A stretch of 64,000 bases of DNA, taken from IMG/VR virus record IMGVR_UViG_3300030708_002798; one strand, written 5' to 3'. The notes under the pieces were generated by a model. The model saw nothing but the letters and a program-made list of their open reading frames with translations, did not search any database and was not told the DNA's origin. The position numbers and the translations under genes are program-made. Of the stretch, positions 1-64,000 are shown one piece after another (the first letter of the stretch is position 1; each line of letters starts with the position of its first letter). The stretch is from a virus. Lineage: Duplodnaviria > Caudoviricetes.

Positions 1-212
1 AACTCTAAAATACCGTTAATTGCTTCTTGCCCCTTTTCAATGATAGAGTAGAGATTTCCTCTAGTATATTCATAATCACTAGTTACATCATCTTTCTTTT
101 CTGGTTTTTCTTTTTTAGGCTGCTCAACAATTTCAGATTTTGCCTCAACCTCTACGATTGGTGCTTCATCGTCAATATTAAAAGTCTCATTTAAATCATC
201 AAATTTTGCCAT
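1..212 (-). CDS. gp16: Terminase small subunit gp16, N-terminal part (runs off window start)
   Basis: Manual translation from ATG at 212 (overlapping the gp15 stop): MAKFDDLNETFNIDDEAP...DYEYTRGNLYSIIEKGQEAINGILE. The DYEYTRGNLY motif and the position after gp15 match cyanomyophage gp16. Confidence 0.85.
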   Translation of the reverse strand, partial: MAKFDDLNETFNIDDEAPIVEVEAKSEIVEQPKKEKPEKKDDVTSDYEYTRGNLYSIIEKGQEAINGILE

Positions 213-1222
213 CAGATAAATCCTCCATCAAATCCAAAGTCATCACCAAGACCAACTTCTTGGTTGTCAGATTCATTTACTGCCAACACATTTGTTCCAG
301 AAACATGTGATGCCGCAACAGTATTGTTTTGTGCTCTTCTGACCAAGAGTTTGTTCTCCGTATCAGACTTTTGCTTGACATACATAACCTCTTTGTTGAT
401 CTGAATGTATGTACCTTCTTCGATAGGAGTAATGGACTGAAGAGTGATGGTCTCGTCAGTTTTATCAATATCTGCCGCAGTTGCTTCTAGGACACCCTCA
501 TCAAAATCTTTGAGTGCCTTAGGTTCTGTAGTATAAGTAACGTCTCTTTGCTTTTTGTCTCCACCAGGACCAGCAAAATATCCAATATCTGCCTTTTTGA
601 TAATCTTTGCACTGACATCCTTGGTGATAGGACCAAATAGGTATGTCTTAGCACTAAATCTTAAAGTGTAAATAAGTGCTCTTCTAGTATCAAAATTACC
701 TTCATATTGATCATCCATTGTGATACCTTCGAGAACAATGGGAATATCACGTTTTTCGTTAATATCTGAAACTAAGTTAATTGTAAGATTATATGATGGT
801 TGAAAGTATGGTAAAATCTGCTCTACAATTTGGAGCATATCATCATTTAGTTTTGTATAAATGTTCAACTCAAAGTCCATATTGTATGGGACTGGCATGT
901 ATGCCTTCTTGATAGTTCCATCACCATTTGCTGCTGGTGCAATGAACTTTTGAGTAGTTGTTACTTTTCTTGATGAGTCATACTGCATTCCAGTAAACTC
1001 AAAAGACATTCTTGGCAATGTAATTTGAGTTGTCTTATTTAAATCTTCAGACTGCTCTAGTCTTGCTAGAAATTTTTGCTGAGGTGCATAAGCGAGTGGA
1101 ACTTTTGTCGTTCCAACAACATCTCCACTGGAGTTTGTTGTCTTAATGACAATATCATTGAAGAGTGTGCCAAAACTAATGACAGTTTTCTTCAGTATTT
1201 CGTTATAAAAATATTCAAACAT
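212..1222 (-). CDS. gp15: Tail sheath stabiliser / tail completion protein gp15
   Basis: YFYNEILKKTVISFGTLFNDI, KVPLAYAP, LPRMSFE, PVPYN, QIVEQILPYFQP motifs of T4 gp15; synteny gp13-gp14-gp15-gp16. Confidence 0.95.
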   Translation of the reverse strand: MFEYFYNEILKKTVISFGTLFNDIVIKTTNSSGDVVGTTKVPLAYAPQQKFLARLEQSEDLNKTTQITLPRMSFEFTGMQYDSSRKVTTTQKFIAPAANGDGTIKKAYMPVPYNMDFELNIYTKLNDDMLQIVEQILPYFQPSYNLTINLVSDINEKRDIPIVLEGITMDDQYEGNFDTRRALIYTLRFSAKTYLFGPITKDVSAKIIKKADIGYFAGPGGDKKQRDVTYTTEPKALKDFDEGVLEATAADIDKTDETITLQSITPIEEGTYIQINKEVMYVKQKSDTENKLLVRRAQNNTVAASHVSGTNVLAVNESDNQEVGLGDDFGFDGGFI

Positions 1223-1241
1223 AATTGAACTCTCTTAGGAA

Positions 1242-2987
1242 TTACACCCTTCCAAATGGATTTCTTTCGGTGAAATCAATAAGGTCATCAGCCTCAGACT
1301 GAATATCAACGTTCTGATCATAAGAACTTGAAGGATTATCTTCTTCAACTGGTGTTGACTCTTCTGGAACGTCGTAGGTATTATCTGAAATTAGTGGATT
1401 ATCAGTAATAGTATTTAGGATTACAATTTTGTGTTGTGCTCCAGAAATATCTCCAGTAATAGTTTCTCCATTAATGAAGTCACCTGTGAGATTGGATACT
1501 TTTAGTTCTTTTGTGCCAACATTCCAAGATTTAACAATACCAGTATTTCCTGAGGATCCAGTTACGGTTTCATTAAATTGGAAATTACCAGTTCCAACTT
1601 GATTTGGTAGACCGAAAGTAATATTTGGTGCAACTGTATAACCCGCACCAGGATTTGTAATTCTTACCGCAGTTACTGTATTATTAGAAAGAATTGCTCT
1701 ACCAGTTGCTTTTGTTCCTGGTCCAGGTGTTCTAATTGTCGTTAGACCAACTTTAATATATGAATTTTGATCTCCACCATCAATTAGAAGAACATCTCCA
1801 ACTTCATAATCTTGACCACCATTTGCAAATGAAAGACCACCAGTTGCACCAGTAATTGCTCCATTTGAATTAGTGACAGTTAGTGTTGCTCCACTTCCAC
1901 TGCCCCCAGTTAAGTTATAAGTTCCTGGACTATATCCAGAACCGTTACTTCCAGTTACGGATCCTCCAGCATTAGAAATATAGAATTCTGTACTCCAACT
2001 ACCATACAAAACACCACGATATGGTGGTGGATCATCAAATGTCACAGTTGGTTCTTCACTATAATTAGAACCTACATCGGTAACAGTAACAAATCCAACC
2101 GCACCCTCAGTAGCAATACCTACGGTTGCTGCAGCACCAGTTCCAGTTGTTCTTCCAGTGAATGTAACGAGTGGAGCAACTGTATAACCTGAACCAGGAT
2201 TAGTTAGTTCTACACCTTGAATAGTTAGGAACTGTTCTCCACCAGATCCATATGTAGTCCTTCCAGTTACAATACCTGCAGCATCTACACCACCAGAAGG
2301 TGCTGTTGATAAACCTAAGGTTACTGGTGCAGTATATCCATAACCCTTATCAGAGAACGTAAAGAAGTTCAGAGCACCGTCTACGACCCTTGTGTATGCT
2401 GCTGCGGTCTCTCCTATACCCAATACCTTATATGTTTGAATATAACCCTGATCTTGGAAATTATCGTCGATCTGAGATACACCAGTATTAACAACCTCTG
2501 TAGAATATCTGTAAAGTTCACATCTCAGTTCATAGACGTAATTCTTCTGTAATTGATAGAATGGTTGCTCGTGCTCAACAAACTTAATTTCAAATAATCT
2601 ATCTCCGTATGGGAAGTATATTAAATCTCCTTCTTTTGGTCTAGTTGCTAATTCAATATTTGGGAGATCTTTAATTAGTGGTGTGATATAATTTTCGTAT
2701 CTATCTTTTGAAATGATCAAAGTAAGATCATCTAAATCTTGAATACCAAACTTAGACAATAAGGTTCCCTGACCATCATATCCGTCGTAATTATTAACGT
2801 ATGCTTCAATCGGATATGCGTTATTAAATTCTGACTGAATAACCTCTTCGATAACAGTTGTTTTGGTCAGATACTGTCGAGGAATATAGTAAACCTCAAC
2901 ACCATACATCTTCAACTGCTCGTTGATTAACTCTTGCACCAAGTTTTGCTCACTTGGTGATCCTTGCTGAAAAAATGGATTTAACAT
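1242..2987 (-). CDS. gp14: Neck protein gp14 with inserted Gly-rich (GxGY) repeat domains
   Basis: EQNLVQELINEQLKMYGVEVYYIPR, LSKFG, RPKEGDLIYFP, FEIKFVEHEQPFYQL and C-terminal DFTERNPFG; synteny. Confidence 0.92.
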   Translation of the reverse strand: MLNPFFQQGSPSEQNLVQELINEQLKMYGVEVYYIPRQYLTKTTVIEEVIQSEFNNAYPIEAYVNNYDGYDGQGTLLSKFGIQDLDDLTLIISKDRYENYITPLIKDLPNIELATRPKEGDLIYFPYGDRLFEIKFVEHEQPFYQLQKNYVYELRCELYRYSTEVVNTGVSQIDDNFQDQGYIQTYKVLGIGETAAAYTRVVDGALNFFTFSDKGYGYTAPVTLGLSTAPSGGVDAAGIVTGRTTYGSGGEQFLTIQGVELTNPGSGYTVAPLVTFTGRTTGTGAAATVGIATEGAVGFVTVTDVGSNYSEEPTVTFDDPPPYRGVLYGSWSTEFYISNAGGSVTGSNGSGYSPGTYNLTGGSGSGATLTVTNSNGAITGATGGLSFANGGQDYEVGDVLLIDGGDQNSYIKVGLTTIRTPGPGTKATGRAILSNNTVTAVRITNPGAGYTVAPNITFGLPNQVGTGNFQFNETVTGSSGNTGIVKSWNVGTKELKVSNLTGDFINGETITGDISGAQHKIVILNTITDNPLISDNTYDVPEESTPVEEDNPSSSYDQNVDIQSEADDLIDFTERNPFGRV

Positions 2988-2991
2988 GGTA

Positions 2992-3834
2992 TCAACCGAT
3001 CATGTCTAGAGGTGGAAGTTCATAAGTAGAGGACATTTTCTCCCTAATTCTTTCCAGTTCTCTTTCCGCATCGTCATACATCTGACGACCATTAAGTTCT
3101 ACTCCACCTGGAAGTTTTACACCTTGGAACTTCATTAGATTCTGTCCCCACTGCCTCTTAACGAGAGCAGTCAAATACATCTTGAGGAAAGAGTCATTCC
3201 AAACTTGACCATAATCATTTGGATCTAGCAGTCTCCAGCAATCAATTACTAGATAATCATCCTCACTGAGAGTTCCCCAATCCATATCAATATAAAGACG
3301 ATCTTGCCTTTGATTGAATCTAAAATTCTTTAGTGGATTTAGTAGATGATCAATATCAGCCAGTTTTGACTGAACCATAGAATATTGAAGAAGATCAATC
3401 GAATCCCAATAATATAAGTCGTTTAAGAATAGTTGGTATTTAACACTAAACATCGATCCACTAGTTGCGGATGATGATTGAACACGGAAGATTTTATTTA
3501 CACCAGTAACTGCGGAAGGTACTGGTAGATAGTTTGAATTTTCTTCAAAAGTAAACTGAGTAGAAACACCTACAGTTTTGGTTACGGTATCTGTGGTAAT
3601 ACCCGATATTGTTGAACCACCTCTAGATCTTCCTCTATCAATATCGTCTTGTGTTATCTTATATTTTAAATATGTTCTTATTACACCATCAAAATGCCTT
3701 TCGTGAAAAAATTGCAAAGCATCATCGACTAGATCATCGATTTGCTCATCGGCAACGTTGATTTCTAAGACAGGAGCACCTAACTGCCTTTTAGTATAAT
3801 CAATTAAGTCTTGTCTAGATGCTGGTTGTGCCAT
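2992..3834 (-). CDS. gp13: Neck protein gp13
   Basis: LIDYTKRQLGAPVLEINV, QWGQNLMKFQGVKLPGGVELNG motifs of T4 gp13. Confidence 0.95.
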   Translation of the reverse strand: MAQPASRQDLIDYTKRQLGAPVLEINVADEQIDDLVDDALQFFHERHFDGVIRTYLKYKITQDDIDRGRSRGGSTISGITTDTVTKTVGVSTQFTFEENSNYLPVPSAVTGVNKIFRVQSSSATSGSMFSVKYQLFLNDLYYWDSIDLLQYSMVQSKLADIDHLLNPLKNFRFNQRQDRLYIDMDWGTLSEDDYLVIDCWRLLDPNDYGQVWNDSFLKMYLTALVKRQWGQNLMKFQGVKLPGGVELNGRQMYDDAERELERIREKMSSTYELPPLDMIG

Positions 3835-3853
3835 TTTATTACAGCTTTAAAAT

Positions 3854-3860
3854 TATTTAT
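3854..3860 (-). promoter_or_regulatory. T4-type late promoter (ATAAATA) upstream of gp13
   Basis: ATAAATA on the minus strand ~20 nt before the gp13 start; matches the gp55-dependent TATAAATA consensus. Confidence 0.65.
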
Positions 3861-4243
3861 GGAGCAGAAGAAATACCTGGTTGAACTAGAATACTTCCAT
3901 CTACAATCTTATAAGTTGTTGTTCCAGAACTTACTAGAACATCATAATAATATCTTCCTGCTTTGATACTTCTAGTATCAGTTGCTCCCATGGCAATTTT
4001 GAATTGACCATTAGAAGCACTAACAAAACTAAAATCAAATGTTCCGTGTGCATACATTGAAGAACCAATGGATACACTCTTGGTCATCTGTGATGATCCA
4101 GACCAGGAAGTGAAATCAAACTTACCACTATTAATGTCGTAAGTATTGAAGTTAACTTTAAAATCTGACCCAGGAAATAGGGTCAGATTTACACCATAAG
4201 GAACGTTTACTTCTGGGTTAAATGTTATTCTTTGATTAGACAT
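3857..4243 (-). CDS. Small virion structural protein (Ig-like; conserved in cyanomyophages)
   Basis: 128-aa ORF with GRYYYDVLV...IVDGSILVQPG, typical of small structural genes before gp13. Confidence 0.7.
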   Translation of the reverse strand: MSNQRITFNPEVNVPYGVNLTLFPGSDFKVNFNTYDINSGKFDFTSWSGSSQMTKSVSIGSSMYAHGTFDFSFVSASNGQFKIAMGATDTRSIKAGRYYYDVLVSSGTTTYKIVDGSILVQPGISSAP

Positions 4244-4443
4244 TTGAGTAGATCCTTAATTTCCTTTAGATCATCTTTTACAGTTTGAACATCATCTTCA
4301 ATTTGTTTGATTTTGTCCAACTCCCTCTTTTTATATTTGAGGGAGTTCATATAATTCTTATATTCAGTCATGTTAGTGTTGACTATTGCATTTGTTTCGG
4401 AATCTCTATAGAGATTTGCCCGATTTTCTACTTTAATTTTCAT
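4225..4443 (-). CDS. Hypothetical protein with C-terminal coiled coil
   Basis: Likely start MKIKVENRANLYRDSETNAIVNTN at 4443, directly after the upstream stop; heptad C-terminus. Confidence 0.75.
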   Translation of the reverse strand: MKIKVENRANLYRDSETNAIVNTNMTEYKNYMNSLKYKKRELDKIKQIEDDVQTVKDDLKEIKDLLKCLIKE

Positions 4444-4444
4444 A

Positions 4445-7400
4445 TTATGAGAATGCAATTGCTCTGAGGTCACGTACCCTTGGTGGGTAGCATTGGTTCG
4501 TAGATGTTGCTACGAGTTTGACACTAAAGTACTTGAATGATGGTAGATTTTCAATAGTAAACTCATAATCTTTGAATGTTAGGGCAGTAGAATCGAAACC
4601 TTTGGTATCGGTTGGTGCGACTCTACTATCAGGTCTACCATTACTCTCATTAATATCATCAACCTGACCACTTTCAAGAAGATTATCATATCCAGGGAAT
4701 GGATAGTAGATTAGATCTTTTGATGGATCATCAGTTAAAGCATAGAATGCTCTAATGTCTGAGAAATTGTTGATGTATGCTGCAAGTAAGAGTCTGATGT
4801 TGTTTGCAGGAATTTCGAGTGCAACAGGTTTAGATGCGTAAACGAATGCTGAAGGATCTTCAGTAAGTGTCGCAACTCTTCTGTCAGTAACAAAGTTAGT
4901 AACAATTTCATTAACTCTGTTGGAAACAAATACTGCACCCATTCTATCGAGGTCAATAACAGGTGATAGTCTGCTATCGAGTGAACTGAGACTTAGTTCT
5001 AGTTCAAATGATCTGTTTCCTGGCATATCATCCAGTAGATTGTCTGCATTCGTCTTGGATGCAATCATTCTAGGAGTATCGAAGTAGTTATCTGCATCCA
5101 TATCAATGGTTTGATAACCTTGATCAACGAATGATACTTCATCACCACTGACACTAGTAGCAGAAACCGTTCTTACACGTCCAGAAACATTAGTCTTAGT
5201 GACTTGCATAATCTGAGTAATTGGTTTCATGATTTCAAACTGGATGTTCTGCGTAGCAGTAACACTTTCACCACCAGTAGATCTAGTTTCATTTAGATAT
5301 AGAGTTGGTAGTGAAGTGGAAGATGATCTATCAACACCATTATCAGAATTATCAATTTTAATGTTGTAGTAATCTAGATCTCTTGCTTCAGAAACAGTTG
5401 CATCTTGTAGTTGATGTGTCTTGTTAATTCTTCTGAGAGAAACTCCAGAATTTTCATACTTATAGATGAGTTGACCAGCATCATATCCGCCAGCAACTGT
5501 AGAATCAATTTGTCTAGTAACACTTTCTAGTGTATTACCAGTAACTCCTTCGTAAGAGATGATTTCAGAACCAATCTTTGCATATCCAGGATTAGTTGTA
5601 CCAACTCCAACACCTTCAAAGGTTGCAAATTCGGATGCATCTTCAAGAACAATATCTGCTGTAGAATCTCTAACAACCTCTGCACTGATAGTTGTTGGAG
5701 GAATATTGGAAAGTACATTTTCAATTACAACCTGGTTAGTGCCAGAGTGCATACCATGGTTTCTGTGATTTACCTTGATGTGTAGACCATCAGTGACAAT
5801 TCTTGGTGCTGTATCTAGAGTTACGGAAGCATTGTTGCTAAACTCAGAGGTGACACCCGAAGAATTGACATAACGAAGTGTCTTACCACCACCAACGTTG
5901 AAATCACCTTGTACTTGATCAAGAATCAGTTCATTGATGCCATAAACTTCAGAAACGGATAGTTGTAGGTTTCTACCAACACCACCACCGATTGTGGCAG
6001 TTAGAACATCACCAACTTTGAAACCATTACCACCATCAGAAATTGTAGCAGCAGCTGCAACTCCATTATTAACATGAATGTTTGCTGTTGCATTCTGACC
6101 CTGACCAGTTAGTTTAGTCAGTGCTACGTTATCATATTGGAAGAATCCAGCAGCAGGTGTTAATCCAAGTCCAGCATTAGTTACTGACATGGTGCCAGTT
6201 GCAATGCCGAGACCCATTACGTAGTTGCCTGTTGCATTAGAATCATCTTGCTTAACAGTATTACCTGGTTCAATTTCAGTTCCCCAAGATACTGCAGTTG
6301 TTCCAAGTCCGACAATAATTCTTCTAGAAGAAACATTGAGAGAATCTTTTTGTAAGGTAGCAACCTGTCTGTTACCTGCAGTTAGGTCTGGGTTGAAGAA
6401 ACTAATCTTACCTTCTTCAACGAATTGTGCTCTGTTCAATTCAAACTTGAGATCGTCGAACTGGCTAGGAGTCCAAGATCTGCCATTCTGAGACTTAAAC
6501 ATTGAACCTAGAGTTGGTTGCTGAGTTACAGGAACCTGCTGAGATTCTGGTAATGCTAGTGTAGAAACATCAGTCTCACCCAATCTACTAATCCATAGAT
6601 TAAAGTCGGTTACATCAGATCCAACAACAATACAGTGATCTTTTCCACCCTCTAGGTATACAGGTGCTGGGAAGAAGACTGTTGTTGCTGCACTACCATC
6701 TTCAGATACTCTAATCTTTGATCCGTGAAGATCAACGTGAGATAATGGATAGATTTCTTCAGATGAAGGGAATCCATTAACCATTGGTCTCAGTTGAACA
6801 AAGCAGCTAGCTGTTTCTGAGGTTGATTGGAAATATAGATCAACGGAAGTTACGAAGATACCCGTGCTATCAGTGTCATTACCTACACTAAATGACTGTG
6901 CCACGGGATCTCTTCTTCTCCGTGGTGGTGCGGGTGGCCTTCTCCTACTTCTGCCTCTACGTCTTCTGCCTCTGCGTCTACGTCTGCTTCTACGTGGTGG
7001 AGCTGGTGGTGGAGGTGCTGGTCTTGGTCTACGAGGTTCAGGACGTGGTGGTCTTGGACGTGGTGGAGCAGGACGTGGAGGAACTGGTGCTGGTGGTGGG
7101 CTAGGTACAGGTCTTGGTACTGGTACTGGTACTGGATTTGGTACTGGTACTGGATTTGGTTGTACAACAATAACTGGTGGTGGAGGTGGTGGCAATGGAA
7201 TTGCTCTTGGTTCCTCTCTTGTTACATTAACATTGACATCAACAATTGAAGTTCTTGTATCAGAGATTGGTTCAGTTTGAGTTAACTGAGCATTCTGTAT
7301 TTCTACATTACGTGTAGAAATAACAGTTCCTTGAACACTATCAATTGTGCCTGTAGAGAAGAATGCTTTTTCAGCTTCAGTAGTTGATTGTCCTCCGACT

Positions 7401-10400
7401 GGATTAAAGTTTGGAGAATCAGAAATCTTGAAGGATGAAGATCCAGAACGGAACTTAGGTGCTCCAGGTGCATTTGGATTTGGAATATAGAAAGAACCAC
7501 GAATAGATCCAATATCATCAGTAACAAGTCTGACATCTGTTACTCTTGCTCTAGCACCACTATTTTGACCTTCAAGGATCATTCCATCATCAATATATCC
7601 ATAATATTGACCTGTTGCTTCAAGTGCTAATGTTGCTAGATCTACGTTTAGAACAGTAGATGCGGTTGAATAAAGTCGTGGTTGCTCAACATTAGTATAT
7701 GGATTTAGTGGATAGATATCAATCGGATCATTGAAAGGTCCAGTTCTATGATGAGGTGAAGCAACTCTGAATGAAATCCAAGGTAGATCTTGGGTAATAC
7801 CTGGTCTTGGACTTTGTGCAGATTGAACTGTCTCACCAACTTCAAATGTTCCACTGATCATTTCAATTTCAATCAGTTTTGGAACACAATAGTTCTCGAC
7901 ATTAGTTGTGTCGAAGAATGGTGTTACTTCGGTATTTGGTTTTAGTCTTCTTGCAATAAATTCAACGTTTCTTGCTCTCATGAAAGAGGAAACGTTACTC
8001 GAAATAATTCTATCACCAAGACTGATATTATTTCCAGGAGTGTTTACTAATCTCTGAGATTCACCTGTTCTGGATCTTGTTCCAGTTCTAGTTACAGTCT
8101 CTGAGGTAATAGATGTAGTTGTTGTTTGACTACCACGGGTTAGGAATTGATTTCCTGGAATCTGAAGAGTTTCAGATTGTGATCTAGTATTTCTAGATGT
8201 AGATCTTCCAGTCCATTCTTCATTCCATGCTCCCCATACTGTTGGAGACCACCCTGCTTGAGGATCTAGATCTCGTGGATTTGCAGTAACGTTAGTAATA
8301 TTGAATCCACTAATTAGACCTTCAACAGTTTGAGTTTCAACTCTTGATTGCTCAATCCAAATATCGGAAGATGGATTTAGAGTTAGAGAACCTTTATAGA
8401 ACTGAACAAAATATGGTGCAGCATTAACAACTCTAGTTGCAGTTGGTTGCTCAAAGAATTGAACCTCATCATAGTCTAGGGTAAGAAGACCCATACCATC
8501 AGTTCCTTCAAATCCTGGATTTGGATTGACGGTACTTCTTCTGATGTTATTGCCAATAAGATCATTTACATATCTTGGATCGACAGTATCGTCTTTTGCA
8601 CCATTAACTCCAGTAAGAGCAGTAGAACCTAGAACTAAATCAATCGAAGTAGTATAAGATGAAGGTCTTAACTCATTATTGGAAATATCAATACTATTCT
8701 TGGTATTTACACGAAGTTGACTATTAACGTTAGTAAAGTTATCTACAAAGAATCCAGACTTAAATCTATCAGTACCATCAGAATCTTTGATATCAAGATT
8801 TGCTGTGTTAAGTTCTAGAACAGATAGTTGAGTATAATACTCAAGATTTTTTACTCTCTGCTCTAGTAATGCAATATCTTGCATTCTATATCTCTTATGC
8901 TTTAAGAGATTGATTTTGACATCATCTGGAGAGTACAGATATGGTGGTAAAATTACTTGTGCTACCTCTAGAGCATTCTCAAGTGGTAGTGGTAATGCTG
9001 GAGTTTCAGAAGGGATACCATTAATAATCTGGAATGTTTTCTCTTTGTTTAGATAAATTCTATCAATTCTACCTAGGTAGAATGAATAATCAACATTGAT
9101 AGTCTCATCAGGTGCTAAAATATCAATATTTTCATTTTGTGTGGAATCAAAAGACCTTCCTAAGAACTCAAATGGTGATCTTGCACCTTCAGTTACTGTA
9201 TATGTTTTAACTCTAGGTCTAATATCCAGAATATCAGTATGTCTAATTCCATCAACAGATCCAACTTCACCATAATCGAAGTTTTCATAAGAATCTGCAA
9301 TTAAGAAACTGCCAGTATCGGTAGAATTAATACTTGCATATTCGTATACAACAGTAAGTCTCTTAGTTGGTGCATTTGTATTGGGTTTTCTTACTAGTCT
9401 AGAATAATCGTAAATAGTGCTTCTAGAACCAGTATTTAAAGTATACTTATCAGTAACATCATTATCACCTGCAGTTACTGCATCAACAACTGCTTCGATC
9501 TTAGAATCTAGGAAAGTAATTTCCTCATCTTTCGCAAAAGTTTTATCGTTGATATATACAACTTCAACTGTTGTGCTCGATACTTTAGAAGATAGAACAG
9601 CAACACATCCACTTGTTCCTTGAATTCTCTCACCATCAAGAGCATCCAATGCACTTGCATTGAAACTATTAATATTTGACAGAGTTAGTCTTGGAATTGA
9701 AGCATCACCAGTAGTTGTAGACTCATAAACGGCATGAATCTTTGTTACATCTGGTTCTAGTAGACAAATATCTTCGTCTTGTACTCTAGAACCGTATGGG
9801 AAATTGCCATAAGTTAATCCATCGTTTAGAGTAGTTGCACCTACACCAGAACCTTCTAGTGAAGACTTATTAACTATGATGGTTTTAACTTTATTTCTAA
9901 CTTTACTTTGTGCTTTGAGGTCAATCTTCTTCAAAGTTGCTACGAGTGTAGCATCACCAGTTACTGACAGACCCTTAATGATAAGTTCTCTACTACCACT
10001 AGTAATGGTAAACTTATCAGTGGTTAGTTCTTCATGAGCACCATTCTTGTTGGTTAGAATATATCTTTCTTCATCAAATGGTAAGAAAGTTTCTCCAGTC
10101 TCTAATTCTGCAGGAAGAATAGTTACTCTGCCTCCAGTTTCGTCGGAAACAATAGAAACATTAAAGGTTTTTCTAATTGTTACGTTAGAATCTAGAAGAT
10201 TTACATTAGATATATTAGATTTTGGTAGTGGAGTATAAAGTGTATTATCCTCTGATCTTTGTAGAGCAGATACAATTTTAGAAACATTAATTGAACTGAC
10301 TGTACCAGTTGCTACAGTGCCCTTACAGACCCCACTAACTGCCTCTACAGCAGCAAGAGTAATGCTTGAGGTAGAAACTACAGAAACTCTGTTAATCGTT

Positions 10401-12196
10401 GGTACAGACTGTCCAGACTCATTATAAGTAACGAGATCATTTACTTTAAAATCTCTAGAGAAGTCACGATCTGCTTGAGTAACAACCCCAGAAGCAATTC
10501 TACATGCACCTAGTTCTAGAACTCTAGTTTGCTTAATATCACCACTGAATGTGCTGATTCCAGACACACCATGAACTGATTTAACATTTTGAATATTATA
10601 GGTATCTACACTTGTAGTGATTCTATCACTATCTTGACCATCAAAGAGTAATTCCTCACCCTTGATGAAAGTACCATTGACGTTATATGCGGTAACAATT
10701 CCTGAGTTAGATACATCATATCTCAAGAATCCGACAGCACCACTAGATTTACCTTTAATGAAGGTTGGAGTGCTTAATGTTGTTAGATTTTCGTTTAGGG
10801 TTAGATCTGTAAATGGAATTACGTCAAAGAGAGAAATATCCCAAGTATTTGCAGTTGGATTTGTGCTATCATATGATCCACTCTCTAAAGCAAAGTCATA
10901 TACACGAGCTAGACCAATTTCTTTACCTGCTGCAATAGTTGCTGCAGAACCTACTCTTTCATTTCTTAGAGATAGTGTATACGTTGTAGATACACCGATA
11001 TCTGGAGTACCATATACATTATTAAGTGAAAATGTAGATCCAGTGAGGTACTCAATTCCTTGATTTTTAAGTGTTTTAGTCTCTCTAGTTTTATTAAAAT
11101 CTGTAATTACACTTGTAGGGATATTACACTCATATCCCTGAACATATGCCTTACCTGCAGAAATGACATAACAACCAATTTCTTCTCTAGCAACTTGACC
11201 AGTAGCAGTTGGTTCACCAGCCTCAAACACACCATCACTACCGAGAAAGTCTTGTAGAGAATTCTTTACATCAAGACTAAATGGTTTTACATAATAGTTG
11301 CCACTCTCATCAAAAGTTCTTCTTGCCAATTCATCTGCAAGAATATTATATTCTGGATTATCTACCTTTGATTTGGTTACTTGACCATTTACTACTCTAG
11401 CAATTTCAATGAAATTTTGAGGAACTGGTCCAGAGATAACCGCAGTCAGTACTGGATCAAGTTTTAAACGATCAGCACCTGGTGCTGCATAGTTTACAAA
11501 TCCTTGAGAGTTATCATATAGAGTTTCATCATCATATGCACTAACAAGTGATTCTTTAACATCAAATCCTAACTTGAATGAAGGTCTAGGATCATCAACA
11601 CTTACTGCCAGAGTCTGTTCATCAACATTTACAAAATTGCCTCTAAGATAAAAGATACCATCAGTAATCTTAGCAATACAACCAGACTTTTCCCCTTTGA
11701 TTAAAGCAATACTAGCACCAGCATTTAGACTGGTAATAGCAGTATCAGTTAGCGCAACAGTATCTTGAGTGATGAGTGGTTCATCAGCAAAGAAAACTTC
11801 TGTTTCATTATCTCCACCAGCTGCAATAATATTTACAAAAATATGATATCCTTCTACATGCTCAATTTTTGCCTTTACACCAGATATTTCACCGATAATA
11901 ACTTTACCGATGAATGACTTGATGTACTCTGCTACATCTAACCCATTATAACTTTCACCCAATTCATATACAGCATGATCTGATGTAACTGATAGAGAAC
12001 CTGGAATTACTACAGATCCTTCTTTAAAAATATGATCACCAAACTTTTCAATTTGGTTGCCAAGAATTGACTGAATAGTAGTTAGTTCTCTTGCTTGGAC
12101 AGGTTGTCCAGGTTTGAACAGAACTTTGTGGTATTTCTTTGACTCATCAAAATCATCAAAATAAGGAAAAGTGTTGAGGTTAGTGTTCTGTGGCAT
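4445..12196 (-). CDS. Large baseplate-associated virion protein (VrlC/DUF4815-like) with Pro/Arg-rich insertion
   Basis: 2583 aa; PYFDDFDESKKYHKVLFKPGQPVQARELT, APGADRLK, LARRTFDESGNY, KRYRMQDI..LE.RV.NLEYYT, DPVAQSF, C-terminal PRVRDLRAIA; follows gp8. Confidence 0.85.
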   Translation of the reverse strand: MPQNTNLNTFPYFDDFDESKKYHKVLFKPGQPVQARELTTIQSILGNQIEKFGDHIFKEGSVVIPGSLSVTSDHAVYELGESYNGLDVAEYIKSFIGKVIIGEISGVKAKIEHVEGYHIFVNIIAAGGDNETEVFFADEPLITQDTVALTDTAITSLNAGASIALIKGEKSGCIAKITDGIFYLRGNFVNVDEQTLAVSVDDPRPSFKLGFDVKESLVSAYDDETLYDNSQGFVNYAAPGADRLKLDPVLTAVISGPVPQNFIEIARVVNGQVTKSKVDNPEYNILADELARRTFDESGNYYVKPFSLDVKNSLQDFLGSDGVFEAGEPTATGQVAREEIGCYVISAGKAYVQGYECNIPTSVITDFNKTRETKTLKNQGIEYLTGSTFSLNNVYGTPDIGVSTTYTLSLRNERVGSAATIAAGKEIGLARVYDFALESGSYDSTNPTANTWDISLFDVIPFTDLTLNENLTTLSTPTFIKGKSSGAVGFLRYDVSNSGIVTAYNVNGTFIKGEELLFDGQDSDRITTSVDTYNIQNVKSVHGVSGISTFSGDIKQTRVLELGACRIASGVVTQADRDFSRDFKVNDLVTYNESGQSVPTINRVSVVSTSSITLAAVEAVSGVCKGTVATGTVSSINVSKIVSALQRSEDNTLYTPLPKSNISNVNLLDSNVTIRKTFNVSIVSDETGGRVTILPAELETGETFLPFDEERYILTNKNGAHEELTTDKFTITSGSRELIIKGLSVTGDATLVATLKKIDLKAQSKVRNKVKTIIVNKSSLEGSGVGATTLNDGLTYGNFPYGSRVQDEDICLLEPDVTKIHAVYESTTTGDASIPRLTLSNINSFNASALDALDGERIQGTSGCVAVLSSKVSSTTVEVVYINDKTFAKDEEITFLDSKIEAVVDAVTAGDNDVTDKYTLNTGSRSTIYDYSRLVRKPNTNAPTKRLTVVYEYASINSTDTGSFLIADSYENFDYGEVGSVDGIRHTDILDIRPRVKTYTVTEGARSPFEFLGRSFDSTQNENIDILAPDETINVDYSFYLGRIDRIYLNKEKTFQIINGIPSETPALPLPLENALEVAQVILPPYLYSPDDVKINLLKHKRYRMQDIALLEQRVKNLEYYTQLSVLELNTANLDIKDSDGTDRFKSGFFVDNFTNVNSQLRVNTKNSIDISNNELRPSSYTTSIDLVLGSTALTGVNGAKDDTVDPRYVNDLIGNNIRRSTVNPNPGFEGTDGMGLLTLDYDEVQFFEQPTATRVVNAAPYFVQFYKGSLTLNPSSDIWIEQSRVETQTVEGLISGFNITNVTANPRDLDPQAGWSPTVWGAWNEEWTGRSTSRNTRSQSETLQIPGNQFLTRGSQTTTTSITSETVTRTGTRSRTGESQRLVNTPGNNISLGDRIISSNVSSFMRARNVEFIARRLKPNTEVTPFFDTTNVENYCVPKLIEIEMISGTFEVGETVQSAQSPRPGITQDLPWISFRVASPHHRTGPFNDPIDIYPLNPYTNVEQPRLYSTASTVLNVDLATLALEATGQYYGYIDDGMILEGQNSGARARVTDVRLVTDDIGSIRGSFYIPNPNAPGAPKFRSGSSSFKISDSPNFNPVGGQSTTEAEKAFFSTGTIDSVQGTVISTRNVEIQNAQLTQTEPISDTRTSIVDVNVNVTREEPRAIPLPPPPPPVIVVQPNPVPVPNPVPVPVPRPVPSPPPAPVPPRPAPPRPRPPRPEPRRPRPAPPPPAPPRRSRRRRRGRRRRGRSRRRPPAPPRRRRDPVAQSFSVGNDTDSTGIFVTSVDLYFQSTSETASCFVQLRPMVNGFPSSEEIYPLSHVDLHGSKIRVSEDGSAATTVFFPAPVYLEGGKDHCIVVGSDVTDFNLWISRLGETDVSTLALPESQQVPVTQQPTLGSMFKSQNGRSWTPSQFDDLKFELNRAQFVEEGKISFFNPDLTAGNRQVATLQKDSLNVSSRRIIVGLGTTAVSWGTEIEPGNTVKQDDSNATGNYVMGLGIATGTMSVTNAGLGLTPAAGFFQYDNVALTKLTGQGQNATANIHVNNGVAAAATISDGGNGFKVGDVLTATIGGGVGRNLQLSVSEVYGINELILDQVQGDFNVGGGKTLRYVNSSGVTSEFSNNASVTLDTAPRIVTDGLHIKVNHRNHGMHSGTNQVVIENVLSNIPPTTISAEVVRDSTADIVLEDASEFATFEGVGVGTTNPGYAKIGSEIISYEGVTGNTLESVTRQIDSTVAGGYDAGQLIYKYENSGVSLRRINKTHQLQDATVSEARDLDYYNIKIDNSDNGVDRSSSTSLPTLYLNETRSTGGESVTATQNIQFEIMKPITQIMQVTKTNVSGRVRTVSATSVSGDEVSFVDQGYQTIDMDADNYFDTPRMIASKTNADNLLDDMPGNRSFELELSLSSLDSRLSPVIDLDRMGAVFVSNRVNEIVTNFVTDRRVATLTEDPSAFVYASKPVALEIPANNIRLLLAAYINNFSDIRAFYALTDDPSKDLIYYPFPGYDNLLESGQVDDINESNGRPDSRVAPTDTKGFDSTALTFKDYEFTIENLPSFKYFSVKLVATSTNQCYPPRVRDLRAIAFS

Positions 12197-12201
12197 AATT
12201 C

Positions 12202-13770
12202 TTAGAATTGCAATACGATTTTGATATCTTCTCTTTGATTTTCAGACCTTGTGATTGATGGTCGATTGTCAACGTAAACTAAGTCTCCAGAGTACTTCTT
12301 CACCTCTGGTTCAGAAACACCATCACTGAACGTTTGTCCAAGATAGTAATTTAGATTATTTATAGTGAATGTATCACCATCAAATGTATCATCAATTTTC
12401 AAATCTTTATTTGATCCTTCAATGGTCAAGTCTCCACCAGTACCTAATGTTGACGTAAATTCGATCAGTTTATTACCATAAATGTCAGTATCATCCGTAT
12501 TTTCTAGATCATTATTAAAACCATATGTTGATCTATCTTGCCAATACTTTAGAACACCAGTATTTTTGTTATATGAAACTACACGTCCAACTGCAGTAGA
12601 TCCTGTTGCAACAGTTTGAGTTACTGTTGCATTAGGTTCAAAAATTGCATTCTTGTAATCATTGACATTATTTACACCAGTCAGTTTCAGTGCATATAAG
12701 GCACTTACTTGATTTGTCTGCAACAATTCGGTAGAATTAAATGCTAGTGGGTTAGCAATAATGCCAATTCTTGAAATTTTATTACCCACGATGAAATCTG
12801 GGTTTGTATTGTCGTTCTTAATCTGGGAAAAGATTAGAACTTTAGTACAACCCAACTCTCTATAAATGTCTGCACCATGTCCACCCTTTGGAGGAATGAT
12901 TACATCAAAAGTTGGTGTTGTTGTGGAACTTGTGGGGAAGTTACCTGTTGTCAAATCAACTCTTGCAAAAGTATATCCACTACCACCATTTGAGATGGTA
13001 ATAGATTCAACCTTTGACTGGTTATTAACAACGATAGTTGCCTCACCGTCTTTACCGTCACCAATGATCTTACAAGTATAAACTTGGTTTGCTGATCCAA
13101 CAGAAACACCTCTGTTAGTAACAGTAGCAATCTTCAGCTGACCACTATTTGCTGCATTAACTCTTACAGATTGATATTCGTCTGCAGTATCCCAATCTGT
13201 AGGTACAGTAATGTAGTTTAGTGTATCAAATTTTACGATGTCATTAGGGTTAATAGTATAAAGATATTTCCAAATATAACCATCACCACTAGTGCCAGCA
13301 CTTCTTGGTTCTAGATCAACGAATGTTGGTTCGTCTAGAGAAGGTCTGCCATTTGGGTTCTCTGGATCAGCACCATTTTGGAGGCAAATATAAACCTTGA
13401 AGTCTTTGTTGACTACAAAGTAGTTTGCAGAATACAAACTAGTTGCTAAAGATGGTTGTGAAAGATTATCTCTATTGATATCATGACGATACATGTCATA
13501 AGTAATACCTGATGTCCAAGTATTCTTTTTGACAGCAAATTTTACATCATTCTTAGAGATCTTTTTCAGACCAATTACAGTATCCCAATTATGCTCTTCT
13601 TCAGCAAAATTATCCTTTGGTGCAGGAGGATCTTCATCCCAAGATGATTCATAATCTTCAGGATTAGTTAAACCAACAAAGGTATAATAAGAATTGGAAT
13701 TTGAAGTAATTTCATTAATGAAATTCTTCGCATTCAATATTCTAAGTTGATCTGTTACGATTGCAGACAT
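12202..13770 (-). CDS. gp8: Baseplate wedge subunit gp8
   Basis: MSAIVTDQLRILNAKNF, VYICLQNG, DGYIWKYLYTI, YSGDLVYVDNR..ITR...QREDIKIVLQF. Confidence 0.92.
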   Translation of the reverse strand: MSAIVTDQLRILNAKNFINEITSNSNSYYTFVGLTNPEDYESSWDEDPPAPKDNFAEEEHNWDTVIGLKKISKNDVKFAVKKNTWTSGITYDMYRHDINRDNLSQPSLATSLYSANYFVVNKDFKVYICLQNGADPENPNGRPSLDEPTFVDLEPRSAGTSGDGYIWKYLYTINPNDIVKFDTLNYITVPTDWDTADEYQSVRVNAANSGQLKIATVTNRGVSVGSANQVYTCKIIGDGKDGEATIVVNNQSKVESITISNGGSGYTFARVDLTTGNFPTSSTTTPTFDVIIPPKGGHGADIYRELGCTKVLIFSQIKNDNTNPDFIVGNKISRIGIIANPLAFNSTELLQTNQVSALYALKLTGVNNVNDYKNAIFEPNATVTQTVATGSTAVGRVVSYNKNTGVLKYWQDRSTYGFNNDLENTDDTDIYGNKLIEFTSTLGTGGDLTIEGSNKDLKIDDTFDGDTFTINNLNYYLGQTFSDGVSEPEVKKYSGDLVYVDNRPSITRSENQREDIKIVLQF

Positions 13771-13788
13771 GATCGTTTATTTTTTAGT

Positions 13789-13796
13789 TATTTATA
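13789..13796 (-). promoter_or_regulatory. T4-type late promoter TATAAATA upstream of gp8
   Basis: Perfect TATAAATA on the minus strand 18 nt before the gp8 ATG. Confidence 0.8.
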
Positions 13797-13809
13797 GGTG
13801 TTTTTAGAA

Positions 13810-15372
13810 TCAAGCAGTTCTGTATGAACCATTAACGATGATAAATTTGTTTACCACATCATTATATTCTGGTTTTGCATCACCAGAACCACCAGATAGA
13901 TGAACTGCTGTCAAGTTGGATGTTCCTCCTTGTGCTCTCATCATAAAATTAGTTAAGTTTGCATCTGTTTGTGCTGCTAATATATAATAATTTGATGCAG
14001 TACCGAATGCGTTGAAAGGTAGACCACCAATAATGATGTCATCAGCATCAGCAGTGCCATCAAACTGAAGATATGCTTGAATATGACACAGATTACCAAC
14101 TCTTATAAAAGTAGCACTAGTAACAGTCATTGTGCCACCATAAGCTGTTGCAGTAGGAGTCCAAGTACCTTCTTCATAGTGATTTAGAATCTCACTAGTC
14201 ATTCCAGAAACATTTGTCTGGATCTGACTGAAATCAATACCTTTGCTTCTCAGTTGGACTTCACCATCAGCAGTCAAACGAAGTCTTTCAGTTAATGTAC
14301 CTGAACCTTCCGTGAAAAATAACAACGAGGCATTTGTACTATTCGTCTGATCCATTTGGATTTTTGCCTTAGGATCAGTGGCACTCGAATGCTCATCAAA
14401 AACAATCGATGGGTTATTACTTGATTTTGTGATTGTCAGGTCACCAGATATATCAAGAATTGATCTTGGTGCTGAAGAATTGATACCCACATTACCAGCA
14501 GAAGTTATACGAAGTCTTTCTGATGGTGTAGCTGCAGTTTCTACACCAAAAACTAAATCAGTTGTTCCATCAGCAACTTCCATACGTGCTCTTGTTGCAG
14601 CATCTGCTCTAAAGAGAACTGCAGCACCATTATCAGATGAATTAAGTGTAAGAGTTTTTCTTCCACTGGTTTCACTTCCAATATCTACTGCTCCACTAGT
14701 TACACGAAGTGTCTCACTACCACCAGCCTCTACTGTAAATGTATCAGCAGCAGGGAATCTAATTGCAGTGTCTGAATCGGCAGTATGGAAAAGACTATCA
14801 GCAATAGAGACATTTGTAACGAATGTAGCAGCACCAGATACGTTTACATCATCTAGCTCAGAAGTTCCTTCAACGTCAATATTTGCTGAGAAAAATGCAT
14901 TCTCAGAGACTGTAACCTTATCTAAGAAAGTATCACCATCTACGTCCAGAGTGCCGTTTGCATCGATGTTACCTGTAAAGGTAGATACACCAGCAACACT
15001 TAAACTTCCCAGTCCTGCATGGACCGTTACGTCAATATCTGTGGAGAATGTAGAAACACCTGCAGTAACTACAAGACCACCATCAGTGATTCTTACACCT
15101 GTTCTTGCGGTAATTAAACCAACAGAATCAATATTTTCTACATCTTCATAAGTCAGAGTGCCAGCAATGCTCACACCACCACTGAAAGATGCTCCAGTGG
15201 CAGTGATAAAACCAACATCAATATCAGGATCACCAGTCAATAAACTAGTTCCATCACCCAAAGCATCATAAATTTCTTGAAAGTTATCATTTACTTTCTT
15301 TGCACCTAGAATGAGGGAATCCCCAGTACCGTCATTTGGTGAAGAACCTGTTCCTATACCTTGAAGTGCCAT
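13810..15372 (-). CDS. gp9/gp10-like baseplate-anchored fibre protein
   Basis: N-terminal IGTGSSPNDGTGDSL..GAKKVNDNFQEIY is the T4 gp9/gp10 N-terminal motif; repeated ERLRI/L beta segments; C-terminal YEEGTWTP domain. Confidence 0.75.
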   Translation of the reverse strand: MALQGIGTGSSPNDGTGDSLILGAKKVNDNFQEIYDALGDGTSLLTGDPDIDVGFITATGASFSGGVSIAGTLTYEDVENIDSVGLITARTGVRITDGGLVVTAGVSTFSTDIDVTVHAGLGSLSVAGVSTFTGNIDANGTLDVDGDTFLDKVTVSENAFFSANIDVEGTSELDDVNVSGAATFVTNVSIADSLFHTADSDTAIRFPAADTFTVEAGGSETLRVTSGAVDIGSETSGRKTLTLNSSDNGAAVLFRADAATRARMEVADGTTDLVFGVETAATPSERLRITSAGNVGINSSAPRSILDISGDLTITKSSNNPSIVFDEHSSATDPKAKIQMDQTNSTNASLLFFTEGSGTLTERLRLTADGEVQLRSKGIDFSQIQTNVSGMTSEILNHYEEGTWTPTATAYGGTMTVTSATFIRVGNLCHIQAYLQFDGTADADDIIIGGLPFNAFGTASNYYILAAQTDANLTNFMMRAQGGTSNLTAVHLSGGSGDAKPEYNDVVNKFIIVNGSYRTA

Positions 15373-15395
15373 TATTATAGTAAATCTTTATGACT

Positions 15396-15402
15396 TATTT
15401 AT
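15396..15402 (-). promoter_or_regulatory. T4-type late promoter (ATAAATA)
   Basis: ATAAATA in the short intergenic gap before the 13810-15372 gene. Confidence 0.6.
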
Positions 15403-15405
15403 GCA

Positions 15406-18400
15406 TCAGTCAGTGTACTGAGTATAAAGTTTGGTTCTTAGTGGGAAGGTTCTTCTAATGAATGGTGAGGTAGTAACACCTACATATCCATTTTCATGAT
15501 AAGAATCAAATACTAGTGGGGATCTTCTACTCTTAGTTGGGTGCCAAGAAATTCTACCCCAGGAGAAGTTACCGAAGTAATCATTATCACCACCCTCACT
15601 ATCGAATGTGGTAAATGAATCGTCGAAAGTTTCTAAACCGTTGTCGAAAGTATTAGACTCTTGTGAGAGTGTAATTGGTTCAGCAACTAGTGTAGTAACT
15701 ACGAGAATGTCTGTATTACCAATACCAGCAACACTTTCTGTGGTTCTTTCAATATCATATGCTTGATATACATTATCCATTCTAACTGTGCTGTATCCGA
15801 TAGAATTTCCACTACCATCACTTGCGAGTGATGTAACACCAGAACCAATATTGGTATTTGACATTGTAAAGTAGTGGTCCGTTATGATTCCACTAATACC
15901 TGTTGTAACAAAACCAACATTCTTCACTCCAATGTTTCTTAGATAAGAATCATGTGGTACATATAGACTTAACTTGAGTGCAGTTGATCCAACACCGACA
16001 ACCGTATTTGCGACAGATACAATAGTACCAAAGTCACCATCATATTCTACTAGTCTAATTGGTTCAATTCTTGGTTTTGGTTCTTCAATGATAATCATTG
16101 GTTTCTGGGTAGAAGTATAACCAGAACCTGCATTTGTGATTGTGATAGAATCGACAGAACCATTAGAGATTGTACATGTAGCAATCGCAGTTGTACCGCC
16201 AGCACCAGGTGCTCCGATAGCAATCTGTGGATTACCTGTATAACCTGCACCAGCATTACTGATGGTGATGCTTGTAATTGTTCCACTTGCGGAAACTACA
16301 GGAGTACCAAATGCTGGTGCAGTTTCTTCTTGAGAAATAATTTGAATCTGACCCAATTTCTTCTCAATAATATTCTCATTTTCATTATCAAAGAAAGTGG
16401 ATACATTTTCTACCCAAGCAATGGTTGTATCAACACCAACGGGTTGAATTAGATTAGTATGTGGGAAGATATCTGGTTCGTATAGATTTCTATCTTTACC
16501 AACATAACTACCATTGATGAAAATGTCTTCAGTTTGCTTACATGCCATTACTGGTCTTTCAATGGTTTCATCATTAAGTCTTCCAATACCAGTGTATGGA
16601 TTAGTTAGAAGAATGTCGGAAGATAGAATGTCTTCAACTGTTCTCTTACTTTGAGTCTGTGATGGAACATCAGACATTAACTTAACTTTATCTCCAATTT
16701 CAATTGGTTCTACAATATCAACTTCCTCAACATCAACATCTCTAGTTCCACGATAGAAGATAACTCTAGAGGTATATTCTTTAGGAACTGGTTCTGCGAA
16801 GATAACCAAACTTCCACCCTTAACAGTGTATGCCTGATCAGGAATTTGTAGAACATCATTGATAAAGATCAGGAGAGTTGCTGCAACATTAATATTGCTT
16901 CCAGGTCTTGCTCTAATTGATAATCTTTCACCTTGGAATGAAAGTGGGAACACTCTGCGTACACCATCAAATCTATCATCTAGACTGTCTAGTTGTTGAA
17001 GTTGACCGATAGACCAAGCATCAAATTCATCTGTATGGGTTTTATTAACGGTAATTTGCAACTCTTCAAATGTCTTGCTGGTATCGGTTGGAATACCAGT
17101 AGATCCACCAATCGCAACGGTTAGTTTTTCACCTTGACCGTATGCATATCCATTATTATTAAACTTAAATTCACCCATAGTAGTATCTCTACTGATAAAC
17201 ATATCGAGAGATGCTTTTGTTCCTATTCCTTGAACAGAATCGTCAGAATAAATTAGAGGAACATTTGTATAACCTAGTGGTGCATCAATTTTAATCTCTG
17301 GTAGACTAGTTGTTGTGTAAGCAGTACCTGGATTTGTGATTGCAACACCAGTAATATGACCATTCAGAGCAGTTGCATAACCAACTTTAGTGATTGCTGT
17401 AGAAGTGACCGCAAAAACCCCAATATGGGTTTGAATGCCTGGTCTATAACCAGAACCACTATTACCAATACTAATTGCAGTAATTGAACCTAGACCAGAG
17501 ACGGTTGCTGTTGCACCTGCAGCAACGCATGGTTGATATCCAAGACCACTTGTAGATCCTACAGATACGATTACACCACCAACTGGTAGATTAGAACTGT
17601 TTACGTCCTCACCAGGTGTGAGTGTTGTAGGTTCAAATAGAATTTTAGTTCCATTATTAACTTCTTCAAATTCATAGTTACCAATAATAGAATTGATACC
17701 TATTCTCTTTGGTTGTTGGAAGATATCCTTAACCAGAATAATAGCATTGTCAGTAGAAATACCAGCAACACTAGTTCCACCACCAACAGTAAGTTCAAAA
17801 GAAGATCTAATACCAGTAAACCTAGTTGAGAGATCGTCAAAACGATAATTCTTGGTATAAGTCTCTGCAGTCTCATCAACTTCACTCGTTCTCATGAATG
17901 TTCTTCCATGGAAGAATGAATTAGTAGTAATACCAGTGTAATCTCTATCCGAAGGATCAACGAAAGGAACACCAAATTGGTTTTCAAGTTGAGTAACAGG
18001 TACTTTACCAAATGGTGGTGAAGTAAAGTTAATTGTAGATCCGACAATCTGATAGTTTCCTTTCAGTTTTGTCATGGTATCACCAGTTGTGTGAATACCC
18101 AATTCAGTTCCCAACCAAGGTCTTCTTACTCTCATTTTGTCTTGAGTACCAATACCCAAGTTCTCAATTAGCATTACCTCATCATTGACACGAACAATAT
18201 CACCAGAGAAGAATGATACAATACCCACAGTATTGATCAAAGTATCAGTTAGTGCAACATCTTCAGAAAGTGTGGTGACGATATCTAGATCAACCAGTGG
18301 TGATTGAACCATATTGTCAATAGTGTAAATACCCTTCGTATCTTTATTTGTTGCAGTTATTTTATGCTGAGTTCCAATACCAGCTGCATCAAGTGTTAAT

Positions 18401-21400
18401 GTAATAGGATTGAATTTTAGAGCATTTTCGGCAGTAGTTGCAAACTGAATCTTACTATCATCTACTTTAACTGCATAAAGATCTGAAGGTAGTTTATCTG
18501 TAGATCCGACACCTGGGACAGTTGTTGTTGCAATTCCTACAGCAGAACTGTCTTCTGGGAAAGAATACTTCAGTAATTCTCCAGTAACGAAGAAATGATT
18601 TGGTAGTACAAGTACATTTTCTTCGGTAGAAACTACAGTTCCTATAGAAGTTGCATCAAAGACTCTCTGGAAAATTAGATCACCTTGGTGTCTTAGTTCA
18701 AAACTTCTCTTAACGTCATTTTCCGTACCTGTATACTCATCGTATAGGGTTACAAAACGACCACCATCATAATCTATAGAACTAGTAGAAACACCTAGAT
18801 CAACTAGACCAAATGAATTTGAGAAGACACGAATTTCGATATCTTTATTTGGAACTGGACCACTAACTGCAATAGGTTCAAAGTGAAGTTCTGCTTTCTT
18901 CGATGTTGAGTTACGATAGACATAGAATGTTCCAATTCCAGTATCTTCAATATCTTCATCATTAGAAACTCTACCAAATTCAGAAATATAACCATCAATT
19001 TCATTATGAGTGAATACCAATTCCGAGAACTGAACTACATCATTAGTTTTGTCTTCAATACTTACATAAGCATTAAATCCTTTATATCTTTCAGGGAAAT
19101 CAATGACTAAGAATGATGTAGTCGCAGAACCTACAGATGTTGAAGCAAATCCTACTGTGGTTAAAGTAGTATTGTAAGTACTGTCACCGATAGCAGTTCT
19201 GGTTGTATTGGAGATAGATACGACAGTAGAAGAAACTGTGTAATCTGTAGAGAGACCACTATTTGGAACCAGTTTCATATCAATGGTATCAGAATTATAG
19301 TCAAACTGATACGTTCCAATTCCACCAGCAACATCCGAATCATAGTTACTAGTTTCTAGAGTTGCAAATTCAGATTCGTAGATATTGATTCCATCATGAA
19401 CGATGTTAAATTCGTCCATTTGGAAATATGACTCATCTGATGCTTTAATGGTTACGATTACCTTAGAGGAAGTATATGATGAATCAATTCCGACAATTTT
19501 ATATGCAGAATTAGTATTTTCTGGAACAGTTACGGTTTGAATACCGACTGCTGCAATATCACCAACATATTGAGTAGCAATTCCACTGATAGTATCAGAA
19601 ATTGCATAAGATGTACCACTAATATTATAATCAGTGAATCTAAACTCTACAGGATAGAACAGCAGTAGACCATTTCTTTCAAATACGCCAACATCAAAGT
19701 AACCGTGAACACTGTTAGTTTCTACTCGACCATATTGGTTTAGATAACCATAGTCACCGTCAAGAACGACGTTAACGATGATCATTTGTCTTTCACCTGG
19801 GAATTTTTTATTCGAGGTGAATAGAATATATTTTTTAGATGTAAATTTGTCCAGTGAGAATGTATCTACTGTGACAAATTTAGTTGCTCTAGGATTACTA
19901 TTAAACTGGTCACTAATATCATCAACAATTAATGCTCTGTTACCAATAGATTCAAAATAATCCACCATAACAAGTGAATTAAATCTCACCTCATCAGAAA
20001 GATAGTCCTTAATATTATTTTCTGTTGCAAGATCAATATCATGAACACAATTTAGATCGTAATATGAATCAATATCAGCAATACCTAAGAATCCTGATCC
20101 AGTCTGTTCTTGAGTTAGTCCAACAGTATCCTCTGAACGTTTTTCGGCATCAGATACAACTTGTAGTTCACTAAATCTCTTCAAACCACTTGGATGTGCT
20201 AGAGATTGTACAGGTTCTCTCCAACTGCTAATTCCAACTTCTGATTTAATTGAGTATGCAAAATACTGATAATAATCACTGTCATGAAGTCTCTGAGTTT
20301 CTTCATTTAAGTAACCTCTTCTATCAAAAGGCTTATATCTTTCAGCATTTGATGCATCGACAGAATAGTTAAGTGATGTAATACCAACAACTTCGGTTAG
20401 AGATCCACTAGAACCAGAAGTTTTACCAACAATAACATCACCAATTTTATAGAGTTCTGGAGATCCTGTGAAAATCTTAAGAATTTCATTTTTAACACTC
20501 CAAGAAACTACAAGATCTTCTTGAGTTCCATTTGTAACAATCTCATTCTCAAAATACTTGTTAGCAATTCTATTAACCTTGAATGTTGGGAAATATGATT
20601 CTGGAATAACTCGACCAGAAGTGAACAGGTCATCATATACACCAGGATTGTTATCAACAACAAAATCAGTTAATTTAAACTTAAATGATGGATTTTGACC
20701 ACCAATATTTGGATCATCTTCAGTTACAACAAATAGTTTCTTATAATCATAATCTACAGAATTGTAACCCTCATCTTTTCCGTCTGGATTTTTGGTAATA
20801 ACACCTTCAACCATGAACTTCTTGCCCACTCCAAAAGGCCAGGCAGATAATGTACTAAATCCAACAACATCAAGGGTTACAGTTGCTTCTTTATCACCAC
20901 TATCATATTCTATCTTAAGAATTTTGAATCCATTGCTATTATTGACTGGTAGTAGTCTTGGTTCAACATCATATAAGTTTTTGGTATTCTTAATAATCTT
21001 GACTTTGAAAGTATCTTCTTCGACATATAGAAGTTCGGCATCGTCAGCAATTTTATTAGTATAACCATCAATTAGAACAAGATCTGGAAGAACTGTATAG
21101 TTCTTTCCGACAGTAAGTACTTCAATATTATCAACAGAAGTTAGAGGGTCAATTTTAAATACTGTTGGAGTAAATGCTCTAGGTCTTACAGTTACATCAG
21201 ATGGGAAGTCAAAACCAATATTATCGATTTCAATATCCTTTGCAATACCAATAGATTCAGATTTAGGGAATAAAATAGCATCAATACCTTCTTTTGATTG
21301 TACTGATTCGATAACAGGAATCTTAATTAAATTAGCACCCTTAGAGATGAATGATACATCATTAATTGGACCCTTAGCAGTGGTTGATATCGTAGAATAT

Positions 21401-24400
21401 GTGATATCAGCAGTGGATTCGTGAGTATATGTAGTAGTATCTACAGGATTTGCAAGTCTATAAGTAAACTTCTTGATAGAAGGAACTCTTACTTTGAAAT
21501 TGCCAGAGAAGTTGCTATCAACAAATTCAATTTGATTATCAATTTCAGCATCTAAAGAAATTAGTGAATACGCAACTGGAAGGTTTTCATTTTTGACAGG
21601 TACTAGGTTATAATATAGTTTAGAAGGAATTTTATCATCGCAAATTAATTTTACACTTGCATCAATATCTACACCAAGTTTTCCATCTTTAACTACACTG
21701 AGTTCTTTATCTTTTTGTGATGTAATAAACTCATGTCGCAATTCTTTATCATAATAAAATTTTAGATCAAATGCAGAGAATCTGATATTATTTCTGACAT
21801 ATGAAAGACTAAAGTCAGAAACATCAAAATTCAATGTTTTATTCTTAACTAAAGTCAAACTAGGATTAATTACTAAGAATCTTCCTGAAGACTGAGTTGT
21901 AATAGTTACTCTTTCTCTGTTATTCTTATCGAGAAGTTTAATTGTATCTAAATCAACAACTTCAACATAATATACTTCATTAGAAATCAAACCTCCTGGA
22001 GGTGCAACTGCTTCTAAAATCAACTTCTGGTTATTCTTAAGTCCATGAGATGATAGTTTGAATGTATTCTCAGTAAGATCAATGTCAGCATTGACAAAAT
22101 CAAACTTACCAAAAGCAAATTTTCTATTTTCTTGATTATAAAATACTGGAATTTGCTTTTCAATATTAGGAACACACTTCATATCAATAACATCATCATA
22201 TTGAAGTCCATGTGCTTCTGATGTAGTTACAGTAACATCGACCGTTGTTACATTTACATCAAGAACATCTGTTCTAACTTCTTCAAAACTATGATTGTCT
22301 CCAGAACCAAAGTTATTGAATGTTAATAGTTCAGTGACACTACCTACACCAACTGCTCCAGTTGATCCAACACCAACTTTTCTAGACGAAATGCCTACCA
22401 TTCCGTTTCTGAATGGATAAGCATAATATACTTGATCAGCAACTAATTCAAATGTATCACCAAAAGATTCGACAGAAATTGGACCACCATTATTTGTATA
22501 TTTGATTGGAGTATTAACTGCTAGATTGTTATTTGGCAGATAAATTCTATCTCCAGGAACGAATACTTGCGTATTTCCTACTCCAGGATTGTTAATGGTT
22601 AAAGTCGTTCCAATACCTACACCAACAGACTCTCTAGGATCAAAATAGAGTGTTTGATTAAATCTAGATAATCTGTTGACATCATCAAAATCTGGTTGAC
22701 AAATAAACTTTCTTGGATTTTCTGATAATGCAGTTCCTACTGCATAACTTGTACCAATAGTTCCATTTACTTCTCTTTGTACTCTTAATCTAGAATTCTC
22801 AAAATCTATGTTTAGTAGTTTTACTTCTTCTCTAAAACTACCATTTTTAATTACGAAAATGTCATCAGGTACTAATGGAATAAATGATTGCTTAGAATCT
22901 AAACCAGTAACATTAAAATATGTGACCACACCAGTTTGACTTGGTGTATCAATCGCACTAGTAATATCTAAATCACGATCATACACCGTGATATTAAGAT
23001 TATCTTCTTCTTCAGTATCGAGATTGCTAAGTTTGACAAGACCACTTTCTAAATTGTGTGGTACGGAAGCAATGCCTAGTCTTCCTCTAACTGTAAAGAA
23101 TGATGATAATTCAACATCAACAATTGTAGAAGTTGCCGCAGAAACTGTAGTTACATCAGTACCAGCAACACTTACAACTTCCCCAAGAGGTCTCTTAGTT
23201 CCAGCCCCACTATCTGCAAAAATAATTCTATCTCCGATTTGATAATTTTTACCACCAGAGAAGATTTCAATTTTATCTACTTCACCTTTAGAAACTCTAG
23301 AAATTTTTGATGAAACAGTAAATACGTCAGATGGATTGAATAAGTAACTATATTCACCATAAGGTGTTTCTGTATTATATGGAGTTACGTTTCTGTATAA
23401 TTTGTAATCTCTATAATTTTCTGATGTAAATTCACCCGTTTCTCCTTCTTCAACTTCTTCAAAGAAAGATATTTGATTAATGAATGGATCAAAGTTAAAA
23501 TCAATTGGTTTTGACTTATACGAATCACCAATTACATATGGAAATGCTGGTACTTTAAAGTTTTGGAAAGCAGAGTCATTGTTGCCAATAGTTGTAAAAT
23601 ATGCATACACCCCATTTGGATACTCTGGAGTAATGCAATATCTTCCATTATGAATATCTAAATGCCCATCACTAAACCACTCATAATCATTTACGAAGAA
23701 ACCTAGGGGATAAACACTGAGAGGTGGTCTGTTGGGAAGAGTTCTCTTTTTATAACCACTAACCATTCTCTTAATACCACCAGTTCCATCAATATTGCTG
23801 AATCCGTATGGACCGTAAATTGGATTTCCATCATATGCATATCCCAGAATTGGTGAGTGGAAAGATGAATCTTTCTCTCTTCCTAAAGTATCAAATTGAA
23901 GATCTGGATTAAAGGTTGCTCTTCCATTAACAACTCTCTTATTGTATAGTGATTGCCTTAGTTTTCTTGGAGCATAGCAATGAGTATACTGAAGAAGACC
24001 ATTTTCCTCTGCATAAAACTCTGGAGTTGCAGAATCTTGATAGATAAATCCATCATCATTATAAATTTGATTGCTGTTTAATGCTCTCTCAACAACATTT
24101 ACATTCCAAGAATCAATTTTTGCATTAAATTTAGCATTTTTACCAGCAGAAACAATGATAATTTCTGTAGATTCGTTGTAATCAGCACCTTTATCTCTAA
24201 CGATGATATCAGAAAGTCTACCGTTAGTAATAACAGGTTCTAAAACTGCACCAAATCCACTTTTTCCGTCAGTTAAAATTTCAATATCGGGTGTAGAAAC
24301 ATATTTTTGACCAGAATTTTGAATAATTACATTTTCAATTTTACCATTAACGATAAATGGTTTAGCAGTTGCAAGTTTTCCTGGTTCTGCATTGATATTT

Positions 24401-27400
24401 GGTTGTCTCTCGTAATTGAAAATATCAGTACAACCATATCCAACACCCTTGTTTTCTAGGAAAACTTCCTTAATCTCACCTCTAGCAATTGTAACTACTT
24501 CAGGATCAATCACATAAGGATCCTTAATTGCCTTATCAACTGTAACCTTAATGGTTGGATATCTAAAGAACTGTTTTCCAACACCAGATGTTGTTAAATC
24601 TTTATATCTCTTATTTTCATAATAGAATTCTTCAGAAATAGTTCCAATTCCAACTTCAGAAAGTTTAAACTTATCATCAGTTACCTTCGTCACATAATAC
24701 TTTGTATTGCTGGTTAGACCAGTAATTTCTGTAGTTGAAGAATCATAAACGACAATTTCACCACTCTTGAAACCATGATTGATTATGTTAATTTCATTAG
24801 TGTAAAAATCAACTGGGTTTGCATCAAGTGCTGTATCGTATGAAACTTTACGATGAGTATAATCGTCTGCAGAGTAAGTTACTCTAATATCATTGAGTCT
24901 TTTCTTTTTCTGAATAGCAGTAATTAAATGGTCACCAACACCAACACTCGTAAAATTAATTGGATTCTGACCATTTAGAGCATCACTTTCGGACAAGTGT
25001 AGTTGAAACTCCGTATCAGTTAATTTTCTTACATAATATACGGATTTTGTCTTTAGTCCACCAATTTCAGTATATGCTTGAGTATCGTAAAGTACTTTTT
25101 CACCAGTCGAAAAATAGTGTTTAGCAGTATAAGTGATTGTATTTGCTGATGTATCTACGATATCAGTATCACTTGCATTTATCTTAATAAAATGAGTATA
25201 CGTTTCCATAATAGGAATCGCATTACAACCACTACCATTACCACCTGTAACTGTAATCTTAGGATCTGTGATGTAATTAAATCCACCATTAACAACTCTA
25301 ACATCCTCAATAGAACCAGTTATAACAAAATTACCAGCACAACCAGATCCATCAGAATCATCAACTTCTAAAGTTGGTGGATTTATAAGGTCGTATCCTT
25401 CACCACCAGAAAGAACATCTATTCTATTGATAGAACCGTAGTAAATACTATCTTTTGACTTGTAAGATTGAATTTCTACACCATTACGAAGAATGCCAAT
25501 AGTTCCAGAAACTGTACTTACGGGTTCAATCTGATCAATTGGTGGTGAAATTTTCTTTACTAATCTCTTTGAATTTAATTCAAATGCGTTTTCTAAGGTT
25601 AGTGATCTTTCAATATCAGGAAAATCTGAATAGAAGAATGTATTATCTGTAACTGTTCCTTCAATTGTAATATAATCTTTAGTAAATACTCTATTAAGAC
25701 TTGTAGATAGTTTAATCGTCTTATCATCTACTACAGTGACATAATATCTTCCATTCGGAATACTAAGTCTATTATCTTCATCTTCTTCTCTATAAATGAT
25801 TGAATCACCATTGTAGAAAGAGTGAACTACTTCAGGATTAGTAGGTGTACCATCCTGTCCAACTTTAATTTCTTTATTGTTAGCATCTTGGGGTAGAGAA
25901 ACTGAAAAAGTAATTCTCTTATCGTTAACATTAATCTGTTCGTTATAATAACTTGGAAGACCAGATGATGTAATAAAAATATCTTGATTTAAATTTTCTC
26001 TTCTGTAAATATTTTGTACGTCAGTAATATAGTTTGATGCTTCTGGGAAAAACTTAAAGTTTGCTTTATTTAATTTTCTCTCAATTTTAAATGTACGAAG
26101 ACCACCCTCTTTGATTAGAACATTTGACGTAAAAATGTATTCAGTTGCACTATTTCTAGTTGAAATGATAATGTCATATGTTTCACCTAATGATGAAATA
26201 AGAGTATAATTATCCTTTGAGTTTAAATCAAAGTCGGTTTGAACTTCAAAATGATACTGCCTATTATTTGCACTTAGTAAAACTAAATTTTCAATATTAT
26301 AACAAGCCGTCGTATTAAAAGACCACCTGTTAAATCTGGAATCACCTTCTAACAAACCTAGAGTATCTAGTTTGATGGGGTCATTCTCAGAAAAATATGA
26401 ATCTTCTCCAGGTGTAATTCCTGACAATACAGACGTAATTCTAAAATAAAGTGTTTCGTCTTCTAACTCAATATAACCATATCTCTTAGATGAAATTAAA
26501 GTTCCTTTAGGAATTTCAAATTCTGCATCAACATCTTCAAACTCATTGACAGTTTTACTATCATATGAAGCAGTTTTAACAATTCCATTATCTAGATATG
26601 CATCAAATTCATCACTCGAATAAAAAGAGAGTGTAGAGTCGGTATATAAAAACTCTGGATATTCTCCAGTTGCAGGGTCTTTTTTGTAATCTTCTACAAC
26701 TCTAGTAGTGGGAGTTGGAACAAATGTTCCAAAGACTGTTCCAGATACACTGATATCTTTATCATAATCACTGTCTAGGCTGACAAGATAATAAAATACA
26801 CTACCTCTTTCAATCCTTTCAACATTTGTTATTGTACCGTATGCTGTAACATCTTCACCATCAGTAACTGTACTATCTTTCTCGTTCTGCTTTAAGGTTC
26901 TATGAAGGATTATATCAGTGTAATCTGTTTTTTGATCGGAAATATAGAGAACTAAATCTCTAGTTTTTCTATTTGATGATGCCGAAGCTTCAAATACAAA
27001 TTGAGAAGGACGAATTACTTCTACATCCTTTCCATAAAGTGCTTTGAAAAGAATCTTAAATCCTTCATCAGTGCCTTTTGATTTGTAGAAATCACTAGAT
27101 TGCTTAAAGAATAACCTAGATTTTACATTTTCGTTTAATTTTCTACGTTCAAAACCAGGTGCAATTTGAGTTTTTAATTTTTCTAAAAACTCAGTTAAAA
27201 ATAATACACTGAGATTATTTACACTTTGACCAGAAAAATACCGATTGATTTGAGAATCTGAAAAAACCATCTCGTCACCGAGACTGGTCATTCCACTAAA
27301 CCCTCTAACACAATCTACAAATTCTGTATCAGTCTTTGATTTGTAGATAATAATTTCACCATCAATCTCAAGTAAACCGAAGGCATTAGGAAATCCTGCA

Positions 27401-27654
27401 GTAGACTCTACTGTAATAGTAGTAGTATCGTAATCTACATCTTCCGTTAAACTAGTCTCACTATTCTGCAGTAAAAGAGTATCAAGTTTTACGTATTGGT
27501 CAATATTTGATAAGAGATCTGAAGGACCACCAGGAATTTCATTAGACTCCTGATATGTTCTTAGAAATTCTCTAAACAGTGGGAATTCGTCGTTAATGAA
27601 ATCTGGAACTTGATTTTCCAGTACTTGAGACAGATTGACTCTATTATTGACCAT
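15406..27654 (-). CDS. gp7: Giant baseplate wedge initiator (gp7-like), 4082 aa
   Basis: Located between gp6 and gp8; QVPDFINDEFPLFREFL..Y, FYKSKGT, YHYH-like HSPILGYAYDGNPIYGPYG, DSDYYQYFAYSIKS..HPSG motifs; many GxGY repeats. Confidence 0.75.
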   Translation of the reverse strand: MVNNRVNLSQVLENQVPDFINDEFPLFREFLRTYQESNEIPGGPSDLLSNIDQYVKLDTLLLQNSETSLTEDVDYDTTTITVESTAGFPNAFGLLEIDGEIIIYKSKTDTEFVDCVRGFSGMTSLGDEMVFSDSQINRYFSGQSVNNLSVLFLTEFLEKLKTQIAPGFERRKLNENVKSRLFFKQSSDFYKSKGTDEGFKILFKALYGKDVEVIRPSQFVFEASASSNRKTRDLVLYISDQKTDYTDIILHRTLKQNEKDSTVTDGEDVTAYGTITNVERIERGSVFYYLVSLDSDYDKDISVSGTVFGTFVPTPTTRVVEDYKKDPATGEYPEFLYTDSTLSFYSSDEFDAYLDNGIVKTASYDSKTVNEFEDVDAEFEIPKGTLISSKRYGYIELEDETLYFRITSVLSGITPGEDSYFSENDPIKLDTLGLLEGDSRFNRWSFNTTACYNIENLVLLSANNRQYHFEVQTDFDLNSKDNYTLISSLGETYDIIISTRNSATEYIFTSNVLIKEGGLRTFKIERKLNKANFKFFPEASNYITDVQNIYRRENLNQDIFITSSGLPSYYNEQINVNDKRITFSVSLPQDANNKEIKVGQDGTPTNPEVVHSFYNGDSIIYREEDEDNRLSIPNGRYYVTVVDDKTIKLSTSLNRVFTKDYITIEGTVTDNTFFYSDFPDIERSLTLENAFELNSKRLVKKISPPIDQIEPVSTVSGTIGILRNGVEIQSYKSKDSIYYGSINRIDVLSGGEGYDLINPPTLEVDDSDGSGCAGNFVITGSIEDVRVVNGGFNYITDPKITVTGGNGSGCNAIPIMETYTHFIKINASDTDIVDTSANTITYTAKHYFSTGEKVLYDTQAYTEIGGLKTKSVYYVRKLTDTEFQLHLSESDALNGQNPINFTSVGVGDHLITAIQKKKRLNDIRVTYSADDYTHRKVSYDTALDANPVDFYTNEINIINHGFKSGEIVVYDSSTTEITGLTSNTKYYVTKVTDDKFKLSEVGIGTISEEFYYENKRYKDLTTSGVGKQFFRYPTIKVTVDKAIKDPYVIDPEVVTIARGEIKEVFLENKGVGYGCTDIFNYERQPNINAEPGKLATAKPFIVNGKIENVIIQNSGQKYVSTPDIEILTDGKSGFGAVLEPVITNGRLSDIIVRDKGADYNESTEIIIVSAGKNAKFNAKIDSWNVNVVERALNSNQIYNDDGFIYQDSATPEFYAEENGLLQYTHCYAPRKLRQSLYNKRVVNGRATFNPDLQFDTLGREKDSSFHSPILGYAYDGNPIYGPYGFSNIDGTGGIKRMVSGYKKRTLPNRPPLSVYPLGFFVNDYEWFSDGHLDIHNGRYCITPEYPNGVYAYFTTIGNNDSAFQNFKVPAFPYVIGDSYKSKPIDFNFDPFINQISFFEEVEEGETGEFTSENYRDYKLYRNVTPYNTETPYGEYSYLFNPSDVFTVSSKISRVSKGEVDKIEIFSGGKNYQIGDRIIFADSGAGTKRPLGEVVSVAGTDVTTVSAATSTIVDVELSSFFTVRGRLGIASVPHNLESGLVKLSNLDTEEEDNLNITVYDRDLDITSAIDTPSQTGVVTYFNVTGLDSKQSFIPLVPDDIFVIKNGSFREEVKLLNIDFENSRLRVQREVNGTIGTSYAVGTALSENPRKFICQPDFDDVNRLSRFNQTLYFDPRESVGVGIGTTLTINNPGVGNTQVFVPGDRIYLPNNNLAVNTPIKYTNNGGPISVESFGDTFELVADQVYYAYPFRNGMVGISSRKVGVGSTGAVGVGSVTELLTFNNFGSGDNHSFEEVRTDVLDVNVTTVDVTVTTSEAHGLQYDDVIDMKCVPNIEKQIPVFYNQENRKFAFGKFDFVNADIDLTENTFKLSSHGLKNNQKLILEAVAPPGGLISNEVYYVEVVDLDTIKLLDKNNRERVTITTQSSGRFLVINPSLTLVKNKTLNFDVSDFSLSYVRNNIRFSAFDLKFYYDKELRHEFITSQKDKELSVVKDGKLGVDIDASVKLICDDKIPSKLYYNLVPVKNENLPVAYSLISLDAEIDNQIEFVDSNFSGNFKVRVPSIKKFTYRLANPVDTTTYTHESTADITYSTISTTAKGPINDVSFISKGANLIKIPVIESVQSKEGIDAILFPKSESIGIAKDIEIDNIGFDFPSDVTVRPRAFTPTVFKIDPLTSVDNIEVLTVGKNYTVLPDLVLIDGYTNKIADDAELLYVEEDTFKVKIIKNTKNLYDVEPRLLPVNNSNGFKILKIEYDSGDKEATVTLDVVGFSTLSAWPFGVGKKFMVEGVITKNPDGKDEGYNSVDYDYKKLFVVTEDDPNIGGQNPSFKFKLTDFVVDNNPGVYDDLFTSGRVIPESYFPTFKVNRIANKYFENEIVTNGTQEDLVVSWSVKNEILKIFTGSPELYKIGDVIVGKTSGSSGSLTEVVGITSLNYSVDASNAERYKPFDRRGYLNEETQRLHDSDYYQYFAYSIKSEVGISSWREPVQSLAHPSGLKRFSELQVVSDAEKRSEDTVGLTQEQTGSGFLGIADIDSYYDLNCVHDIDLATENNIKDYLSDEVRFNSLVMVDYFESIGNRALIVDDISDQFNSNPRATKFVTVDTFSLDKFTSKKYILFTSNKKFPGERQMIIVNVVLDGDYGYLNQYGRVETNSVHGYFDVGVFERNGLLLFYPVEFRFTDYNISGTSYAISDTISGIATQYVGDIAAVGIQTVTVPENTNSAYKIVGIDSSYTSSKVIVTIKASDESYFQMDEFNIVHDGINIYESEFATLETSNYDSDVAGGIGTYQFDYNSDTIDMKLVPNSGLSTDYTVSSTVVSISNTTRTAIGDSTYNTTLTTVGFASTSVGSATTSFLVIDFPERYKGFNAYVSIEDKTNDVVQFSELVFTHNEIDGYISEFGRVSNDEDIEDTGIGTFYVYRNSTSKKAELHFEPIAVSGPVPNKDIEIRVFSNSFGLVDLGVSTSSIDYDGGRFVTLYDEYTGTENDVKRSFELRHQGDLIFQRVFDATSIGTVVSTEENVLVLPNHFFVTGELLKYSFPEDSSAVGIATTTVPGVGSTDKLPSDLYAVKVDDSKIQFATTAENALKFNPITLTLDAAGIGTQHKITATNKDTKGIYTIDNMVQSPLVDLDIVTTLSEDVALTDTLINTVGIVSFFSGDIVRVNDEVMLIENLGIGTQDKMRVRRPWLGTELGIHTTGDTMTKLKGNYQIVGSTINFTSPPFGKVPVTQLENQFGVPFVDPSDRDYTGITTNSFFHGRTFMRTSEVDETAETYTKNYRFDDLSTRFTGIRSSFELTVGGGTSVAGISTDNAIILVKDIFQQPKRIGINSIIGNYEFEEVNNGTKILFEPTTLTPGEDVNSSNLPVGGVIVSVGSTSGLGYQPCVAAGATATVSGLGSITAISIGNSGSGYRPGIQTHIGVFAVTSTAITKVGYATALNGHITGVAITNPGTAYTTTSLPEIKIDAPLGYTNVPLIYSDDSVQGIGTKASLDMFISRDTTMGEFKFNNNGYAYGQGEKLTVAIGGSTGIPTDTSKTFEELQITVNKTHTDEFDAWSIGQLQQLDSLDDRFDGVRRVFPLSFQGERLSIRARPGSNINVAATLLIFINDVLQIPDQAYTVKGGSLVIFAEPVPKEYTSRVIFYRGTRDVDVEEVDIVEPIEIGDKVKLMSDVPSQTQSKRTVEDILSSDILLTNPYTGIGRLNDETIERPVMACKQTEDIFINGSYVGKDRNLYEPDIFPHTNLIQPVGVDTTIAWVENVSTFFDNENENIIEKKLGQIQIISQEETAPAFGTPVVSASGTITSITISNAGAGYTGNPQIAIGAPGAGGTTAIATCTISNGSVDSITITNAGSGYTSTQKPMIIIEEPKPRIEPIRLVEYDGDFGTIVSVANTVVGVGSTALKLSLYVPHDSYLRNIGVKNVGFVTTGISGIITDHYFTMSNTNIGSGVTSLASDGSGNSIGYSTVRMDNVYQAYDIERTTESVAGIGNTDILVVTTLVAEPITLSQESNTFDNGLETFDDSFTTFDSEGGDNDYFGNFSWGRISWHPTKSRRSPLVFDSYHENGYVGVTTSPFIRRTFPLRTKLYTQYTD

Positions 27655-27691
27655 TTTCTTTAGTTACGACTGAGTTAAAGAGATTAAAAAA

Positions 27692-29647
27692 TTAGGTTCC
27701 AACTATGTTTCTTATAATACTACTTTCACTATAGTTTGGTGTGACTATGTAATTTGTACCTGTTGGATCTGCGCCAGAGAGAATTGTGTCTGAAATTACA
27801 CTCAATTTTGAAGTAGTCACATCAAATTGTAAAAATAATTCTTGCAAACCAATAACATCATTAGATGCTGGACATGTAGAAATCTGAATAGTTGTATTTT
27901 GTGGAAAATCGGTTGATGTTATATTTATTGCACTTATATTAATTTCACCTTTGACATAATCAACCTTACCGACGTTTCTTCTGACAATCGTAGACTCAGT
28001 TTTATCTGCAGAATTTTCAATTCCAGTACTATATTGTTCTATTTCTGAAGGAACACTAATTAAAACCAATTCACCAGTCAATCCATCAGCATTTGGGATA
28101 TCAGAGAGGTAAACTTTTTTACTAATACCACTAACAGTGAAACCTGTTGACTTAATATTGTATCCACCCATATTAACTTTAAATCCATTACCAAAACAGA
28201 CCTCATATTCCGCAAGTCTATTAACAATTGCTTTCATATCTCTACGAATAGCAATTTCAGTAATATTTGAAGTAATAGACTTATCTGCACTATCAATTAG
28301 TGACGTGAATTGAGTATATCTAAATCTAGAACCATACATATTCATCTGCTCACTTGAAGCAAACTTTTCTAACTTATTTGTTACATTTGTTAGAACAGTT
28401 TCTTCATCTGCAACCTTATTTGCATTAAAATAGACTGTTGATTTGCATTCGATATACAGATAATTTGTATCTATAATTTCTGGGACAATTCCTGCCACAG
28501 AATACTTAGTAAGTTCCCTTTTAATACTATCTTTTAGACTATTGGAAACAAATTGACCAGTTTTTGGTTTAATTGTAATAAAAACACGTCCAAATCTTGG
28601 AGGATCTAACTCTTCACCACCAAATGCACTGATAGAATCGGTATCTGGGTAAATATTGCGAATAATTGCTTCATAATCATTACTAGTAACTGCTCTATTT
28701 TGAGCAGCATACAATCTAGTAGCATAATTCTTGATTGATTCTACAGATTCAATTGAAGAACCATTTTTTGATGGTGATAGAGTTGTTAATCTAGAAATAT
28801 CTCTTGAAATGACTCTACCATCATTATCTTGAATATTTCCAATGAATCTGAAGGCAGAAGCATCGTTTCCATCTAAACCATTCGTAGTAATGTAACTAAC
28901 TTCAATAACATTGTTGTTTTCTAATTTATTTCCAAATATACCATCACCAAAAATCAACTCATATCTCTCATCTTCGATTTCTTGAATGAAAAATACCTTC
29001 GATGTGCCAGAAATTTGTGTTATACTATCTGCCATAGTATAAACAATCTTATCATCTTCAAATGCGTTATCTTTTACAGTAACTCTGATCGTCGAATAAT
29101 CAATTCCTGAGTTACCGAGGATAAATCTCTGGACTACATCATCAGTATCTACAGTAAACTTTTCATTAATGAGTGTACCTTCGTATATTTTTAAATTATT
29201 GAATTTTGCTTCGTCATCTGCAACAACTACCGTAACATCTTCTGGAATACAGAAGGTTAAGTTTCTTGATCCGAAGGAATTTGCATTAATTGCAACACTT
29301 CCTTTCTTTAAAGTTAGAGATCTTGGTTTTGTTGGGAAATTAGCAGTATCAACAGAAAAACCAATCATTGCTTCTGCCGATTTTTTGGATCTTGGTACGT
29401 ATCCAATATTTCTTGCAAGAGAAACGACGTTTTCACGTAGAGTGGCACTATCAATGAATACCTCATTACTCAGCATATTAGCATTATATGCTGAAATGTA
29501 AGTATTATAGGCAAGAATATCAATTACAACAGCAAGAGTAGATCCCTCGAAGTCATAATCAGTAAAATTACTGTTAGATTGAAGGTATTCCCTAATACTA
29601 GTTTTTACCTGCTCAAAATCTAGAGTTGTAAAATTTGTAATAGCCAT
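27692..29647 (-). CDS. gp6: Baseplate wedge subunit gp6
   Basis: LDFEQVKTSIREYLQSNSNFTDYDFEGS, NEVFIDSATLRENVVSLARNIGYVPRS, QNRAVTSNDY. Confidence 0.95.
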   Translation of the reverse strand: MAITNFTTLDFEQVKTSIREYLQSNSNFTDYDFEGSTLAVVIDILAYNTYISAYNANMLSNEVFIDSATLRENVVSLARNIGYVPRSKKSAEAMIGFSVDTANFPTKPRSLTLKKGSVAINANSFGSRNLTFCIPEDVTVVVADDEAKFNNLKIYEGTLINEKFTVDTDDVVQRFILGNSGIDYSTIRVTVKDNAFEDDKIVYTMADSITQISGTSKVFFIQEIEDERYELIFGDGIFGNKLENNNVIEVSYITTNGLDGNDASAFRFIGNIQDNDGRVISRDISRLTTLSPSKNGSSIESVESIKNYATRLYAAQNRAVTSNDYEAIIRNIYPDTDSISAFGGEELDPPRFGRVFITIKPKTGQFVSNSLKDSIKRELTKYSVAGIVPEIIDTNYLYIECKSTVYFNANKVADEETVLTNVTNKLEKFASSEQMNMYGSRFRYTQFTSLIDSADKSITSNITEIAIRRDMKAIVNRLAEYEVCFGNGFKVNMGGYNIKSTGFTVSGISKKVYLSDIPNADGLTGELVLISVPSEIEQYSTGIENSADKTESTIVRRNVGKVDYVKGEINISAINITSTDFPQNTTIQISTCPASNDVIGLQELFLQFDVTTSKLSVISDTILSGADPTGTNYIVTPNYSESSIIRNIVGT

Positions 29648-30049
29648 TTATCTTGTTGATTGTAGTACGAACGATAACTCAGAAAGATTTGGTTCTATCC
29701 CAATGACTTGATATTTAATAGTTATATCGTAACCATTGCCAGCATAGTCTGGTAGACAAATAACCTCTTTCAATTCAACTCTAGGTTCTTGAGTTCTAAT
29801 AGTTCTATCGATTTCATCCTTTATTGCATCTGCTGTTAGTGGAGTTACGTTGTCAAATAGTAATCTAGAGACTCTAGAACCAATACCAAGATTAAAAAAC
29901 CTCTCTCCAGTAAAAGTCATGACCAGATTACGCAATGACCTGGCAATTGCAGTGTCATTTTTGAGTACAATCAGGTCATTTGTGAGAGGATTTCGTTTAA
30001 ATGACAAACTTAAGTCTTTAAAACCCTTACTTATCCTTTCTACAGGCAT
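29648..30049 (-). CDS. gp25: Baseplate wedge subunit gp25
   Basis: Probable start MPVERISKGFKDLSLSF at 30049; GERFF..IGS, EPRV motif; precedes gp6; late-promoter-like CTAAATA at 30079-30085. Confidence 0.9.
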   Translation of the reverse strand: MPVERISKGFKDLSLSFKRNPLTNDLIVLKNDTAIARSLRNLVMTFTGERFFNLGIGSRVSRLLFDNVTPLTADAIKDEIDRTIRTQEPRVELKEVICLPDYAGNGYDITIKYQVIGIEPNLSELSFVLQSTR

Positions 30050-30131
30050 AAGAATACAACAGATAGGTATTATCAACCTATTTAGCAGAGAAAATGGGAG
30101 ATTTAGACGAGAGAAACGGGGTAAATTTTAC

Positions 30132-30845
30132 TTATTGAGAGTCTAAATATCGTCCTTCTTGTGATTTGTACATATCTTCGGGATTTTCTTCCATTTTTTC
30201 ACGTTCTTGAGCAGTTTTCCAAAAATATTCGTCCTCTCTGCCCATTCCGAGACGTTCAAATCCATTCTCAACCTGATAATATTGCGTCGAAACCTTAAAA
30301 TCGGGCATTTTTGGCTCAACAGGAGTCAAACTATTGTCAAAAATACGCATTCTGTTGTTTGGATACAGTGCATACTGCCCATTTTCTAGTTCAATAAGGT
30401 TATGAGACTTGTGTTCGGCAGGATTTTCACTAGTTGCATAGTCTACAATGTCAGGATCTTGGTGATAATTGTCTAAAGTGCAGATATAAGTGCCTTTTTG
30501 GATGCCAAAATCCCTTGTATACAGTTCATAGTCCATAGAACCGATGAATTGCTTCGTAACTGCCACTACACCGTAGTCCATACAGTTCCAAAACTGTAAG
30601 TTTGGTAGATCCATATCTGGATTGGGTGTTACTGGTTCCGAAACAAACGCACTGATCGGCAGTTTGTCATACATTGCCGCATATTCTGGTAAATATGTCT
30701 CAAAATAAAAAGTGCGCCCAGGAATCGACTTTGCCGATACCCAGACGCCTTTAACAAATTCACCATGACCAGATTGATGATCAGTGAGATATTCTTTTCT
30801 AACATACACTTCCACTGATGGAAGATTGCAAATAAGTGCTGCCAT
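30132..30845 (-). CDS. Conserved hypothetical cyanophage protein
   Basis: 237 aa, VYVRKEYLTDHQSGHGEF...LPNLQFWNCMDY...EHKSHN..ELENGQYALYPNNRM. Confidence 0.8.
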   Translation of the reverse strand: MAALICNLPSVEVYVRKEYLTDHQSGHGEFVKGVWVSAKSIPGRTFYFETYLPEYAAMYDKLPISAFVSEPVTPNPDMDLPNLQFWNCMDYGVVAVTKQFIGSMDYELYTRDFGIQKGTYICTLDNYHQDPDIVDYATSENPAEHKSHNLIELENGQYALYPNNRMRIFDNSLTPVEPKMPDFKVSTQYYQVENGFERLGMGREDEYFWKTAQEREKMEENPEDMYKSQEGRYLDSQ

Positions 30846-30874
30846 TAAGAACAGTTAAGAACTGTTCTATTTAA

Positions 30875-31024
30875 TCAACGACCTTGACCACGATAACGCT
30901 TAGGTTTGCCATTACGTGAACTTGCTGCGTACTTGGTGTGCTGTCCTGAACCCTGACGTGTCTTTTTGGGTTTGCCAGGCATAAAGCTGACACCTGATAG
31001 ACCGATCTTAGACTTGACTGCCAT
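30875..31024 (-). CDS. Small basic protein (49 aa), not in ORF track
   Basis: MAVKSKIGLSGVSFMPGKPKKTRQGSGQHTKYAASSRNGKPKRYRGQGR; AGGAG Shine-Dalgarno upstream; fills the intergenic gap. Confidence 0.8.
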   Translation of the reverse strand: MAVKSKIGLSGVSFMPGKPKKTRQGSGQHTKYAASSRNGKPKRYRGQGR

Positions 31025-31050
31025 GTAACTCCTTTGTGTTTACCCGTATA

Positions 31051-32238
31051 TTATACATCATCGTCGTCAGTATGTAAAGGGTCTAAAGGGTAATCAAAGA
31101 CACCTTCTAGGACCTCCTGGACGGGTCTCTGAAGCATTCCGCAATGAACGTCCTTATAGTCATGATAACTAAAACAACCAATTTCTAATAGGTCTTCATC
31201 ACGTCTACACAATGCAGCATAAAATGTCTCTAACATCGAATCTTCTTGATTAGAGAAGCACTGTGTATTCATATAGATCTTTGCTCTCTTCTGTACATTA
31301 TTCCAGAACGGTGTATCATACTTAGAACCATAAGAATAATACCATGCAAGAGATTTTGTATATGATGTAATATTAGAAAGATAATCTTTGTTTGCTTCAT
31401 TATAATCTTTCACATCCCTCTTTGTCTTTAAGAAGTCTGAGATAGATCCTGCAAACTGATGATAATACATCAATGACAATGCTTCTAACGGTTCCATAAA
31501 GAACAGTCGATTACCATTGTATGCTTCAAATCTGTTCTGTAGCAGTTTTTTCGAGAACCTTGGAGTCCATTCGATTTTTTTCCCAGGTATATCTGGATCC
31601 GAGAGATTTCGGTTGTAGAGGTAGCCGTGTTTGGTGAGGTTTCGGTCGGGAAATGGTAAACCAAATTCCCATCCATCGGGAGTAGCGCGGTGCAATGTAT
31701 AAGTCGGATCATCAATGACCTCTGAGGTATACAAAATTGCCGCATTGACCGTCTCAAAGATCGGTTTATAATATTCGGATGAGTCGTCCCATCCCGCACA
31801 GTTGACTACGAAGTCATACTCTTTACCATTGATATGAACTTGCTCTCCGTCAATCTCATAATCATCAACACGTTCTGCATGATATACAACATCACATTCA
31901 TTCTCTAAGTGATTGTGAATAAACGGATTTAATATCCCACTCTCAAAGTGAAAGGCAACTTCACCACCATGAAAGTGATGACGGAAAGAACCTCCACTAC
32001 CCCATCCAATATATTTGATACCATTCTTATAAGAAACAATACCTTTATCTGCTAATTCACCAATTGGTATATCGAGTGATTCAAAGATTAAGGAACCAAT
32101 ATGTGGAGTGGTTGATTCACCTACACTTAAGGGTTGTGTGTCTGGATCATAAAAAAACTCTACGTCATGATCATCCTTGATCAGACGCAGAGCAGTAATA
32201 ATCGCAGATGTTCCTTTGCCTATAATTGCAACTTTCAT
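31051..32238 (-). CDS. Flavin-dependent tryptophan halogenase-like (PrnA family) oxidoreductase
   Basis: N-terminal Rossmann VAIIGKGTSA, VGESTTP, YKNGIKY (catalytic Lys position), GWEFGLP, FMEPLEA. Confidence 0.8.
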   Translation of the reverse strand: MKVAIIGKGTSAIITALRLIKDDHDVEFFYDPDTQPLSVGESTTPHIGSLIFESLDIPIGELADKGIVSYKNGIKYIGWGSGGSFRHHFHGGEVAFHFESGILNPFIHNHLENECDVVYHAERVDDYEIDGEQVHINGKEYDFVVNCAGWDDSSEYYKPIFETVNAAILYTSEVIDDPTYTLHRATPDGWEFGLPFPDRNLTKHGYLYNRNLSDPDIPGKKIEWTPRFSKKLLQNRFEAYNGNRLFFMEPLEALSLMYYHQFAGSISDFLKTKRDVKDYNEANKDYLSNITSYTKSLAWYYSYGSKYDTPFWNNVQKRAKIYMNTQCFSNQEDSMLETFYAALCRRDEDLLEIGCFSYHDYKDVHCGMLQRPVQEVLEGVFDYPLDPLHTDDDDV

Positions 32239-32390
32239 TCTATACGTTGGATAACTTCTAATTGATCTAAGTCAATATCATTCTTTTCTTCATACCTCTC
32301 CAATGCTAACTCATGAAGAATATCTGCTGCTTCTTCATGAGTAACATTAGAGTACATCTTTTTTCCTTGGTAAAAGATGTCGAGATTCAT
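32235..32390 (-). CDS. Hypothetical protein (51 aa), not in ORF track
   Basis: MNLDIFYQGKKMYSNVTHEEAADILHELALERYEEKNDIDLDQLEVIQRIE; start and stop overlap both neighbours. Confidence 0.7.
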   Translation of the reverse strand: MNLDIFYQGKKMYSNVTHEEAADILHELALERYEEKNDIDLDQLEVIQRIE

Positions 32391-33163
32391 CAGATTACCC
32401 GAGTCTTCTCATGTCCTACACGAATACGAGGATCACACCAGATCTCGAATCCTTTCTCTTTTGCATCTAGACAGAAACTTACGTCCTCTCCACACATGTC
32501 TTGTACTGCACCAGACTCAAAGACTTGCATCTTAGGAGCAAACCAGGGATACTCTAGATTCTCAAAGACACCCTTCTTGATTAGTACCCATCCAAAACCA
32601 GTGTAGTCTACAGTGAATGGCTTCTTACGATTGGGTAGAGTCTCAATAGTTTCATGGTTCATTACACCACCGTTACTACGGAAATCATCCTCTTCCAACC
32701 AGTGTGCAACAGAAGAAGTCTTACCATCTTCAGTTAGATACCAACCAGCAACTACTTCCTTCTCAGTACCATCTGCAGCAAGTGCATTGTCACAAAGTTG
32801 CCAGAACTTCTCAGTGTTGAATACAATGTCACTATCAATCCATAGTTGGTAATCATACTCTAGTTTGCCGTCCCAAGGCTTCTGATTGGGACCTCGGAGT
32901 ACATTAGCACCTAGTACCTTACAACGTGCAAAGTTGACCATGGAAGAGTAATCCTGACTGATCTGGATACTCATACCGTTCTGTACTAGATCAAAGCACA
33001 GTTGTACAAAGTTTTTGAGAAACGTAAATGAGCAACCACGTCCAGGTAGACAGAAGACAATCTTCTTGCCTTGCATACGTGCTTTGATTGCTTCAATGTC
33101 AAACTCAGGTCCTGCACTCTTCTTCTTTGGTGCATTTGCCTTAACAGTAAATCCTTTTGCCAT
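32390..33163 (-). CDS. GT-A fold (GT2-like) glycosyltransferase
   Basis: YDYQLWIDSDIVF (DxD), TGFGWVLIKKGVFE..YPWF, GEDVSFC, GH motifs. Confidence 0.75.
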   Translation of the reverse strand: MAKGFTVKANAPKKKSAGPEFDIEAIKARMQGKKIVFCLPGRGCSFTFLKNFVQLCFDLVQNGMSIQISQDYSSMVNFARCKVLGANVLRGPNQKPWDGKLEYDYQLWIDSDIVFNTEKFWQLCDNALAADGTEKEVVAGWYLTEDGKTSSVAHWLEEDDFRSNGGVMNHETIETLPNRKKPFTVDYTGFGWVLIKKGVFENLEYPWFAPKMQVFESGAVQDMCGEDVSFCLDAKEKGFEIWCDPRIRVGHEKTRVI

Positions 33164-33211
33164 AGTTTTGAATAACCTTCAGATCAATTCTATCAGTGTA
33201 TGTGTTGATTG

Positions 33212-33403
33212 TCAATATGATGCTTCTTGCATACTTTGACGATTTAAAGTGACCATCTCATATGAGAGATCATCTTCAGTATAGTCAGTCTGCATTAGTC
33301 CAACCATACCCTTTACAGTATTCCAAGTAACTGAGAAGTCCTCTTCTTTGATATTAGGAAAAAGACACTTATTACCTGCGTAGATATGATATAATTTTTC
33401 CAT
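33212..33403 (-). CDS. Hypothetical protein
   Basis: 63-aa ORF co-oriented with neighbours. Confidence 0.7.
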   Translation of the reverse strand: MEKLYHIYAGNKCLFPNIKEEDFSVTWNTVKGMVGLMQTDYTEDDLSYEMVTLNRQSMQEASY

Positions 33404-33621
33404 ATAGGACCAAATTTTTTCTGCGAAATTTTTTGACGGATTTTTGAACCCATCGACGAATTATATATGCGACTTCCTGAGGTCGGTTTATACCCTCGGA
33501 AATTTTTTTTAAAGTCTTTATAACGACCTCGAATTGTCACCTCTGTAGGTTAGGTTCCCATTGGTTTTTTATAACCCCACCCCATAATATCAACAACTGC
33601 CTAACACGAACGAATAAGAAC

Positions 33622-33653
33622 TGTGCCCACCTACGAATAACTTAGTGGGCACA
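33622..33653 (-). terminator. Stem-loop after gene 33667-33906 (possible terminator)
   Basis: TGTGCCCAC...GTGGGCACA inverted repeat just downstream of the stop codon. Confidence 0.5.
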
Positions 33654-33666
33654 CAGTTTGTGATAC

Positions 33667-33906
33667 TTAGACGATCTGGAAAGTGTTAAGATCGTTGCGA
33701 TTATCACAGGACTCCCAGGTATCATAGAACGAATTCCATGCCTTCTCGTTATCAACAAAGGTGTCAATATCGAGCATCTCACATACCCAATCGTATGCCA
33801 TATCTACGTCTGCATTTGTATCATTAACAAACGCAATCATCTGTCCCATGATGTCATCCCAGGAGGACTGCATTTCAGGAGAGAGGGAGAAGATCGGAGT
33901 TGCCAT
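33667..33906 (-). CDS. Hypothetical early protein
   Basis: Likely start MATPIFSLSPEMQ at 33906, downstream of TATAAT at 33931-33936. Confidence 0.7.
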   Translation of the reverse strand: MATPIFSLSPEMQSSWDDIMGQMIAFVNDTNADVDMAYDWVCEMLDIDTFVDNEKAWNSFYDTWESCDNRNDLNTFQIV

Positions 33907-33998
33907 GAGTGGTGTGCTGTTGACTCTGTAATTATAGGGACCAGGAGACTGATTCAGAGTGCCACGGACTGATCCTGTAACACTCTGAAATAATAACA
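33907..33998 (-). promoter_or_regulatory. Degenerate copy of early palindrome/promoter cassette
   Basis: TGTAACAC..TAATAACA at 33976-33998, TATAAT, GAGTCAACAGCACACC leader. Confidence 0.5.
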
Positions 33999-34340
33999 TC
34001 AAGCACCCACAACCATGCCAGACTTGAAAGGCACAACCTCCCAATCTTTCTGCACGTCATTGTACTGTTTGATGAACCAATCTCCTGCCTTTTGGAATAC
34101 TTTCTCACCCTCGATTGCGTGCTCTTGAAGAATAGCATTGAGACGTGATTTGGTGGTGTTTGTTTGCCATCCACCATCAAAAAGTTCAACACCATTCTCA
34201 TTAACAATTGCAATGAGATTGCCGTGCAGGTACACAGTGCTGCTGTTGTATTCCGCAGAGTAGTGAACAGAAGTGTTTGCAGATTGCCAGGTCTCGTTGT
34301 TGGAGATTGCCTGGTTCATCTGCTGTTCGATCTTACGCAT
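33999..34340 (-). CDS. Hypothetical early protein
   Basis: 113 aa, MRKIEQQMNQAI...VYLHGNLIA...DGGWQTNTTKSRLNA; preceded by cassette. Confidence 0.8.
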   Translation of the reverse strand: MRKIEQQMNQAISNNETWQSANTSVHYSAEYNSSTVYLHGNLIAIVNENGVELFDGGWQTNTTKSRLNAILQEHAIEGEKVFQKAGDWFIKQYNDVQKDWEVVPFKSGMVVGA

Positions 34341-34424
34341 TGGAGGTGTGTTCCTTTGACCCTTATAGAATACACCATTTTGGATGCTGTGCCGTGTGCT
34401 TGTGCCAGTTCTATAAGTGGTTTT
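34341..34424 (-). promoter_or_regulatory. Early palindrome/promoter cassette copy
   Basis: TGTGCCAG-N8-GTGGTTTT at 34401-34424; -10 TATTCT; GTCAAAGGAACACACC leader. Confidence 0.75.
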
Positions 34425-34448
34425 TAATTACACTTTCCTCCTCACAAT

Positions 34449-34616
34449 TCACCATAGTGCATCATACTTTGTGGAGAGATCTTCAACGTATGCTTCACAC
34501 TTTTCATCACCTTGCAGTTCAAATAACTTTTCCCAGTCAATCTGGTGTGGATTAAAGTCATCCATTGCTTCAATCTCTAGAGTGATGCGATACTTGGACT
34601 TCTGTGCGTAAGGCAT
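34449..34616 (-). CDS. Hypothetical protein (55 aa), not in ORF track
   Basis: MPYAQKSKYRITLEIEAMDDFNPHQIDWEKLFELQGDEKCEAYVEDLSTKYDALW; directly downstream of a consensus sigma70 promoter. Confidence 0.75.
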   Translation of the reverse strand: MPYAQKSKYRITLEIEAMDDFNPHQIDWEKLFELQGDEKCEAYVEDLSTKYDALW

Positions 34617-34645
34617 TGTTCTGTCGGTGAATTGCGTGCTCAGTT

Positions 34646-34674
34646 ATTATAATTCATTCTGAGGATTACGTCAA
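34646..34674 (-). promoter_or_regulatory. Sigma70-type early promoter TTGACG-17-TATAAT
   Basis: Near-perfect consensus with a 17-nt spacer. Confidence 0.8.
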
Positions 34675-34769
34675 GAATACCAACTAATGTTTACGATATT
34701 CTTATGTATAACTCTCAGAAAGATTCGGAGTATTTATGTCAGGGTTCTGGGATTTTTCTGATCTGGGTG

Positions 34770-34798
34770 TTGACTTTTTTGAGATCTGTCGGTATACT
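34770..34798 (+). promoter_or_regulatory. Sigma70-type promoter TTGACT-17-TATACT on the plus strand (no sense gene downstream)
   Basis: Near-consensus -35/-10 with a 17-nt spacer, firing opposite to all surrounding genes. Confidence 0.7.
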
Positions 34799-34869
34799 GC
34801 ACGCCAAGATCACAAGAACTGGAGACATTTAAAAGGACAAAAAGATGCTCATAAGTTACTCTGAAGACC

Positions 34870-34972
34870 CTGTGGAGTTACTGTCAAGTTTCTCCACAGA
34901 CTTTTCCACAACCTGTTAGAAAACACTCACATATGTTTTTTAATACATTTTTAATTGATTTTTAATCGAAAA
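34870..34972. other. Candidate replication origin: DnaA-box-like 9-mers plus AT-rich tract
   Basis: TGTGGAGTT (34871), TTCTCCACA (34890), TTTTCCACA (34902), TGTTAGAAAA (34914), followed by a T/A-rich run at 34931-34972. Confidence 0.4.
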
Positions 34973-35132
34973 GTGGTACAATTTCACTGTTTTTGCATCC
35001 ATTCTCTAATACATGACGTTCCCAGAGCATAGCATCACGAATGTCAAAGAATACTGCTTTCTGTTGACTATAATACCCAGACTTATCCCTGGGTTGTTGA
35101 TACACTACACTGAACTTTTTGATCTGGTTCAT
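34962..35132 (-). CDS. Hypothetical protein (56 aa), not in ORF track
   Basis: MNQIKKFSVVYQQPRDKSGYYSQQKAVFFDIRDAMLWERHVLENGCKNSEIVPLFD. Confidence 0.6.
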   Translation of the reverse strand: MNQIKKFSVVYQQPRDKSGYYSQQKAVFFDIRDAMLWERHVLENGCKNSEIVPLFD

Positions 35133-35301
35133 AATTAACGTTGTTCCAATGACGAGTTGCGTTTGCTACGATTGCGATGTTGGTTATCATATAAGAGAGA
35201 AAGATAACAGTCCTAATGATAGCAACCTTATCAGATTCACTATCACTATCAGTTGCTTTCTCTCCTAGTGCTTTACACCATAACCTCCAAACATTTTTCA
35301 T
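35083..35301 (-). CDS. Small membrane protein
   Basis: WRLWCKALGEKA...DKVAIIRTVIFLSYMITNIAIVANATRHW with one hydrophobic helix. Confidence 0.7.
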   Translation of the reverse strand: MKNVWRLWCKALGEKATDSDSESDKVAIIRTVIFLSYMITNIAIVANATRHWNNVNYEPDQKVQCSVSTTQG

Positions 35302-35807
35302 TATGCATACACTATATTCAACACCAATCTTAAATCTTTATCAGTACAATTAGTTCCTGCATGATAATATCGATTAGGAAAAAGTATAGCACGATTTGCT
35401 TTACTTTTGATCCTATGTTTCTTACCATTTTCATCTTTAATTGCTGTGTATCCATCATTGGTGTTAAGATGTAAGATCAACGAATTAAGGTGGGGGCACG
35501 ATTCAACATCAAGATGAAATGGTTTTTCTTTTACACTTTGTCCCTTGAATGTTCCATTAACTTTAATCCTTGCTAATGCTTCCAAATCATCAATCTCATT
35601 CAGAACATTATGGATCTTTGTATAATGAATTGATTCAGGACCAAATGATTGAATATCAAAGAAAGTATGAGATAATTGAGGATACTTATCATCTGAATAC
35701 ACAGACGTTGAATGATACTCCCATTGGAAACTTTGCGATTCAATTAGTTGAACAAAGTCCTCAAAAATGGGAGTTGGTAAGTAGTCATCAATCACTCGTA
35801 CTTTCAT
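35301..35807 (-). CDS. 2OG-Fe(II) oxygenase-like protein
   Basis: FHLD...NTNDGYT...NRAILFP..YYHAG...RLVLN (HxD...H...R). Confidence 0.75.
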   Translation of the reverse strand: MKVRVIDDYLPTPIFEDFVQLIESQSFQWEYHSTSVYSDDKYPQLSHTFFDIQSFGPESIHYTKIHNVLNEIDDLEALARIKVNGTFKGQSVKEKPFHLDVESCPHLNSLILHLNTNDGYTAIKDENGKKHRIKSKANRAILFPNRYYHAGTNCTDKDLRLVLNIVYA

Positions 35808-35977
35808 TTACTATCAGGCAATGTAATCTCGTGGAATGAGTGATTGTAAACGACCATATTTACTTCACGTTGTTGATCCCTTGACAAACCAATCGTGAAA
35901 GTAAGTGCTTGCTCAGAAGTGAACTTTACTGGTCCTTGGTGTCCTTTGTATTCAATGATTGTTCCTGTTGTATACAT
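35804..35977 (-). CDS. Hypothetical protein (57 aa), not in ORF track
   Basis: MYTTGTIIEYKGHQGPVKFTSEQALTFTIG...; stop overlaps the next start (ATGA). Confidence 0.6.
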   Translation of the reverse strand: MYTTGTIIEYKGHQGPVKFTSEQALTFTIGLSRDQQREVNMVVYNHSFHEITLPDSK

Positions 35978-36067
35978 TGAAGATAATGCAATTCAGATTC
36001 GATACTAATTAGACGTTGCGTAATGTTTGGATCCCAGTCAACACAATCACACAATGAATAGAGATGA

Positions 36068-36376
36068 TCAAGTGCTTCCGAATAACGCATTTTCCAATGG
36101 GTTGAGATTTAACTGCATTGAAGTATAGGGTCTGGTTGACATTATATCAACCTCATTTCCTATCTTCTTTGAATTGATTGGTGCGTAATACTTTCGGGTT
36201 TTGGGTTTGTAAAATCCCCAAATTGTCCTAGCACATTGATCACCATCAAGATACACATACCGAGCATGGTGTAATAACCAAATCGAAATAGTGCTAGCAT
36301 TGTGCTTTTGGACCTCGTAGGAATAACCTTCTGGTGGTGAATGAATGAAGTCTGATGGTAGTTCAGTTAAAATCAT
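36068..36376 (-). CDS. Conserved hypothetical cyanophage protein
   Basis: ELPSDFIHSPPEGYSYEV...TIWGFYKPK...APINSKKIG...TRPYTSMQLNLNPLE. Confidence 0.75.
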   Translation of the reverse strand: MILTELPSDFIHSPPEGYSYEVQKHNASTISIWLLHHARYVYLDGDQCARTIWGFYKPKTRKYYAPINSKKIGNEVDIMSTRPYTSMQLNLNPLENALFGST

Positions 36377-36563
36377 TTGCTGATAGATTACCAATCAAAA
36401 GATCATGAATCTCACTGGTTTGTTCATAATGTTCCAATGCACGATCTTTACAATTTTTTGACTCAGATAACAGCATCTCATAGATGTGAATCGGTTCAAC
36501 CTTTCTCTCGATACATGCATTGAACCACTCTCGAAGTTCGTTCCTTAGATCTTCATTCATCAT
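36363..36563 (-). CDS. Hypothetical protein
   Basis: 66-aa ORF tiled with neighbours. Confidence 0.6.
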   Translation of the reverse strand: MMNEDLRNELREWFNACIERKVEPIHIYEMLLSESKNCKDRALEHYEQTSEIHDLLIGNLSANDFN

Positions 36564-36682
36564 AGAAACTCCGCAATGTAATAATCAACAGTACACTCTA
36601 ATCGTTCTGCTTCCTTCTCACATTCATCAAACAGTTGCTCCAGTTCATCCACTTCGAGTTGATACAGTTTTTCAGTCTTCAT
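36560..36682 (-). CDS. Small acidic protein (40 aa), not in ORF track
   Basis: MKTEKLYQLEVDELEQLFDECEKEAERLECTVDYYIAEFL; ATGA overlap with the next gene. Confidence 0.6.
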   Translation of the reverse strand: MKTEKLYQLEVDELEQLFDECEKEAERLECTVDYYIAEFL

Positions 36683-36819
36683 GTCAATTAAAAGTTGAAA
36701 CTAGTTTGTTGAACAATGCTGGAACTCTTACACCGAATTGTTCTTCACAATCCTTCTGTTCCTCTAATGTCATCAACTGTAGTGCAGTCATCAGAACATT
36801 CAACTCATCATCTGTGAGT

Positions 36820-36999
36820 TTAACTTTTGCGAATGATACGGTCGAACTTTTCAATTTGGTAACCCTCTTTGAGTGCTTTGTTGATGATACCTTGGACTGA
36901 TAATCCTGTCAATGGGATGTATCGATGGACGAGAAAATCCTCACAATCTTCTGATAATGCCTCCAGTTGGTGTTCAGTGAGTCGGTCAAGATCAATCAT
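36820..36999 (-). CDS. Hypothetical protein (59 aa), not in ORF track
   Basis: MIDLDRLTEHQLEALSEDCEDFLVHRYIPL...; extended -10 TGGTATAAT at 37021-37029 upstream. Confidence 0.65.
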   Translation of the reverse strand: MIDLDRLTEHQLEALSEDCEDFLVHRYIPLTGLSVQGIINKALKEGYQIEKFDRIIRKS

Positions 37000-37033
37000 A
37001 GATTGTGTGCTACTGTTCTAATTATACCATCAT

Positions 37034-37258
37034 TCAATCACCCTCTTTCAAATCTTGCCATATATCTTCACCATACAGATCAAGAACTTCTTCCTTTAAA
37101 TCTTGCTCATCCCACATTTCCATGTTATGCATGAGAGTTTCAACGGCAAATGTCCACAGATCATCCATATCCATGCCATCTACAATGAGATTGGCATAGT
37201 TATCTTTTGCCTTTTCAAGTTGTTCAGGAGTCATGGATTTGGTCATTTCAATAGTCAT
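37034..37258 (-). CDS. Hypothetical acidic protein
   Basis: Likely start MTIEMTK; NYANLIVDGMDMDDL...EEVLDLYGED. Confidence 0.7.
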   Translation of the reverse strand: MTIEMTKSMTPEQLEKAKDNYANLIVDGMDMDDLWTFAVETLMHNMEMWDEQDLKEEVLDLYGEDIWQDLKEGD

Positions 37259-37378
37259 AATCGGAAGCAAGATAGGTGTCGATGTTGAACTTGTTTTCTG
37301 GATCTTCCTCATCGAGGAATTGATTGATGTCCTCATCTGTGAGATCTAGAATCTCAGCAGGCAGATCAACATAATGAT

Positions 37379-37564
37379 TCAAAATTCAACCTCCCAGTCT
37401 TTGTCGTTGTTGAGTGATACCCAGAAATGATTTTTGCCGTTGATCGATGTCAGAAATACTCGATCACCTTTGTCTTGTTCAATGATACACTCGGGATCAT
37501 TGTCCATCAGGTTAGAAAACCTGTTCTTTGCTTTCTTTGATCGTGGTGTTACAAATGCTGTCAT
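37379..37564 (-). CDS. Hypothetical protein
   Basis: MTAFVTPRSKKAKNRFSNLMD...CIIEQ...FLTSINGKNHFWV...DKDW. Confidence 0.7.
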   Translation of the reverse strand: MTAFVTPRSKKAKNRFSNLMDNDPECIIEQDKGDRVFLTSINGKNHFWVSLNNDKDWEVEF

Positions 37565-37568
37565 GATT

Positions 37569-37796
37569 TTAGTGAGAAACTCCACAATGAATCACATCTT
37601 TGTACCTTTTGAAGATAGGATTTTGGACAATCTCCAGAAGGTGCTTAGCATCATCGACGAGGTAATCATCGGTGTTTGCTTCAATGTACTCCTCCAGAAT
37701 TGCTTGCAGTGTGATACGATCATCCATTCCCAGATTGTACCAATAGGGTTGATAGCAAAGGGAATTGATCTCTTCTTGGGTGAATGATGCAGTCAT
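37569..37796 (-). CDS. Hypothetical protein
   Basis: 75-aa ORF tiled in the operon. Confidence 0.6.
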   Translation of the reverse strand: MTASFTQEEINSLCYQPYWYNLGMDDRITLQAILEEYIEANTDDYLVDDAKHLLEIVQNPIFKRYKDVIHCGVSH

Positions 37797-37798
37797 GA

Positions 37799-38077
37799 TC
37801 AGTTGAAGAAAGTGTTTGCTTTTTTGAACTTTGCAACTTGAACAGGATCAGTTGCATCGACAAGTACAGGTCGCAAAATAACATCGATGCTCTCGATGTT
37901 TGGATTGTGATCCTGCCACACTTTGAGACCACCACCACTCATCTTGAACCTTCTCTCAGAATCAATCCGTGCTTCAATAGTTTTGAACTCTGAAGCAGCA
38001 GATCCATCCTGAAAGTTGAACTTAGTTTCCTTTCGGAATGTGGTGCGGTGTGAACCGTGAATCGGAAGGAGTTGCAT
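37799..38077 (-). CDS. Hypothetical early protein
   Basis: 92-aa ORF starting 60 nt from the cassette palindrome. Confidence 0.7.
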   Translation of the reverse strand: MQLLPIHGSHRTTFRKETKFNFQDGSAASEFKTIEARIDSERRFKMSGGGLKVWQDHNPNIESIDVILRPVLVDATDPVQVAKFKKANTFFN

Positions 38078-38160
38078 GAGGTGTGTTCCTCTCGACTTCT
38101 ATAGAATACACGATCTTGGGTGCTGTGCCATGATCATGTGCCACTCCCTCAACTGTCCAG
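38078..38160 (-). promoter_or_regulatory. Early palindrome/promoter cassette copy
   Basis: TGTGCCAC-N8-CTGTCCAG at 38137-38160; -10 TATTCT; GTCGAGAGGAACACACC leader. Confidence 0.75.
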
Positions 38161-38709
38161 TTTAACCAGTTTGCAATTAAAAGCAATGACAATCTTTCTC
38201 TGGTTTGTATCATTAACTGGACTGCGATGATACTGTTGTGCAGGAAAGACTAATGTGTCTCCTACTTCTACATGAGGCACAAGTGGATTTAATTCCTCAG
38301 TTTGCATCCAAAATTCTGTTGGCACTGATTTATCAGGAACCTCCAAATAAAGGACATTTGCTAGATCTTCACCTGGATGATCGTGCCAGTCATGTTGATC
38401 TCCTGGTTCATAAACTTGATACCAAAGGTTGGTAAGATGCAATGCTGTATTTGGGAATCTCATTGCCACATAGTGAGCATATCCTCCCCAGTAACAATCA
38501 TAGAATAGTTTTACAAATTGGAAGTCACTCTCTTCATCTCTTGCTTCATCATGCCAGTTTGTTTTACTGACATCACAATACTGTCTTCCGTTGGTATCAT
38601 TCAGAACGAACTCTTTCAGAGGAGCAAGTTTTTCGGGTGGTGTATGAAATTGGAAGTAGATATGTAGATAATCTTCTTCCTCCTCACTTAATAGATCAAA
38701 TTCAATCAT
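38149..38709 (-). CDS. 2OG-Fe(II) oxygenase-like protein
   Basis: WYQVYEPGDQHDWHDH...VLYL...GDTLVFPAQQYHRSP...RKIVIAFN. Confidence 0.8.
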   Translation of the reverse strand: MIEFDLLSEEEEDYLHIYFQFHTPPEKLAPLKEFVLNDTNGRQYCDVSKTNWHDEARDEESDFQFVKLFYDCYWGGYAHYVAMRFPNTALHLTNLWYQVYEPGDQHDWHDHPGEDLANVLYLEVPDKSVPTEFWMQTEELNPLVPHVEVGDTLVFPAQQYHRSPVNDTNQRKIVIAFNCKLVKLDS

Positions 38710-38711
38710 TG

Positions 38712-38984
38712 TTAGAGTTTGCCACCAACAATTCCATTATTCACGACTCTGGTGTAATCTTTCAGTGTTCCCTCTTGTTCACACTTAAGATGCCAACGTG
38801 TCATGCTAACAACGTCTTCCTTTTTCAGACCAGTCAACATTTTACGACCTTCTTTGGTCATTGTTGTGTGTAGTCCAAACCTAGTTTCCCAAACATAAAA
38901 TACATCATCAATGAGTTCAGCACCTTCTGGTACATTAACTGTTTTTTCTGCATTTTCATTTGTCGTGTTGGTGTCAGTGGTCAT
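38712..38984 (-). CDS. Conserved hypothetical protein
   Basis: IDDVFYVWETRFGL...MTRWHLKCEQEG...VGGKL. Confidence 0.75.
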   Translation of the reverse strand: MTTDTNTTNENAEKTVNVPEGAELIDDVFYVWETRFGLHTTMTKEGRKMLTGLKKEDVVSMTRWHLKCEQEGTLKDYTRVVNNGIVGGKL

Positions 38985-39013
38985 ACAGGCATCCTCGTAG
39001 TGTTGTTTCTAAT

Positions 39014-39241
39014 TTATGTTGCATTTAGAGCATAACGATAGTCGATGGAGTTAATACACCATCCTGTCGCACATGTAATCTCCTCAATCAAATCATCTTC
39101 ATCATCTGCTTCCCAGGTTGTTGACATCGTTTCGTCAACTATTTCACGTTTGTAATCATCAGTGAGGAAATCATCCATTGTATCCCCATCACCAATGTCA
39201 TCAGTGAAATCAAACTCAATATCAGTGACTTGAAATTGCAT
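39014..39241 (-). CDS. Hypothetical acidic protein
   Basis: FQVTDIEFDF...WEADDEDDLIEEITCATGWCINSIDY. Confidence 0.75.
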   Translation of the reverse strand: MQFQVTDIEFDFTDDIGDGDTMDDFLTDDYKREIVDETMSTTWEADDEDDLIEEITCATGWCINSIDYRYALNAT

Positions 39242-39519
39242 CAGACTAACTCCTGCTGTTGTTGCATAAGTTGCTCTTCAGTTACTTCATCCACACACTC
39301 TTGAATGACTTGATAGATGTAATCAACATTGCCAACATCATTGAAGATTCTTTCACTCAATTCACGATCCATGTGTGCAGGATATTGTGGTTCACCATCA
39401 TTATCGTAGATGACACAATCTTCAGCAGTGTAAATCCATGCACCACAGTATGCATCTTCACCCTGTTGTTCAATCAGTCGATTGACACGTTCTTGGAGTT
39501 GTTTGAGAGTGTAGTTCAT
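39241..39519 (-). CDS. Hypothetical protein
   Basis: 92 aa, overlapping start/stop with neighbours. Confidence 0.7.
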   Translation of the reverse strand: MNYTLKQLQERVNRLIEQQGEDAYCGAWIYTAEDCVIYDNDGEPQYPAHMDRELSERIFNDVGNVDYIYQVIQECVDEVTEEQLMQQQQELV

Positions 39520-39707
39520 TGATCGAGGAGAGAAATGTCGTAGGAAGTAAAGTTAGGGTATTGTTTTTCTACCCATTTTGATAACTTATTATTCTGTGAT
39601 TTAATTCCCTTCTTTGTCTTTGGTCTGGTTGGCATCACTTTGAGAAACGATAGATGTCCCTCATCCGTTGTTACTTGGATCTTCCAAGTTGCCGAAGTTG
39701 TATTCAT
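39516..39707 (-). CDS. Hypothetical protein
   Basis: 63 aa, ATGA overlaps. Confidence 0.65.
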   Translation of the reverse strand: MNTTSATWKIQVTTDEGHLSFLKVMPTRPKTKKGIKSQNNKLSKWVEKQYPNFTSYDISLLDQ

Positions 39708-39865
39708 CGAAAGTCCTTACACATTTCATCATAAGATGCACCAACAGGCAACTGTTTGCACATCCGTGTCATTTTGTTGTCTTGCATCTTAGAAACTGCA
39801 TCGATAGCATTGACACCAATTACAGTGCCGAAGATGACAACAATGGAAGCAAGTGCGATTCTCAT
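39704..39865 (-). CDS. Small protein with N-terminal hydrophobic helix (53 aa), not in ORF track
   Basis: MRIALASIVVIFGTVIGVNAIDAVSKMQDNKMTRMCKQLPVGASYDEMCKDFR. Confidence 0.6.
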   Translation of the reverse strand: MRIALASIVVIFGTVIGVNAIDAVSKMQDNKMTRMCKQLPVGASYDEMCKDFR

Positions 39866-40020
39866 TTTGAAATAGATTGACGGTAGACTTGAGCAACTTC
39901 TTCCCAGTGATAATCTTTCAGATCACCACACATCGACTCCATGTAGTCATAAACTTCCAACCAAGATGCATTGGTTGATTTGATGTAACCAGGAAGAGTT
40001 TTGAGAGCAGAGTTGAACAT
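39862..40020 (-). CDS. Hypothetical protein (52 aa), not in ORF track
   Basis: MFNSALKTLPGYIKSTNASWLEVYDYMESMCGDLKDYHWEEVAQVYRQSISK. Confidence 0.55.
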   Translation of the reverse strand: MFNSALKTLPGYIKSTNASWLEVYDYMESMCGDLKDYHWEEVAQVYRQSISK

Positions 40021-40031
40021 TGAGTTTGAAA

Positions 40032-40199
40032 TCATTTTGGTTGAACAATTTCGGCAGCATTATAGAGACCATCGGAAATGATCTGACGTGCTGAAGTGTT
40101 GGTCCAGAGAAGAATACCAACCCCACAAACTAACAAGAACTTCATGTGAATCTCTCGGTGTTGTTTGAGTGAACGTGGTTTAGAAAGTGAAGCAAACAT
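40032..40199 (-). CDS. Small membrane-associated protein (55 aa), not in ORF track
   Basis: MFASLSKPRSLKQHREIHMKFLLVCGVGILLWTNTSARQIISDGLYNAAEIVQPK. Confidence 0.55.
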   Translation of the reverse strand: MFASLSKPRSLKQHREIHMKFLLVCGVGILLWTNTSARQIISDGLYNAAEIVQPK

Positions 40200-40372
40200 C
40201 AGAGTTCTCCGTACTCCATGTAGGTGTGACCCAACCAGTCTTCCACAAATGCGTAAGCACCGTTGGATTCAACATGCATAGAATAGCACACATCTGCTGC
40301 TCTTTCAGAACCGTAAACGATTTCCCGTTCATCGAGAGCAGGGCAGGCAACGAGATAAGATCCAGTGGTCAT
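40199..40372 (-). CDS. Hypothetical early protein
   Basis: Start MTTGSYLVACPALDERE 59 nt from the cassette palindrome. Confidence 0.7.
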   Translation of the reverse strand: MTTGSYLVACPALDEREIVYGSERAADVCYSMHVESNGAYAFVEDWLGHTYMEYGEL

Positions 40373-40454
40373 GAGTGGTGTTCCTTTGACTCTTCTAAGA
40401 TACACGATCTAGAGTGCCGTGCCAGTTTCCTGTGCCACTCTGTCAACCGTCCCA
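40373..40454 (-). promoter_or_regulatory. Early palindrome/promoter cassette copy
   Basis: TGTGCCAC-N8-CCGTCCCA at 40431-40454; -10 TATCTT; GAGTCAAAGGAACACC leader. Confidence 0.75.
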
Positions 40455-40835
40455 GTGTTCATAACTCCATTTGTTATTTGTCACAGAATAGTATACATCT
40501 TTGATGCCACAATCTCTGAGATATGCTTCACAAACTGGGCAAGGTCTTGCCATTCTTAATTCATCATGATTATGTCCACCCAAACGTGCAACAATTATCT
40601 TATCACCATCCTCTCTTGCTTTTACTAATGCAGACAATTCTGCATGTAGAAAGATCTTCTGAGGTCGTCCTACTTTCTTTGCCCAATGTGCTTGAATTGG
40701 ATGAGTTTTGGTCTCATTGTTAGTAGCACAGACAATGACTCGATTCTTTTTGAGTAAAACAGCACCCACTTTCTTCTTGGAAGGTGATGATGCTGCGATC
40801 TCAGTTGCAAGTTTGAATAGATTTTCCATCAGCAA
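40443..40835 (-). CDS. Zinc-dependent cytidine/dCMP-type deaminase
   Basis: KVGAVLL...N...HAE...ARPCPVC...GIKDVYYS: the HxE/PCxxC deaminase signature. Confidence 0.85.
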   Translation of the reverse strand: MLMENLFKLATEIAASSPSKKKVGAVLLKKNRVIVCATNNETKTHPIQAHWAKKVGRPQKIFLHAELSALVKAREDGDKIIVARLGGHNHDELRMARPCPVCEAYLRDCGIKDVYYSVTNNKWSYEHWDG

Positions 40836-41302
40836 TCGTACATCTTATTGCCCTGGTAAGACATATTGTTGGTCATATCTTCACTGATACCTTCCCAGAA
40901 ATCTTCCCAGTCTTTTTCGTCAGCATCAGTCACATTACCTGTGATGCGAACAGAATTAGCATTTTGCCAGTCTTTCACAATTTCCTCATATGCTTTCTGA
41001 GTCCAACCATCATTATATGGTGATTTTGCTTGTACCTTTGCATCAGTGATAAATGCTGGTTCTCGTTGTTTCTTTGGAGTAAGTAGATCATAATCAAAAA
41101 TCATTTCTTCATCATCAGATGTTTCGATCAAATCTAGAATTGAAGCACACTTTCTCTCATAGTCTGAAAAATAGATATGAGCACTGCGAACTTCTTTGAT
41201 AATATCTCGAACTAAATCTTTTGCGGTTGCACTCTCATCCGAGATGTAATCAAAGATTGCATCATTCAATCTTTCACGACGTTGTTCTGAATACTCTTTC
41301 AT
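40829..41302 (-). CDS. Hypothetical protein
   Basis: 157 aa, includes a QAKSPYNDGWT motif. Confidence 0.7.
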   Translation of the reverse strand: MKEYSEQRRERLNDAIFDYISDESATAKDLVRDIIKEVRSAHIYFSDYERKCASILDLIETSDDEEMIFDYDLLTPKKQREPAFITDAKVQAKSPYNDGWTQKAYEEIVKDWQNANSVRITGNVTDADEKDWEDFWEGISEDMTNNMSYQGNKMYDC

Positions 41303-41520
41303 TGGAAAACTCCGAATAGTTTGGTTGAAGAAATTGCGAGCAAAAATGTCAGCATGATAACAACATCCCAGGATTTGGTTCTAATGAAAAATGGAATCGA
41401 GATCATGTCTGCAATGAAGTGCATTACAACCCCGATTGTCACATTTACATGAAGAACAACGAAATAGGCAAGGATAACCAGAATTGATCCGATTATCCTG
41501 CCCACAGTGTCAACAGGCAA
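41299..41520 (-). CDS. Small membrane protein
   Basis: Probable TTG start MPVDTVGRIIGSILVILAYFVVLHV...; three hydrophobic segments. Confidence 0.6.
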   Translation of the reverse strand: MPVDTVGRIIGSILVILAYFVVLHVNVTIGVVMHFIADMISIPFFIRTKSWDVVIMLTFLLAISSTKLFGVFQ

Positions 41521-41944
41521 GAGCACCTTCGGGAATAGTTTCCTGCTTTCCATAGTTATCATCCCAGGTACGAGTATTGTAGCAAGTCCATTCACCTTTG
41601 TGGTAAATGTAACCGTATTCTTCACCATTTTCGATGAATTGTGTGAGATTGCTGTCAATCCGAGGAGGGCAATCTTCATTCCTTCCACTGTAGTATTGTG
41701 GACCGTATTCTTCAGACTCTTTTTGCTCAGTCACATAAGGAGCAATTTGCTTACCAGTCCAACGATCTTTTGTCCAGATACATGAACAATCACCACCATC
41801 AATCAGTTCTGCAACTTTCTCTTTGGTGTTGTAATGTGTCTTCAAGATGCGACCAGTCCACTCAGGATAACCATCCCAGTGCTGATAGATGCTGAGAATA
41901 GAATCATCAGCAAGTTGAATACCAATGCGAGAACGTGTGCCCAT
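41510..41944 (-). CDS. Conserved hypothetical phage protein
   Basis: MGTRSRIG...SIYQHWDGYPEWTGRIL...LIDGGD.S...EEYGYIY: widespread phage family pattern. Confidence 0.8.
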   Translation of the reverse strand: MGTRSRIGIQLADDSILSIYQHWDGYPEWTGRILKTHYNTKEKVAELIDGGDCSCIWTKDRWTGKQIAPYVTEQKESEEYGPQYYSGRNEDCPPRIDSNLTQFIENGEEYGYIYHKGEWTCYNTRTWDDNYGKQETIPEGALAC

Positions 41945-41982
41945 GATGAGAAGAATGAGGTGAAAAATGAACGAGGTTGTTG

Positions 41983-42180
41983 TCAGTCCCAGTCGAAAGT
42001 TGGAATCTTTGCGAGTGCTTCACTCTGATACTTTTCAGAGTAGACACCAGCAATCCAAGCAGTTTCAACAGAGATAGGTGTCCCAGTTGCAGAATAGCAA
42101 CGTTGCTGGTCAGTTTGAACGTCACGACCAACCCACATGCGTTGACGAGTTTCGAGGCAGGTTGCTTGGGAAAAGATCAT
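41983..42180 (-). CDS. Hypothetical early protein
   Basis: 65 aa starting 59 nt from the cassette palindrome. Confidence 0.7.
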   Translation of the reverse strand: MIFSQATCLETRQRMWVGRDVQTDQQRCYSATGTPISVETAWIAGVYSEKYQSEALAKIPTFDWD

Positions 42181-42262
42181 TGGTGTGTCCCTTTGACTTC
42201 TATAGAATACCTCACGGAGAGACCCCTACAAGGGTCTCTGTGCCACTTGTTTCACCGTCCAG
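42181..42262 (-). promoter_or_regulatory. Early palindrome/promoter cassette copy with internal stem-loop
   Basis: TGTGCCAC-N8-CCGTCCAG at 42239-42262; hairpin GAGACCC-CTACAA-GGGTCTC at 42219-42238; -10 TATTCT; GTCAAAGGGACACACC leader. Confidence 0.75.
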
Positions 42263-43145
42263 GTGTATCCCATCGTTTTGGCATGTTGAAGTTATTCATG
42301 GAGAATACTTCCCGATCTACGAGTTTCAACGTGCGACCATCTTCCGAAGTGATAGTGAAACCTTCCTGCTTGATTTGCAGGTCTCCGATGTATGCTTTCG
42401 GACAATCTGTGATCTTGAAACTATCCATGAGATCCTCTTTCATCTCAATAACCATGAGATACAGACTCGCAAGATATTCATCATCAAGAATCAATGACAG
42501 CAATTCATGCGTCAGAGGTTTACCTTCACGGATGAAAGCATTGATGATTTTCTTACAAACTTCTGCACCACGTTTGTCCTGAAACTTGATAAGATCAACA
42601 TTCACATCTGGTGCCTGAGCACCACGCATCCAATCAACACATGGTTGCACCCATTTGACCTTTTGATTGTCAACAAAATGTTCTTTCAATGGATATGCAA
42701 TAGCATCCCGAAGATCACATGCAGCACAATACTCAGTGTGAGGTGCAACAATGAACTTTTGAGTTACAACTTCTGGAAACTCATAAGTGATAGTATTCTG
42801 GGTGAAGATAGTTCCTGCACCCCAACCCAAGAAATCACCTTGGAAGATTCTATCAGTGCGTGGAAGGAAGTTGTAAGCAAGATGCAGAATCTCTGCCATC
42901 TCGTCTTCATAATGCTCGTCAATCTCATCATGAGAGTGAGCAATACGAATCTTTTTCTTGTTGAATACTGCTTTGTTTCCAACAAAGAATTGTCCGTTGG
43001 CAGGATCTCTACCCCAAACAATAGCAATGCCATCCATCTTCACACTAGCATGTGTGAAATTGTAGAGAATATCGATGGCAGAAAGATCACCAGTCAGAAT
43101 GGTGTCTTCAGGATGTTCCTGGTGCTTGTTTTGCATGATCACCAA
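42252..43145 (-). CDS. DUF6267-like protein, ligase-type nucleotidyltransferase fold
   Basis: NKHQEHPED, SVKMDG (KxDG), FQGDFL, EGFTI, LKLVDR motifs. Confidence 0.65.
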   Translation of the reverse strand: MVIMQNKHQEHPEDTILTGDLSAIDILYNFTHASVKMDGIAIVWGRDPANGQFFVGNKAVFNKKKIRIAHSHDEIDEHYEDEMAEILHLAYNFLPRTDRIFQGDFLGWGAGTIFTQNTITYEFPEVVTQKFIVAPHTEYCAACDLRDAIAYPLKEHFVDNQKVKWVQPCVDWMRGAQAPDVNVDLIKFQDKRGAEVCKKIINAFIREGKPLTHELLSLILDDEYLASLYLMVIEMKEDLMDSFKITDCPKAYIGDLQIKQEGFTITSEDGRTLKLVDREVFSMNNFNMPKRWDTPGR

Positions 43146-43306
43146 ATCTCCGTGAATCGTTTGTGAGTTTTCTTGGTCATTCTACCTTCTGCGAGCATGT
43201 TGTCACATACTTTGCAGAAGACTTGAAACTTTTCTTCTCGGGTGAGAGTGTCTGCATACTCGCAATTTTTCATGATGCGGAGCATGTATGCCTTGGAAGT
43301 GATCAT
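43139..43306 (-). CDS. Hypothetical early protein (55 aa), not in ORF track
   Basis: MITSKAYMLRIMKNCEYADTLTREEKFQVFCKVCDNMLAEGRMTKKTHKRFTEIW; starts 58 nt from the cassette palindrome. Confidence 0.75.
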   Translation of the reverse strand: MITSKAYMLRIMKNCEYADTLTREEKFQVFCKVCDNMLAEGRMTKKTHKRFTEIW

Positions 43307-43387
43307 GTGTCGTTCCTTTGACTCTTCTAAGATACCGAAGAACAGAGTCGATTCCCAAAACCCTGTGACACTTGTCCTGCTGGCACA
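43307..43387 (-). promoter_or_regulatory. Early palindrome/promoter cassette copy
   Basis: TGTGACAC-N8-CTGGCACA at 43364-43387; -10 TATCTT; GAGTCAAAGGAACGACAC leader. Confidence 0.75.
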
Positions 43388-43815
43388 CCCTTTCTATCAG
43401 TTAAGTACCAAACATATAGTCTTTCTTCTTCTTCCCGTGCCTCAATTTCATGAGGTTGATGCTCATAATCGTAATTTTCCACGGGTTCTTGTGAATAACA
43501 CAATTTTCCACTTTTTAATTTGAGGGAACCTCGCACCCACTGTGCCATGTGGGTCAATTCATGCAAAAGTGTCTTAATATAATCTTCCTTGCTCATATAG
43601 CACTGCAATTCAATCAAGAAGTGTCGTGGACGGTAAGTGCTACCTGCCACATCACAATATCCAACAACGTGCTCTCTTTTCAGACCTTTGTGAATAATAT
43701 CCACGTCAATTTTGTGACGTGGGAAGAACTCACTCAAAAACCAAGAGGTAACATCCTCACAGAGGATTTTAGAATAACCGTATCCGTGATGAGTGATGTA
43801 AGACATGTGCCCCAA
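43327..43815 (-). CDS. HExxH metallopeptidase-like (SprT/zincin) protein
   Basis: TLLHELTHMAQW...QPHEIEA. Confidence 0.75.
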   Translation of the reverse strand: MGHMSYITHHGYGYSKILCEDVTSWFLSEFFPRHKIDVDIIHKGLKREHVVGYCDVAGSTYRPRHFLIELQCYMSKEDYIKTLLHELTHMAQWVRGSLKLKSGKLCYSQEPVENYDYEHQPHEIEAREEEERLYVWYLTDRKGVPAGQVSQGFGNRLCSSVS

Positions 43816-43864
43816 TGAAGAAACCAGATGAATGATGCAGTGAACAGAAGTTTTTCTTTAGATG

Positions 43865-44470
43865 TCATGAATAACTTTTGAAAAGCATAAACTGTGAGAT
43901 GCAGAACTTGCCATGCTTGCCAGGTGGGTGCTCTTGCATTTTAACAGGAGTCGATGCATGTGGCACCATGGATGGGAATATGATGACACGATTGTTAATA
44001 CATTCAATTTCTATGTCATAATCATCGAATCTAAGATCACCACCAGAAAATCGTTTGGGTTCTCTATAAAAATATGTCAGTGCAGTAAATCTTGTTGTGT
44101 CTACATGTGGTTGATATTCTTGCTCATCTTCATAGTATAGAATATGCGTCCAATGACAGTTAATCATTTTGGCATTATAGATCCAGTGGGGATGGTTGTT
44201 AATTATTTCCCCACTGTTTCCAAATATCTTTTCAGTAATCGTAAGGATACTAGAGTGTTCTCTCTTATTAAAAAATGGATCAAGATACTGGCATGGAACA
44301 TTTTTCAGTTCAATGCCAGCACTATTTCTACTATCTTCTCCTGCTGGTATCATTCTCCTAGGTTCTGTGAGATAGTCCAACTCGAACATCATCTCACTTC
44401 GTTCTTCTTCAGTATAGCAATCATCAATGATGATGTATGGTATCTCATCATTGATGTACTGTACGTTCAT
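43865..44470 (-). CDS. 2OG-Fe(II) oxygenase (prolyl hydroxylase-like)
   Basis: Start MNVQYINDEIPYIIIDD; YQPHVD..FTALTYF...FSGGDL...NNRVIIFPSMVPHASTPV. Confidence 0.85.
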   Translation of the reverse strand: MNVQYINDEIPYIIIDDCYTEEERSEMMFELDYLTEPRRMIPAGEDSRNSAGIELKNVPCQYLDPFFNKREHSSILTITEKIFGNSGEIINNHPHWIYNAKMINCHWTHILYYEDEQEYQPHVDTTRFTALTYFYREPKRFSGGDLRFDDYDIEIECINNRVIIFPSMVPHASTPVKMQEHPPGKHGKFCISQFMLFKSYS

Positions 44471-44637
44471 CGGAAAATGTAAAGAAAGAACGGGAAAGTA
44501 AGTAGTCCTAGGATAGCACCAAATCCAACAGGTGCTGGTGCAAATGCTAACATCCAAAAGATGCCACTAATTGCAGGAATTACAAGAGCAACAGCACCAG
44601 CATACTTCAGTGCTTTCACAATTTGTCGTTTGGTCAT
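44467..44637 (-). CDS. Small two-helix membrane protein (56 aa), not in ORF track
   Basis: MTKRQIVKALKYAGAVALVIPAISGIFWMLAFAPAPVGFGAILGLLTFPFFLYIFR. Confidence 0.65.
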   Translation of the reverse strand: MTKRQIVKALKYAGAVALVIPAISGIFWMLAFAPAPVGFGAILGLLTFPFFLYIFR

Positions 44638-44639
44638 GA

Positions 44640-44855
44640 TCACAAATCCAAATAAAGTTGTAGGTCAGTTTGAAACTCTTTGGGAACAAATACTACATCG
44701 ATCTCATCGTGTATGATCCATTCCCACCATTCTTCACACAATGGTTCAGATCTACTCTCATCATCTTCTCCATCTTCTTCCATAACTTGGTTGATTCTAT
44801 CCTTAAAATCAACCAGCAAAGTGTCAAGTTGGTCAGAGAGTTGCTTGTCCATCAT
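44640..44855 (-). CDS. Hypothetical acidic protein
   Basis: 71-aa ORF tiled in the operon. Confidence 0.6.
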   Translation of the reverse strand: MMDKQLSDQLDTLLVDFKDRINQVMEEDGEDDESRSEPLCEEWWEWIIHDEIDVVFVPKEFQTDLQLYLDL

Positions 44856-44857
44856 AA

Positions 44858-45409
44858 TCAGAAGTCCAGGTAAGTTTCGATTGCTTGGTCGATACTCTCG
44901 GAGAGAGATGTAGGAGGTTCGATAACATCAAACTCACCCAGATCACACTCGTAGTAGTCACCAAGTTTGAGTTCAATCATAGCACCGTCAGCACCATCTG
45001 TGTAAAGAGAACGTGCTTTCTCATCTTCAACAACAACCACACGACGAGCAGTAAGATCTACCACCAACATGTAGTCGAAAGTCTTCATCTGCTTGAAGTC
45101 TTCAACAGTCTTCTTCTCACTGAGAAAAGATTTGACCTTGAACTTTTTAGTGGCATGAATGTCCTTACGTTTGTAGAACAAATTCTTGCCCATCTTCATC
45201 TCGATCTTGTCATCACCATAGACAAAATCGTAACCAGTCTGATCTACACGGACGAGACCAGAATACTTAGCAAGTGCTTTCTCAACAGCAGTTGCACGGG
45301 CAAAGTTGTCAGCATTAGAACTGAAACCAGGATCGTTGTAGAGAGAATCAACTACACCGAAGACTTTGCTCCAGTTGACTTGAGATTCCAGGTGATCAAT
45401 CAGATGCAT
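44858..45409 (-). CDS. Putative PD-(D/E)xK nuclease-like protein
   Basis: Start MHLIDH; AVEKAL...GYDFVYGDDKIEMK (D...ExK), FDYMLVVD. Confidence 0.5.
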   Translation of the reverse strand: MHLIDHLESQVNWSKVFGVVDSLYNDPGFSSNADNFARATAVEKALAKYSGLVRVDQTGYDFVYGDDKIEMKMGKNLFYKRKDIHATKKFKVKSFLSEKKTVEDFKQMKTFDYMLVVDLTARRVVVVEDEKARSLYTDGADGAMIELKLGDYYECDLGEFDVIEPPTSLSESIDQAIETYLDF

Positions 45410-45617
45410 TGTTTTGATTGGGAAGGGTTTTGTCGATGATCGACTGCATATCACTCAAGGATTGTAGTTCCTTGAGATGCCAGGAGGAAAGGTTAGCAAT
45501 GGCAAAATTCATGCAGTGCTGAAGAACCTCGACTCCATCATCATACTCACAGAGTTCGACAAAGGTGTCTGTGAACCACTGTTCGTAATCTTTCTTTACA
45601 TTATCAGGTGTCTTCAT
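45396..45617 (-). CDS. Hypothetical protein
   Basis: 73-aa ORF. Confidence 0.6.
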   Translation of the reverse strand: MKTPDNVKKDYEQWFTDTFVELCEYDDGVEVLQHCMNFAIANLSSWHLKELQSLSDMQSIIDKTLPNQNNASD

Positions 45618-45768
45618 TTTTCACATAGGTTTCAGTGTACGCCAAGTCCCACAATTCTGTAAGAATTGCATCATACTGCTTGTAATCTGACCCATCTACG
45701 ATACTGTTCACCTGTTGTTTGCGAACAGCATCGAAGACAAGTTTCCACTGATGATGATCAAGATTCAT
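45604..45768 (-). CDS. Hypothetical protein
   Basis: MNLDHHQWKLVFDAVRKQQVNS... Confidence 0.6.
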   Translation of the reverse strand: MNLDHHQWKLVFDAVRKQQVNSIVDGSDYKQYDAILTELWDLAYTETYVKNEDT

Positions 45769-45940
45769 AGTCAACATCTTCCCAGTTGGCAATAGAAACG
45801 TCATGAACCAAATTTGAATTATCCTTCATCCACCTGTTTAACTCCATCTTACTATGAAAGTAACGATGACCATAATGATTCGGTGTCAATTTTGGTTCTG
45901 GTTTTAGTCTAACCAGATAGATTGTCGGTTTTTTGATCAT
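45758..45940 (-). CDS. Hypothetical protein
   Basis: Likely start MIKKPTIYLVRL overlapping the upstream stop. Confidence 0.55.
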   Translation of the reverse strand: MIKKPTIYLVRLKPEPKLTPNHYGHRYFHSKMELNRWMKDNSNLVHDVSIANWEDVDYES

Positions 45941-46314
45941 CACTTCATGTAAAGATAACCACCTGCCCAATCAGCATTTTCCAACAACCACTCACGATCT
46001 TTGATCAGGAGCAGATTGTAACGAACATGCTTTGCGGGTGCATTGATGCTAGCAGGTTTGTAGACATCACCCGTTTTCTTATCAATGAAGGCATGGATGG
46101 AACGAGAACCACCACCAGTCTCCATCATGAGACGATGATACTTACGTCCACCTTCTTGAATGAAGAACTTGTAATCACTGGTGCCACCATTGTTGCGACG
46201 TTTGAAGTTATCCAGCAGAGCATCACACAGCATAAGAGTATACTTGCGGATGTTGAGTTGAATCTCATTCCGTGCATCTTGGGTGGCAACGAAATCAGCA
46301 AACTCGGTGGTCAT
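45940..46314 (-). CDS. Conserved hypothetical early phage protein
   Basis: Start MTTEFADF; GRKYHRL...SIHAFIDKKTGDVYKPASINAPAKHVRYNL...DWAGGYLY. Confidence 0.8.
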   Translation of the reverse strand: MTTEFADFVATQDARNEIQLNIRKYTLMLCDALLDNFKRRNNGGTSDYKFFIQEGGRKYHRLMMETGGGSRSIHAFIDKKTGDVYKPASINAPAKHVRYNLLLIKDREWLLENADWAGGYLYMK

Positions 46315-46396
46315 GTGCTTTGTTTGAACTGAAGTCAGTATAAAGGTTGGGACATGCCCGTGCTCAGTCACCTGTGCCAGTCATTTTAGTGGCACA
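46315..46396 (-). promoter_or_regulatory. Early palindrome/promoter cassette copy (near-perfect palindrome)
   Basis: TGTGCCAG-TCATTTTA-GTGGCACA at 46373-46396; -10 TATACT. Confidence 0.75.
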
Positions 46397-46960
46397 GTGT
46401 ACGAACTTTGTCAGGGCAAATCTGTCAGTCTCCACAACTGGTGTGACCATATGTTTAACCCAACCAGGGAACATCACACATCGATTTGTTTTACTTTTGA
46501 TATAAAGATCGTGCTGTTCAAAGTAAAGATCTCCACCACCTCCAGTATCTTCCTGAAGTGTCCAGGAAACCAATACATTAACCCAACAATCTTGATGACT
46601 TAGATAGTCTTCTCCAGGTGCATATTTTCTTATCTTCGTATGATCTGAATCTGACCTTAATACTTGTTCCCAAAATTCATGATCTTTTGCTATTGATTCC
46701 CAAAATGGTAGAGTAAACAACCGTTTGGAACTGATTGATAAGATGTCTGAAACATTTCTATTGTTGTAAACATCATCTAAAGATAGACCAGTCGAATCGG
46801 ACAGATATGTCCCATCATCATTCTCTGCTCCACCATAAGATGAAGGATCACCAAACTTTGGGAGTAAGAAATTAAACTCCCTCATGATTAGTTCTAGTTC
46901 TTCATCACTGAAGTAATCATCGATGATGATATGTGGAAATGGAGTATCACTGATATTCAT
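46364..46960 (-). CDS. 2OG-Fe(II) oxygenase (prolyl hydroxylase-like)
   Basis: PFPHIIIDDYF, YLSHQD, GGGDLYF, NRCVMFPGWVKHMVTPV...R. Confidence 0.85.
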   Translation of the reverse strand: MNISDTPFPHIIIDDYFSDEELELIMREFNFLLPKFGDPSSYGGAENDDGTYLSDSTGLSLDDVYNNRNVSDILSISSKRLFTLPFWESIAKDHEFWEQVLRSDSDHTKIRKYAPGEDYLSHQDCWVNVLVSWTLQEDTGGGGDLYFEQHDLYIKSKTNRCVMFPGWVKHMVTPVVETDRFALTKFVHCATKMTGTGD

Positions 46961-47156
46961 CGTCTTGCTGATTCATAATATCTTGAACGGTGTCCATAAA
47001 TTCATCTGCATCAGATAGATTATCCAGTGCGTGAATCATTTCACCTAATGATTTCACAATAAATGCTTTCTCGTTTCTTGCAGCAAATGCTAATGCTTCA
47101 CGAAGGTGAGTTTGTGCTGAATCAATCTCACCCATTACTTGTTCTGATAATGCCAT
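46947..47156 (-). CDS. Conserved hypothetical protein
   Basis: MALSEQV...AQTHLREALAFAARNEK. Confidence 0.7.
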   Translation of the reverse strand: MALSEQVMGEIDSAQTHLREALAFAARNEKAFIVKSLGEMIHALDNLSDADEFMDTVQDIMNQQDDEYQ

Positions 47157-47158
47157 GT

Positions 47159-48634
47159 TTATACTACCCAGGTAATCATACTGTATCTAGTTCCATCTGT
47201 AACAGGAAGAATTTCATGAGGATACATGAAATTAGATGGGAAGACTAAAACATCACCAACATCTAGTTCATGAACTAGTTCTCTTTGGAACATAGCAACT
47301 TCACCACCTTCATAAGCATTATTCATCGCGATGATGATAGTCAGTGCTCTAGGTTGCTCCTTAAATGAATCTGTATGCTCAATATAGAAGTCACCAACTT
47401 CATAACGTAGAAGTTCATATCCACTATCTTCACTAATTTCTAGTTCAAACTCAGGATGTTCTTTTACATATTCGTCAATAATATCTTTGACGATCTTGAA
47501 CATTTTATTATCAATTTCTCTACGGTAATCATTATTTTCATTGATACACCGTTGATCTGAGATAGTAATTACCTGACACTTTCTTGCTTCTTCATCAAGA
47601 CCAGATCCAGTAAATGTTTTCTCCCACAGTTCAGATCTTGCATACTCTTCCAGAATCTCATCACAAAAATCTGGATCAACAAACTCTTCTTTGACCATAA
47701 TAAAGTCTTTTAGAGACTTCTGTGACAAAGAACCAGTTTTTTCTTTTGCTTTATCTGATTCAACAGGTTTTGCATTTGATTTCTCTAGAAGAGAATTATA
47801 TTTCTTGTTAAAGATAACAGCATCATCTAAATCATAAAACTCTTCTTCATCATCTCTAGTCATAAATCCAGCACCATTATCACTTTCAAAATTGATAAAG
47901 TTTGTGCCAGTCTTTTCCTCAACGATGGTGAAATCATCTACATCATCTGCTTTTTTAATAGCATCATCAACTTGCTCTTCTACTTGTTCTCGCATCCAAC
48001 GTGGGAGAATAGTTTTTTCACTCATATCTTCAAAATTGATTCGTCTCATTTCATCATACTCCTTTTTGAGTTGTGGTATGTCATCTTCAAGATCTTTTAT
48101 TTTATCGAAAACTGCTTCACCATTCATACCACGACTTCTGACATAATGCAAGAAGAATTGGGTATAATTAGTTCCTTCAAAAGTATCCCTCCAATGTGGA
48201 GCAATACAACCTAAGTACATCATTGCATCACCAGGGTTAAGATTAACACATCTATCTTTTCCCTCGGATGTTGTAATCCAAATTGCCCATGGTTTATCAC
48301 CACCCAAATGTAAGGTCATTGAGATCTCACATGCTGGACGATCTGTATGCTTAATTAACTCATCACCCTTACGATAAATTCTAGAATAAACATATGTTGG
48401 TAATACTGTCTCTCCTACAATTTTACTTACTTCTGGTGTTTTATTAGCAAGTAATTCTAATGCGGGCAAATAGTTATATACTGATGAAGAATGAGGTGCC
48501 TGAGGATCCCCAGGAAACTCATACATTTCATCAGTAATATGAAACTCTCGTTCTAACCTTTTTGCTTCTTTAGGATCGATAAAATTAGGAATAACAAGAT
48601 AATGATTCTTTAGTAGTTCACCATTCACAATCAA
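47159..48634 (-). CDS. Tandem two-domain 2OG-Fe(II) oxygenase
   Basis: Domain 1: RIYRKGDELIKHTDRPACEISMTLHL...GDAMMYLG..APHWR. Acidic linker. Domain 2: LLRYEVGDFYIEHTD...YEGGE...FPSNFMYPHEILPVTDGTRYS. Confidence 0.85.
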   Translation of the reverse strand: MIVNGELLKNHYLVIPNFIDPKEAKRLEREFHITDEMYEFPGDPQAPHSSSVYNYLPALELLANKTPEVSKIVGETVLPTYVYSRIYRKGDELIKHTDRPACEISMTLHLGGDKPWAIWITTSEGKDRCVNLNPGDAMMYLGCIAPHWRDTFEGTNYTQFFLHYVRSRGMNGEAVFDKIKDLEDDIPQLKKEYDEMRRINFEDMSEKTILPRWMREQVEEQVDDAIKKADDVDDFTIVEEKTGTNFINFESDNGAGFMTRDDEEEFYDLDDAVIFNKKYNSLLEKSNAKPVESDKAKEKTGSLSQKSLKDFIMVKEEFVDPDFCDEILEEYARSELWEKTFTGSGLDEEARKCQVITISDQRCINENNDYRREIDNKMFKIVKDIIDEYVKEHPEFELEISEDSGYELLRYEVGDFYIEHTDSFKEQPRALTIIIAMNNAYEGGEVAMFQRELVHELDVGDVLVFPSNFMYPHEILPVTDGTRYSMITWVV

Positions 48635-48645
48635 TCACCTCTCAT

Positions 48646-49992
48646 TCACTTTTCCTTATCCAAGACTTCTTTAAGTGCAGCAAACCATTGAACTGCTTTA
48701 TCTACTGGGAATTGATTTTCTTCTCTTTCATCATCTGTCAGAGTAGTATAGAACTTCTCAGGATCAATATCAGTCATCATTTGAACAATATCATTGATAC
48801 TATGCTCAGTTTTAGATGTTTGTCTTTGATTAAAGAACTCAATGTCATCAACAGCCTGCTCGATAGAATCAGTTCTTATTTCAAGATCTTCCATCTTAGA
48901 TTGCTGCATTTGCCTATACTCTTCTTCAAAGATTTCAAGATTATCAGGTAGCATGAAGTCTGCTTCATCTTGAATATCTTTATCAAGTTCAGCAGCAACT
49001 AAATCTTGCTCAAGTGATTCTCTTGCTCTAGCAATTTCGTCAAGTTCTTGTTGCTTAATCAACTCAAACTCTTCACGTTCTGCCTCAAGTCTTGCCATGG
49101 TAGTATCACGTTCTTGACGGATTTCTGCAAGATCAAACTCCATCTCTTCAACAGTTGCTTCAAGATTTCTTGTTTGAATCTCCATCTCAAGACGAGTCTG
49201 TTGAATACTCTCTTTCTCAAGATCTTCCCATGCTTCAGCAACACGACGTGCTTCTTCACGTTCTTCATCTTCACGTTGAATCTGTGCCTGAACAGCATCA
49301 TATTCTGCTGAAATCTGATCTCTTTCTTTCTGTAGAAGTTCATTATACATCTTGCGTTCTTCCATGAACGCTTCCTTTTCCTTCTCAAATTCTAATAGAA
49401 GATCATCAAACTTCTTCTGCATATCCTTATTGATCTTTTGGATATACTCCTCAACCTTCATTACTTTAGCAGCAGTAAGTTCTTCCTCATACTCTAGTTG
49501 TTTACGTCTTTGTTCGATCTCTGAGGTTCTTTCTTGGAAATTTCGTTGCTCTAGTGCAGCAGCAAGTTCATCATTTAGAATATCATTCTGATCACGAATT
49601 TCTCTATTCTGCCTTTGAAGATCTTCAATGAAAGCAATCTGTGCTTCTTGTTCTACTTTATCAGCAACGAGTTCTTCTTGCTCTGATGCAATTCTTTCTT
49701 CTTCTTCGATTGCTTCTTCTAGTTGCTTTTGCTCAAAAGCAGTTAGAAACTCAGCATAAAAATCTAAGTAAGGTTGAACAATAGTATTGAATTCGTCTTC
49801 TCCGAAGATCTTATTGGGAACTGGTTTCTCACCAATTACATCTTCATACTCAAGTTCACCACGTCCATCTCTCCATTGAATAGCATGGATGTGACTGTCA
49901 TCAAATTCCCACCGAATATCATCATCATCGAGATCTACAGTTCTCTTATCAACAATAATTCGTTTGTCTTCTGGAATAATAGTTACTCTCAT
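48646..49992 (-). CDS. Putative fibre-assembly chaperone with long acidic coiled-coil extension
   Basis: N-terminal MRVTIIPEDK...IHAIQWRDGRGELEY domain followed by ~300 aa of Glu/Asp/Gln-rich helical sequence. Confidence 0.6.
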   Translation of the reverse strand: MRVTIIPEDKRIIVDKRTVDLDDDDIRWEFDDSHIHAIQWRDGRGELEYEDVIGEKPVPNKIFGEDEFNTIVQPYLDFYAEFLTAFEQKQLEEAIEEEERIASEQEELVADKVEQEAQIAFIEDLQRQNREIRDQNDILNDELAAALEQRNFQERTSEIEQRRKQLEYEEELTAAKVMKVEEYIQKINKDMQKKFDDLLLEFEKEKEAFMEERKMYNELLQKERDQISAEYDAVQAQIQREDEEREEARRVAEAWEDLEKESIQQTRLEMEIQTRNLEATVEEMEFDLAEIRQERDTTMARLEAEREEFELIKQQELDEIARARESLEQDLVAAELDKDIQDEADFMLPDNLEIFEEEYRQMQQSKMEDLEIRTDSIEQAVDDIEFFNQRQTSKTEHSINDIVQMMTDIDPEKFYTTLTDDEREENQFPVDKAVQWFAALKEVLDKEK

Positions 49993-50375
49993 TGTTGCTC
50001 CTCTTCAGACTTGGGTAGTAAATTTTCTTCTTCATTATCTATGCCTTCTAGAGGTTCAAAATACTCATCAACGTTGACACCTTGCGACTCACACATATCC
50101 AAATACATGTTACCAACTGCTTCTAACATATCTTGATTAGAAGTATGTGCCTTGATCATTTCATTTCGGAATGACTCAACAGCAGAACCAGTTTGACGTT
50201 GCTGTTGACTATTTTCAATCAAAAGTGTGGGCATCCATCCAATAGAACAACCAAAATGATCAATTTCTTGACCAGTGTTGGGATCTAATCCTGCGATATG
50301 AATGTACCAAGCACACTTATGCTCAACACAATCTTTTTTAATGAGTGGACACCACTTACCAGTTGCTTTTGCCAT
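49989..50375 (-). CDS. Conserved Cys-rich protein associated with fibre-tip genes
   Basis: CPLIKKDCVEHKCAW...GLDPNTG....GC...P.LLIENSQQQRQTGSAVESFRNEM. Confidence 0.75.
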   Translation of the reverse strand: MAKATGKWCPLIKKDCVEHKCAWYIHIAGLDPNTGQEIDHFGCSIGWMPTLLIENSQQQRQTGSAVESFRNEMIKAHTSNQDMLEAVGNMYLDMCESQGVNVDEYFEPLEGIDNEEENLLPKSEEEQQ

Positions 50376-50416
50376 GAGACGAATTTCAATGATTTATTTA
50401 TTATATCAGTAGATGA

Positions 50417-51712
50417 TCAACCTGTAAACTCACACATGATAATATCAATGTATTGAATCCTAAGGTTGATTGGACTTGTAGTTGTGGAATACCCACCATC
50501 ATCTTGTAATAGATGATCATGAGATTGTCCTCCACCAATAGCAGATGATGCTGGTCCTTGAGTATTTGCACCTCTCATAGTACCACCAGGTGTCAATGTT
50601 CTCTGTGTTACCCTGACAGATGTTGTCTGTGGATAACGTTGAACAACACGATACTGACGTGGTTGTCTATAAGATGCAGTGACTCTTTGAGGTACAGCAA
50701 CTCTGAATGGAATTTGAGATCTAACATCTCTTCTCTGTCTTACAGAGTATCTTACTCTAAAGGAGAATGGTCTTCTACTTCTAAAGTCTCTCCTCTGTCT
50801 TCTAGGTTGCGGTGATCTACCACTTCTAGGTTGACGGAAAGATCTTCTCTGACGGAAAGAACGTGGTTGTCTTGCCTGTCTACGTTGTCTCCAACCTACA
50901 GGGTTTCTCCATGATCTTCTCTGTCTAAATGGGAATCTATCTCTTTGCCTTCTACGTCTTCTTCCCCATCTTCTCCTTCTTCTTCTTGGAGCTCTTCTAT
51001 CACCTCTATTACTACCTCTATTATCTCTTGGTTGTCTAAAAGGAATAGGTCTTCTCCACCTACCAATATCAGCACGGAAACTAATAGGTCTTCTAGATCT
51101 AACAGGTACTCTAAAGTTGAATGGAAGTCTTACATTAAATGGTCTTCTAGATCTTGCCTGCCTTCTTTGTCTAGCATTTCTAGGTTGTCTGACTCTAAAT
51201 GGGTTTCTAGATCTATTTGACTGACGATATGTTCGTGGTTGTCTAATTTGTCTGGGTTGTCTGAATTGAATCTGAACACGAATGTTCTGACCAACTCTTC
51301 GTGCTGCTCTAACAGCATATGATCTAGGTTGTCTATTTTCAGTACGGAATGGACTTGTACCAGCAGATGATCGAATTGTTTCTGCACTACCACCACCATG
51401 CGTATGTGATGGTAATTGTTGAACAGTTAATGTTGTTGGATCAACATTTACATCTGCAAATTCTCCTTGAGTTACATCAAATGTACCTGTAGTAGGGAAG
51501 ATACTACTAAATGTTCCATTTCCTCCAGTACCACCACCAGATCCAGTTACAACTCTCAGTGATTTATTAGTATGATCAACAACTTTTGTCCATCCGACAG
51601 GTGTTGTGTTCTGATAAAAGAACATCCTTCTATCTTCTGGAATAATACCAAATCTAGAATCTAAACTTGTATTATTACCAAAGTCAATGCCACTTGCGTT
51701 TAATCTTGACAT
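50417..51712 (-). CDS. Tail-collar/HxH fibre-tip protein with ~260-aa Arg-rich insertion
   Basis: Paralogue of 51722-52249 at both ends (RL.ASGIDF, P..WTKV..H.NK.LRVV.G, PTTLT.QQ.PSHTH ... GGGQ.H.H, LR.QYID.I.C); ~88 Arg between the HxH motifs. Confidence 0.8.
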   Translation of the reverse strand: MSRLNASGIDFGNNTSLDSRFGIIPEDRRMFFYQNTTPVGWTKVVDHTNKSLRVVTGSGGGTGGNGTFSSIFPTTGTFDVTQGEFADVNVDPTTLTVQQLPSHTHGGGSAETIRSSAGTSPFRTENRQPRSYAVRAARRVGQNIRVQIQFRQPRQIRQPRTYRQSNRSRNPFRVRQPRNARQRRQARSRRPFNVRLPFNFRVPVRSRRPISFRADIGRWRRPIPFRQPRDNRGSNRGDRRAPRRRRRRWGRRRRRQRDRFPFRQRRSWRNPVGWRQRRQARQPRSFRQRRSFRQPRSGRSPQPRRQRRDFRSRRPFSFRVRYSVRQRRDVRSQIPFRVAVPQRVTASYRQPRQYRVVQRYPQTTSVRVTQRTLTPGGTMRGANTQGPASSAIGGGQSHDHLLQDDGGYSTTTSPINLRIQYIDIIMCEFTG

Positions 51713-51721
51713 TTATCCTCC

Positions 51722-52249
51722 TCAATTAAAACTGCAAAGAATAACATCAATATATTGAACCCTAAGATCCAAACTTCCACTGTATGGTGCAGGTGAACCT
51801 GAAAATGGGTGAGTGTGACCTTGACCACCACCAGCAGGACCAGTTGCAGGTGCTTGAGTATTTACTCTTCTACCCTGAACACCAGGAGATCCTGGACTAA
51901 CTGTTACAGAAGAACCAGCATTATGTGTATGTGAAGGAATTTGTTGTGTAGTTAATGTTGTTGGACCAACAGTACCACTAGCAGTAAATGTACCACTGAA
52001 AGGTCTAGTAGTCATAATGGTTGTGAAAGGTGATCCTCCAGGACCAGCAGTTCCACCAGAACCAAAACCACCACCAGTGCCACTAACAACTCTCAGTGCT
52101 TTATTATCATGAGTAGTTACTTTAGTCCAAAAATTAGGAGCAGTTGTTTCATAAAAGACCATGACACTATTTTGAGGAATAATGTCATATCTAGAATTTA
52201 GTTCCGTACCATCACTAAAATCGATACCACTAGCATCTAACCTTGCCAT
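51722..52249 (-). CDS. Tail-collar/HxH fibre-tip protein (short paralogue)
   Basis: APNFWTKVTTHDNKALRVVSG, LTTQQIPSHTH, GGGQGHTH; late promoter ATAAATA at 52271-52277. Confidence 0.75.
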   Translation of the reverse strand: MARLDASGIDFSDGTELNSRYDIIPQNSVMVFYETTAPNFWTKVTTHDNKALRVVSGTGGGFGSGGTAGPGGSPFTTIMTTRPFSGTFTASGTVGPTTLTTQQIPSHTHNAGSSVTVSPGSPGVQGRRVNTQAPATGPAGGGQGHTHPFSGSPAPYSGSLDLRVQYIDVILCSFN

Positions 52250-52270
52250 ATTGCTCTAATCATTTATGTG

Positions 52271-52277
52271 TATTTAT
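52271..52277 (-). promoter_or_regulatory. T4-type late promoter (ATAAATA) for the fibre-tip operon
   Basis: ATAAATA ~21 nt upstream of the ATG at 52249. Confidence 0.65.
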
Positions 52278-52940
52278 TTATCCGATATTAAATGCAATAG
52301 ATATTCTTTCTTGCTTACTAAAATGTGGAGTTACATAATGTGCCAAACATGAAGGCATCAAATAAACAGTTCCAACTTTAGGTCGTATAGAATACTCACA
52401 GTTCTCATCAATTTCTGCATAGGCAACATTATGATTCATTGGATCTTGCCTTAAAACAGTGAAAACACCTTCGTTTTCTTTCAGATTATCAGGAACAGCA
52501 GGATAATATAGACCAATTATAGCACATCCAGGATGAGTATGATATACATTATATCCCATACCTTCATTGATATTGATCCACCAACCAATACCACCATCAT
52601 GAGGTCTCCATTCTGACCCATTTTCTTCCATCATATGTGCAGTAAGATCTACAACATTTCGTGCAAGATTCTGAATATGTGGAGTTGTATAAGGTTTGAT
52701 CTCATCAAGTTCATATGGATAACTTTGCCAACCACCTCCATGATTTGATTTTGTCACACCTCTAGGATACATTCTCCTCAAGTCATGACATTCTTCTACA
52801 ATACTTTCATTGTCAATATCTAGATCAAATTCATACAAATAAGTTGGAAATATGTTATTTGCTTCTTTATTCTTGATAGGTATTTCAGTAAAAAAGTTAT
52901 CACCGAAGTTACCATGATCTACTAACTTGTGTTCAGTCAT
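52278..52940 (-). CDS. 2OG-Fe(II) oxygenase (TIGR02466-like)
   Basis: SNHGGGWQS, WWININ..GYNVYHTHPG, MPSCLAHYVTP...ERISIAFN. Confidence 0.85.
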   Translation of the reverse strand: MTEHKLVDHGNFGDNFFTEIPIKNKEANNIFPTYLYEFDLDIDNESIVEECHDLRRMYPRGVTKSNHGGGWQSYPYELDEIKPYTTPHIQNLARNVVDLTAHMMEENGSEWRPHDGGIGWWININEGMGYNVYHTHPGCAIIGLYYPAVPDNLKENEGVFTVLRQDPMNHNVAYAEIDENCEYSIRPKVGTVYLMPSCLAHYVTPHFSKQERISIAFNIG

Positions 52941-53682
52941 CGTCTTCGCAATCTGGATTTACAAAAAAGAATACTTGATTGATTCTATATTCAGCATTAC
53001 TCCAATGCTCCGCAAAATAATTCTCACCAGTTAAGTTCATGCTATGGTAGTAGAAACTTCCTTCAAACATAACAAATCGATTAAATTTTGATCGGAATGA
53101 TGCAAAAATATCCCAATATCTTTTAGGAGTCCATGGAATACCATGCTCATCTCTTACACCACCATTCTCATCTAATGGCAAAATATCAGGATTGTCTGTG
53201 ATAAGTGGTTTATATAGATTCGTTCCAATTTCTTCATTCTTAGTAAGATAGCAAATACCATTATATCCACTATCATGATGTGGCCACCAATAATGTGTTT
53301 TATATGGATTTGTTTCTTGATCTTCAGAGAATCTAGTATAATTTGTGACAATATCATTATCTGTCGGTTCTTGTCCGCACAGATCTGCTAACTTATCTGT
53401 AACATCTTCCATGCCAGGATGTGACATCATATGTCTACGATCTTCAAAATATAATGTATTTTTTGAAGTCTTTCCTGGATCCCATTCAGGTCCAAACTTC
53501 CAAAGTGGTGGAGTAAATGAATTGATATATTCAAACACATCATCAGGATGTTTATAGAAATTGTCCATCCAATATAGATTTGATACTTTATCCCCGTCAT
53601 AAATTGGGATGACTTTCATGTTTGAAAAATCATTAGTTTCAAACAATTCATGTTCAGTTCTTGGGGTAGATTTCAATTTCAT
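52933..53682 (-). CDS. 2OG-Fe(II) oxygenase-like (DUF6445-like)
   Basis: MDNFYKHPD, WPHHD.GYNGICYL..GTNLY, FNRFVMF...YHSM...RINQVFF. Confidence 0.75.
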   Translation of the reverse strand: MKLKSTPRTEHELFETNDFSNMKVIPIYDGDKVSNLYWMDNFYKHPDDVFEYINSFTPPLWKFGPEWDPGKTSKNTLYFEDRRHMMSHPGMEDVTDKLADLCGQEPTDNDIVTNYTRFSEDQETNPYKTHYWWPHHDSGYNGICYLTKNEEIGTNLYKPLITDNPDILPLDENGGVRDEHGIPWTPKRYWDIFASFRSKFNRFVMFEGSFYYHSMNLTGENYFAEHWSNAEYRINQVFFFVNPDCEDDD

Positions 53683-54254
53683 AAAAACATTTCCTCTATT
53701 TTCTTATTGTCAAGGCAGAAACCAAATACCCACAAAATTCTTGGAGTATTGCCATATGTTGGAGTAACTTCATGATGAACTTCAGATACTTGATAAATCA
53801 AAAGATCTGTAGGATTTATATCATTATATTTTACACCACCAATAACAGTATGTCCACCCCTATCTGCCTGCTGCGTAATGGCATTGAAGTGAACAGTTTT
53901 TGTATTGGGATAGTATGTAGGATCAATATGATTATCTATTCTTCCACCATTATATCCAATTCCATTTACAATACCTTGACTGTATGATGGAGGATGATTG
54001 TAATCTTCTAAGTGAAAGTAATTGACAATTCTTTGTCTGACAATTTGTGCAGCATTAGGATAATCTATATGAGGAGCAACTGATTCGTTTGGAAATCGAG
54101 TTGTAAATCTAGTACCAGGATTATCTGGATCCATATTAGCATCCTCAAAGAAATCTCGATGACAATTATCGAGAGTCCATTTGTTTAGTTTATTAACATC
54201 TTTCTCAAACAAAAAATTTCTAAGAACAAGAACCTTAGACATCATTTGTTGCAT
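53679..54254 (-). CDS. 2OG-Fe(II) oxygenase-like protein
   Basis: NHIDP...GGHT...SEVHHEVTP..G..PRILWVFGF. Confidence 0.75.
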   Translation of the reverse strand: MQQMMSKVLVLRNFLFEKDVNKLNKWTLDNCHRDFFEDANMDPDNPGTRFTTRFPNESVAPHIDYPNAAQIVRQRIVNYFHLEDYNHPPSYSQGIVNGIGYNGGRIDNHIDPTYYPNTKTVHFNAITQQADRGGHTVIGGVKYNDINPTDLLIYQVSEVHHEVTPTYGNTPRILWVFGFCLDNKKIEEMFL

Positions 54255-54912
54255 ACTCAGAGTATTCTGCGTCTATACTATTTTCTTCTTCAAAATTCAT
54301 AGCACCATATTCTGCTGCCATATTAAATGACAAAATCACTCGATCAACATTACTGGTATTTGGTGCAGTATAATGCAGAACATATGATGGGAAGATGATT
54401 AGTGATCCTTCTCTGATTCCAGGTGGAACAAAATTTGTAACCTGATCATCCGCAACATTAGGATTCATGAATACTGTGGGTGTATGATACTTGGGATCAA
54501 ACTGAATGAAACATACAGCACTGAAACCTTCTACACCATGATTATGAACAGAGTGCTGCTTTCCCTTTTTTGCTTTCTCAAACCATGTAGTAGAAACTTC
54601 AATGGCACATTCAAAAGTATCAGATAAAGTCTCTAGTTCTTCTCTAAAAATATCAGTGATTACATCACTATAATCAATATCATTGTCATAGTTGTAATGA
54701 TAATCAGTCTCTACATCATGACTCTCTTCTTTTCCACATGCAATCTTAAATTTATCACGTTGTTCTTTTCTGCTCTCATACATCAGAACAAGTTGTCGTT
54801 TTTTCTTTTCCCAATTATTCACTTTTAAGTGAAAAAGTGGAGTAGAAAACATTGGGATAAGATAGTCTTCACTACCTTCTGGTGGATCAACGTAAAGATC
54901 AAAGGTTGACAT
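54235..54912 (-). CDS. 2OG-Fe(II) oxygenase (TIGR02466-like)
   Basis: PMFSTP, WFE...QHSVHNHG..FSAVCFI, EGSLIIFPSYVLHYT...RVILSFN. Confidence 0.85.
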   Translation of the reverse strand: MSTFDLYVDPPEGSEDYLIPMFSTPLFHLKVNNWEKKKRQLVLMYESRKEQRDKFKIACGKEESHDVETDYHYNYDNDIDYSDVITDIFREELETLSDTFECAIEVSTTWFEKAKKGKQHSVHNHGVEGFSAVCFIQFDPKYHTPTVFMNPNVADDQVTNFVPPGIREGSLIIFPSYVLHYTAPNTSNVDRVILSFNMAAEYGAMNFEEENSIDAEYSEYATNDV

Positions 54913-54915
54913 AAC

Positions 54916-55143
54916 TTACTTTTTCAGTGATTTTTCGTACTTCTGTTGCAATTTTAACACTGCTTTTAGTGCGGTGTCAAATTTTCGGTAAATTTTACCT
55001 GATGGTTGTCCTTTAATGATTGTGGTATATTTTACTGCCTTTCCTGCCATAGGAATCACAACAAAGTTTCCATCATCAGAACAATACTGATCCCGATATT
55101 GATTAAGATCAAGAACGGATGAGTTAGTATATGTATACTTCAT
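54916..55143 (-). CDS. Hypothetical basic protein
   Basis: 75-aa ORF. Confidence 0.65.
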   Translation of the reverse strand: MKYTYTNSSVLDLNQYRDQYCSDDGNFVVIPMAGKAVKYTTIIKGQPSGKIYRKFDTALKAVLKLQQKYEKSLKK

Positions 55144-55146
55144 AGA

Positions 55147-56388
55147 TCAACGTTTGATTACAGAAACAGCAGCATCACCTTGTTCAAACACAATGTCAAC
55201 AACATTCTGAATCTTTTGTGCAGTCTGGATACCCACTTTGTTGTAGGTAGGGATGCAAACCAGACCGAAAGATTTGGTGTACTGGTCAAGTTTACCAGGA
55301 ATAATGCTGCCATTGCGAAGACCAGCAGCATCATCTTTGTGCAGTCGAATCACACGTCCAATGGTCTGACTGATACCGATGTAGTCCATAGACCGCATGA
55401 AGATAACAGCATTAAGACCAGAGACATTGATACCTTCAGACAAGATGCTGTGGTGCAGAACAACAAACTTTTTGTCGTCATCCTTTCCCCAGTCACTCAG
55501 AGTCTGAAAGAAAACCTCACGATTGACCTTGCGACCATCAATCACAGCACCAGTCTTGGCAGTGATATACATGTAAGAATAACCGCGGATCTCCAGTTGG
55601 AAACAGAAGTCAGACTCACCAATCAGGTTGACAATGTTCTTAGTGGACTTGGAGCAGATCAGTGCTTTGTCTGCACCAGTCTCATCAATAGTTTTGATCA
55701 GGTGAGTAGAATCCCGTGCAGGAACATCAGCAAACATATCTGCATTGTCCAGTTCATTGACAACAACCTTGGGAGGAATGATGAATCCACCGTTGATAAG
55801 TTCAGGAGCAGGAACCTGACAGATCACATCACCATAGACCTCACGATCATTCATGCCAGGTTTCATCACCGTAGCAGAGTGTTTCGGAGTCGCAGTAAAG
55901 AAATAGCAACGATCAGCATCATGACTGAAAAACTCAGTAGGAGGAAAGAAGTTGCGGGTGACAGAGTTGTGAGATTCATCAAAGTAAATGGTATTGACTT
56001 CAATATCTGCCTGCTGAACTTTGTGCAGAGAGTGATAAGTGGTGAAGATAATGCAAGAGTCACCAGCAGTCCGTGCAACATTAGCAAAGAGGTGAATCTT
56101 TTCTGCTTTGGTGCTGCTGAAGTGCTGAGTCTCACCACTGTGAACGTGCATGATGTGGACGTTCTTGGTCTCGATCAGTTCCAGAAACTCAGAGCACAGT
56201 TGCTCTGCCAGTAGGATGCGAGGAGCAACCACTACAAGGGTCTGTGGTGCTTCTTCGAGACCTTGGATGGCATCTTGGATCATGCAGATGGTTTTGCCAC
56301 CACCAGTAGGGATGATGACCTGTCCCTTGCTGTTCTCAGACATTGCATCGACAGCACGTTGTTGATGAGGACGAAGAGTGATGGTCAA
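55147..56388 (-). CDS. SF2 DEAD/DEAH-like helicase (type III restriction Res-like)
   Basis: LRPHQ (Q motif), PTGGGKT (Walker A), DESH, TATP, ILSEGINV, QTIGRVIR; TTG start 59 nt from a cassette palindrome. Confidence 0.9.
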   Translation of the reverse strand: MTITLRPHQQRAVDAMSENSKGQVIIPTGGGKTICMIQDAIQGLEEAPQTLVVVAPRILLAEQLCSEFLELIETKNVHIMHVHSGETQHFSSTKAEKIHLFANVARTAGDSCIIFTTYHSLHKVQQADIEVNTIYFDESHNSVTRNFFPPTEFFSHDADRCYFFTATPKHSATVMKPGMNDREVYGDVICQVPAPELINGGFIIPPKVVVNELDNADMFADVPARDSTHLIKTIDETGADKALICSKSTKNIVNLIGESDFCFQLEIRGYSYMYITAKTGAVIDGRKVNREVFFQTLSDWGKDDDKKFVVLHHSILSEGINVSGLNAVIFMRSMDYIGISQTIGRVIRLHKDDAAGLRNGSIIPGKLDQYTKSFGLVCIPTYNKVGIQTAQKIQNVVDIVFEQGDAAVSVIKR

Positions 56389-56470
56389 GTGATTTCCGTG
56401 TCGATGAACATAATATAAAGCACCCTGACCCGTAAGTCAAGGTGCATGTGACAATTCCCAAACTGGTTGG
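56389..56470 (-). promoter_or_regulatory. Early palindrome/promoter cassette copy with stem-loop
   Basis: TGTGACAA-N8-CTGGTTGG at 56447-56470; hairpin GCACCCTGAC...GTCAAGGTGC at 56420-56445; TTGACT...TATTAT on the minus strand. Confidence 0.65.
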
Positions 56471-56472
56471 GG

Positions 56473-56637
56473 TCAGATCATTTTAATCGTTTCTTGTTGT
56501 TTGAAATATAATTTAATATAAGTCTTTAGCATATTTTGGAGAACTTCGACATCATCAATCTTATCAACATCTCTTGACAACTTCTCATACTCAAAGGATT
56601 TTGAGGGGGTGGTCAATGATATTTTAGATGGGTCCAT
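56473..56637 (-). CDS. Putative NblA-like phycobilisome-degradation peptide (54 aa), not in ORF track
   Basis: MDPSKISLTTPSKSFEYEKLSRDVDKIDDVEVLQNMLKTYIKLYFKQQETIKMI; GGAG SD upstream; size and two-helix hydrophobic pattern resemble NblA. Confidence 0.5.
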   Translation of the reverse strand: MDPSKISLTTPSKSFEYEKLSRDVDKIDDVEVLQNMLKTYIKLYFKQQETIKMI

Positions 56638-56690
56638 GAAAATACTCCTATGCTATTACATCAGAAGTATATAGATGAGTCTCACCTTTG

Positions 56691-58364
56691 TCAACTAATT
56701 AGAATAAATGGAGCCGTTGTTACCTTTGCAAGTTTTGATTTGTTGTTATTTGATTTGAACTCCTTGACAAATGCCTCCTCAGTTAGTACACCTTTCTGTT
56801 TTGAATGGAAAACCTTGGATCCCTTCTTAGACATTAAACCATATAATGTTAAAGAAATCTGCTTTTTGAAGTATTTCTTAAGGTCTGCACCTTGTCTAGT
56901 ATACATCCAAAGTCCCTGAGCATGAACATAGTCATTCTGTAAGGTCTTGGGAACACCAGTAACCTTCATATTATCTTTATCAATGGTTCCCATAGCACCA
57001 TGAGGACTGGTCAAACTCTTGTTCTTACATAGTTTAGACACTGCTATTCTATACTCTTGGAAGGAATCTTTCGGATTTCCTGTAGCATTGTCATATTTCT
57101 TACAGAACTCCTTAATTATATTATTATCAGCAGCATCATAGAGCACTAATACGTCTTTATTCACCATATTCAATGCTTTTCTATACTCTGCGTTCAAAGT
57201 TTTGGGTACTTTCTTACTATCAACTGCGAAATCAAATCCTTTCTTTCTAAGACCTTTAACTTCACGAACCATCTGATTGTATCGTGGGTATCGTTTTAAG
57301 ATTGGTAGTGTAATTGCATAGGAAGCACCACCCACGAATCCCATTTGTCCCTGCTCAGCAGCATTAAATCCAGATCTACCAATCTGTAGATTTATCTTTG
57401 CAATTTTATCTGAGATGTCTACTGCTTTATAGTTGAATTTATAATTGACAGCAAAGACTGCTCTAGGTTCTGTAGGTAAAATCTCAACGACTTCTACCAT
57501 TTCATCGATAAGTTTATATAATTCTGCACGATTCTCAATCGTCTCAACTCTTGCAAGAAACTCTGTATATGGATCTAGATTTAACTGTAAGTCACCACTA
57601 GCACCAGCAATAGTACCTACAATCTTAAGATCTGCTTTTCTATTTGATGGAACTTTCTTCAACGAAATACCCATCATATCTTTATTACTGAAATGTTTAT
57701 TAGTCAGGGTTCTAAAAGTATTCTGACCAGTAGTACCATGAGCAAGATTATTAAGTATGTCCATATCAGATACATCATTACCAAAAATTTTATCTTCGTA
57801 TTCTTTAAGAATTGCATTTTGCTTTGACTTCTTAACTAGAATAATATCAATAGACGAAAGAATATCTGCACCAACACTCTTTGGTAGGTTCAATGCTTCC
57901 ATTGTACGTTTCAATGATTCATCTTTTACTGAAATCATAAACTGTGATGCTTGATCATGAACAACATATTGATTCAAACTACCAACTATTGAATTGGTTT
58001 TCAATGACTCAGCAGTAGAATACGCAGATTTAATCTCAGCATCTAATCTTGTAGGTCCACCCTCAGGTGTAGAATGTCCCTTACCATCAGGAAAATCTTC
58101 TTTGAATTTTTTTAGACTATAACTATCACCAGAACCACTCTTCTCTAATGCTTTTCTTTCATTAGCATATATGTCTTTGATTCTTTTCAGATCAAATCCT
58201 GGTGCTAAATTGCCTTTGAGTTTTGTAAGACCAGTCTCATCATTATTAAAGTAATATTCACGAATAATCTCACTAAATTCTACAATGTTTGCAGAACTTT
58301 GATTATTACAAAAGTAACTAATGGCAGCACAAGTTATTGCTTCCCTTGGAGTAGTCTGAGCCAT
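56691..58364 (-). CDS. Hypothetical protein, possible restriction-endonuclease-like fold
   Basis: 557 aa; TTPREAITC, SIDIILVKK, GISLKK; late promoter ATAAATA at 58388-58394. Confidence 0.6.
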   Translation of the reverse strand: MAQTTPREAITCAAISYFCNNQSSANIVEFSEIIREYYFNNDETGLTKLKGNLAPGFDLKRIKDIYANERKALEKSGSGDSYSLKKFKEDFPDGKGHSTPEGGPTRLDAEIKSAYSTAESLKTNSIVGSLNQYVVHDQASQFMISVKDESLKRTMEALNLPKSVGADILSSIDIILVKKSKQNAILKEYEDKIFGNDVSDMDILNNLAHGTTGQNTFRTLTNKHFSNKDMMGISLKKVPSNRKADLKIVGTIAGASGDLQLNLDPYTEFLARVETIENRAELYKLIDEMVEVVEILPTEPRAVFAVNYKFNYKAVDISDKIAKINLQIGRSGFNAAEQGQMGFVGGASYAITLPILKRYPRYNQMVREVKGLRKKGFDFAVDSKKVPKTLNAEYRKALNMVNKDVLVLYDAADNNIIKEFCKKYDNATGNPKDSFQEYRIAVSKLCKNKSLTSPHGAMGTIDKDNMKVTGVPKTLQNDYVHAQGLWMYTRQGADLKKYFKKQISLTLYGLMSKKGSKVFHSKQKGVLTEEAFVKEFKSNNNKSKLAKVTTAPFILIS

Positions 58365-58440
58365 TAGTTACTCTGTATACTTAGCTATATTTATCCTATC
58401 AACCCTAACAAAGGTAGTCTACTCAAATTATGAGATCTTG

Positions 58441-61400
58441 TCAAGCATAGAATCCAGCATCGATCTCTACATTTACGATATTCAACACATCAACGTCATC
58501 TTCTTCACCAGTATCAACAGTTCCTGCTTCAAAGATTGTTGTCAATCCAAGAGTGCTGTTAAGGTTGATCAATAAGTTACTTATTTCTAGTTCAGATGGT
58601 AGTCCGTTGACACGCAGTGTACGATCTCTTCCAATTTCACCATCACCAGTGTCAGAAACATCAGTTGCAATAGCAATTCTTCCTGCGGATTGATCGTAGA
58701 AGACACCTGCATACTTATGAGTATTGACACCGACATCATAACGTGCTAAAAGAATACCAACGTCACCAGTATTACCTGCTGCTACGTTTGGTGGAATGAG
58801 TGATCCTTTAACCAGAGGATCCTCAATGTTACCCATTGTGATTAGGTTATCTCTAATATCCAAATCATGGACGTTTAGAGATCCACTAATACCATTTGCA
58901 AATAGACTGTTACATGTTAGATCACTAGTGATTCCAACATCACCAGTACCTTCAGACATCTTAATTGCGATGATACCGTCACCAGCACGCATAGTGCCAG
59001 TTCCAACTTGAATATCACCTGCAAATTCTGTATTACTGTCAGAATCTAAGGTAATGTTATCTTGTCCATCACTTGAACGAATGATATTACCATCTACTTG
59101 AATTGCACCAACAAATCTAGTAAAGTTGACATCATTCATGAAGATGTTAGTCGCACCAGTACCTGCTCTGATGTGATCTGTCTCAACTCTTAGAGCACCA
59201 GTAATACTTGTCTGCTCTTGATTATCTGACAAAGTAATAGCAACCTGTCCATCGGAAGACTGGATGTTATTACCTTTGGTCATTATGTCACCATAAAAAA
59301 TGGTCTTTGTATCATCGACCATTTCGATGTTGGTAATACCAAATCCAGTTAGAAGTTTCTTACCACCAACAATGAGTTCATTAGTTGTTTGTACATATGT
59401 TGATCCAGTACCAACTTCGATTGCAATTACATCATCATCTGAGGTGATTTGATTGTCTCTCAGACGTAAGATACCAGTTTCTGTAATTGTGTTTCTAAAT
59501 GTGATAACACCGACAGATTGACCACCAACAATAATATCTGTACCTTTTGTGAATAGGTCACATTGTTGTGATTGGTCTGCAATGTTGATTACATTAGAAT
59601 CTACCTGAATGTAAGTACCACCAATCTGAACATAACCAACAAACTCAGTTTTAATATCTTCATGTAGAGTTATGTTGGTTGAACCTGTAGATGCTTGAAT
59701 AAAGTCTTCAGACAGTTGTAGTCTCTTAACTTCAGTAACATTACTGCGTATGGTTGTCATACCAGTAGTGTTATCTTGACCAATATCAATAAACTCTGCA
59801 GAACTTGCAACGTTTAGATACCTGACACCATAGTTTACAAGGTCAAATCTGAGATCTGGATCATCCTCAGCAGCATTGATTGCAGTACCAAGAACATTCA
59901 GATTGTTGTGAACATATAGACTCGTGCTAAATGTGTCCAGATAGAAACCTGGGTTCACAAACATCTGTGCTCCGACAGTATTTTGAGTTATACTATCATT
60001 TGCCATTGCTGGATAGTAGAACTCAGGATCTATACTGTTAGTTTGATCCTGTCTTGTTACATCTACATTTTGTGCTCTTCTTGCTGTCGTAATATATGCT
60101 TCACTGATAACATCTTCCTCACCAATTACGATGAGTTGACCTCTAATAGTTGTAATACCAACAAAATTATTGCTTAATGCCTCAACATTAGATAAAATTG
60201 ATTTTCCTGGTTGGACAGTAAAATATACCTCTTCAGTATCTGTTCCACCACCAGCACCACCAACATCTAGATAACCAATGGTTGCTCCTAGACCAACGTC
60301 TAGGTTTATCATATTTACCTGACTATCAGTTCCAGTTGGACCAAAGTCAGCACTTCTAGCAAATATTGTAGCCCAACGTGAGTTCTCAGTACCAATTCCA
60401 TTTTCAACACCATCATTTTGTGGAATTAGTTGATCAATACGAGCATTACTTAATTGTAACTGCAATCCATTACCTTCACTGTCTCCCATAGAGACTTCTG
60501 TTCCAGTAAAATCTACATCTCCAAAGAATCTAGAAGTAACTCTCTGAGTCTTATGATCTAAATCTCTTAATTCTCCAGAACCAGGATCTAATTGTCCACC
60601 AACATAGATTGCTTCACCAACAGATAGTGCATATCCAACTCTTCCATATGCTTTTGCTTCGATACCACCATCAGTAAAGATAGCTGCTGCATATCCAGTG
60701 CTACCAATACCTACTGCTTCATCTGCTTCATTTTCTGCCTCAAGAACTTGTAACTGAACATTACCTGCGTTACCAGATCTTGATACAATTAAATTGCCAT
60801 AAATGTCCATCTCTTCTGTGAAGAGTGAACGTGTTGACACGACAAAATGTGGTGAAATTTGAGATTCTGGTTCACCAAAACCAGAGAAATGTGCTCTACC
60901 AACTGATACTAAAGCAATTTCATTAGTGCCACCTAATGTTCCAACACCTGCCCTTGTTGATTTTGGATTAGCATCAATAACTAATGCACCCTGAATAATA
61001 TCAGTAGTATCATCAAAGTATGATGTAGTTATACCACCAATACCATAGTTTTTAGGACGATAAGTGCCAATACCACCACGCAGAGATTGCATGGCATCAG
61101 CAGCAAACTCAACACTTACTGCTTCCATACCAGCATAGATCCTACCCATGCCAGTATCACGGGCAAGTGTTGTAACACCCGTGACAACTAGATCTCTTGT
61201 AGTTGTTAATCCACCAATATTTACTGGACCAGGGAATGTAGCACCAGTACCAGAGACTGAACCAGAAGAACCACCATCAACGTTCAAATCTCCATCAATT
61301 TGAACATCATCTAAGAAGAATGACTTATTATATACAATTAACGGGTCTTCAGCACCCCTAGTTTGTGCTTCTGATAGATAACCACTTACATCACTACCAA

Positions 61401-61515
61401 TGCCAACACCACCAGTCTCAAACACCATGGATGTTTGGAGACCAATATTTTGATTAGCATCCTTAATATCAATAAAAGACGCAAATTGAGATAGTTCTCT
61501 GCTATTCCTTGTCAT
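58441..61515 (-). CDS. Virion structural/fibre protein with ~42-aa internal repeats
   Basis: 1024 aa, Gly/Thr/Asp-rich; repeated I.(S/A)(SD/GT)G..(N/A)I.L.....T.F.G.(I/L).V.G units; late-promoter-like CTAAATA at 61550-61556. Confidence 0.7.
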   Translation of the reverse strand: MTRNSRELSQFASFIDIKDANQNIGLQTSMVFETGGVGIGSDVSGYLSEAQTRGAEDPLIVYNKSFFLDDVQIDGDLNVDGGSSGSVSGTGATFPGPVNIGGLTTTRDLVVTGVTTLARDTGMGRIYAGMEAVSVEFAADAMQSLRGGIGTYRPKNYGIGGITTSYFDDTTDIIQGALVIDANPKSTRAGVGTLGGTNEIALVSVGRAHFSGFGEPESQISPHFVVSTRSLFTEEMDIYGNLIVSRSGNAGNVQLQVLEAENEADEAVGIGSTGYAAAIFTDGGIEAKAYGRVGYALSVGEAIYVGGQLDPGSGELRDLDHKTQRVTSRFFGDVDFTGTEVSMGDSEGNGLQLQLSNARIDQLIPQNDGVENGIGTENSRWATIFARSADFGPTGTDSQVNMINLDVGLGATIGYLDVGGAGGGTDTEEVYFTVQPGKSILSNVEALSNNFVGITTIRGQLIVIGEEDVISEAYITTARRAQNVDVTRQDQTNSIDPEFYYPAMANDSITQNTVGAQMFVNPGFYLDTFSTSLYVHNNLNVLGTAINAAEDDPDLRFDLVNYGVRYLNVASSAEFIDIGQDNTTGMTTIRSNVTEVKRLQLSEDFIQASTGSTNITLHEDIKTEFVGYVQIGGTYIQVDSNVINIADQSQQCDLFTKGTDIIVGGQSVGVITFRNTITETGILRLRDNQITSDDDVIAIEVGTGSTYVQTTNELIVGGKKLLTGFGITNIEMVDDTKTIFYGDIMTKGNNIQSSDGQVAITLSDNQEQTSITGALRVETDHIRAGTGATNIFMNDVNFTRFVGAIQVDGNIIRSSDGQDNITLDSDSNTEFAGDIQVGTGTMRAGDGIIAIKMSEGTGDVGITSDLTCNSLFANGISGSLNVHDLDIRDNLITMGNIEDPLVKGSLIPPNVAAGNTGDVGILLARYDVGVNTHKYAGVFYDQSAGRIAIATDVSDTGDGEIGRDRTLRVNGLPSELEISNLLINLNSTLGLTTIFEAGTVDTGEEDDVDVLNIVNVEIDAGFYA

Positions 61516-61577
61516 CTATTATTCCCTAGCTAGGTGGATCTCTTAAGAGTATTTAGTTTCTCACAATCTCCTATTTA

Positions 61578-61793
61578 TTACCTAGGATACATTTGACCAG
61601 TCTGTGGTCTTCCTGGTGCGTTCCAACCTCGTTCAAGTGTAGTTAATCCAGATATACTGAAATCTTCAGATTCTAACTCCGAATCTGCAAAGATAGTATT
61701 GATTGTTCTATCTTCAGTACTAGCAACTTGAAAACCAGTAGAAAGACCAGAAGATACGACTGTTGTTAAATCAGAAAAAGCGTAATCTGCCAT
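61578..61793 (-). CDS. Small structural protein, paralogue of 63504-63746
   Basis: MADYAFSDLT...GRPQTGQMYPR. Confidence 0.7.
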   Translation of the reverse strand: MADYAFSDLTTVVSSGLSTGFQVASTEDRTINTIFADSELESEDFSISGLTTLERGWNAPGRPQTGQMYPR

Positions 61794-63487
61794 CAGACTC
61801 TCCTTGCACAGAATAGAATTCCAGCAGTTTCTCCGAATTGATTATATGAACCATGAATTACTTCATATACTTCAGATCCACTGATTGTAATTGTATCTCC
61901 CTGCTGAATATTTGTTTCAGAAGCTGAATACTTGAAGTCAATCATTACAAAATCATCAGGCATATAATATGGACATGGAATCATTTTAGAACAAACTGGA
62001 ATTCCTTTGATAACAGCATTGTATGCAACATCAGAAGATAATTCTGTACCACTATAAGATTGTGATTTATGACCACCAGATCTTCTTACAAATATTCTGT
62101 TTGCACTATCATTAGGTTGAATTTTGTTATAACCACCATCAAGTTGAGATGAGAAATCACTAGCTGCACTGGAAAACTCAGAACCAGTTGATTCATAACT
62201 ATCTACAATATGAACATTATCATTACCACTAACAGTTGTACTGAGATATTTTTGTGCATAACCAGCATGTGCTGTTCTCCAGCAGTTAGCATCTTGAATT
62301 GTATAATAAGATTGAGAATAACTATGCTCCCAGTTAGTCATTCCTCCTATGAATGTTTCAAAATTGAGTCTAGGAACTGATGCTCCAGTAGCATTACTAC
62401 ATTCTCTTCCTTTAATTAAGGTAAGACCACTTTGGAATACGTGATCATAATCCCACAATGAAGATGTATAATTATGCATAAAGAATGTCAGGAATGTATT
62501 ATCATCAATTCCCGTTCCAGATAGTGTTGGTTGAGTGAAAGAAAATACTGCAAATTTAGGATCAATAGATGATTGATACACTCTCAACTTTAGTTCATGA
62601 GTTGTTGGTGAATTTGCTGTTGCAAATCTAATTATAGATCCAGTATCATTAGAACCATCTGCAGCACCTGTCTGATTATTTGCAAGCGAACCTTGTGTTC
62701 CAGAACCAGCTTGTGCTTCAGCATTTTTCAGTCCATAATGTGCAAAATATTGTGAAGTTAATGGGTTATACTGATCGCTATTATAACCTGCAAGATCTAA
62801 ACCTCTTTGACCACAATATCTGTAACCATATCCCATAGCACCATCACTGGTGTCTCTATATGTTGAACTTCCACCATCTGCTGCTTCATCATTGTATAGG
62901 GGTGAATAAGGGTGGAAGTCACTGCCAACATTAAATGTAAGTTGATAATCAGACCAAACTTGAAATGCGCGGAAAGAATTTCCAAATTTCTTATTTGCTT
63001 CTATTTCGTGTCTTAATACACCAAATGGATAGTCAGTTCCTACACCGACATTCTTCACGAAGAATGTTGAGGTTGTTCCGTATGAAACTGTAGATACACC
63101 ACCGTGTACACTTACAGTCACACCAATAGCAACAGCACCATTTGCAGAACCACCAATATCTTCGGCACTAAGAGTTACATATTCACCTTCAGTATATCCA
63201 TAACCAGGACGATTAACATGAAAATCGTTAACATTACCATTAGTATCTCTCGTGACCCAGAAACTTAATCCAGTTCCAATTCCAGTTGTTGTTGAGGTAA
63301 ATACATCTTCATAAGTAGCAGAACCTGAAGTAGAACCACCACCGTCTCTTTCTTTTGCAAAAGTTACGATACCAGTTCTTGTAGCACCATGGAATTCTGC
63401 AATATCAAAAGCTTCTTCTAGTGCAAGAATGACATCAGATCTTGCCCATCCTACGGATTTTGTAATTGTGCTGATGGATACTGCCAT
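61793..63487 (-). CDS. Virion structural protein, member of a tandem paralogue family
   Basis: 564 aa; C-terminal YNAVIKGIP...PCPYYMPDDFVMIDF...QGDTITISGSEVYEVI...GILFCARR; late promoter ATAAATA at 63505-63511. Confidence 0.75.
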   Translation of the reverse strand: MAVSISTITKSVGWARSDVILALEEAFDIAEFHGATRTGIVTFAKERDGGGSTSGSATYEDVFTSTTTGIGTGLSFWVTRDTNGNVNDFHVNRPGYGYTEGEYVTLSAEDIGGSANGAVAIGVTVSVHGGVSTVSYGTTSTFFVKNVGVGTDYPFGVLRHEIEANKKFGNSFRAFQVWSDYQLTFNVGSDFHPYSPLYNDEAADGGSSTYRDTSDGAMGYGYRYCGQRGLDLAGYNSDQYNPLTSQYFAHYGLKNAEAQAGSGTQGSLANNQTGAADGSNDTGSIIRFATANSPTTHELKLRVYQSSIDPKFAVFSFTQPTLSGTGIDDNTFLTFFMHNYTSSLWDYDHVFQSGLTLIKGRECSNATGASVPRLNFETFIGGMTNWEHSYSQSYYTIQDANCWRTAHAGYAQKYLSTTVSGNDNVHIVDSYESTGSEFSSAASDFSSQLDGGYNKIQPNDSANRIFVRRSGGHKSQSYSGTELSSDVAYNAVIKGIPVCSKMIPCPYYMPDDFVMIDFKYSASETNIQQGDTITISGSEVYEVIHGSYNQFGETAGILFCARRV

Positions 63488-63503
63488 TGGTTTTTATTTT
63501 TAG

Positions 63504-63746
63504 TTATTTATTAAATCTGGGATATAGTTGACCATTTGGTGGTCTATCCTGACTGCTATTAAAGACATTTCTGGTAGTAGAATGGTGGGAAAGGTGAAAT
63601 GCTCCTAAAGGAACCCCACCATTAGATACAGTCATATAAAAATCACTATTTCCTGATCTGATGTTATTGCCAGTGGTGAATCTGGCAGTATCATCAGAGT
63701 ACATGTCAGTTGCTGCAGTTAAATGAGAAAATGAGTAATCTGCCAT
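63504..63746 (-). CDS. Small structural protein, paralogue of 61578-61793
   Basis: MADYSFSHLT...DRPPNGQLYPRFNK. Confidence 0.7.
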   Translation of the reverse strand: MADYSFSHLTAATDMYSDDTARFTTGNNIRSGNSDFYMTVSNGGVPLGAFHLSHHSTTRNVFNSSQDRPPNGQLYPRFNK

Positions 63747-64000
63747 TAGGTTGTCCTCGCACAGAATGCAATACCTGTTGTACCTGAACTTTGATAATAT
63801 GATGCAGTAATAATAGTATAAATTTCACTACCACTAATAGTAATCGTATCACCCTGATCAATGAATTGATTAGATCCTGAATAGAAGAAATCAATTAGTA
63901 CAAAATCATCTGGTAGATAATAAGGACAGGGTACTAGATTAGCATTAACAGGAATACCTTTGATAACTGGATTATAATCTATACCCACTACAGATTTATT
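63746..64000 (-). CDS. C-terminal part of a paralogue of 61793-63487 (runs off window end)
   Basis: Frame is open to 64000; YNPVIKGIP...PCPYYLPDDFVLIDF...QGDTITISGSEIY...GIAFCAR. Confidence 0.75.
   Translation of the reverse strand, partial: NKSVVGIDYNPVIKGIPVNANLVPCPYYLPDDFVLIDFFYSGSNQFIDQGDTITISGSEIYTIITASYYQSSGTTGIAFCARTT

Follow-up and report, generated by a model that had tools for sequence, protein, structure and literature searches.

What is a long arginine-rich insert, entirely devoid of lysine, doing inside the tip protein of a phage fibre? The question is raised by two adjacent genes in a 64,000-nucleotide stretch of viral DNA (IMG/VR record IMGVR_UViG_3300030708_002798; hereafter the window), the longer of which (P0001) encodes such an insert. 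Phage host range is set by receptor-binding tips, and the adsorption of marine cyanophages is poorly understood. We find that P0001 is a genuine gene of a T4-type cyanomyovirus resembling S-SCSM1, with a late-promoter-like motif ahead of it, and that its product is a member of a known fibre-tip family, with a terminal loop expanded to approximately 290 residues. A preliminary description of the locus had proposed a needle in which each chain runs out to a poly-Arg tip and back again. The features of the two genes are as follows.

50417..51712, minus strand: long paralogue P0001 (431 aa), with the Arg-rich insert
51374..51712, minus strand: N-terminal part of the tip domain, residues 1-113 (first HxH motif at 51398-51406)
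51053..51361, minus strand: insert arm 1, residues 118-220, hexapeptide repeats
50891..51052, minus strand: variable centre or apex of the insert, residues 221-274 (poly-Arg/WG core at 50948-50986)
50579..50890, minus strand: insert arm 2, residues 275-378
50417..50578, minus strand: C-terminal part of the tip domain, residues 379-431 (second HxH motif at 50513-50521)
51717..51723, minus strand: Shine-Dalgarno sequence GAGGAGG of the long gene, overlapping the TGA stop of the short gene
51722..52249, minus strand: short fibre-tip paralogue P0002 (175 aa), with two HxH motifs 35 residues apart
52271..52281, minus strand: two overlapping late-promoter-like ATAAATA motifs, 28-32 nt upstream of the ATG of the short gene

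Two fibre-tip paralogues and the composition of the insert

The two proteins are paralogous at both termini, as had been proposed, with 46% identity at the N-terminal end (residues 1-113, E 1e-26) and 42% at the C-terminal end (residues 368-429). Their HxH motifs occupy residues 107-109 and 145-147 of the short protein and residues 103-105 and 398-400 of the long one. The four histidines are invariant in each form (H107, H109, H145 and H147 in 72 short members; H103, H105, H398 and H400 in 34 long members).

Profile comparison places both proteins among fibre tips, in agreement with the preliminary description. The family profile of the short paralogue (A2), for which there are 960 relatives, matches PDB entry 9qgo_A with E 2e-8 (residues 7-163 against 244-420) and 9nxk_A with E 3.6e-4, and profile A1 matches 9qgo_A with E 4.9e-7, both halves being aligned. 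The authors of 9QGO describe the matched region as homologous to the host-binding domains of phage short tail fibres. Using VIA-align with the monomer model of the short protein (pLDDT 68), we obtained nine matches at Z >= 2 (Z 2.0-3.4), all of them to fibre or baseplate proteins and including T4 gp37, gp12 and gp11; a Foldseek search of the same model against the PDB gave none at E <= 0.001. Neither paralogue matched a Pfam family at E <= 1, including Collar (PF07484) and Gp10_C (PF21939). PHROGs yielded a single weak match to a 'tail protein' (E 0.007), and the neighbours in the ESM Atlas are tail-fibre, Gp10_C and Collar clusters. Judged by these profiles, fibre tips of the gp12/gp10/gp37 type are relatives of the terminal domain.

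The 292 residues between the HxH motifs of the long protein comprise 89 Arg, 6 Asp and 2 Glu, with no Lys and no His (an earlier count had given about 88 Arg, no Lys and about 7 acidic residues, against 89, 0 and 8 here). There are 27 Pro, many of which lie within RQPR, and the recurring units RQPR (eight copies), RQRR (six) and RSRR (three), like the HxH positions, were recovered exactly as first reported. The poly-Arg core RRRRRRWGRRRRR, which contains W249, spans residues 243-255; the midpoint between the HxH motifs is residue 251, and the observation that the core lies midway between them holds. In the 23 other ORFs of the window K/(K+R) is 0.54, at which the probability of zero Lys among 89 basic residues is about 1e-30, and across the family each insert has zero or one Lys. 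On these counts, the Lys-free composition is the result of selection for Arg and not of chance.

The gene itself has ordinary coding and expression signals. An open frame of 261 codons has a probability of about 2e-8 at the local base composition, the other five frames carry 4-38 stops, and the choice of Arg codons (AGA 76%) agrees with that in the rest of the genome. GAGGAGG stands 4 nt ahead of the ATG. The motif ATAAATA heads the two-gene unit formed by the short and long genes; it occurs 12 times on the coding strand of the window compared to zero on the other, and seven of the 12 copies lie 24-32 nt upstream of gene starts (six genes in total). The ORFs preceded by this motif are large and are presumably structural genes. 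No long DNA repeat array was detected by Tandem Repeats Finder, whose only reports were a period-9 array of 27 nt and, beneath the poly-Arg core, a degenerate run of the 3-nt unit CTT; the insert is therefore neither a recent repeat expansion nor an assembly artefact.

Conservation and predicted topology of the insert

The insert is retained in frame in at least 34 metagenomic clusters at 33-93% identity, and also in ORF245 of the isolate S-SCSM1. Many Arg, Pro and aromatic columns are conserved in position down to 33-50% identity, and about 20 Arg columns are invariant. Arm 1 measures 115-116 aa in 31 of 34 homologues and arm 2 measures 123 aa in 33 of 34, and the arms thus stay fixed in length and symmetric, as the preliminary description required of its needle. 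Indels are confined to the centre, which varies from 39 to 109 aa, and 28 of 37 members have their Arg-densest stretch near the middle (relative position 0.45-0.55). Values of dN/dS are 0.18-0.40 in the arms, as low as those of the folded ends, compared to 0.41-0.85 in the centre; by this measure both arms are under purifying selection and fast evolution is restricted to the centre. When the insert by itself was searched against 1.84 billion representatives, only seven proteins were returned, all from the same fibre-tip family.

Hydrophobic residues recur in the insert with a period of two and Arg with a period of six, at equal parity in both arms; in arm 1 the invariant Arg fall at odd positions and the hydrophobic residues at even ones. 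We rejected a collagen-like or PPII triple helix, which is not compatible with these periods and with the lack of any Gly periodicity. AlphaFold2 predicts strands at residues 154-215 and 281-342, a hairpin of 62 plus 62 residues with block-mean pLDDT of about 56-80. The strand spans are equal (i+j = 496), which implies a centre at residue 248, and the modelled hairpin is centred on W249/G250. Model confidence is low over the whole long protein, with a mean pLDDT of 46 and a value of 0.37 in the ESM Atlas; the central 65 residues and the two terminal domains lack a confident model, and VIA-align gave zero matches to the long-protein model at Z >= 2.

These data support the conclusion that the insert takes over the apex of a short hairpin between the two HxH motifs. 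The out-and-back stalk put forward earlier remains plausible in its topology, which fits the alternating pattern, the predicted hairpin and the confinement of indels to the centre. Its proposed length of 45-50 nm, however, is an upper bound only, because just 62-84 residues per arm, approximately, are modelled as strand. Nor is the insert a metal-lined needle of the gp37 type: the 292 residues that separate the basal HxH motifs contain no His, and a ladder of internal metal sites like that of gp37 is therefore missing.

We propose, with about an even chance of being right, that P0001 is a duplicated fibre tip whose hairpin has been expanded into an Arg-faced beta stalk that contacts an anionic host surface. 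A small tip gene of the gp12/gp10/gp37 type would have been duplicated, after which the short beta-hairpin between two axial HxH motifs (metal sites) would have grown into two hexapeptide-repeat arms of about 115-123 residues. The arms would pair into a long antiparallel beta ribbon with one face of Phe, Tyr, Val and Ile and the other lined by Arg, ending in a fast-evolving poly-Arg/Gly apex. Three such ribbons, or a single one combined into a trimer with the short paralogue, may join their hydrophobic faces, and the packed ribbons would form a distally projecting stalk of 20-48 nm. Its exposed guanidinium surface and apex could then touch an anionic polymer of the host surface at adsorption, and a co-inherited acidic helical protein may neutralise or template the stalk at assembly. 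A homotrimer would carry about 240 positive charges and would need counter-ions or a partner. The role as adhesin or membrane-penetrating device that the preliminary description envisaged is speculative.

Neighbouring genes and alternative explanations

The two tip genes belong to a conserved module, newly recognized here, that consists of tip, tip, Cys-rich protein, acidic helical protein and 2OG oxygenase, and four further genes lie upstream of them.

49989..50375, minus strand: Cys-rich partner (128 aa), found beside nearly every tip-domain gene
48646..49992, minus strand: acidic helical protein (448 aa, net charge -72)
47159..48634, minus strand: 2OG-Fe(II) oxygenase (491 aa) with PF13640 at its C-terminal end, closing the module
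52278..54912, minus strand: four upstream genes, two of which match the 2OG-Fe(II) oxygenase family PF13759

The Cys-rich gene gave 81 matches in approximately 85 tip-domain loci and adjoins fibre genes in phage isolates as well. Neither the Cys-rich nor the acidic protein matched anything in Pfam, PHROG or the PDB, and their two genes appear to have a promoter of their own. The module has an orthologous counterpart in S-SCSM1, a phage that infects Synechococcus WH 7803, and the readings considered here are therefore directly testable in an isolate. Its ORF244-ORF247 have the same gene order as the window, flanking oxygenases included. ORF245 (QFG06509, 'short tail fiber protein') is a full-length orthologue of P0001 with 55% identity and an equivalent Arg-rich insert whose core is shorter (PRRRGGRRRR). 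In the available portion of the paper describing S-SCSM1, the name of ORF245 rests solely on an HHpred match to gp12 (99.2%), and neither arginine nor the insert is brought up. The GenBank note 'virion protein' is attached to ORF244, the short form, and is absent from ORF245 and ORF247. ORF245 would, however, yield very few usable tryptic peptides.

The acidic gene lies two genes downstream of the insert gene in every complete Arg-rich locus. This arrangement raises an alternative that is on balance unlikely, namely that the insert and the acidic helical protein form a charge- and length-matched pair, and that the insert is not a lone rigid needle. The pair might be a lasting composite fibre, with a cationic beta core inside an anionic helical sheath, or the acidic protein might act as a ruler or scaffold; paired in either way, the Arg surface would be masked in the virion. 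The lengths of the two partners increase together over three size classes: inserts of 34-47 aa accompany acidic proteins of 85-320 aa (two 573-aa fusion forms aside), those of 284-296 aa accompany 436-451 aa, and those of 353-363 aa accompany 481-488 aa. The correlation (Spearman 0.80, n = 42) comes from phylogenetically non-independent loci and rests on about three to four independent clades. The middle 280 aa of the acidic protein, with one Pro and no Gly, would extend about 42 nm as a helix, compared to up to about 48 nm for the hairpin, and in three loci the net charges of insert protein and acidic protein are nearly equal and opposite (+75/-72, +65/-62 and +69/-64). However, the charges match poorly in loci L004, L014 and L018 (+61/-39, +44/-30 and +41/-33), and acidic homologues of -46 to -67 also stand beside neutral short tips. 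Charge matching is thus not specific to the Arg-rich form, and we reject specific charge complementarity as proof of pairing. The apparently separate promoter of the Cys-rich and acidic genes and the lack of a virion-protein flag on ORF247 also speak against a pair.

It is improbable that the insert is a flexible, mostly disordered polycation with an intracellular polyanion such as nucleic acid or polyphosphate as its ligand, and with a protamine-like or intracellular effector role in place of a structural projection. Its content of 30% Arg without Lys does resemble that of protamines and Arg-rich RNA-binding peptides, the predicted confidence is low over most of the chain, and the S-SCSM1 orthologue lacks the virion-protein flag. 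However, the conservation is positional rather than merely compositional, the hydrophobic residues alternate, the arms are fixed in length and constrained as strongly as the folded ends, and a fibre-tip domain holds the insert at either end, the insert being co-transcribed behind a late-promoter-like motif. None of the seven proteins recovered with the insert lies outside the fibre-tip family, and the search thus gave no homology to a protamine-like DNA condenser.

We also regard as a long shot the idea, suggested by gene neighbourhood, that the 2OG-Fe(II) oxygenases encoded nearby act on the Arg/Pro-rich repeats and might hydroxylate their Pro or Arg, so that the mature fibre would be modified post-translationally, comparable to the prolyl hydroxylation of collagen-like repeats. 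Orthologues of all four upstream genes are annotated as 2OG-Fe(II) oxygenases in S-SCSM1. The first two, one of which matches PF13759, have homologues in 13 of 13 Arg-rich loci with enough upstream flank, even the most divergent, compared to 0 of 22 short-only loci. For the PF13640 oxygenase that ends the module everywhere, the nearest solved relatives are prolyl-hydroxylase-like, at weak similarity (4iw3_A, E 0.0018), and many of the 27 Pro residues of the insert lie in RQPR. However, this last enzyme follows the acidic gene in Arg-rich loci and beside repeat-less short tips alike, the co-occurrence of the upstream genes may merely reflect common ancestry of one phage lineage, the S-SCSM1 genome has 24 2OG oxygenases scattered over it, and the sequences give no clue to substrate specificity.

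Elements of these alternatives can be combined with the Arg-faced stalk that we prefer. The stalk and an acidic protein matched to it in length, and roughly in charge, might constitute a new two-component host-contact device in which the lineage-specific oxygenases may hydroxylate Arg or Pro, a scheme that we advance tentatively and with the chances against it; up to the moment of contact with the cell surface, an anionic sheath or ruler would neutralise the cationic needle. Finally, the notion that the long ORF owes its existence to an annotation or frame artefact, or that it is a duplicate in decay, has the unusual composition as its sole argument and is effectively refuted by the open frame, the strong ribosome-binding site, the purifying selection and the preservation of the frame across at least 34 clusters and one isolated phage.

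Comparison with known fibres and polycations

Our literature search brought up no paper on arginine-rich cyanophage tail fibres, and we know of no described phage fibre that combines an Arg-coated stalk with an acidic partner. If confirmed, a conserved, folded stalk that is free of Lys and 30% Arg would be an unusual design, with dense like-charged Arg on a beta scaffold, and could indicate a purely electrostatic first contact on anionic cyanobacterial surfaces. The co-inherited Cys-rich and acidic partners extend the tip genes into a wider module, common in ocean viromes, that is missed by searches of Pfam, PHROG and solved structures.

The tip of the T4 gp37 needle (PDB 2XGF) reportedly is a trimer in which each chain runs out and back and HxH motifs coordinate axial metal; its fold match to the tip domain is weak (Z 2.9). 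Seven HxH/iron sites are arranged lengthwise in the gp37 needle, which is not Arg-rich. In contrast, P0001 has only two HxH motifs, both at the base, and a stalk without His, for which we propose a hydrophobic core and a surface of Arg.

The terminal domain is homologous by profile to those of T4 gp12, gp10 and gp11 and to the C-terminal domain of the Photorhabdus PVC fibre Pvc13 (1OCY, 5IV5, 1EL6, 9QGO and 8ON5). The profile match to 9QGO spans both HxH segments, whereas the fold matches to these proteins are weak (Z 2.2-3.4). Their domains cap long fibres or baseplate proteins, whereas the domain of the P0001/P0002 type accounts for almost all of the protein and is preceded by about 20 residues. 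In addition, a long insertion between the HxH segments is absent from all of them; about 40 residues lie between these segments in 9QGO.

In its preference for Arg over Lys and its poly-Arg runs, the insert resembles protamines, HIV Tat, and other Arg-rich cell-penetrating or nucleic-acid-binding peptides. However, these peptides are short, disordered and not homologous to it, whereas the repeats of the insert are positionally conserved, amphipathic, of beta type and anchored in a fibre domain.

Tip genes and their expression signals

51722-52249, minus strand: short fibre-tip gene (P0002), ORF of 175 aa; HxH motifs at residues 107-109 and 145-147
50417-51712, minus strand: long fibre-tip gene (P0001), ORF of 431 aa; HxH motifs at residues 103-105 and 398-400
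28-32 nt upstream of P0002, minus strand: two overlapping ATAAATA motifs
4 nt before the P0001 ATG, minus strand: GAGGAGG, overlapping the stop codon of P0002
3860, 12363, 13795, 15402, 27928, 34737, 50401, 52277, 52281, 58394, 61578 and 63511, minus strand: ATAAATA copies in the window

The preliminary description held the two tip proteins to be paralogues at both termini. BLASTP agrees, aligning P0002 with residues 1-113 of P0001 (46% identity, E 1e-26) and with its residues 368-429 (42% identity). The Arg-rich, Lys-free insert was also recovered: the 292 residues between the HxH motifs of P0001 include 89 Arg, no Lys, no His and 8 acidic residues, and a recount of the repeats (RQPR eight times, RQRR six, RSRR three) and of the core at residues 243-255 around W249 gave an exact match. 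Across 23 other ORFs of the window, 54% of basic residues are Lys, so its absence among 89 basic residues has P ~1e-30.

Judged from its sequence, P0001 is a real gene and looks expressed. Its 261-codon open frame has P ~2e-8, the remaining five frames contain 4 to 38 stops, and its Arg codon choice is that of the rest of the genome. Tandem Repeats Finder detected no DNA-level repeat array other than a 27-nt one of period 9 and, underlying the poly-Arg core, a degenerate run of CTT.

All 12 ATAAATA copies in the window are on the coding strand, with none on the other, and seven precede a gene start by 24-32 nt. The genes concerned are mostly large and presumably structural, and include ones encoding 280, 522, 520, 557 and 564 aa. 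Late promoters of T4-like cyanophages have the form NATAAATA, and ATAAATA looks like the late-promoter motif of this phage. Given this resemblance, the ATAAATA copies upstream of P0002 and the GAGGAGG before P0001, the two genes look like a single late transcription unit.

Two giant ORFs at 4445-12196 and 15406-27654 (2583 and 4082 aa), on the same minus strand as the other large genes, start approximately 170 nt (one) and 270 nt (the other) downstream of an ATAAATA motif, and probably encode giant structural or fibre proteins.

End domain and architecture of the insert

In profile searches, both tip families match the Photorhabdus PVC fibre Pvc13 (PDB 9QGO) in its C-terminal part (E 2e-8 and 5e-7), with both HxH segments aligned, as well as 9NXK, the tail fibre of Pseudomonas phage Pa223. 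According to the authors of 9QGO, the matched region is homologous to the domains with which short tail fibres of phages bind the host. The paper on Synechococcus phage S-SCSM1, the closest isolate, reports HHpred matches to T4 gp12, gp10 and gp37. A monomer model of P0002 (pLDDT 68) gave weak fold matches, with Z of at least 2 for 9 of 48,161 chains; each of the nine is a fibre or baseplate protein, T4 gp37, gp12 and gp11 among them. Neighbours in the ESM Atlas belong to tail-fibre, Gp10_C and Collar clusters. Although Pfam models of the fibre-tip domain match neither P0001 nor P0002, these matches lead us to treat the end domain as a divergent member of the fibre-tip kind.

Within the insert, Arg autocorrelation peaks at lags of 6, 12, 18 and 24, and hydrophobic residues recur with period 2. 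In each arm, even positions hold the conserved hydrophobic residues and odd ones the invariant Arg, a pattern that reads as the signature of amphipathic beta strands. Run on an alignment of 34 sequences, AlphaFold2 gave a model of P0001 with low overall confidence (mean pLDDT 46), but it contains two 62-residue strands (154-215 and 281-342; block-mean pLDDT ~56-80), both flanked by shorter strands. If these equal strands pair end to end, their spans, rather than contacts in the model, give a register of i+j = 496; residues of equal parity would then face each other, and the turn would fall at residue 248, on W249-G250 in the middle of the poly-Arg core. P0002 has a mini-hairpin of approximately 35 residues at the same site, with a Ser-Pro-Gly-Ser-Pro-Gly turn, and the insert thus appears to extend a pre-existing hairpin. 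The out-and-back stalk of 45-50 nm proposed earlier is reached (~48 nm) if both arms are fully extended, whereas the modelled strands account for ~20 nm.

S-SCSM1 ORF244 (178 aa) and ORF245 (421 aa) are syntenic orthologues of P0002 and P0001, and ORF245 shares 55% identity and the same insert with P0001. The insert, far from being lost or frameshifted in relatives, is kept in all 34 clusters (412-498 aa) found among 5.8 billion proteins, with approximately 20 invariant Arg positions and several Pro or aromatic columns; across the whole long-tip family it contains at most one Lys. The arms are near-constant in length, at 115-116 aa for arm 1 (31 of 34 members) and 123 aa for arm 2 (33 of 34), and centre lengths span 39-109 aa. 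Compared codon by codon, the arms have dN/dS of 0.18-0.40 and are constrained at least as strongly as the terminal domains; for the centre (residues 216-280) the value is 0.41-0.85. The stretch richest in Arg falls midway between the HxH motifs (relative position 0.45-0.55) in 28 of 37 members. When 1.84 billion representatives were queried with just the insert, only seven proteins came back, all of 411-441 aa with the insert in the same place, so the module was found in no other protein context.

L017:6556-8100 and L018:6553-8100: divergent long tip proteins, 514-515 aa

In these two very divergent clades the arms are rich in Gln, Asn and Pro and contain hexapeptide repeats of the YQQP type, and Arg becomes denser towards a central poly-Arg core of the RRRGRRGGRRR type, which suggests that the repeat scaffold predates the extreme Arg content.

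A conserved gene module

49989-50375, minus strand: Cys-rich protein gene, with homologues in the compared loci L001-L086
52278-53682, minus strand: two genes directly upstream of the tips, both carrying a 2OG oxygenase annotation in S-SCSM1; the first matches PF13759

The conserved context is new in this analysis. HMM scans of 80 loci from IMG/VR and six further loci gave the order tip, tip, Cys-rich protein (85-133 aa), acidic protein and PF13640 oxygenase. The Cys-rich protein adjoins nearly every gene with this tip domain, in myovirus and podovirus contigs alike, and also accompanies tip domains that end fibres of 260-820 aa. It has invariant C9, P10, L11, C16, C21 and C43 and an ESFRNE motif, matches nothing in Pfam, PHROG or PDB, and may act as a chaperone or accessory subunit of the fibre. 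A near-consensus sigma-70-type promoter at 50400-50428 on the minus strand (TTTACA, 17 nt, TATAAT; 11 of 12 matches, with a TG extension) overlaps the end of P0001 and an ATAAATA motif and shortly precedes the Cys-rich gene, which may therefore share with the acidic gene a transcript distinct from that of the tips.

In the acidic protein, a conserved N-terminal domain is combined with a long helical middle free of Pro and Gly. Inserts of 284-296 aa go with acidic proteins of 436-451 aa and those of 353-363 aa with 481-488 aa (Spearman 0.80, n=42, the loci not being independent); where both tips are short the protein is still present at 85-320 aa, bar two 573-aa forms. In these (L041:4047-5768 and L046) an additional non-helical domain of ~270 aa is fused to its C terminus. 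The insert and the acidic protein may form a composite: net charges of the insert-bearing tip and its partner are +75 and -72 in the window, and nearly cancel in two other loci. Neutral tips, however, also have partners of similar acidity, and pairing cannot be diagnosed from charge by itself.

Mixed trimers of P0001 with P0002 may also form, the N-terminal 25 residues of the two being nearly identical. Oxygenases may tailor P0001; homologues of the first two upstream genes lie upstream in all 13 insert-bearing loci with enough upstream flank, including clades at 31-39% identity, and upstream of none of 22 short-only loci.

The tip gene duplicates readily: in one insert-bearing locus (L003:5912-6991) the long gene is preceded by two short paralogues of 176 and 179 aa, and L020, L074 and L081 have tandem arrays of three or four short tips.

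Proposed role and comparison with known fibres

The reading with the best support is that the insert is a structured beta-hairpin, coated with Arg, that extends a fibre-tip protein and has a fast-evolving apex. From its topology, the late-promoter-like motif and the strong selection for Arg over Lys, we infer that the hairpin stands out from the virion and makes contact with an anionic polymer of the host. The main caution for virion projection is the S-SCSM1 GenBank record, where ORF244 is marked as a virion protein and ORF245 and ORF247 (the acidic-protein orthologue) lack that mark; ORF245 would be expected to yield very few usable tryptic peptides.

No paper on arginine-rich tail fibres of cyanophages turned up in a full-text literature search, and the available text of the S-SCSM1 paper does not mention arginine or the insert. 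Unlike the metal-lined needle of gp37, the insert is devoid of His, and a needle of that type was therefore rejected for P0001.
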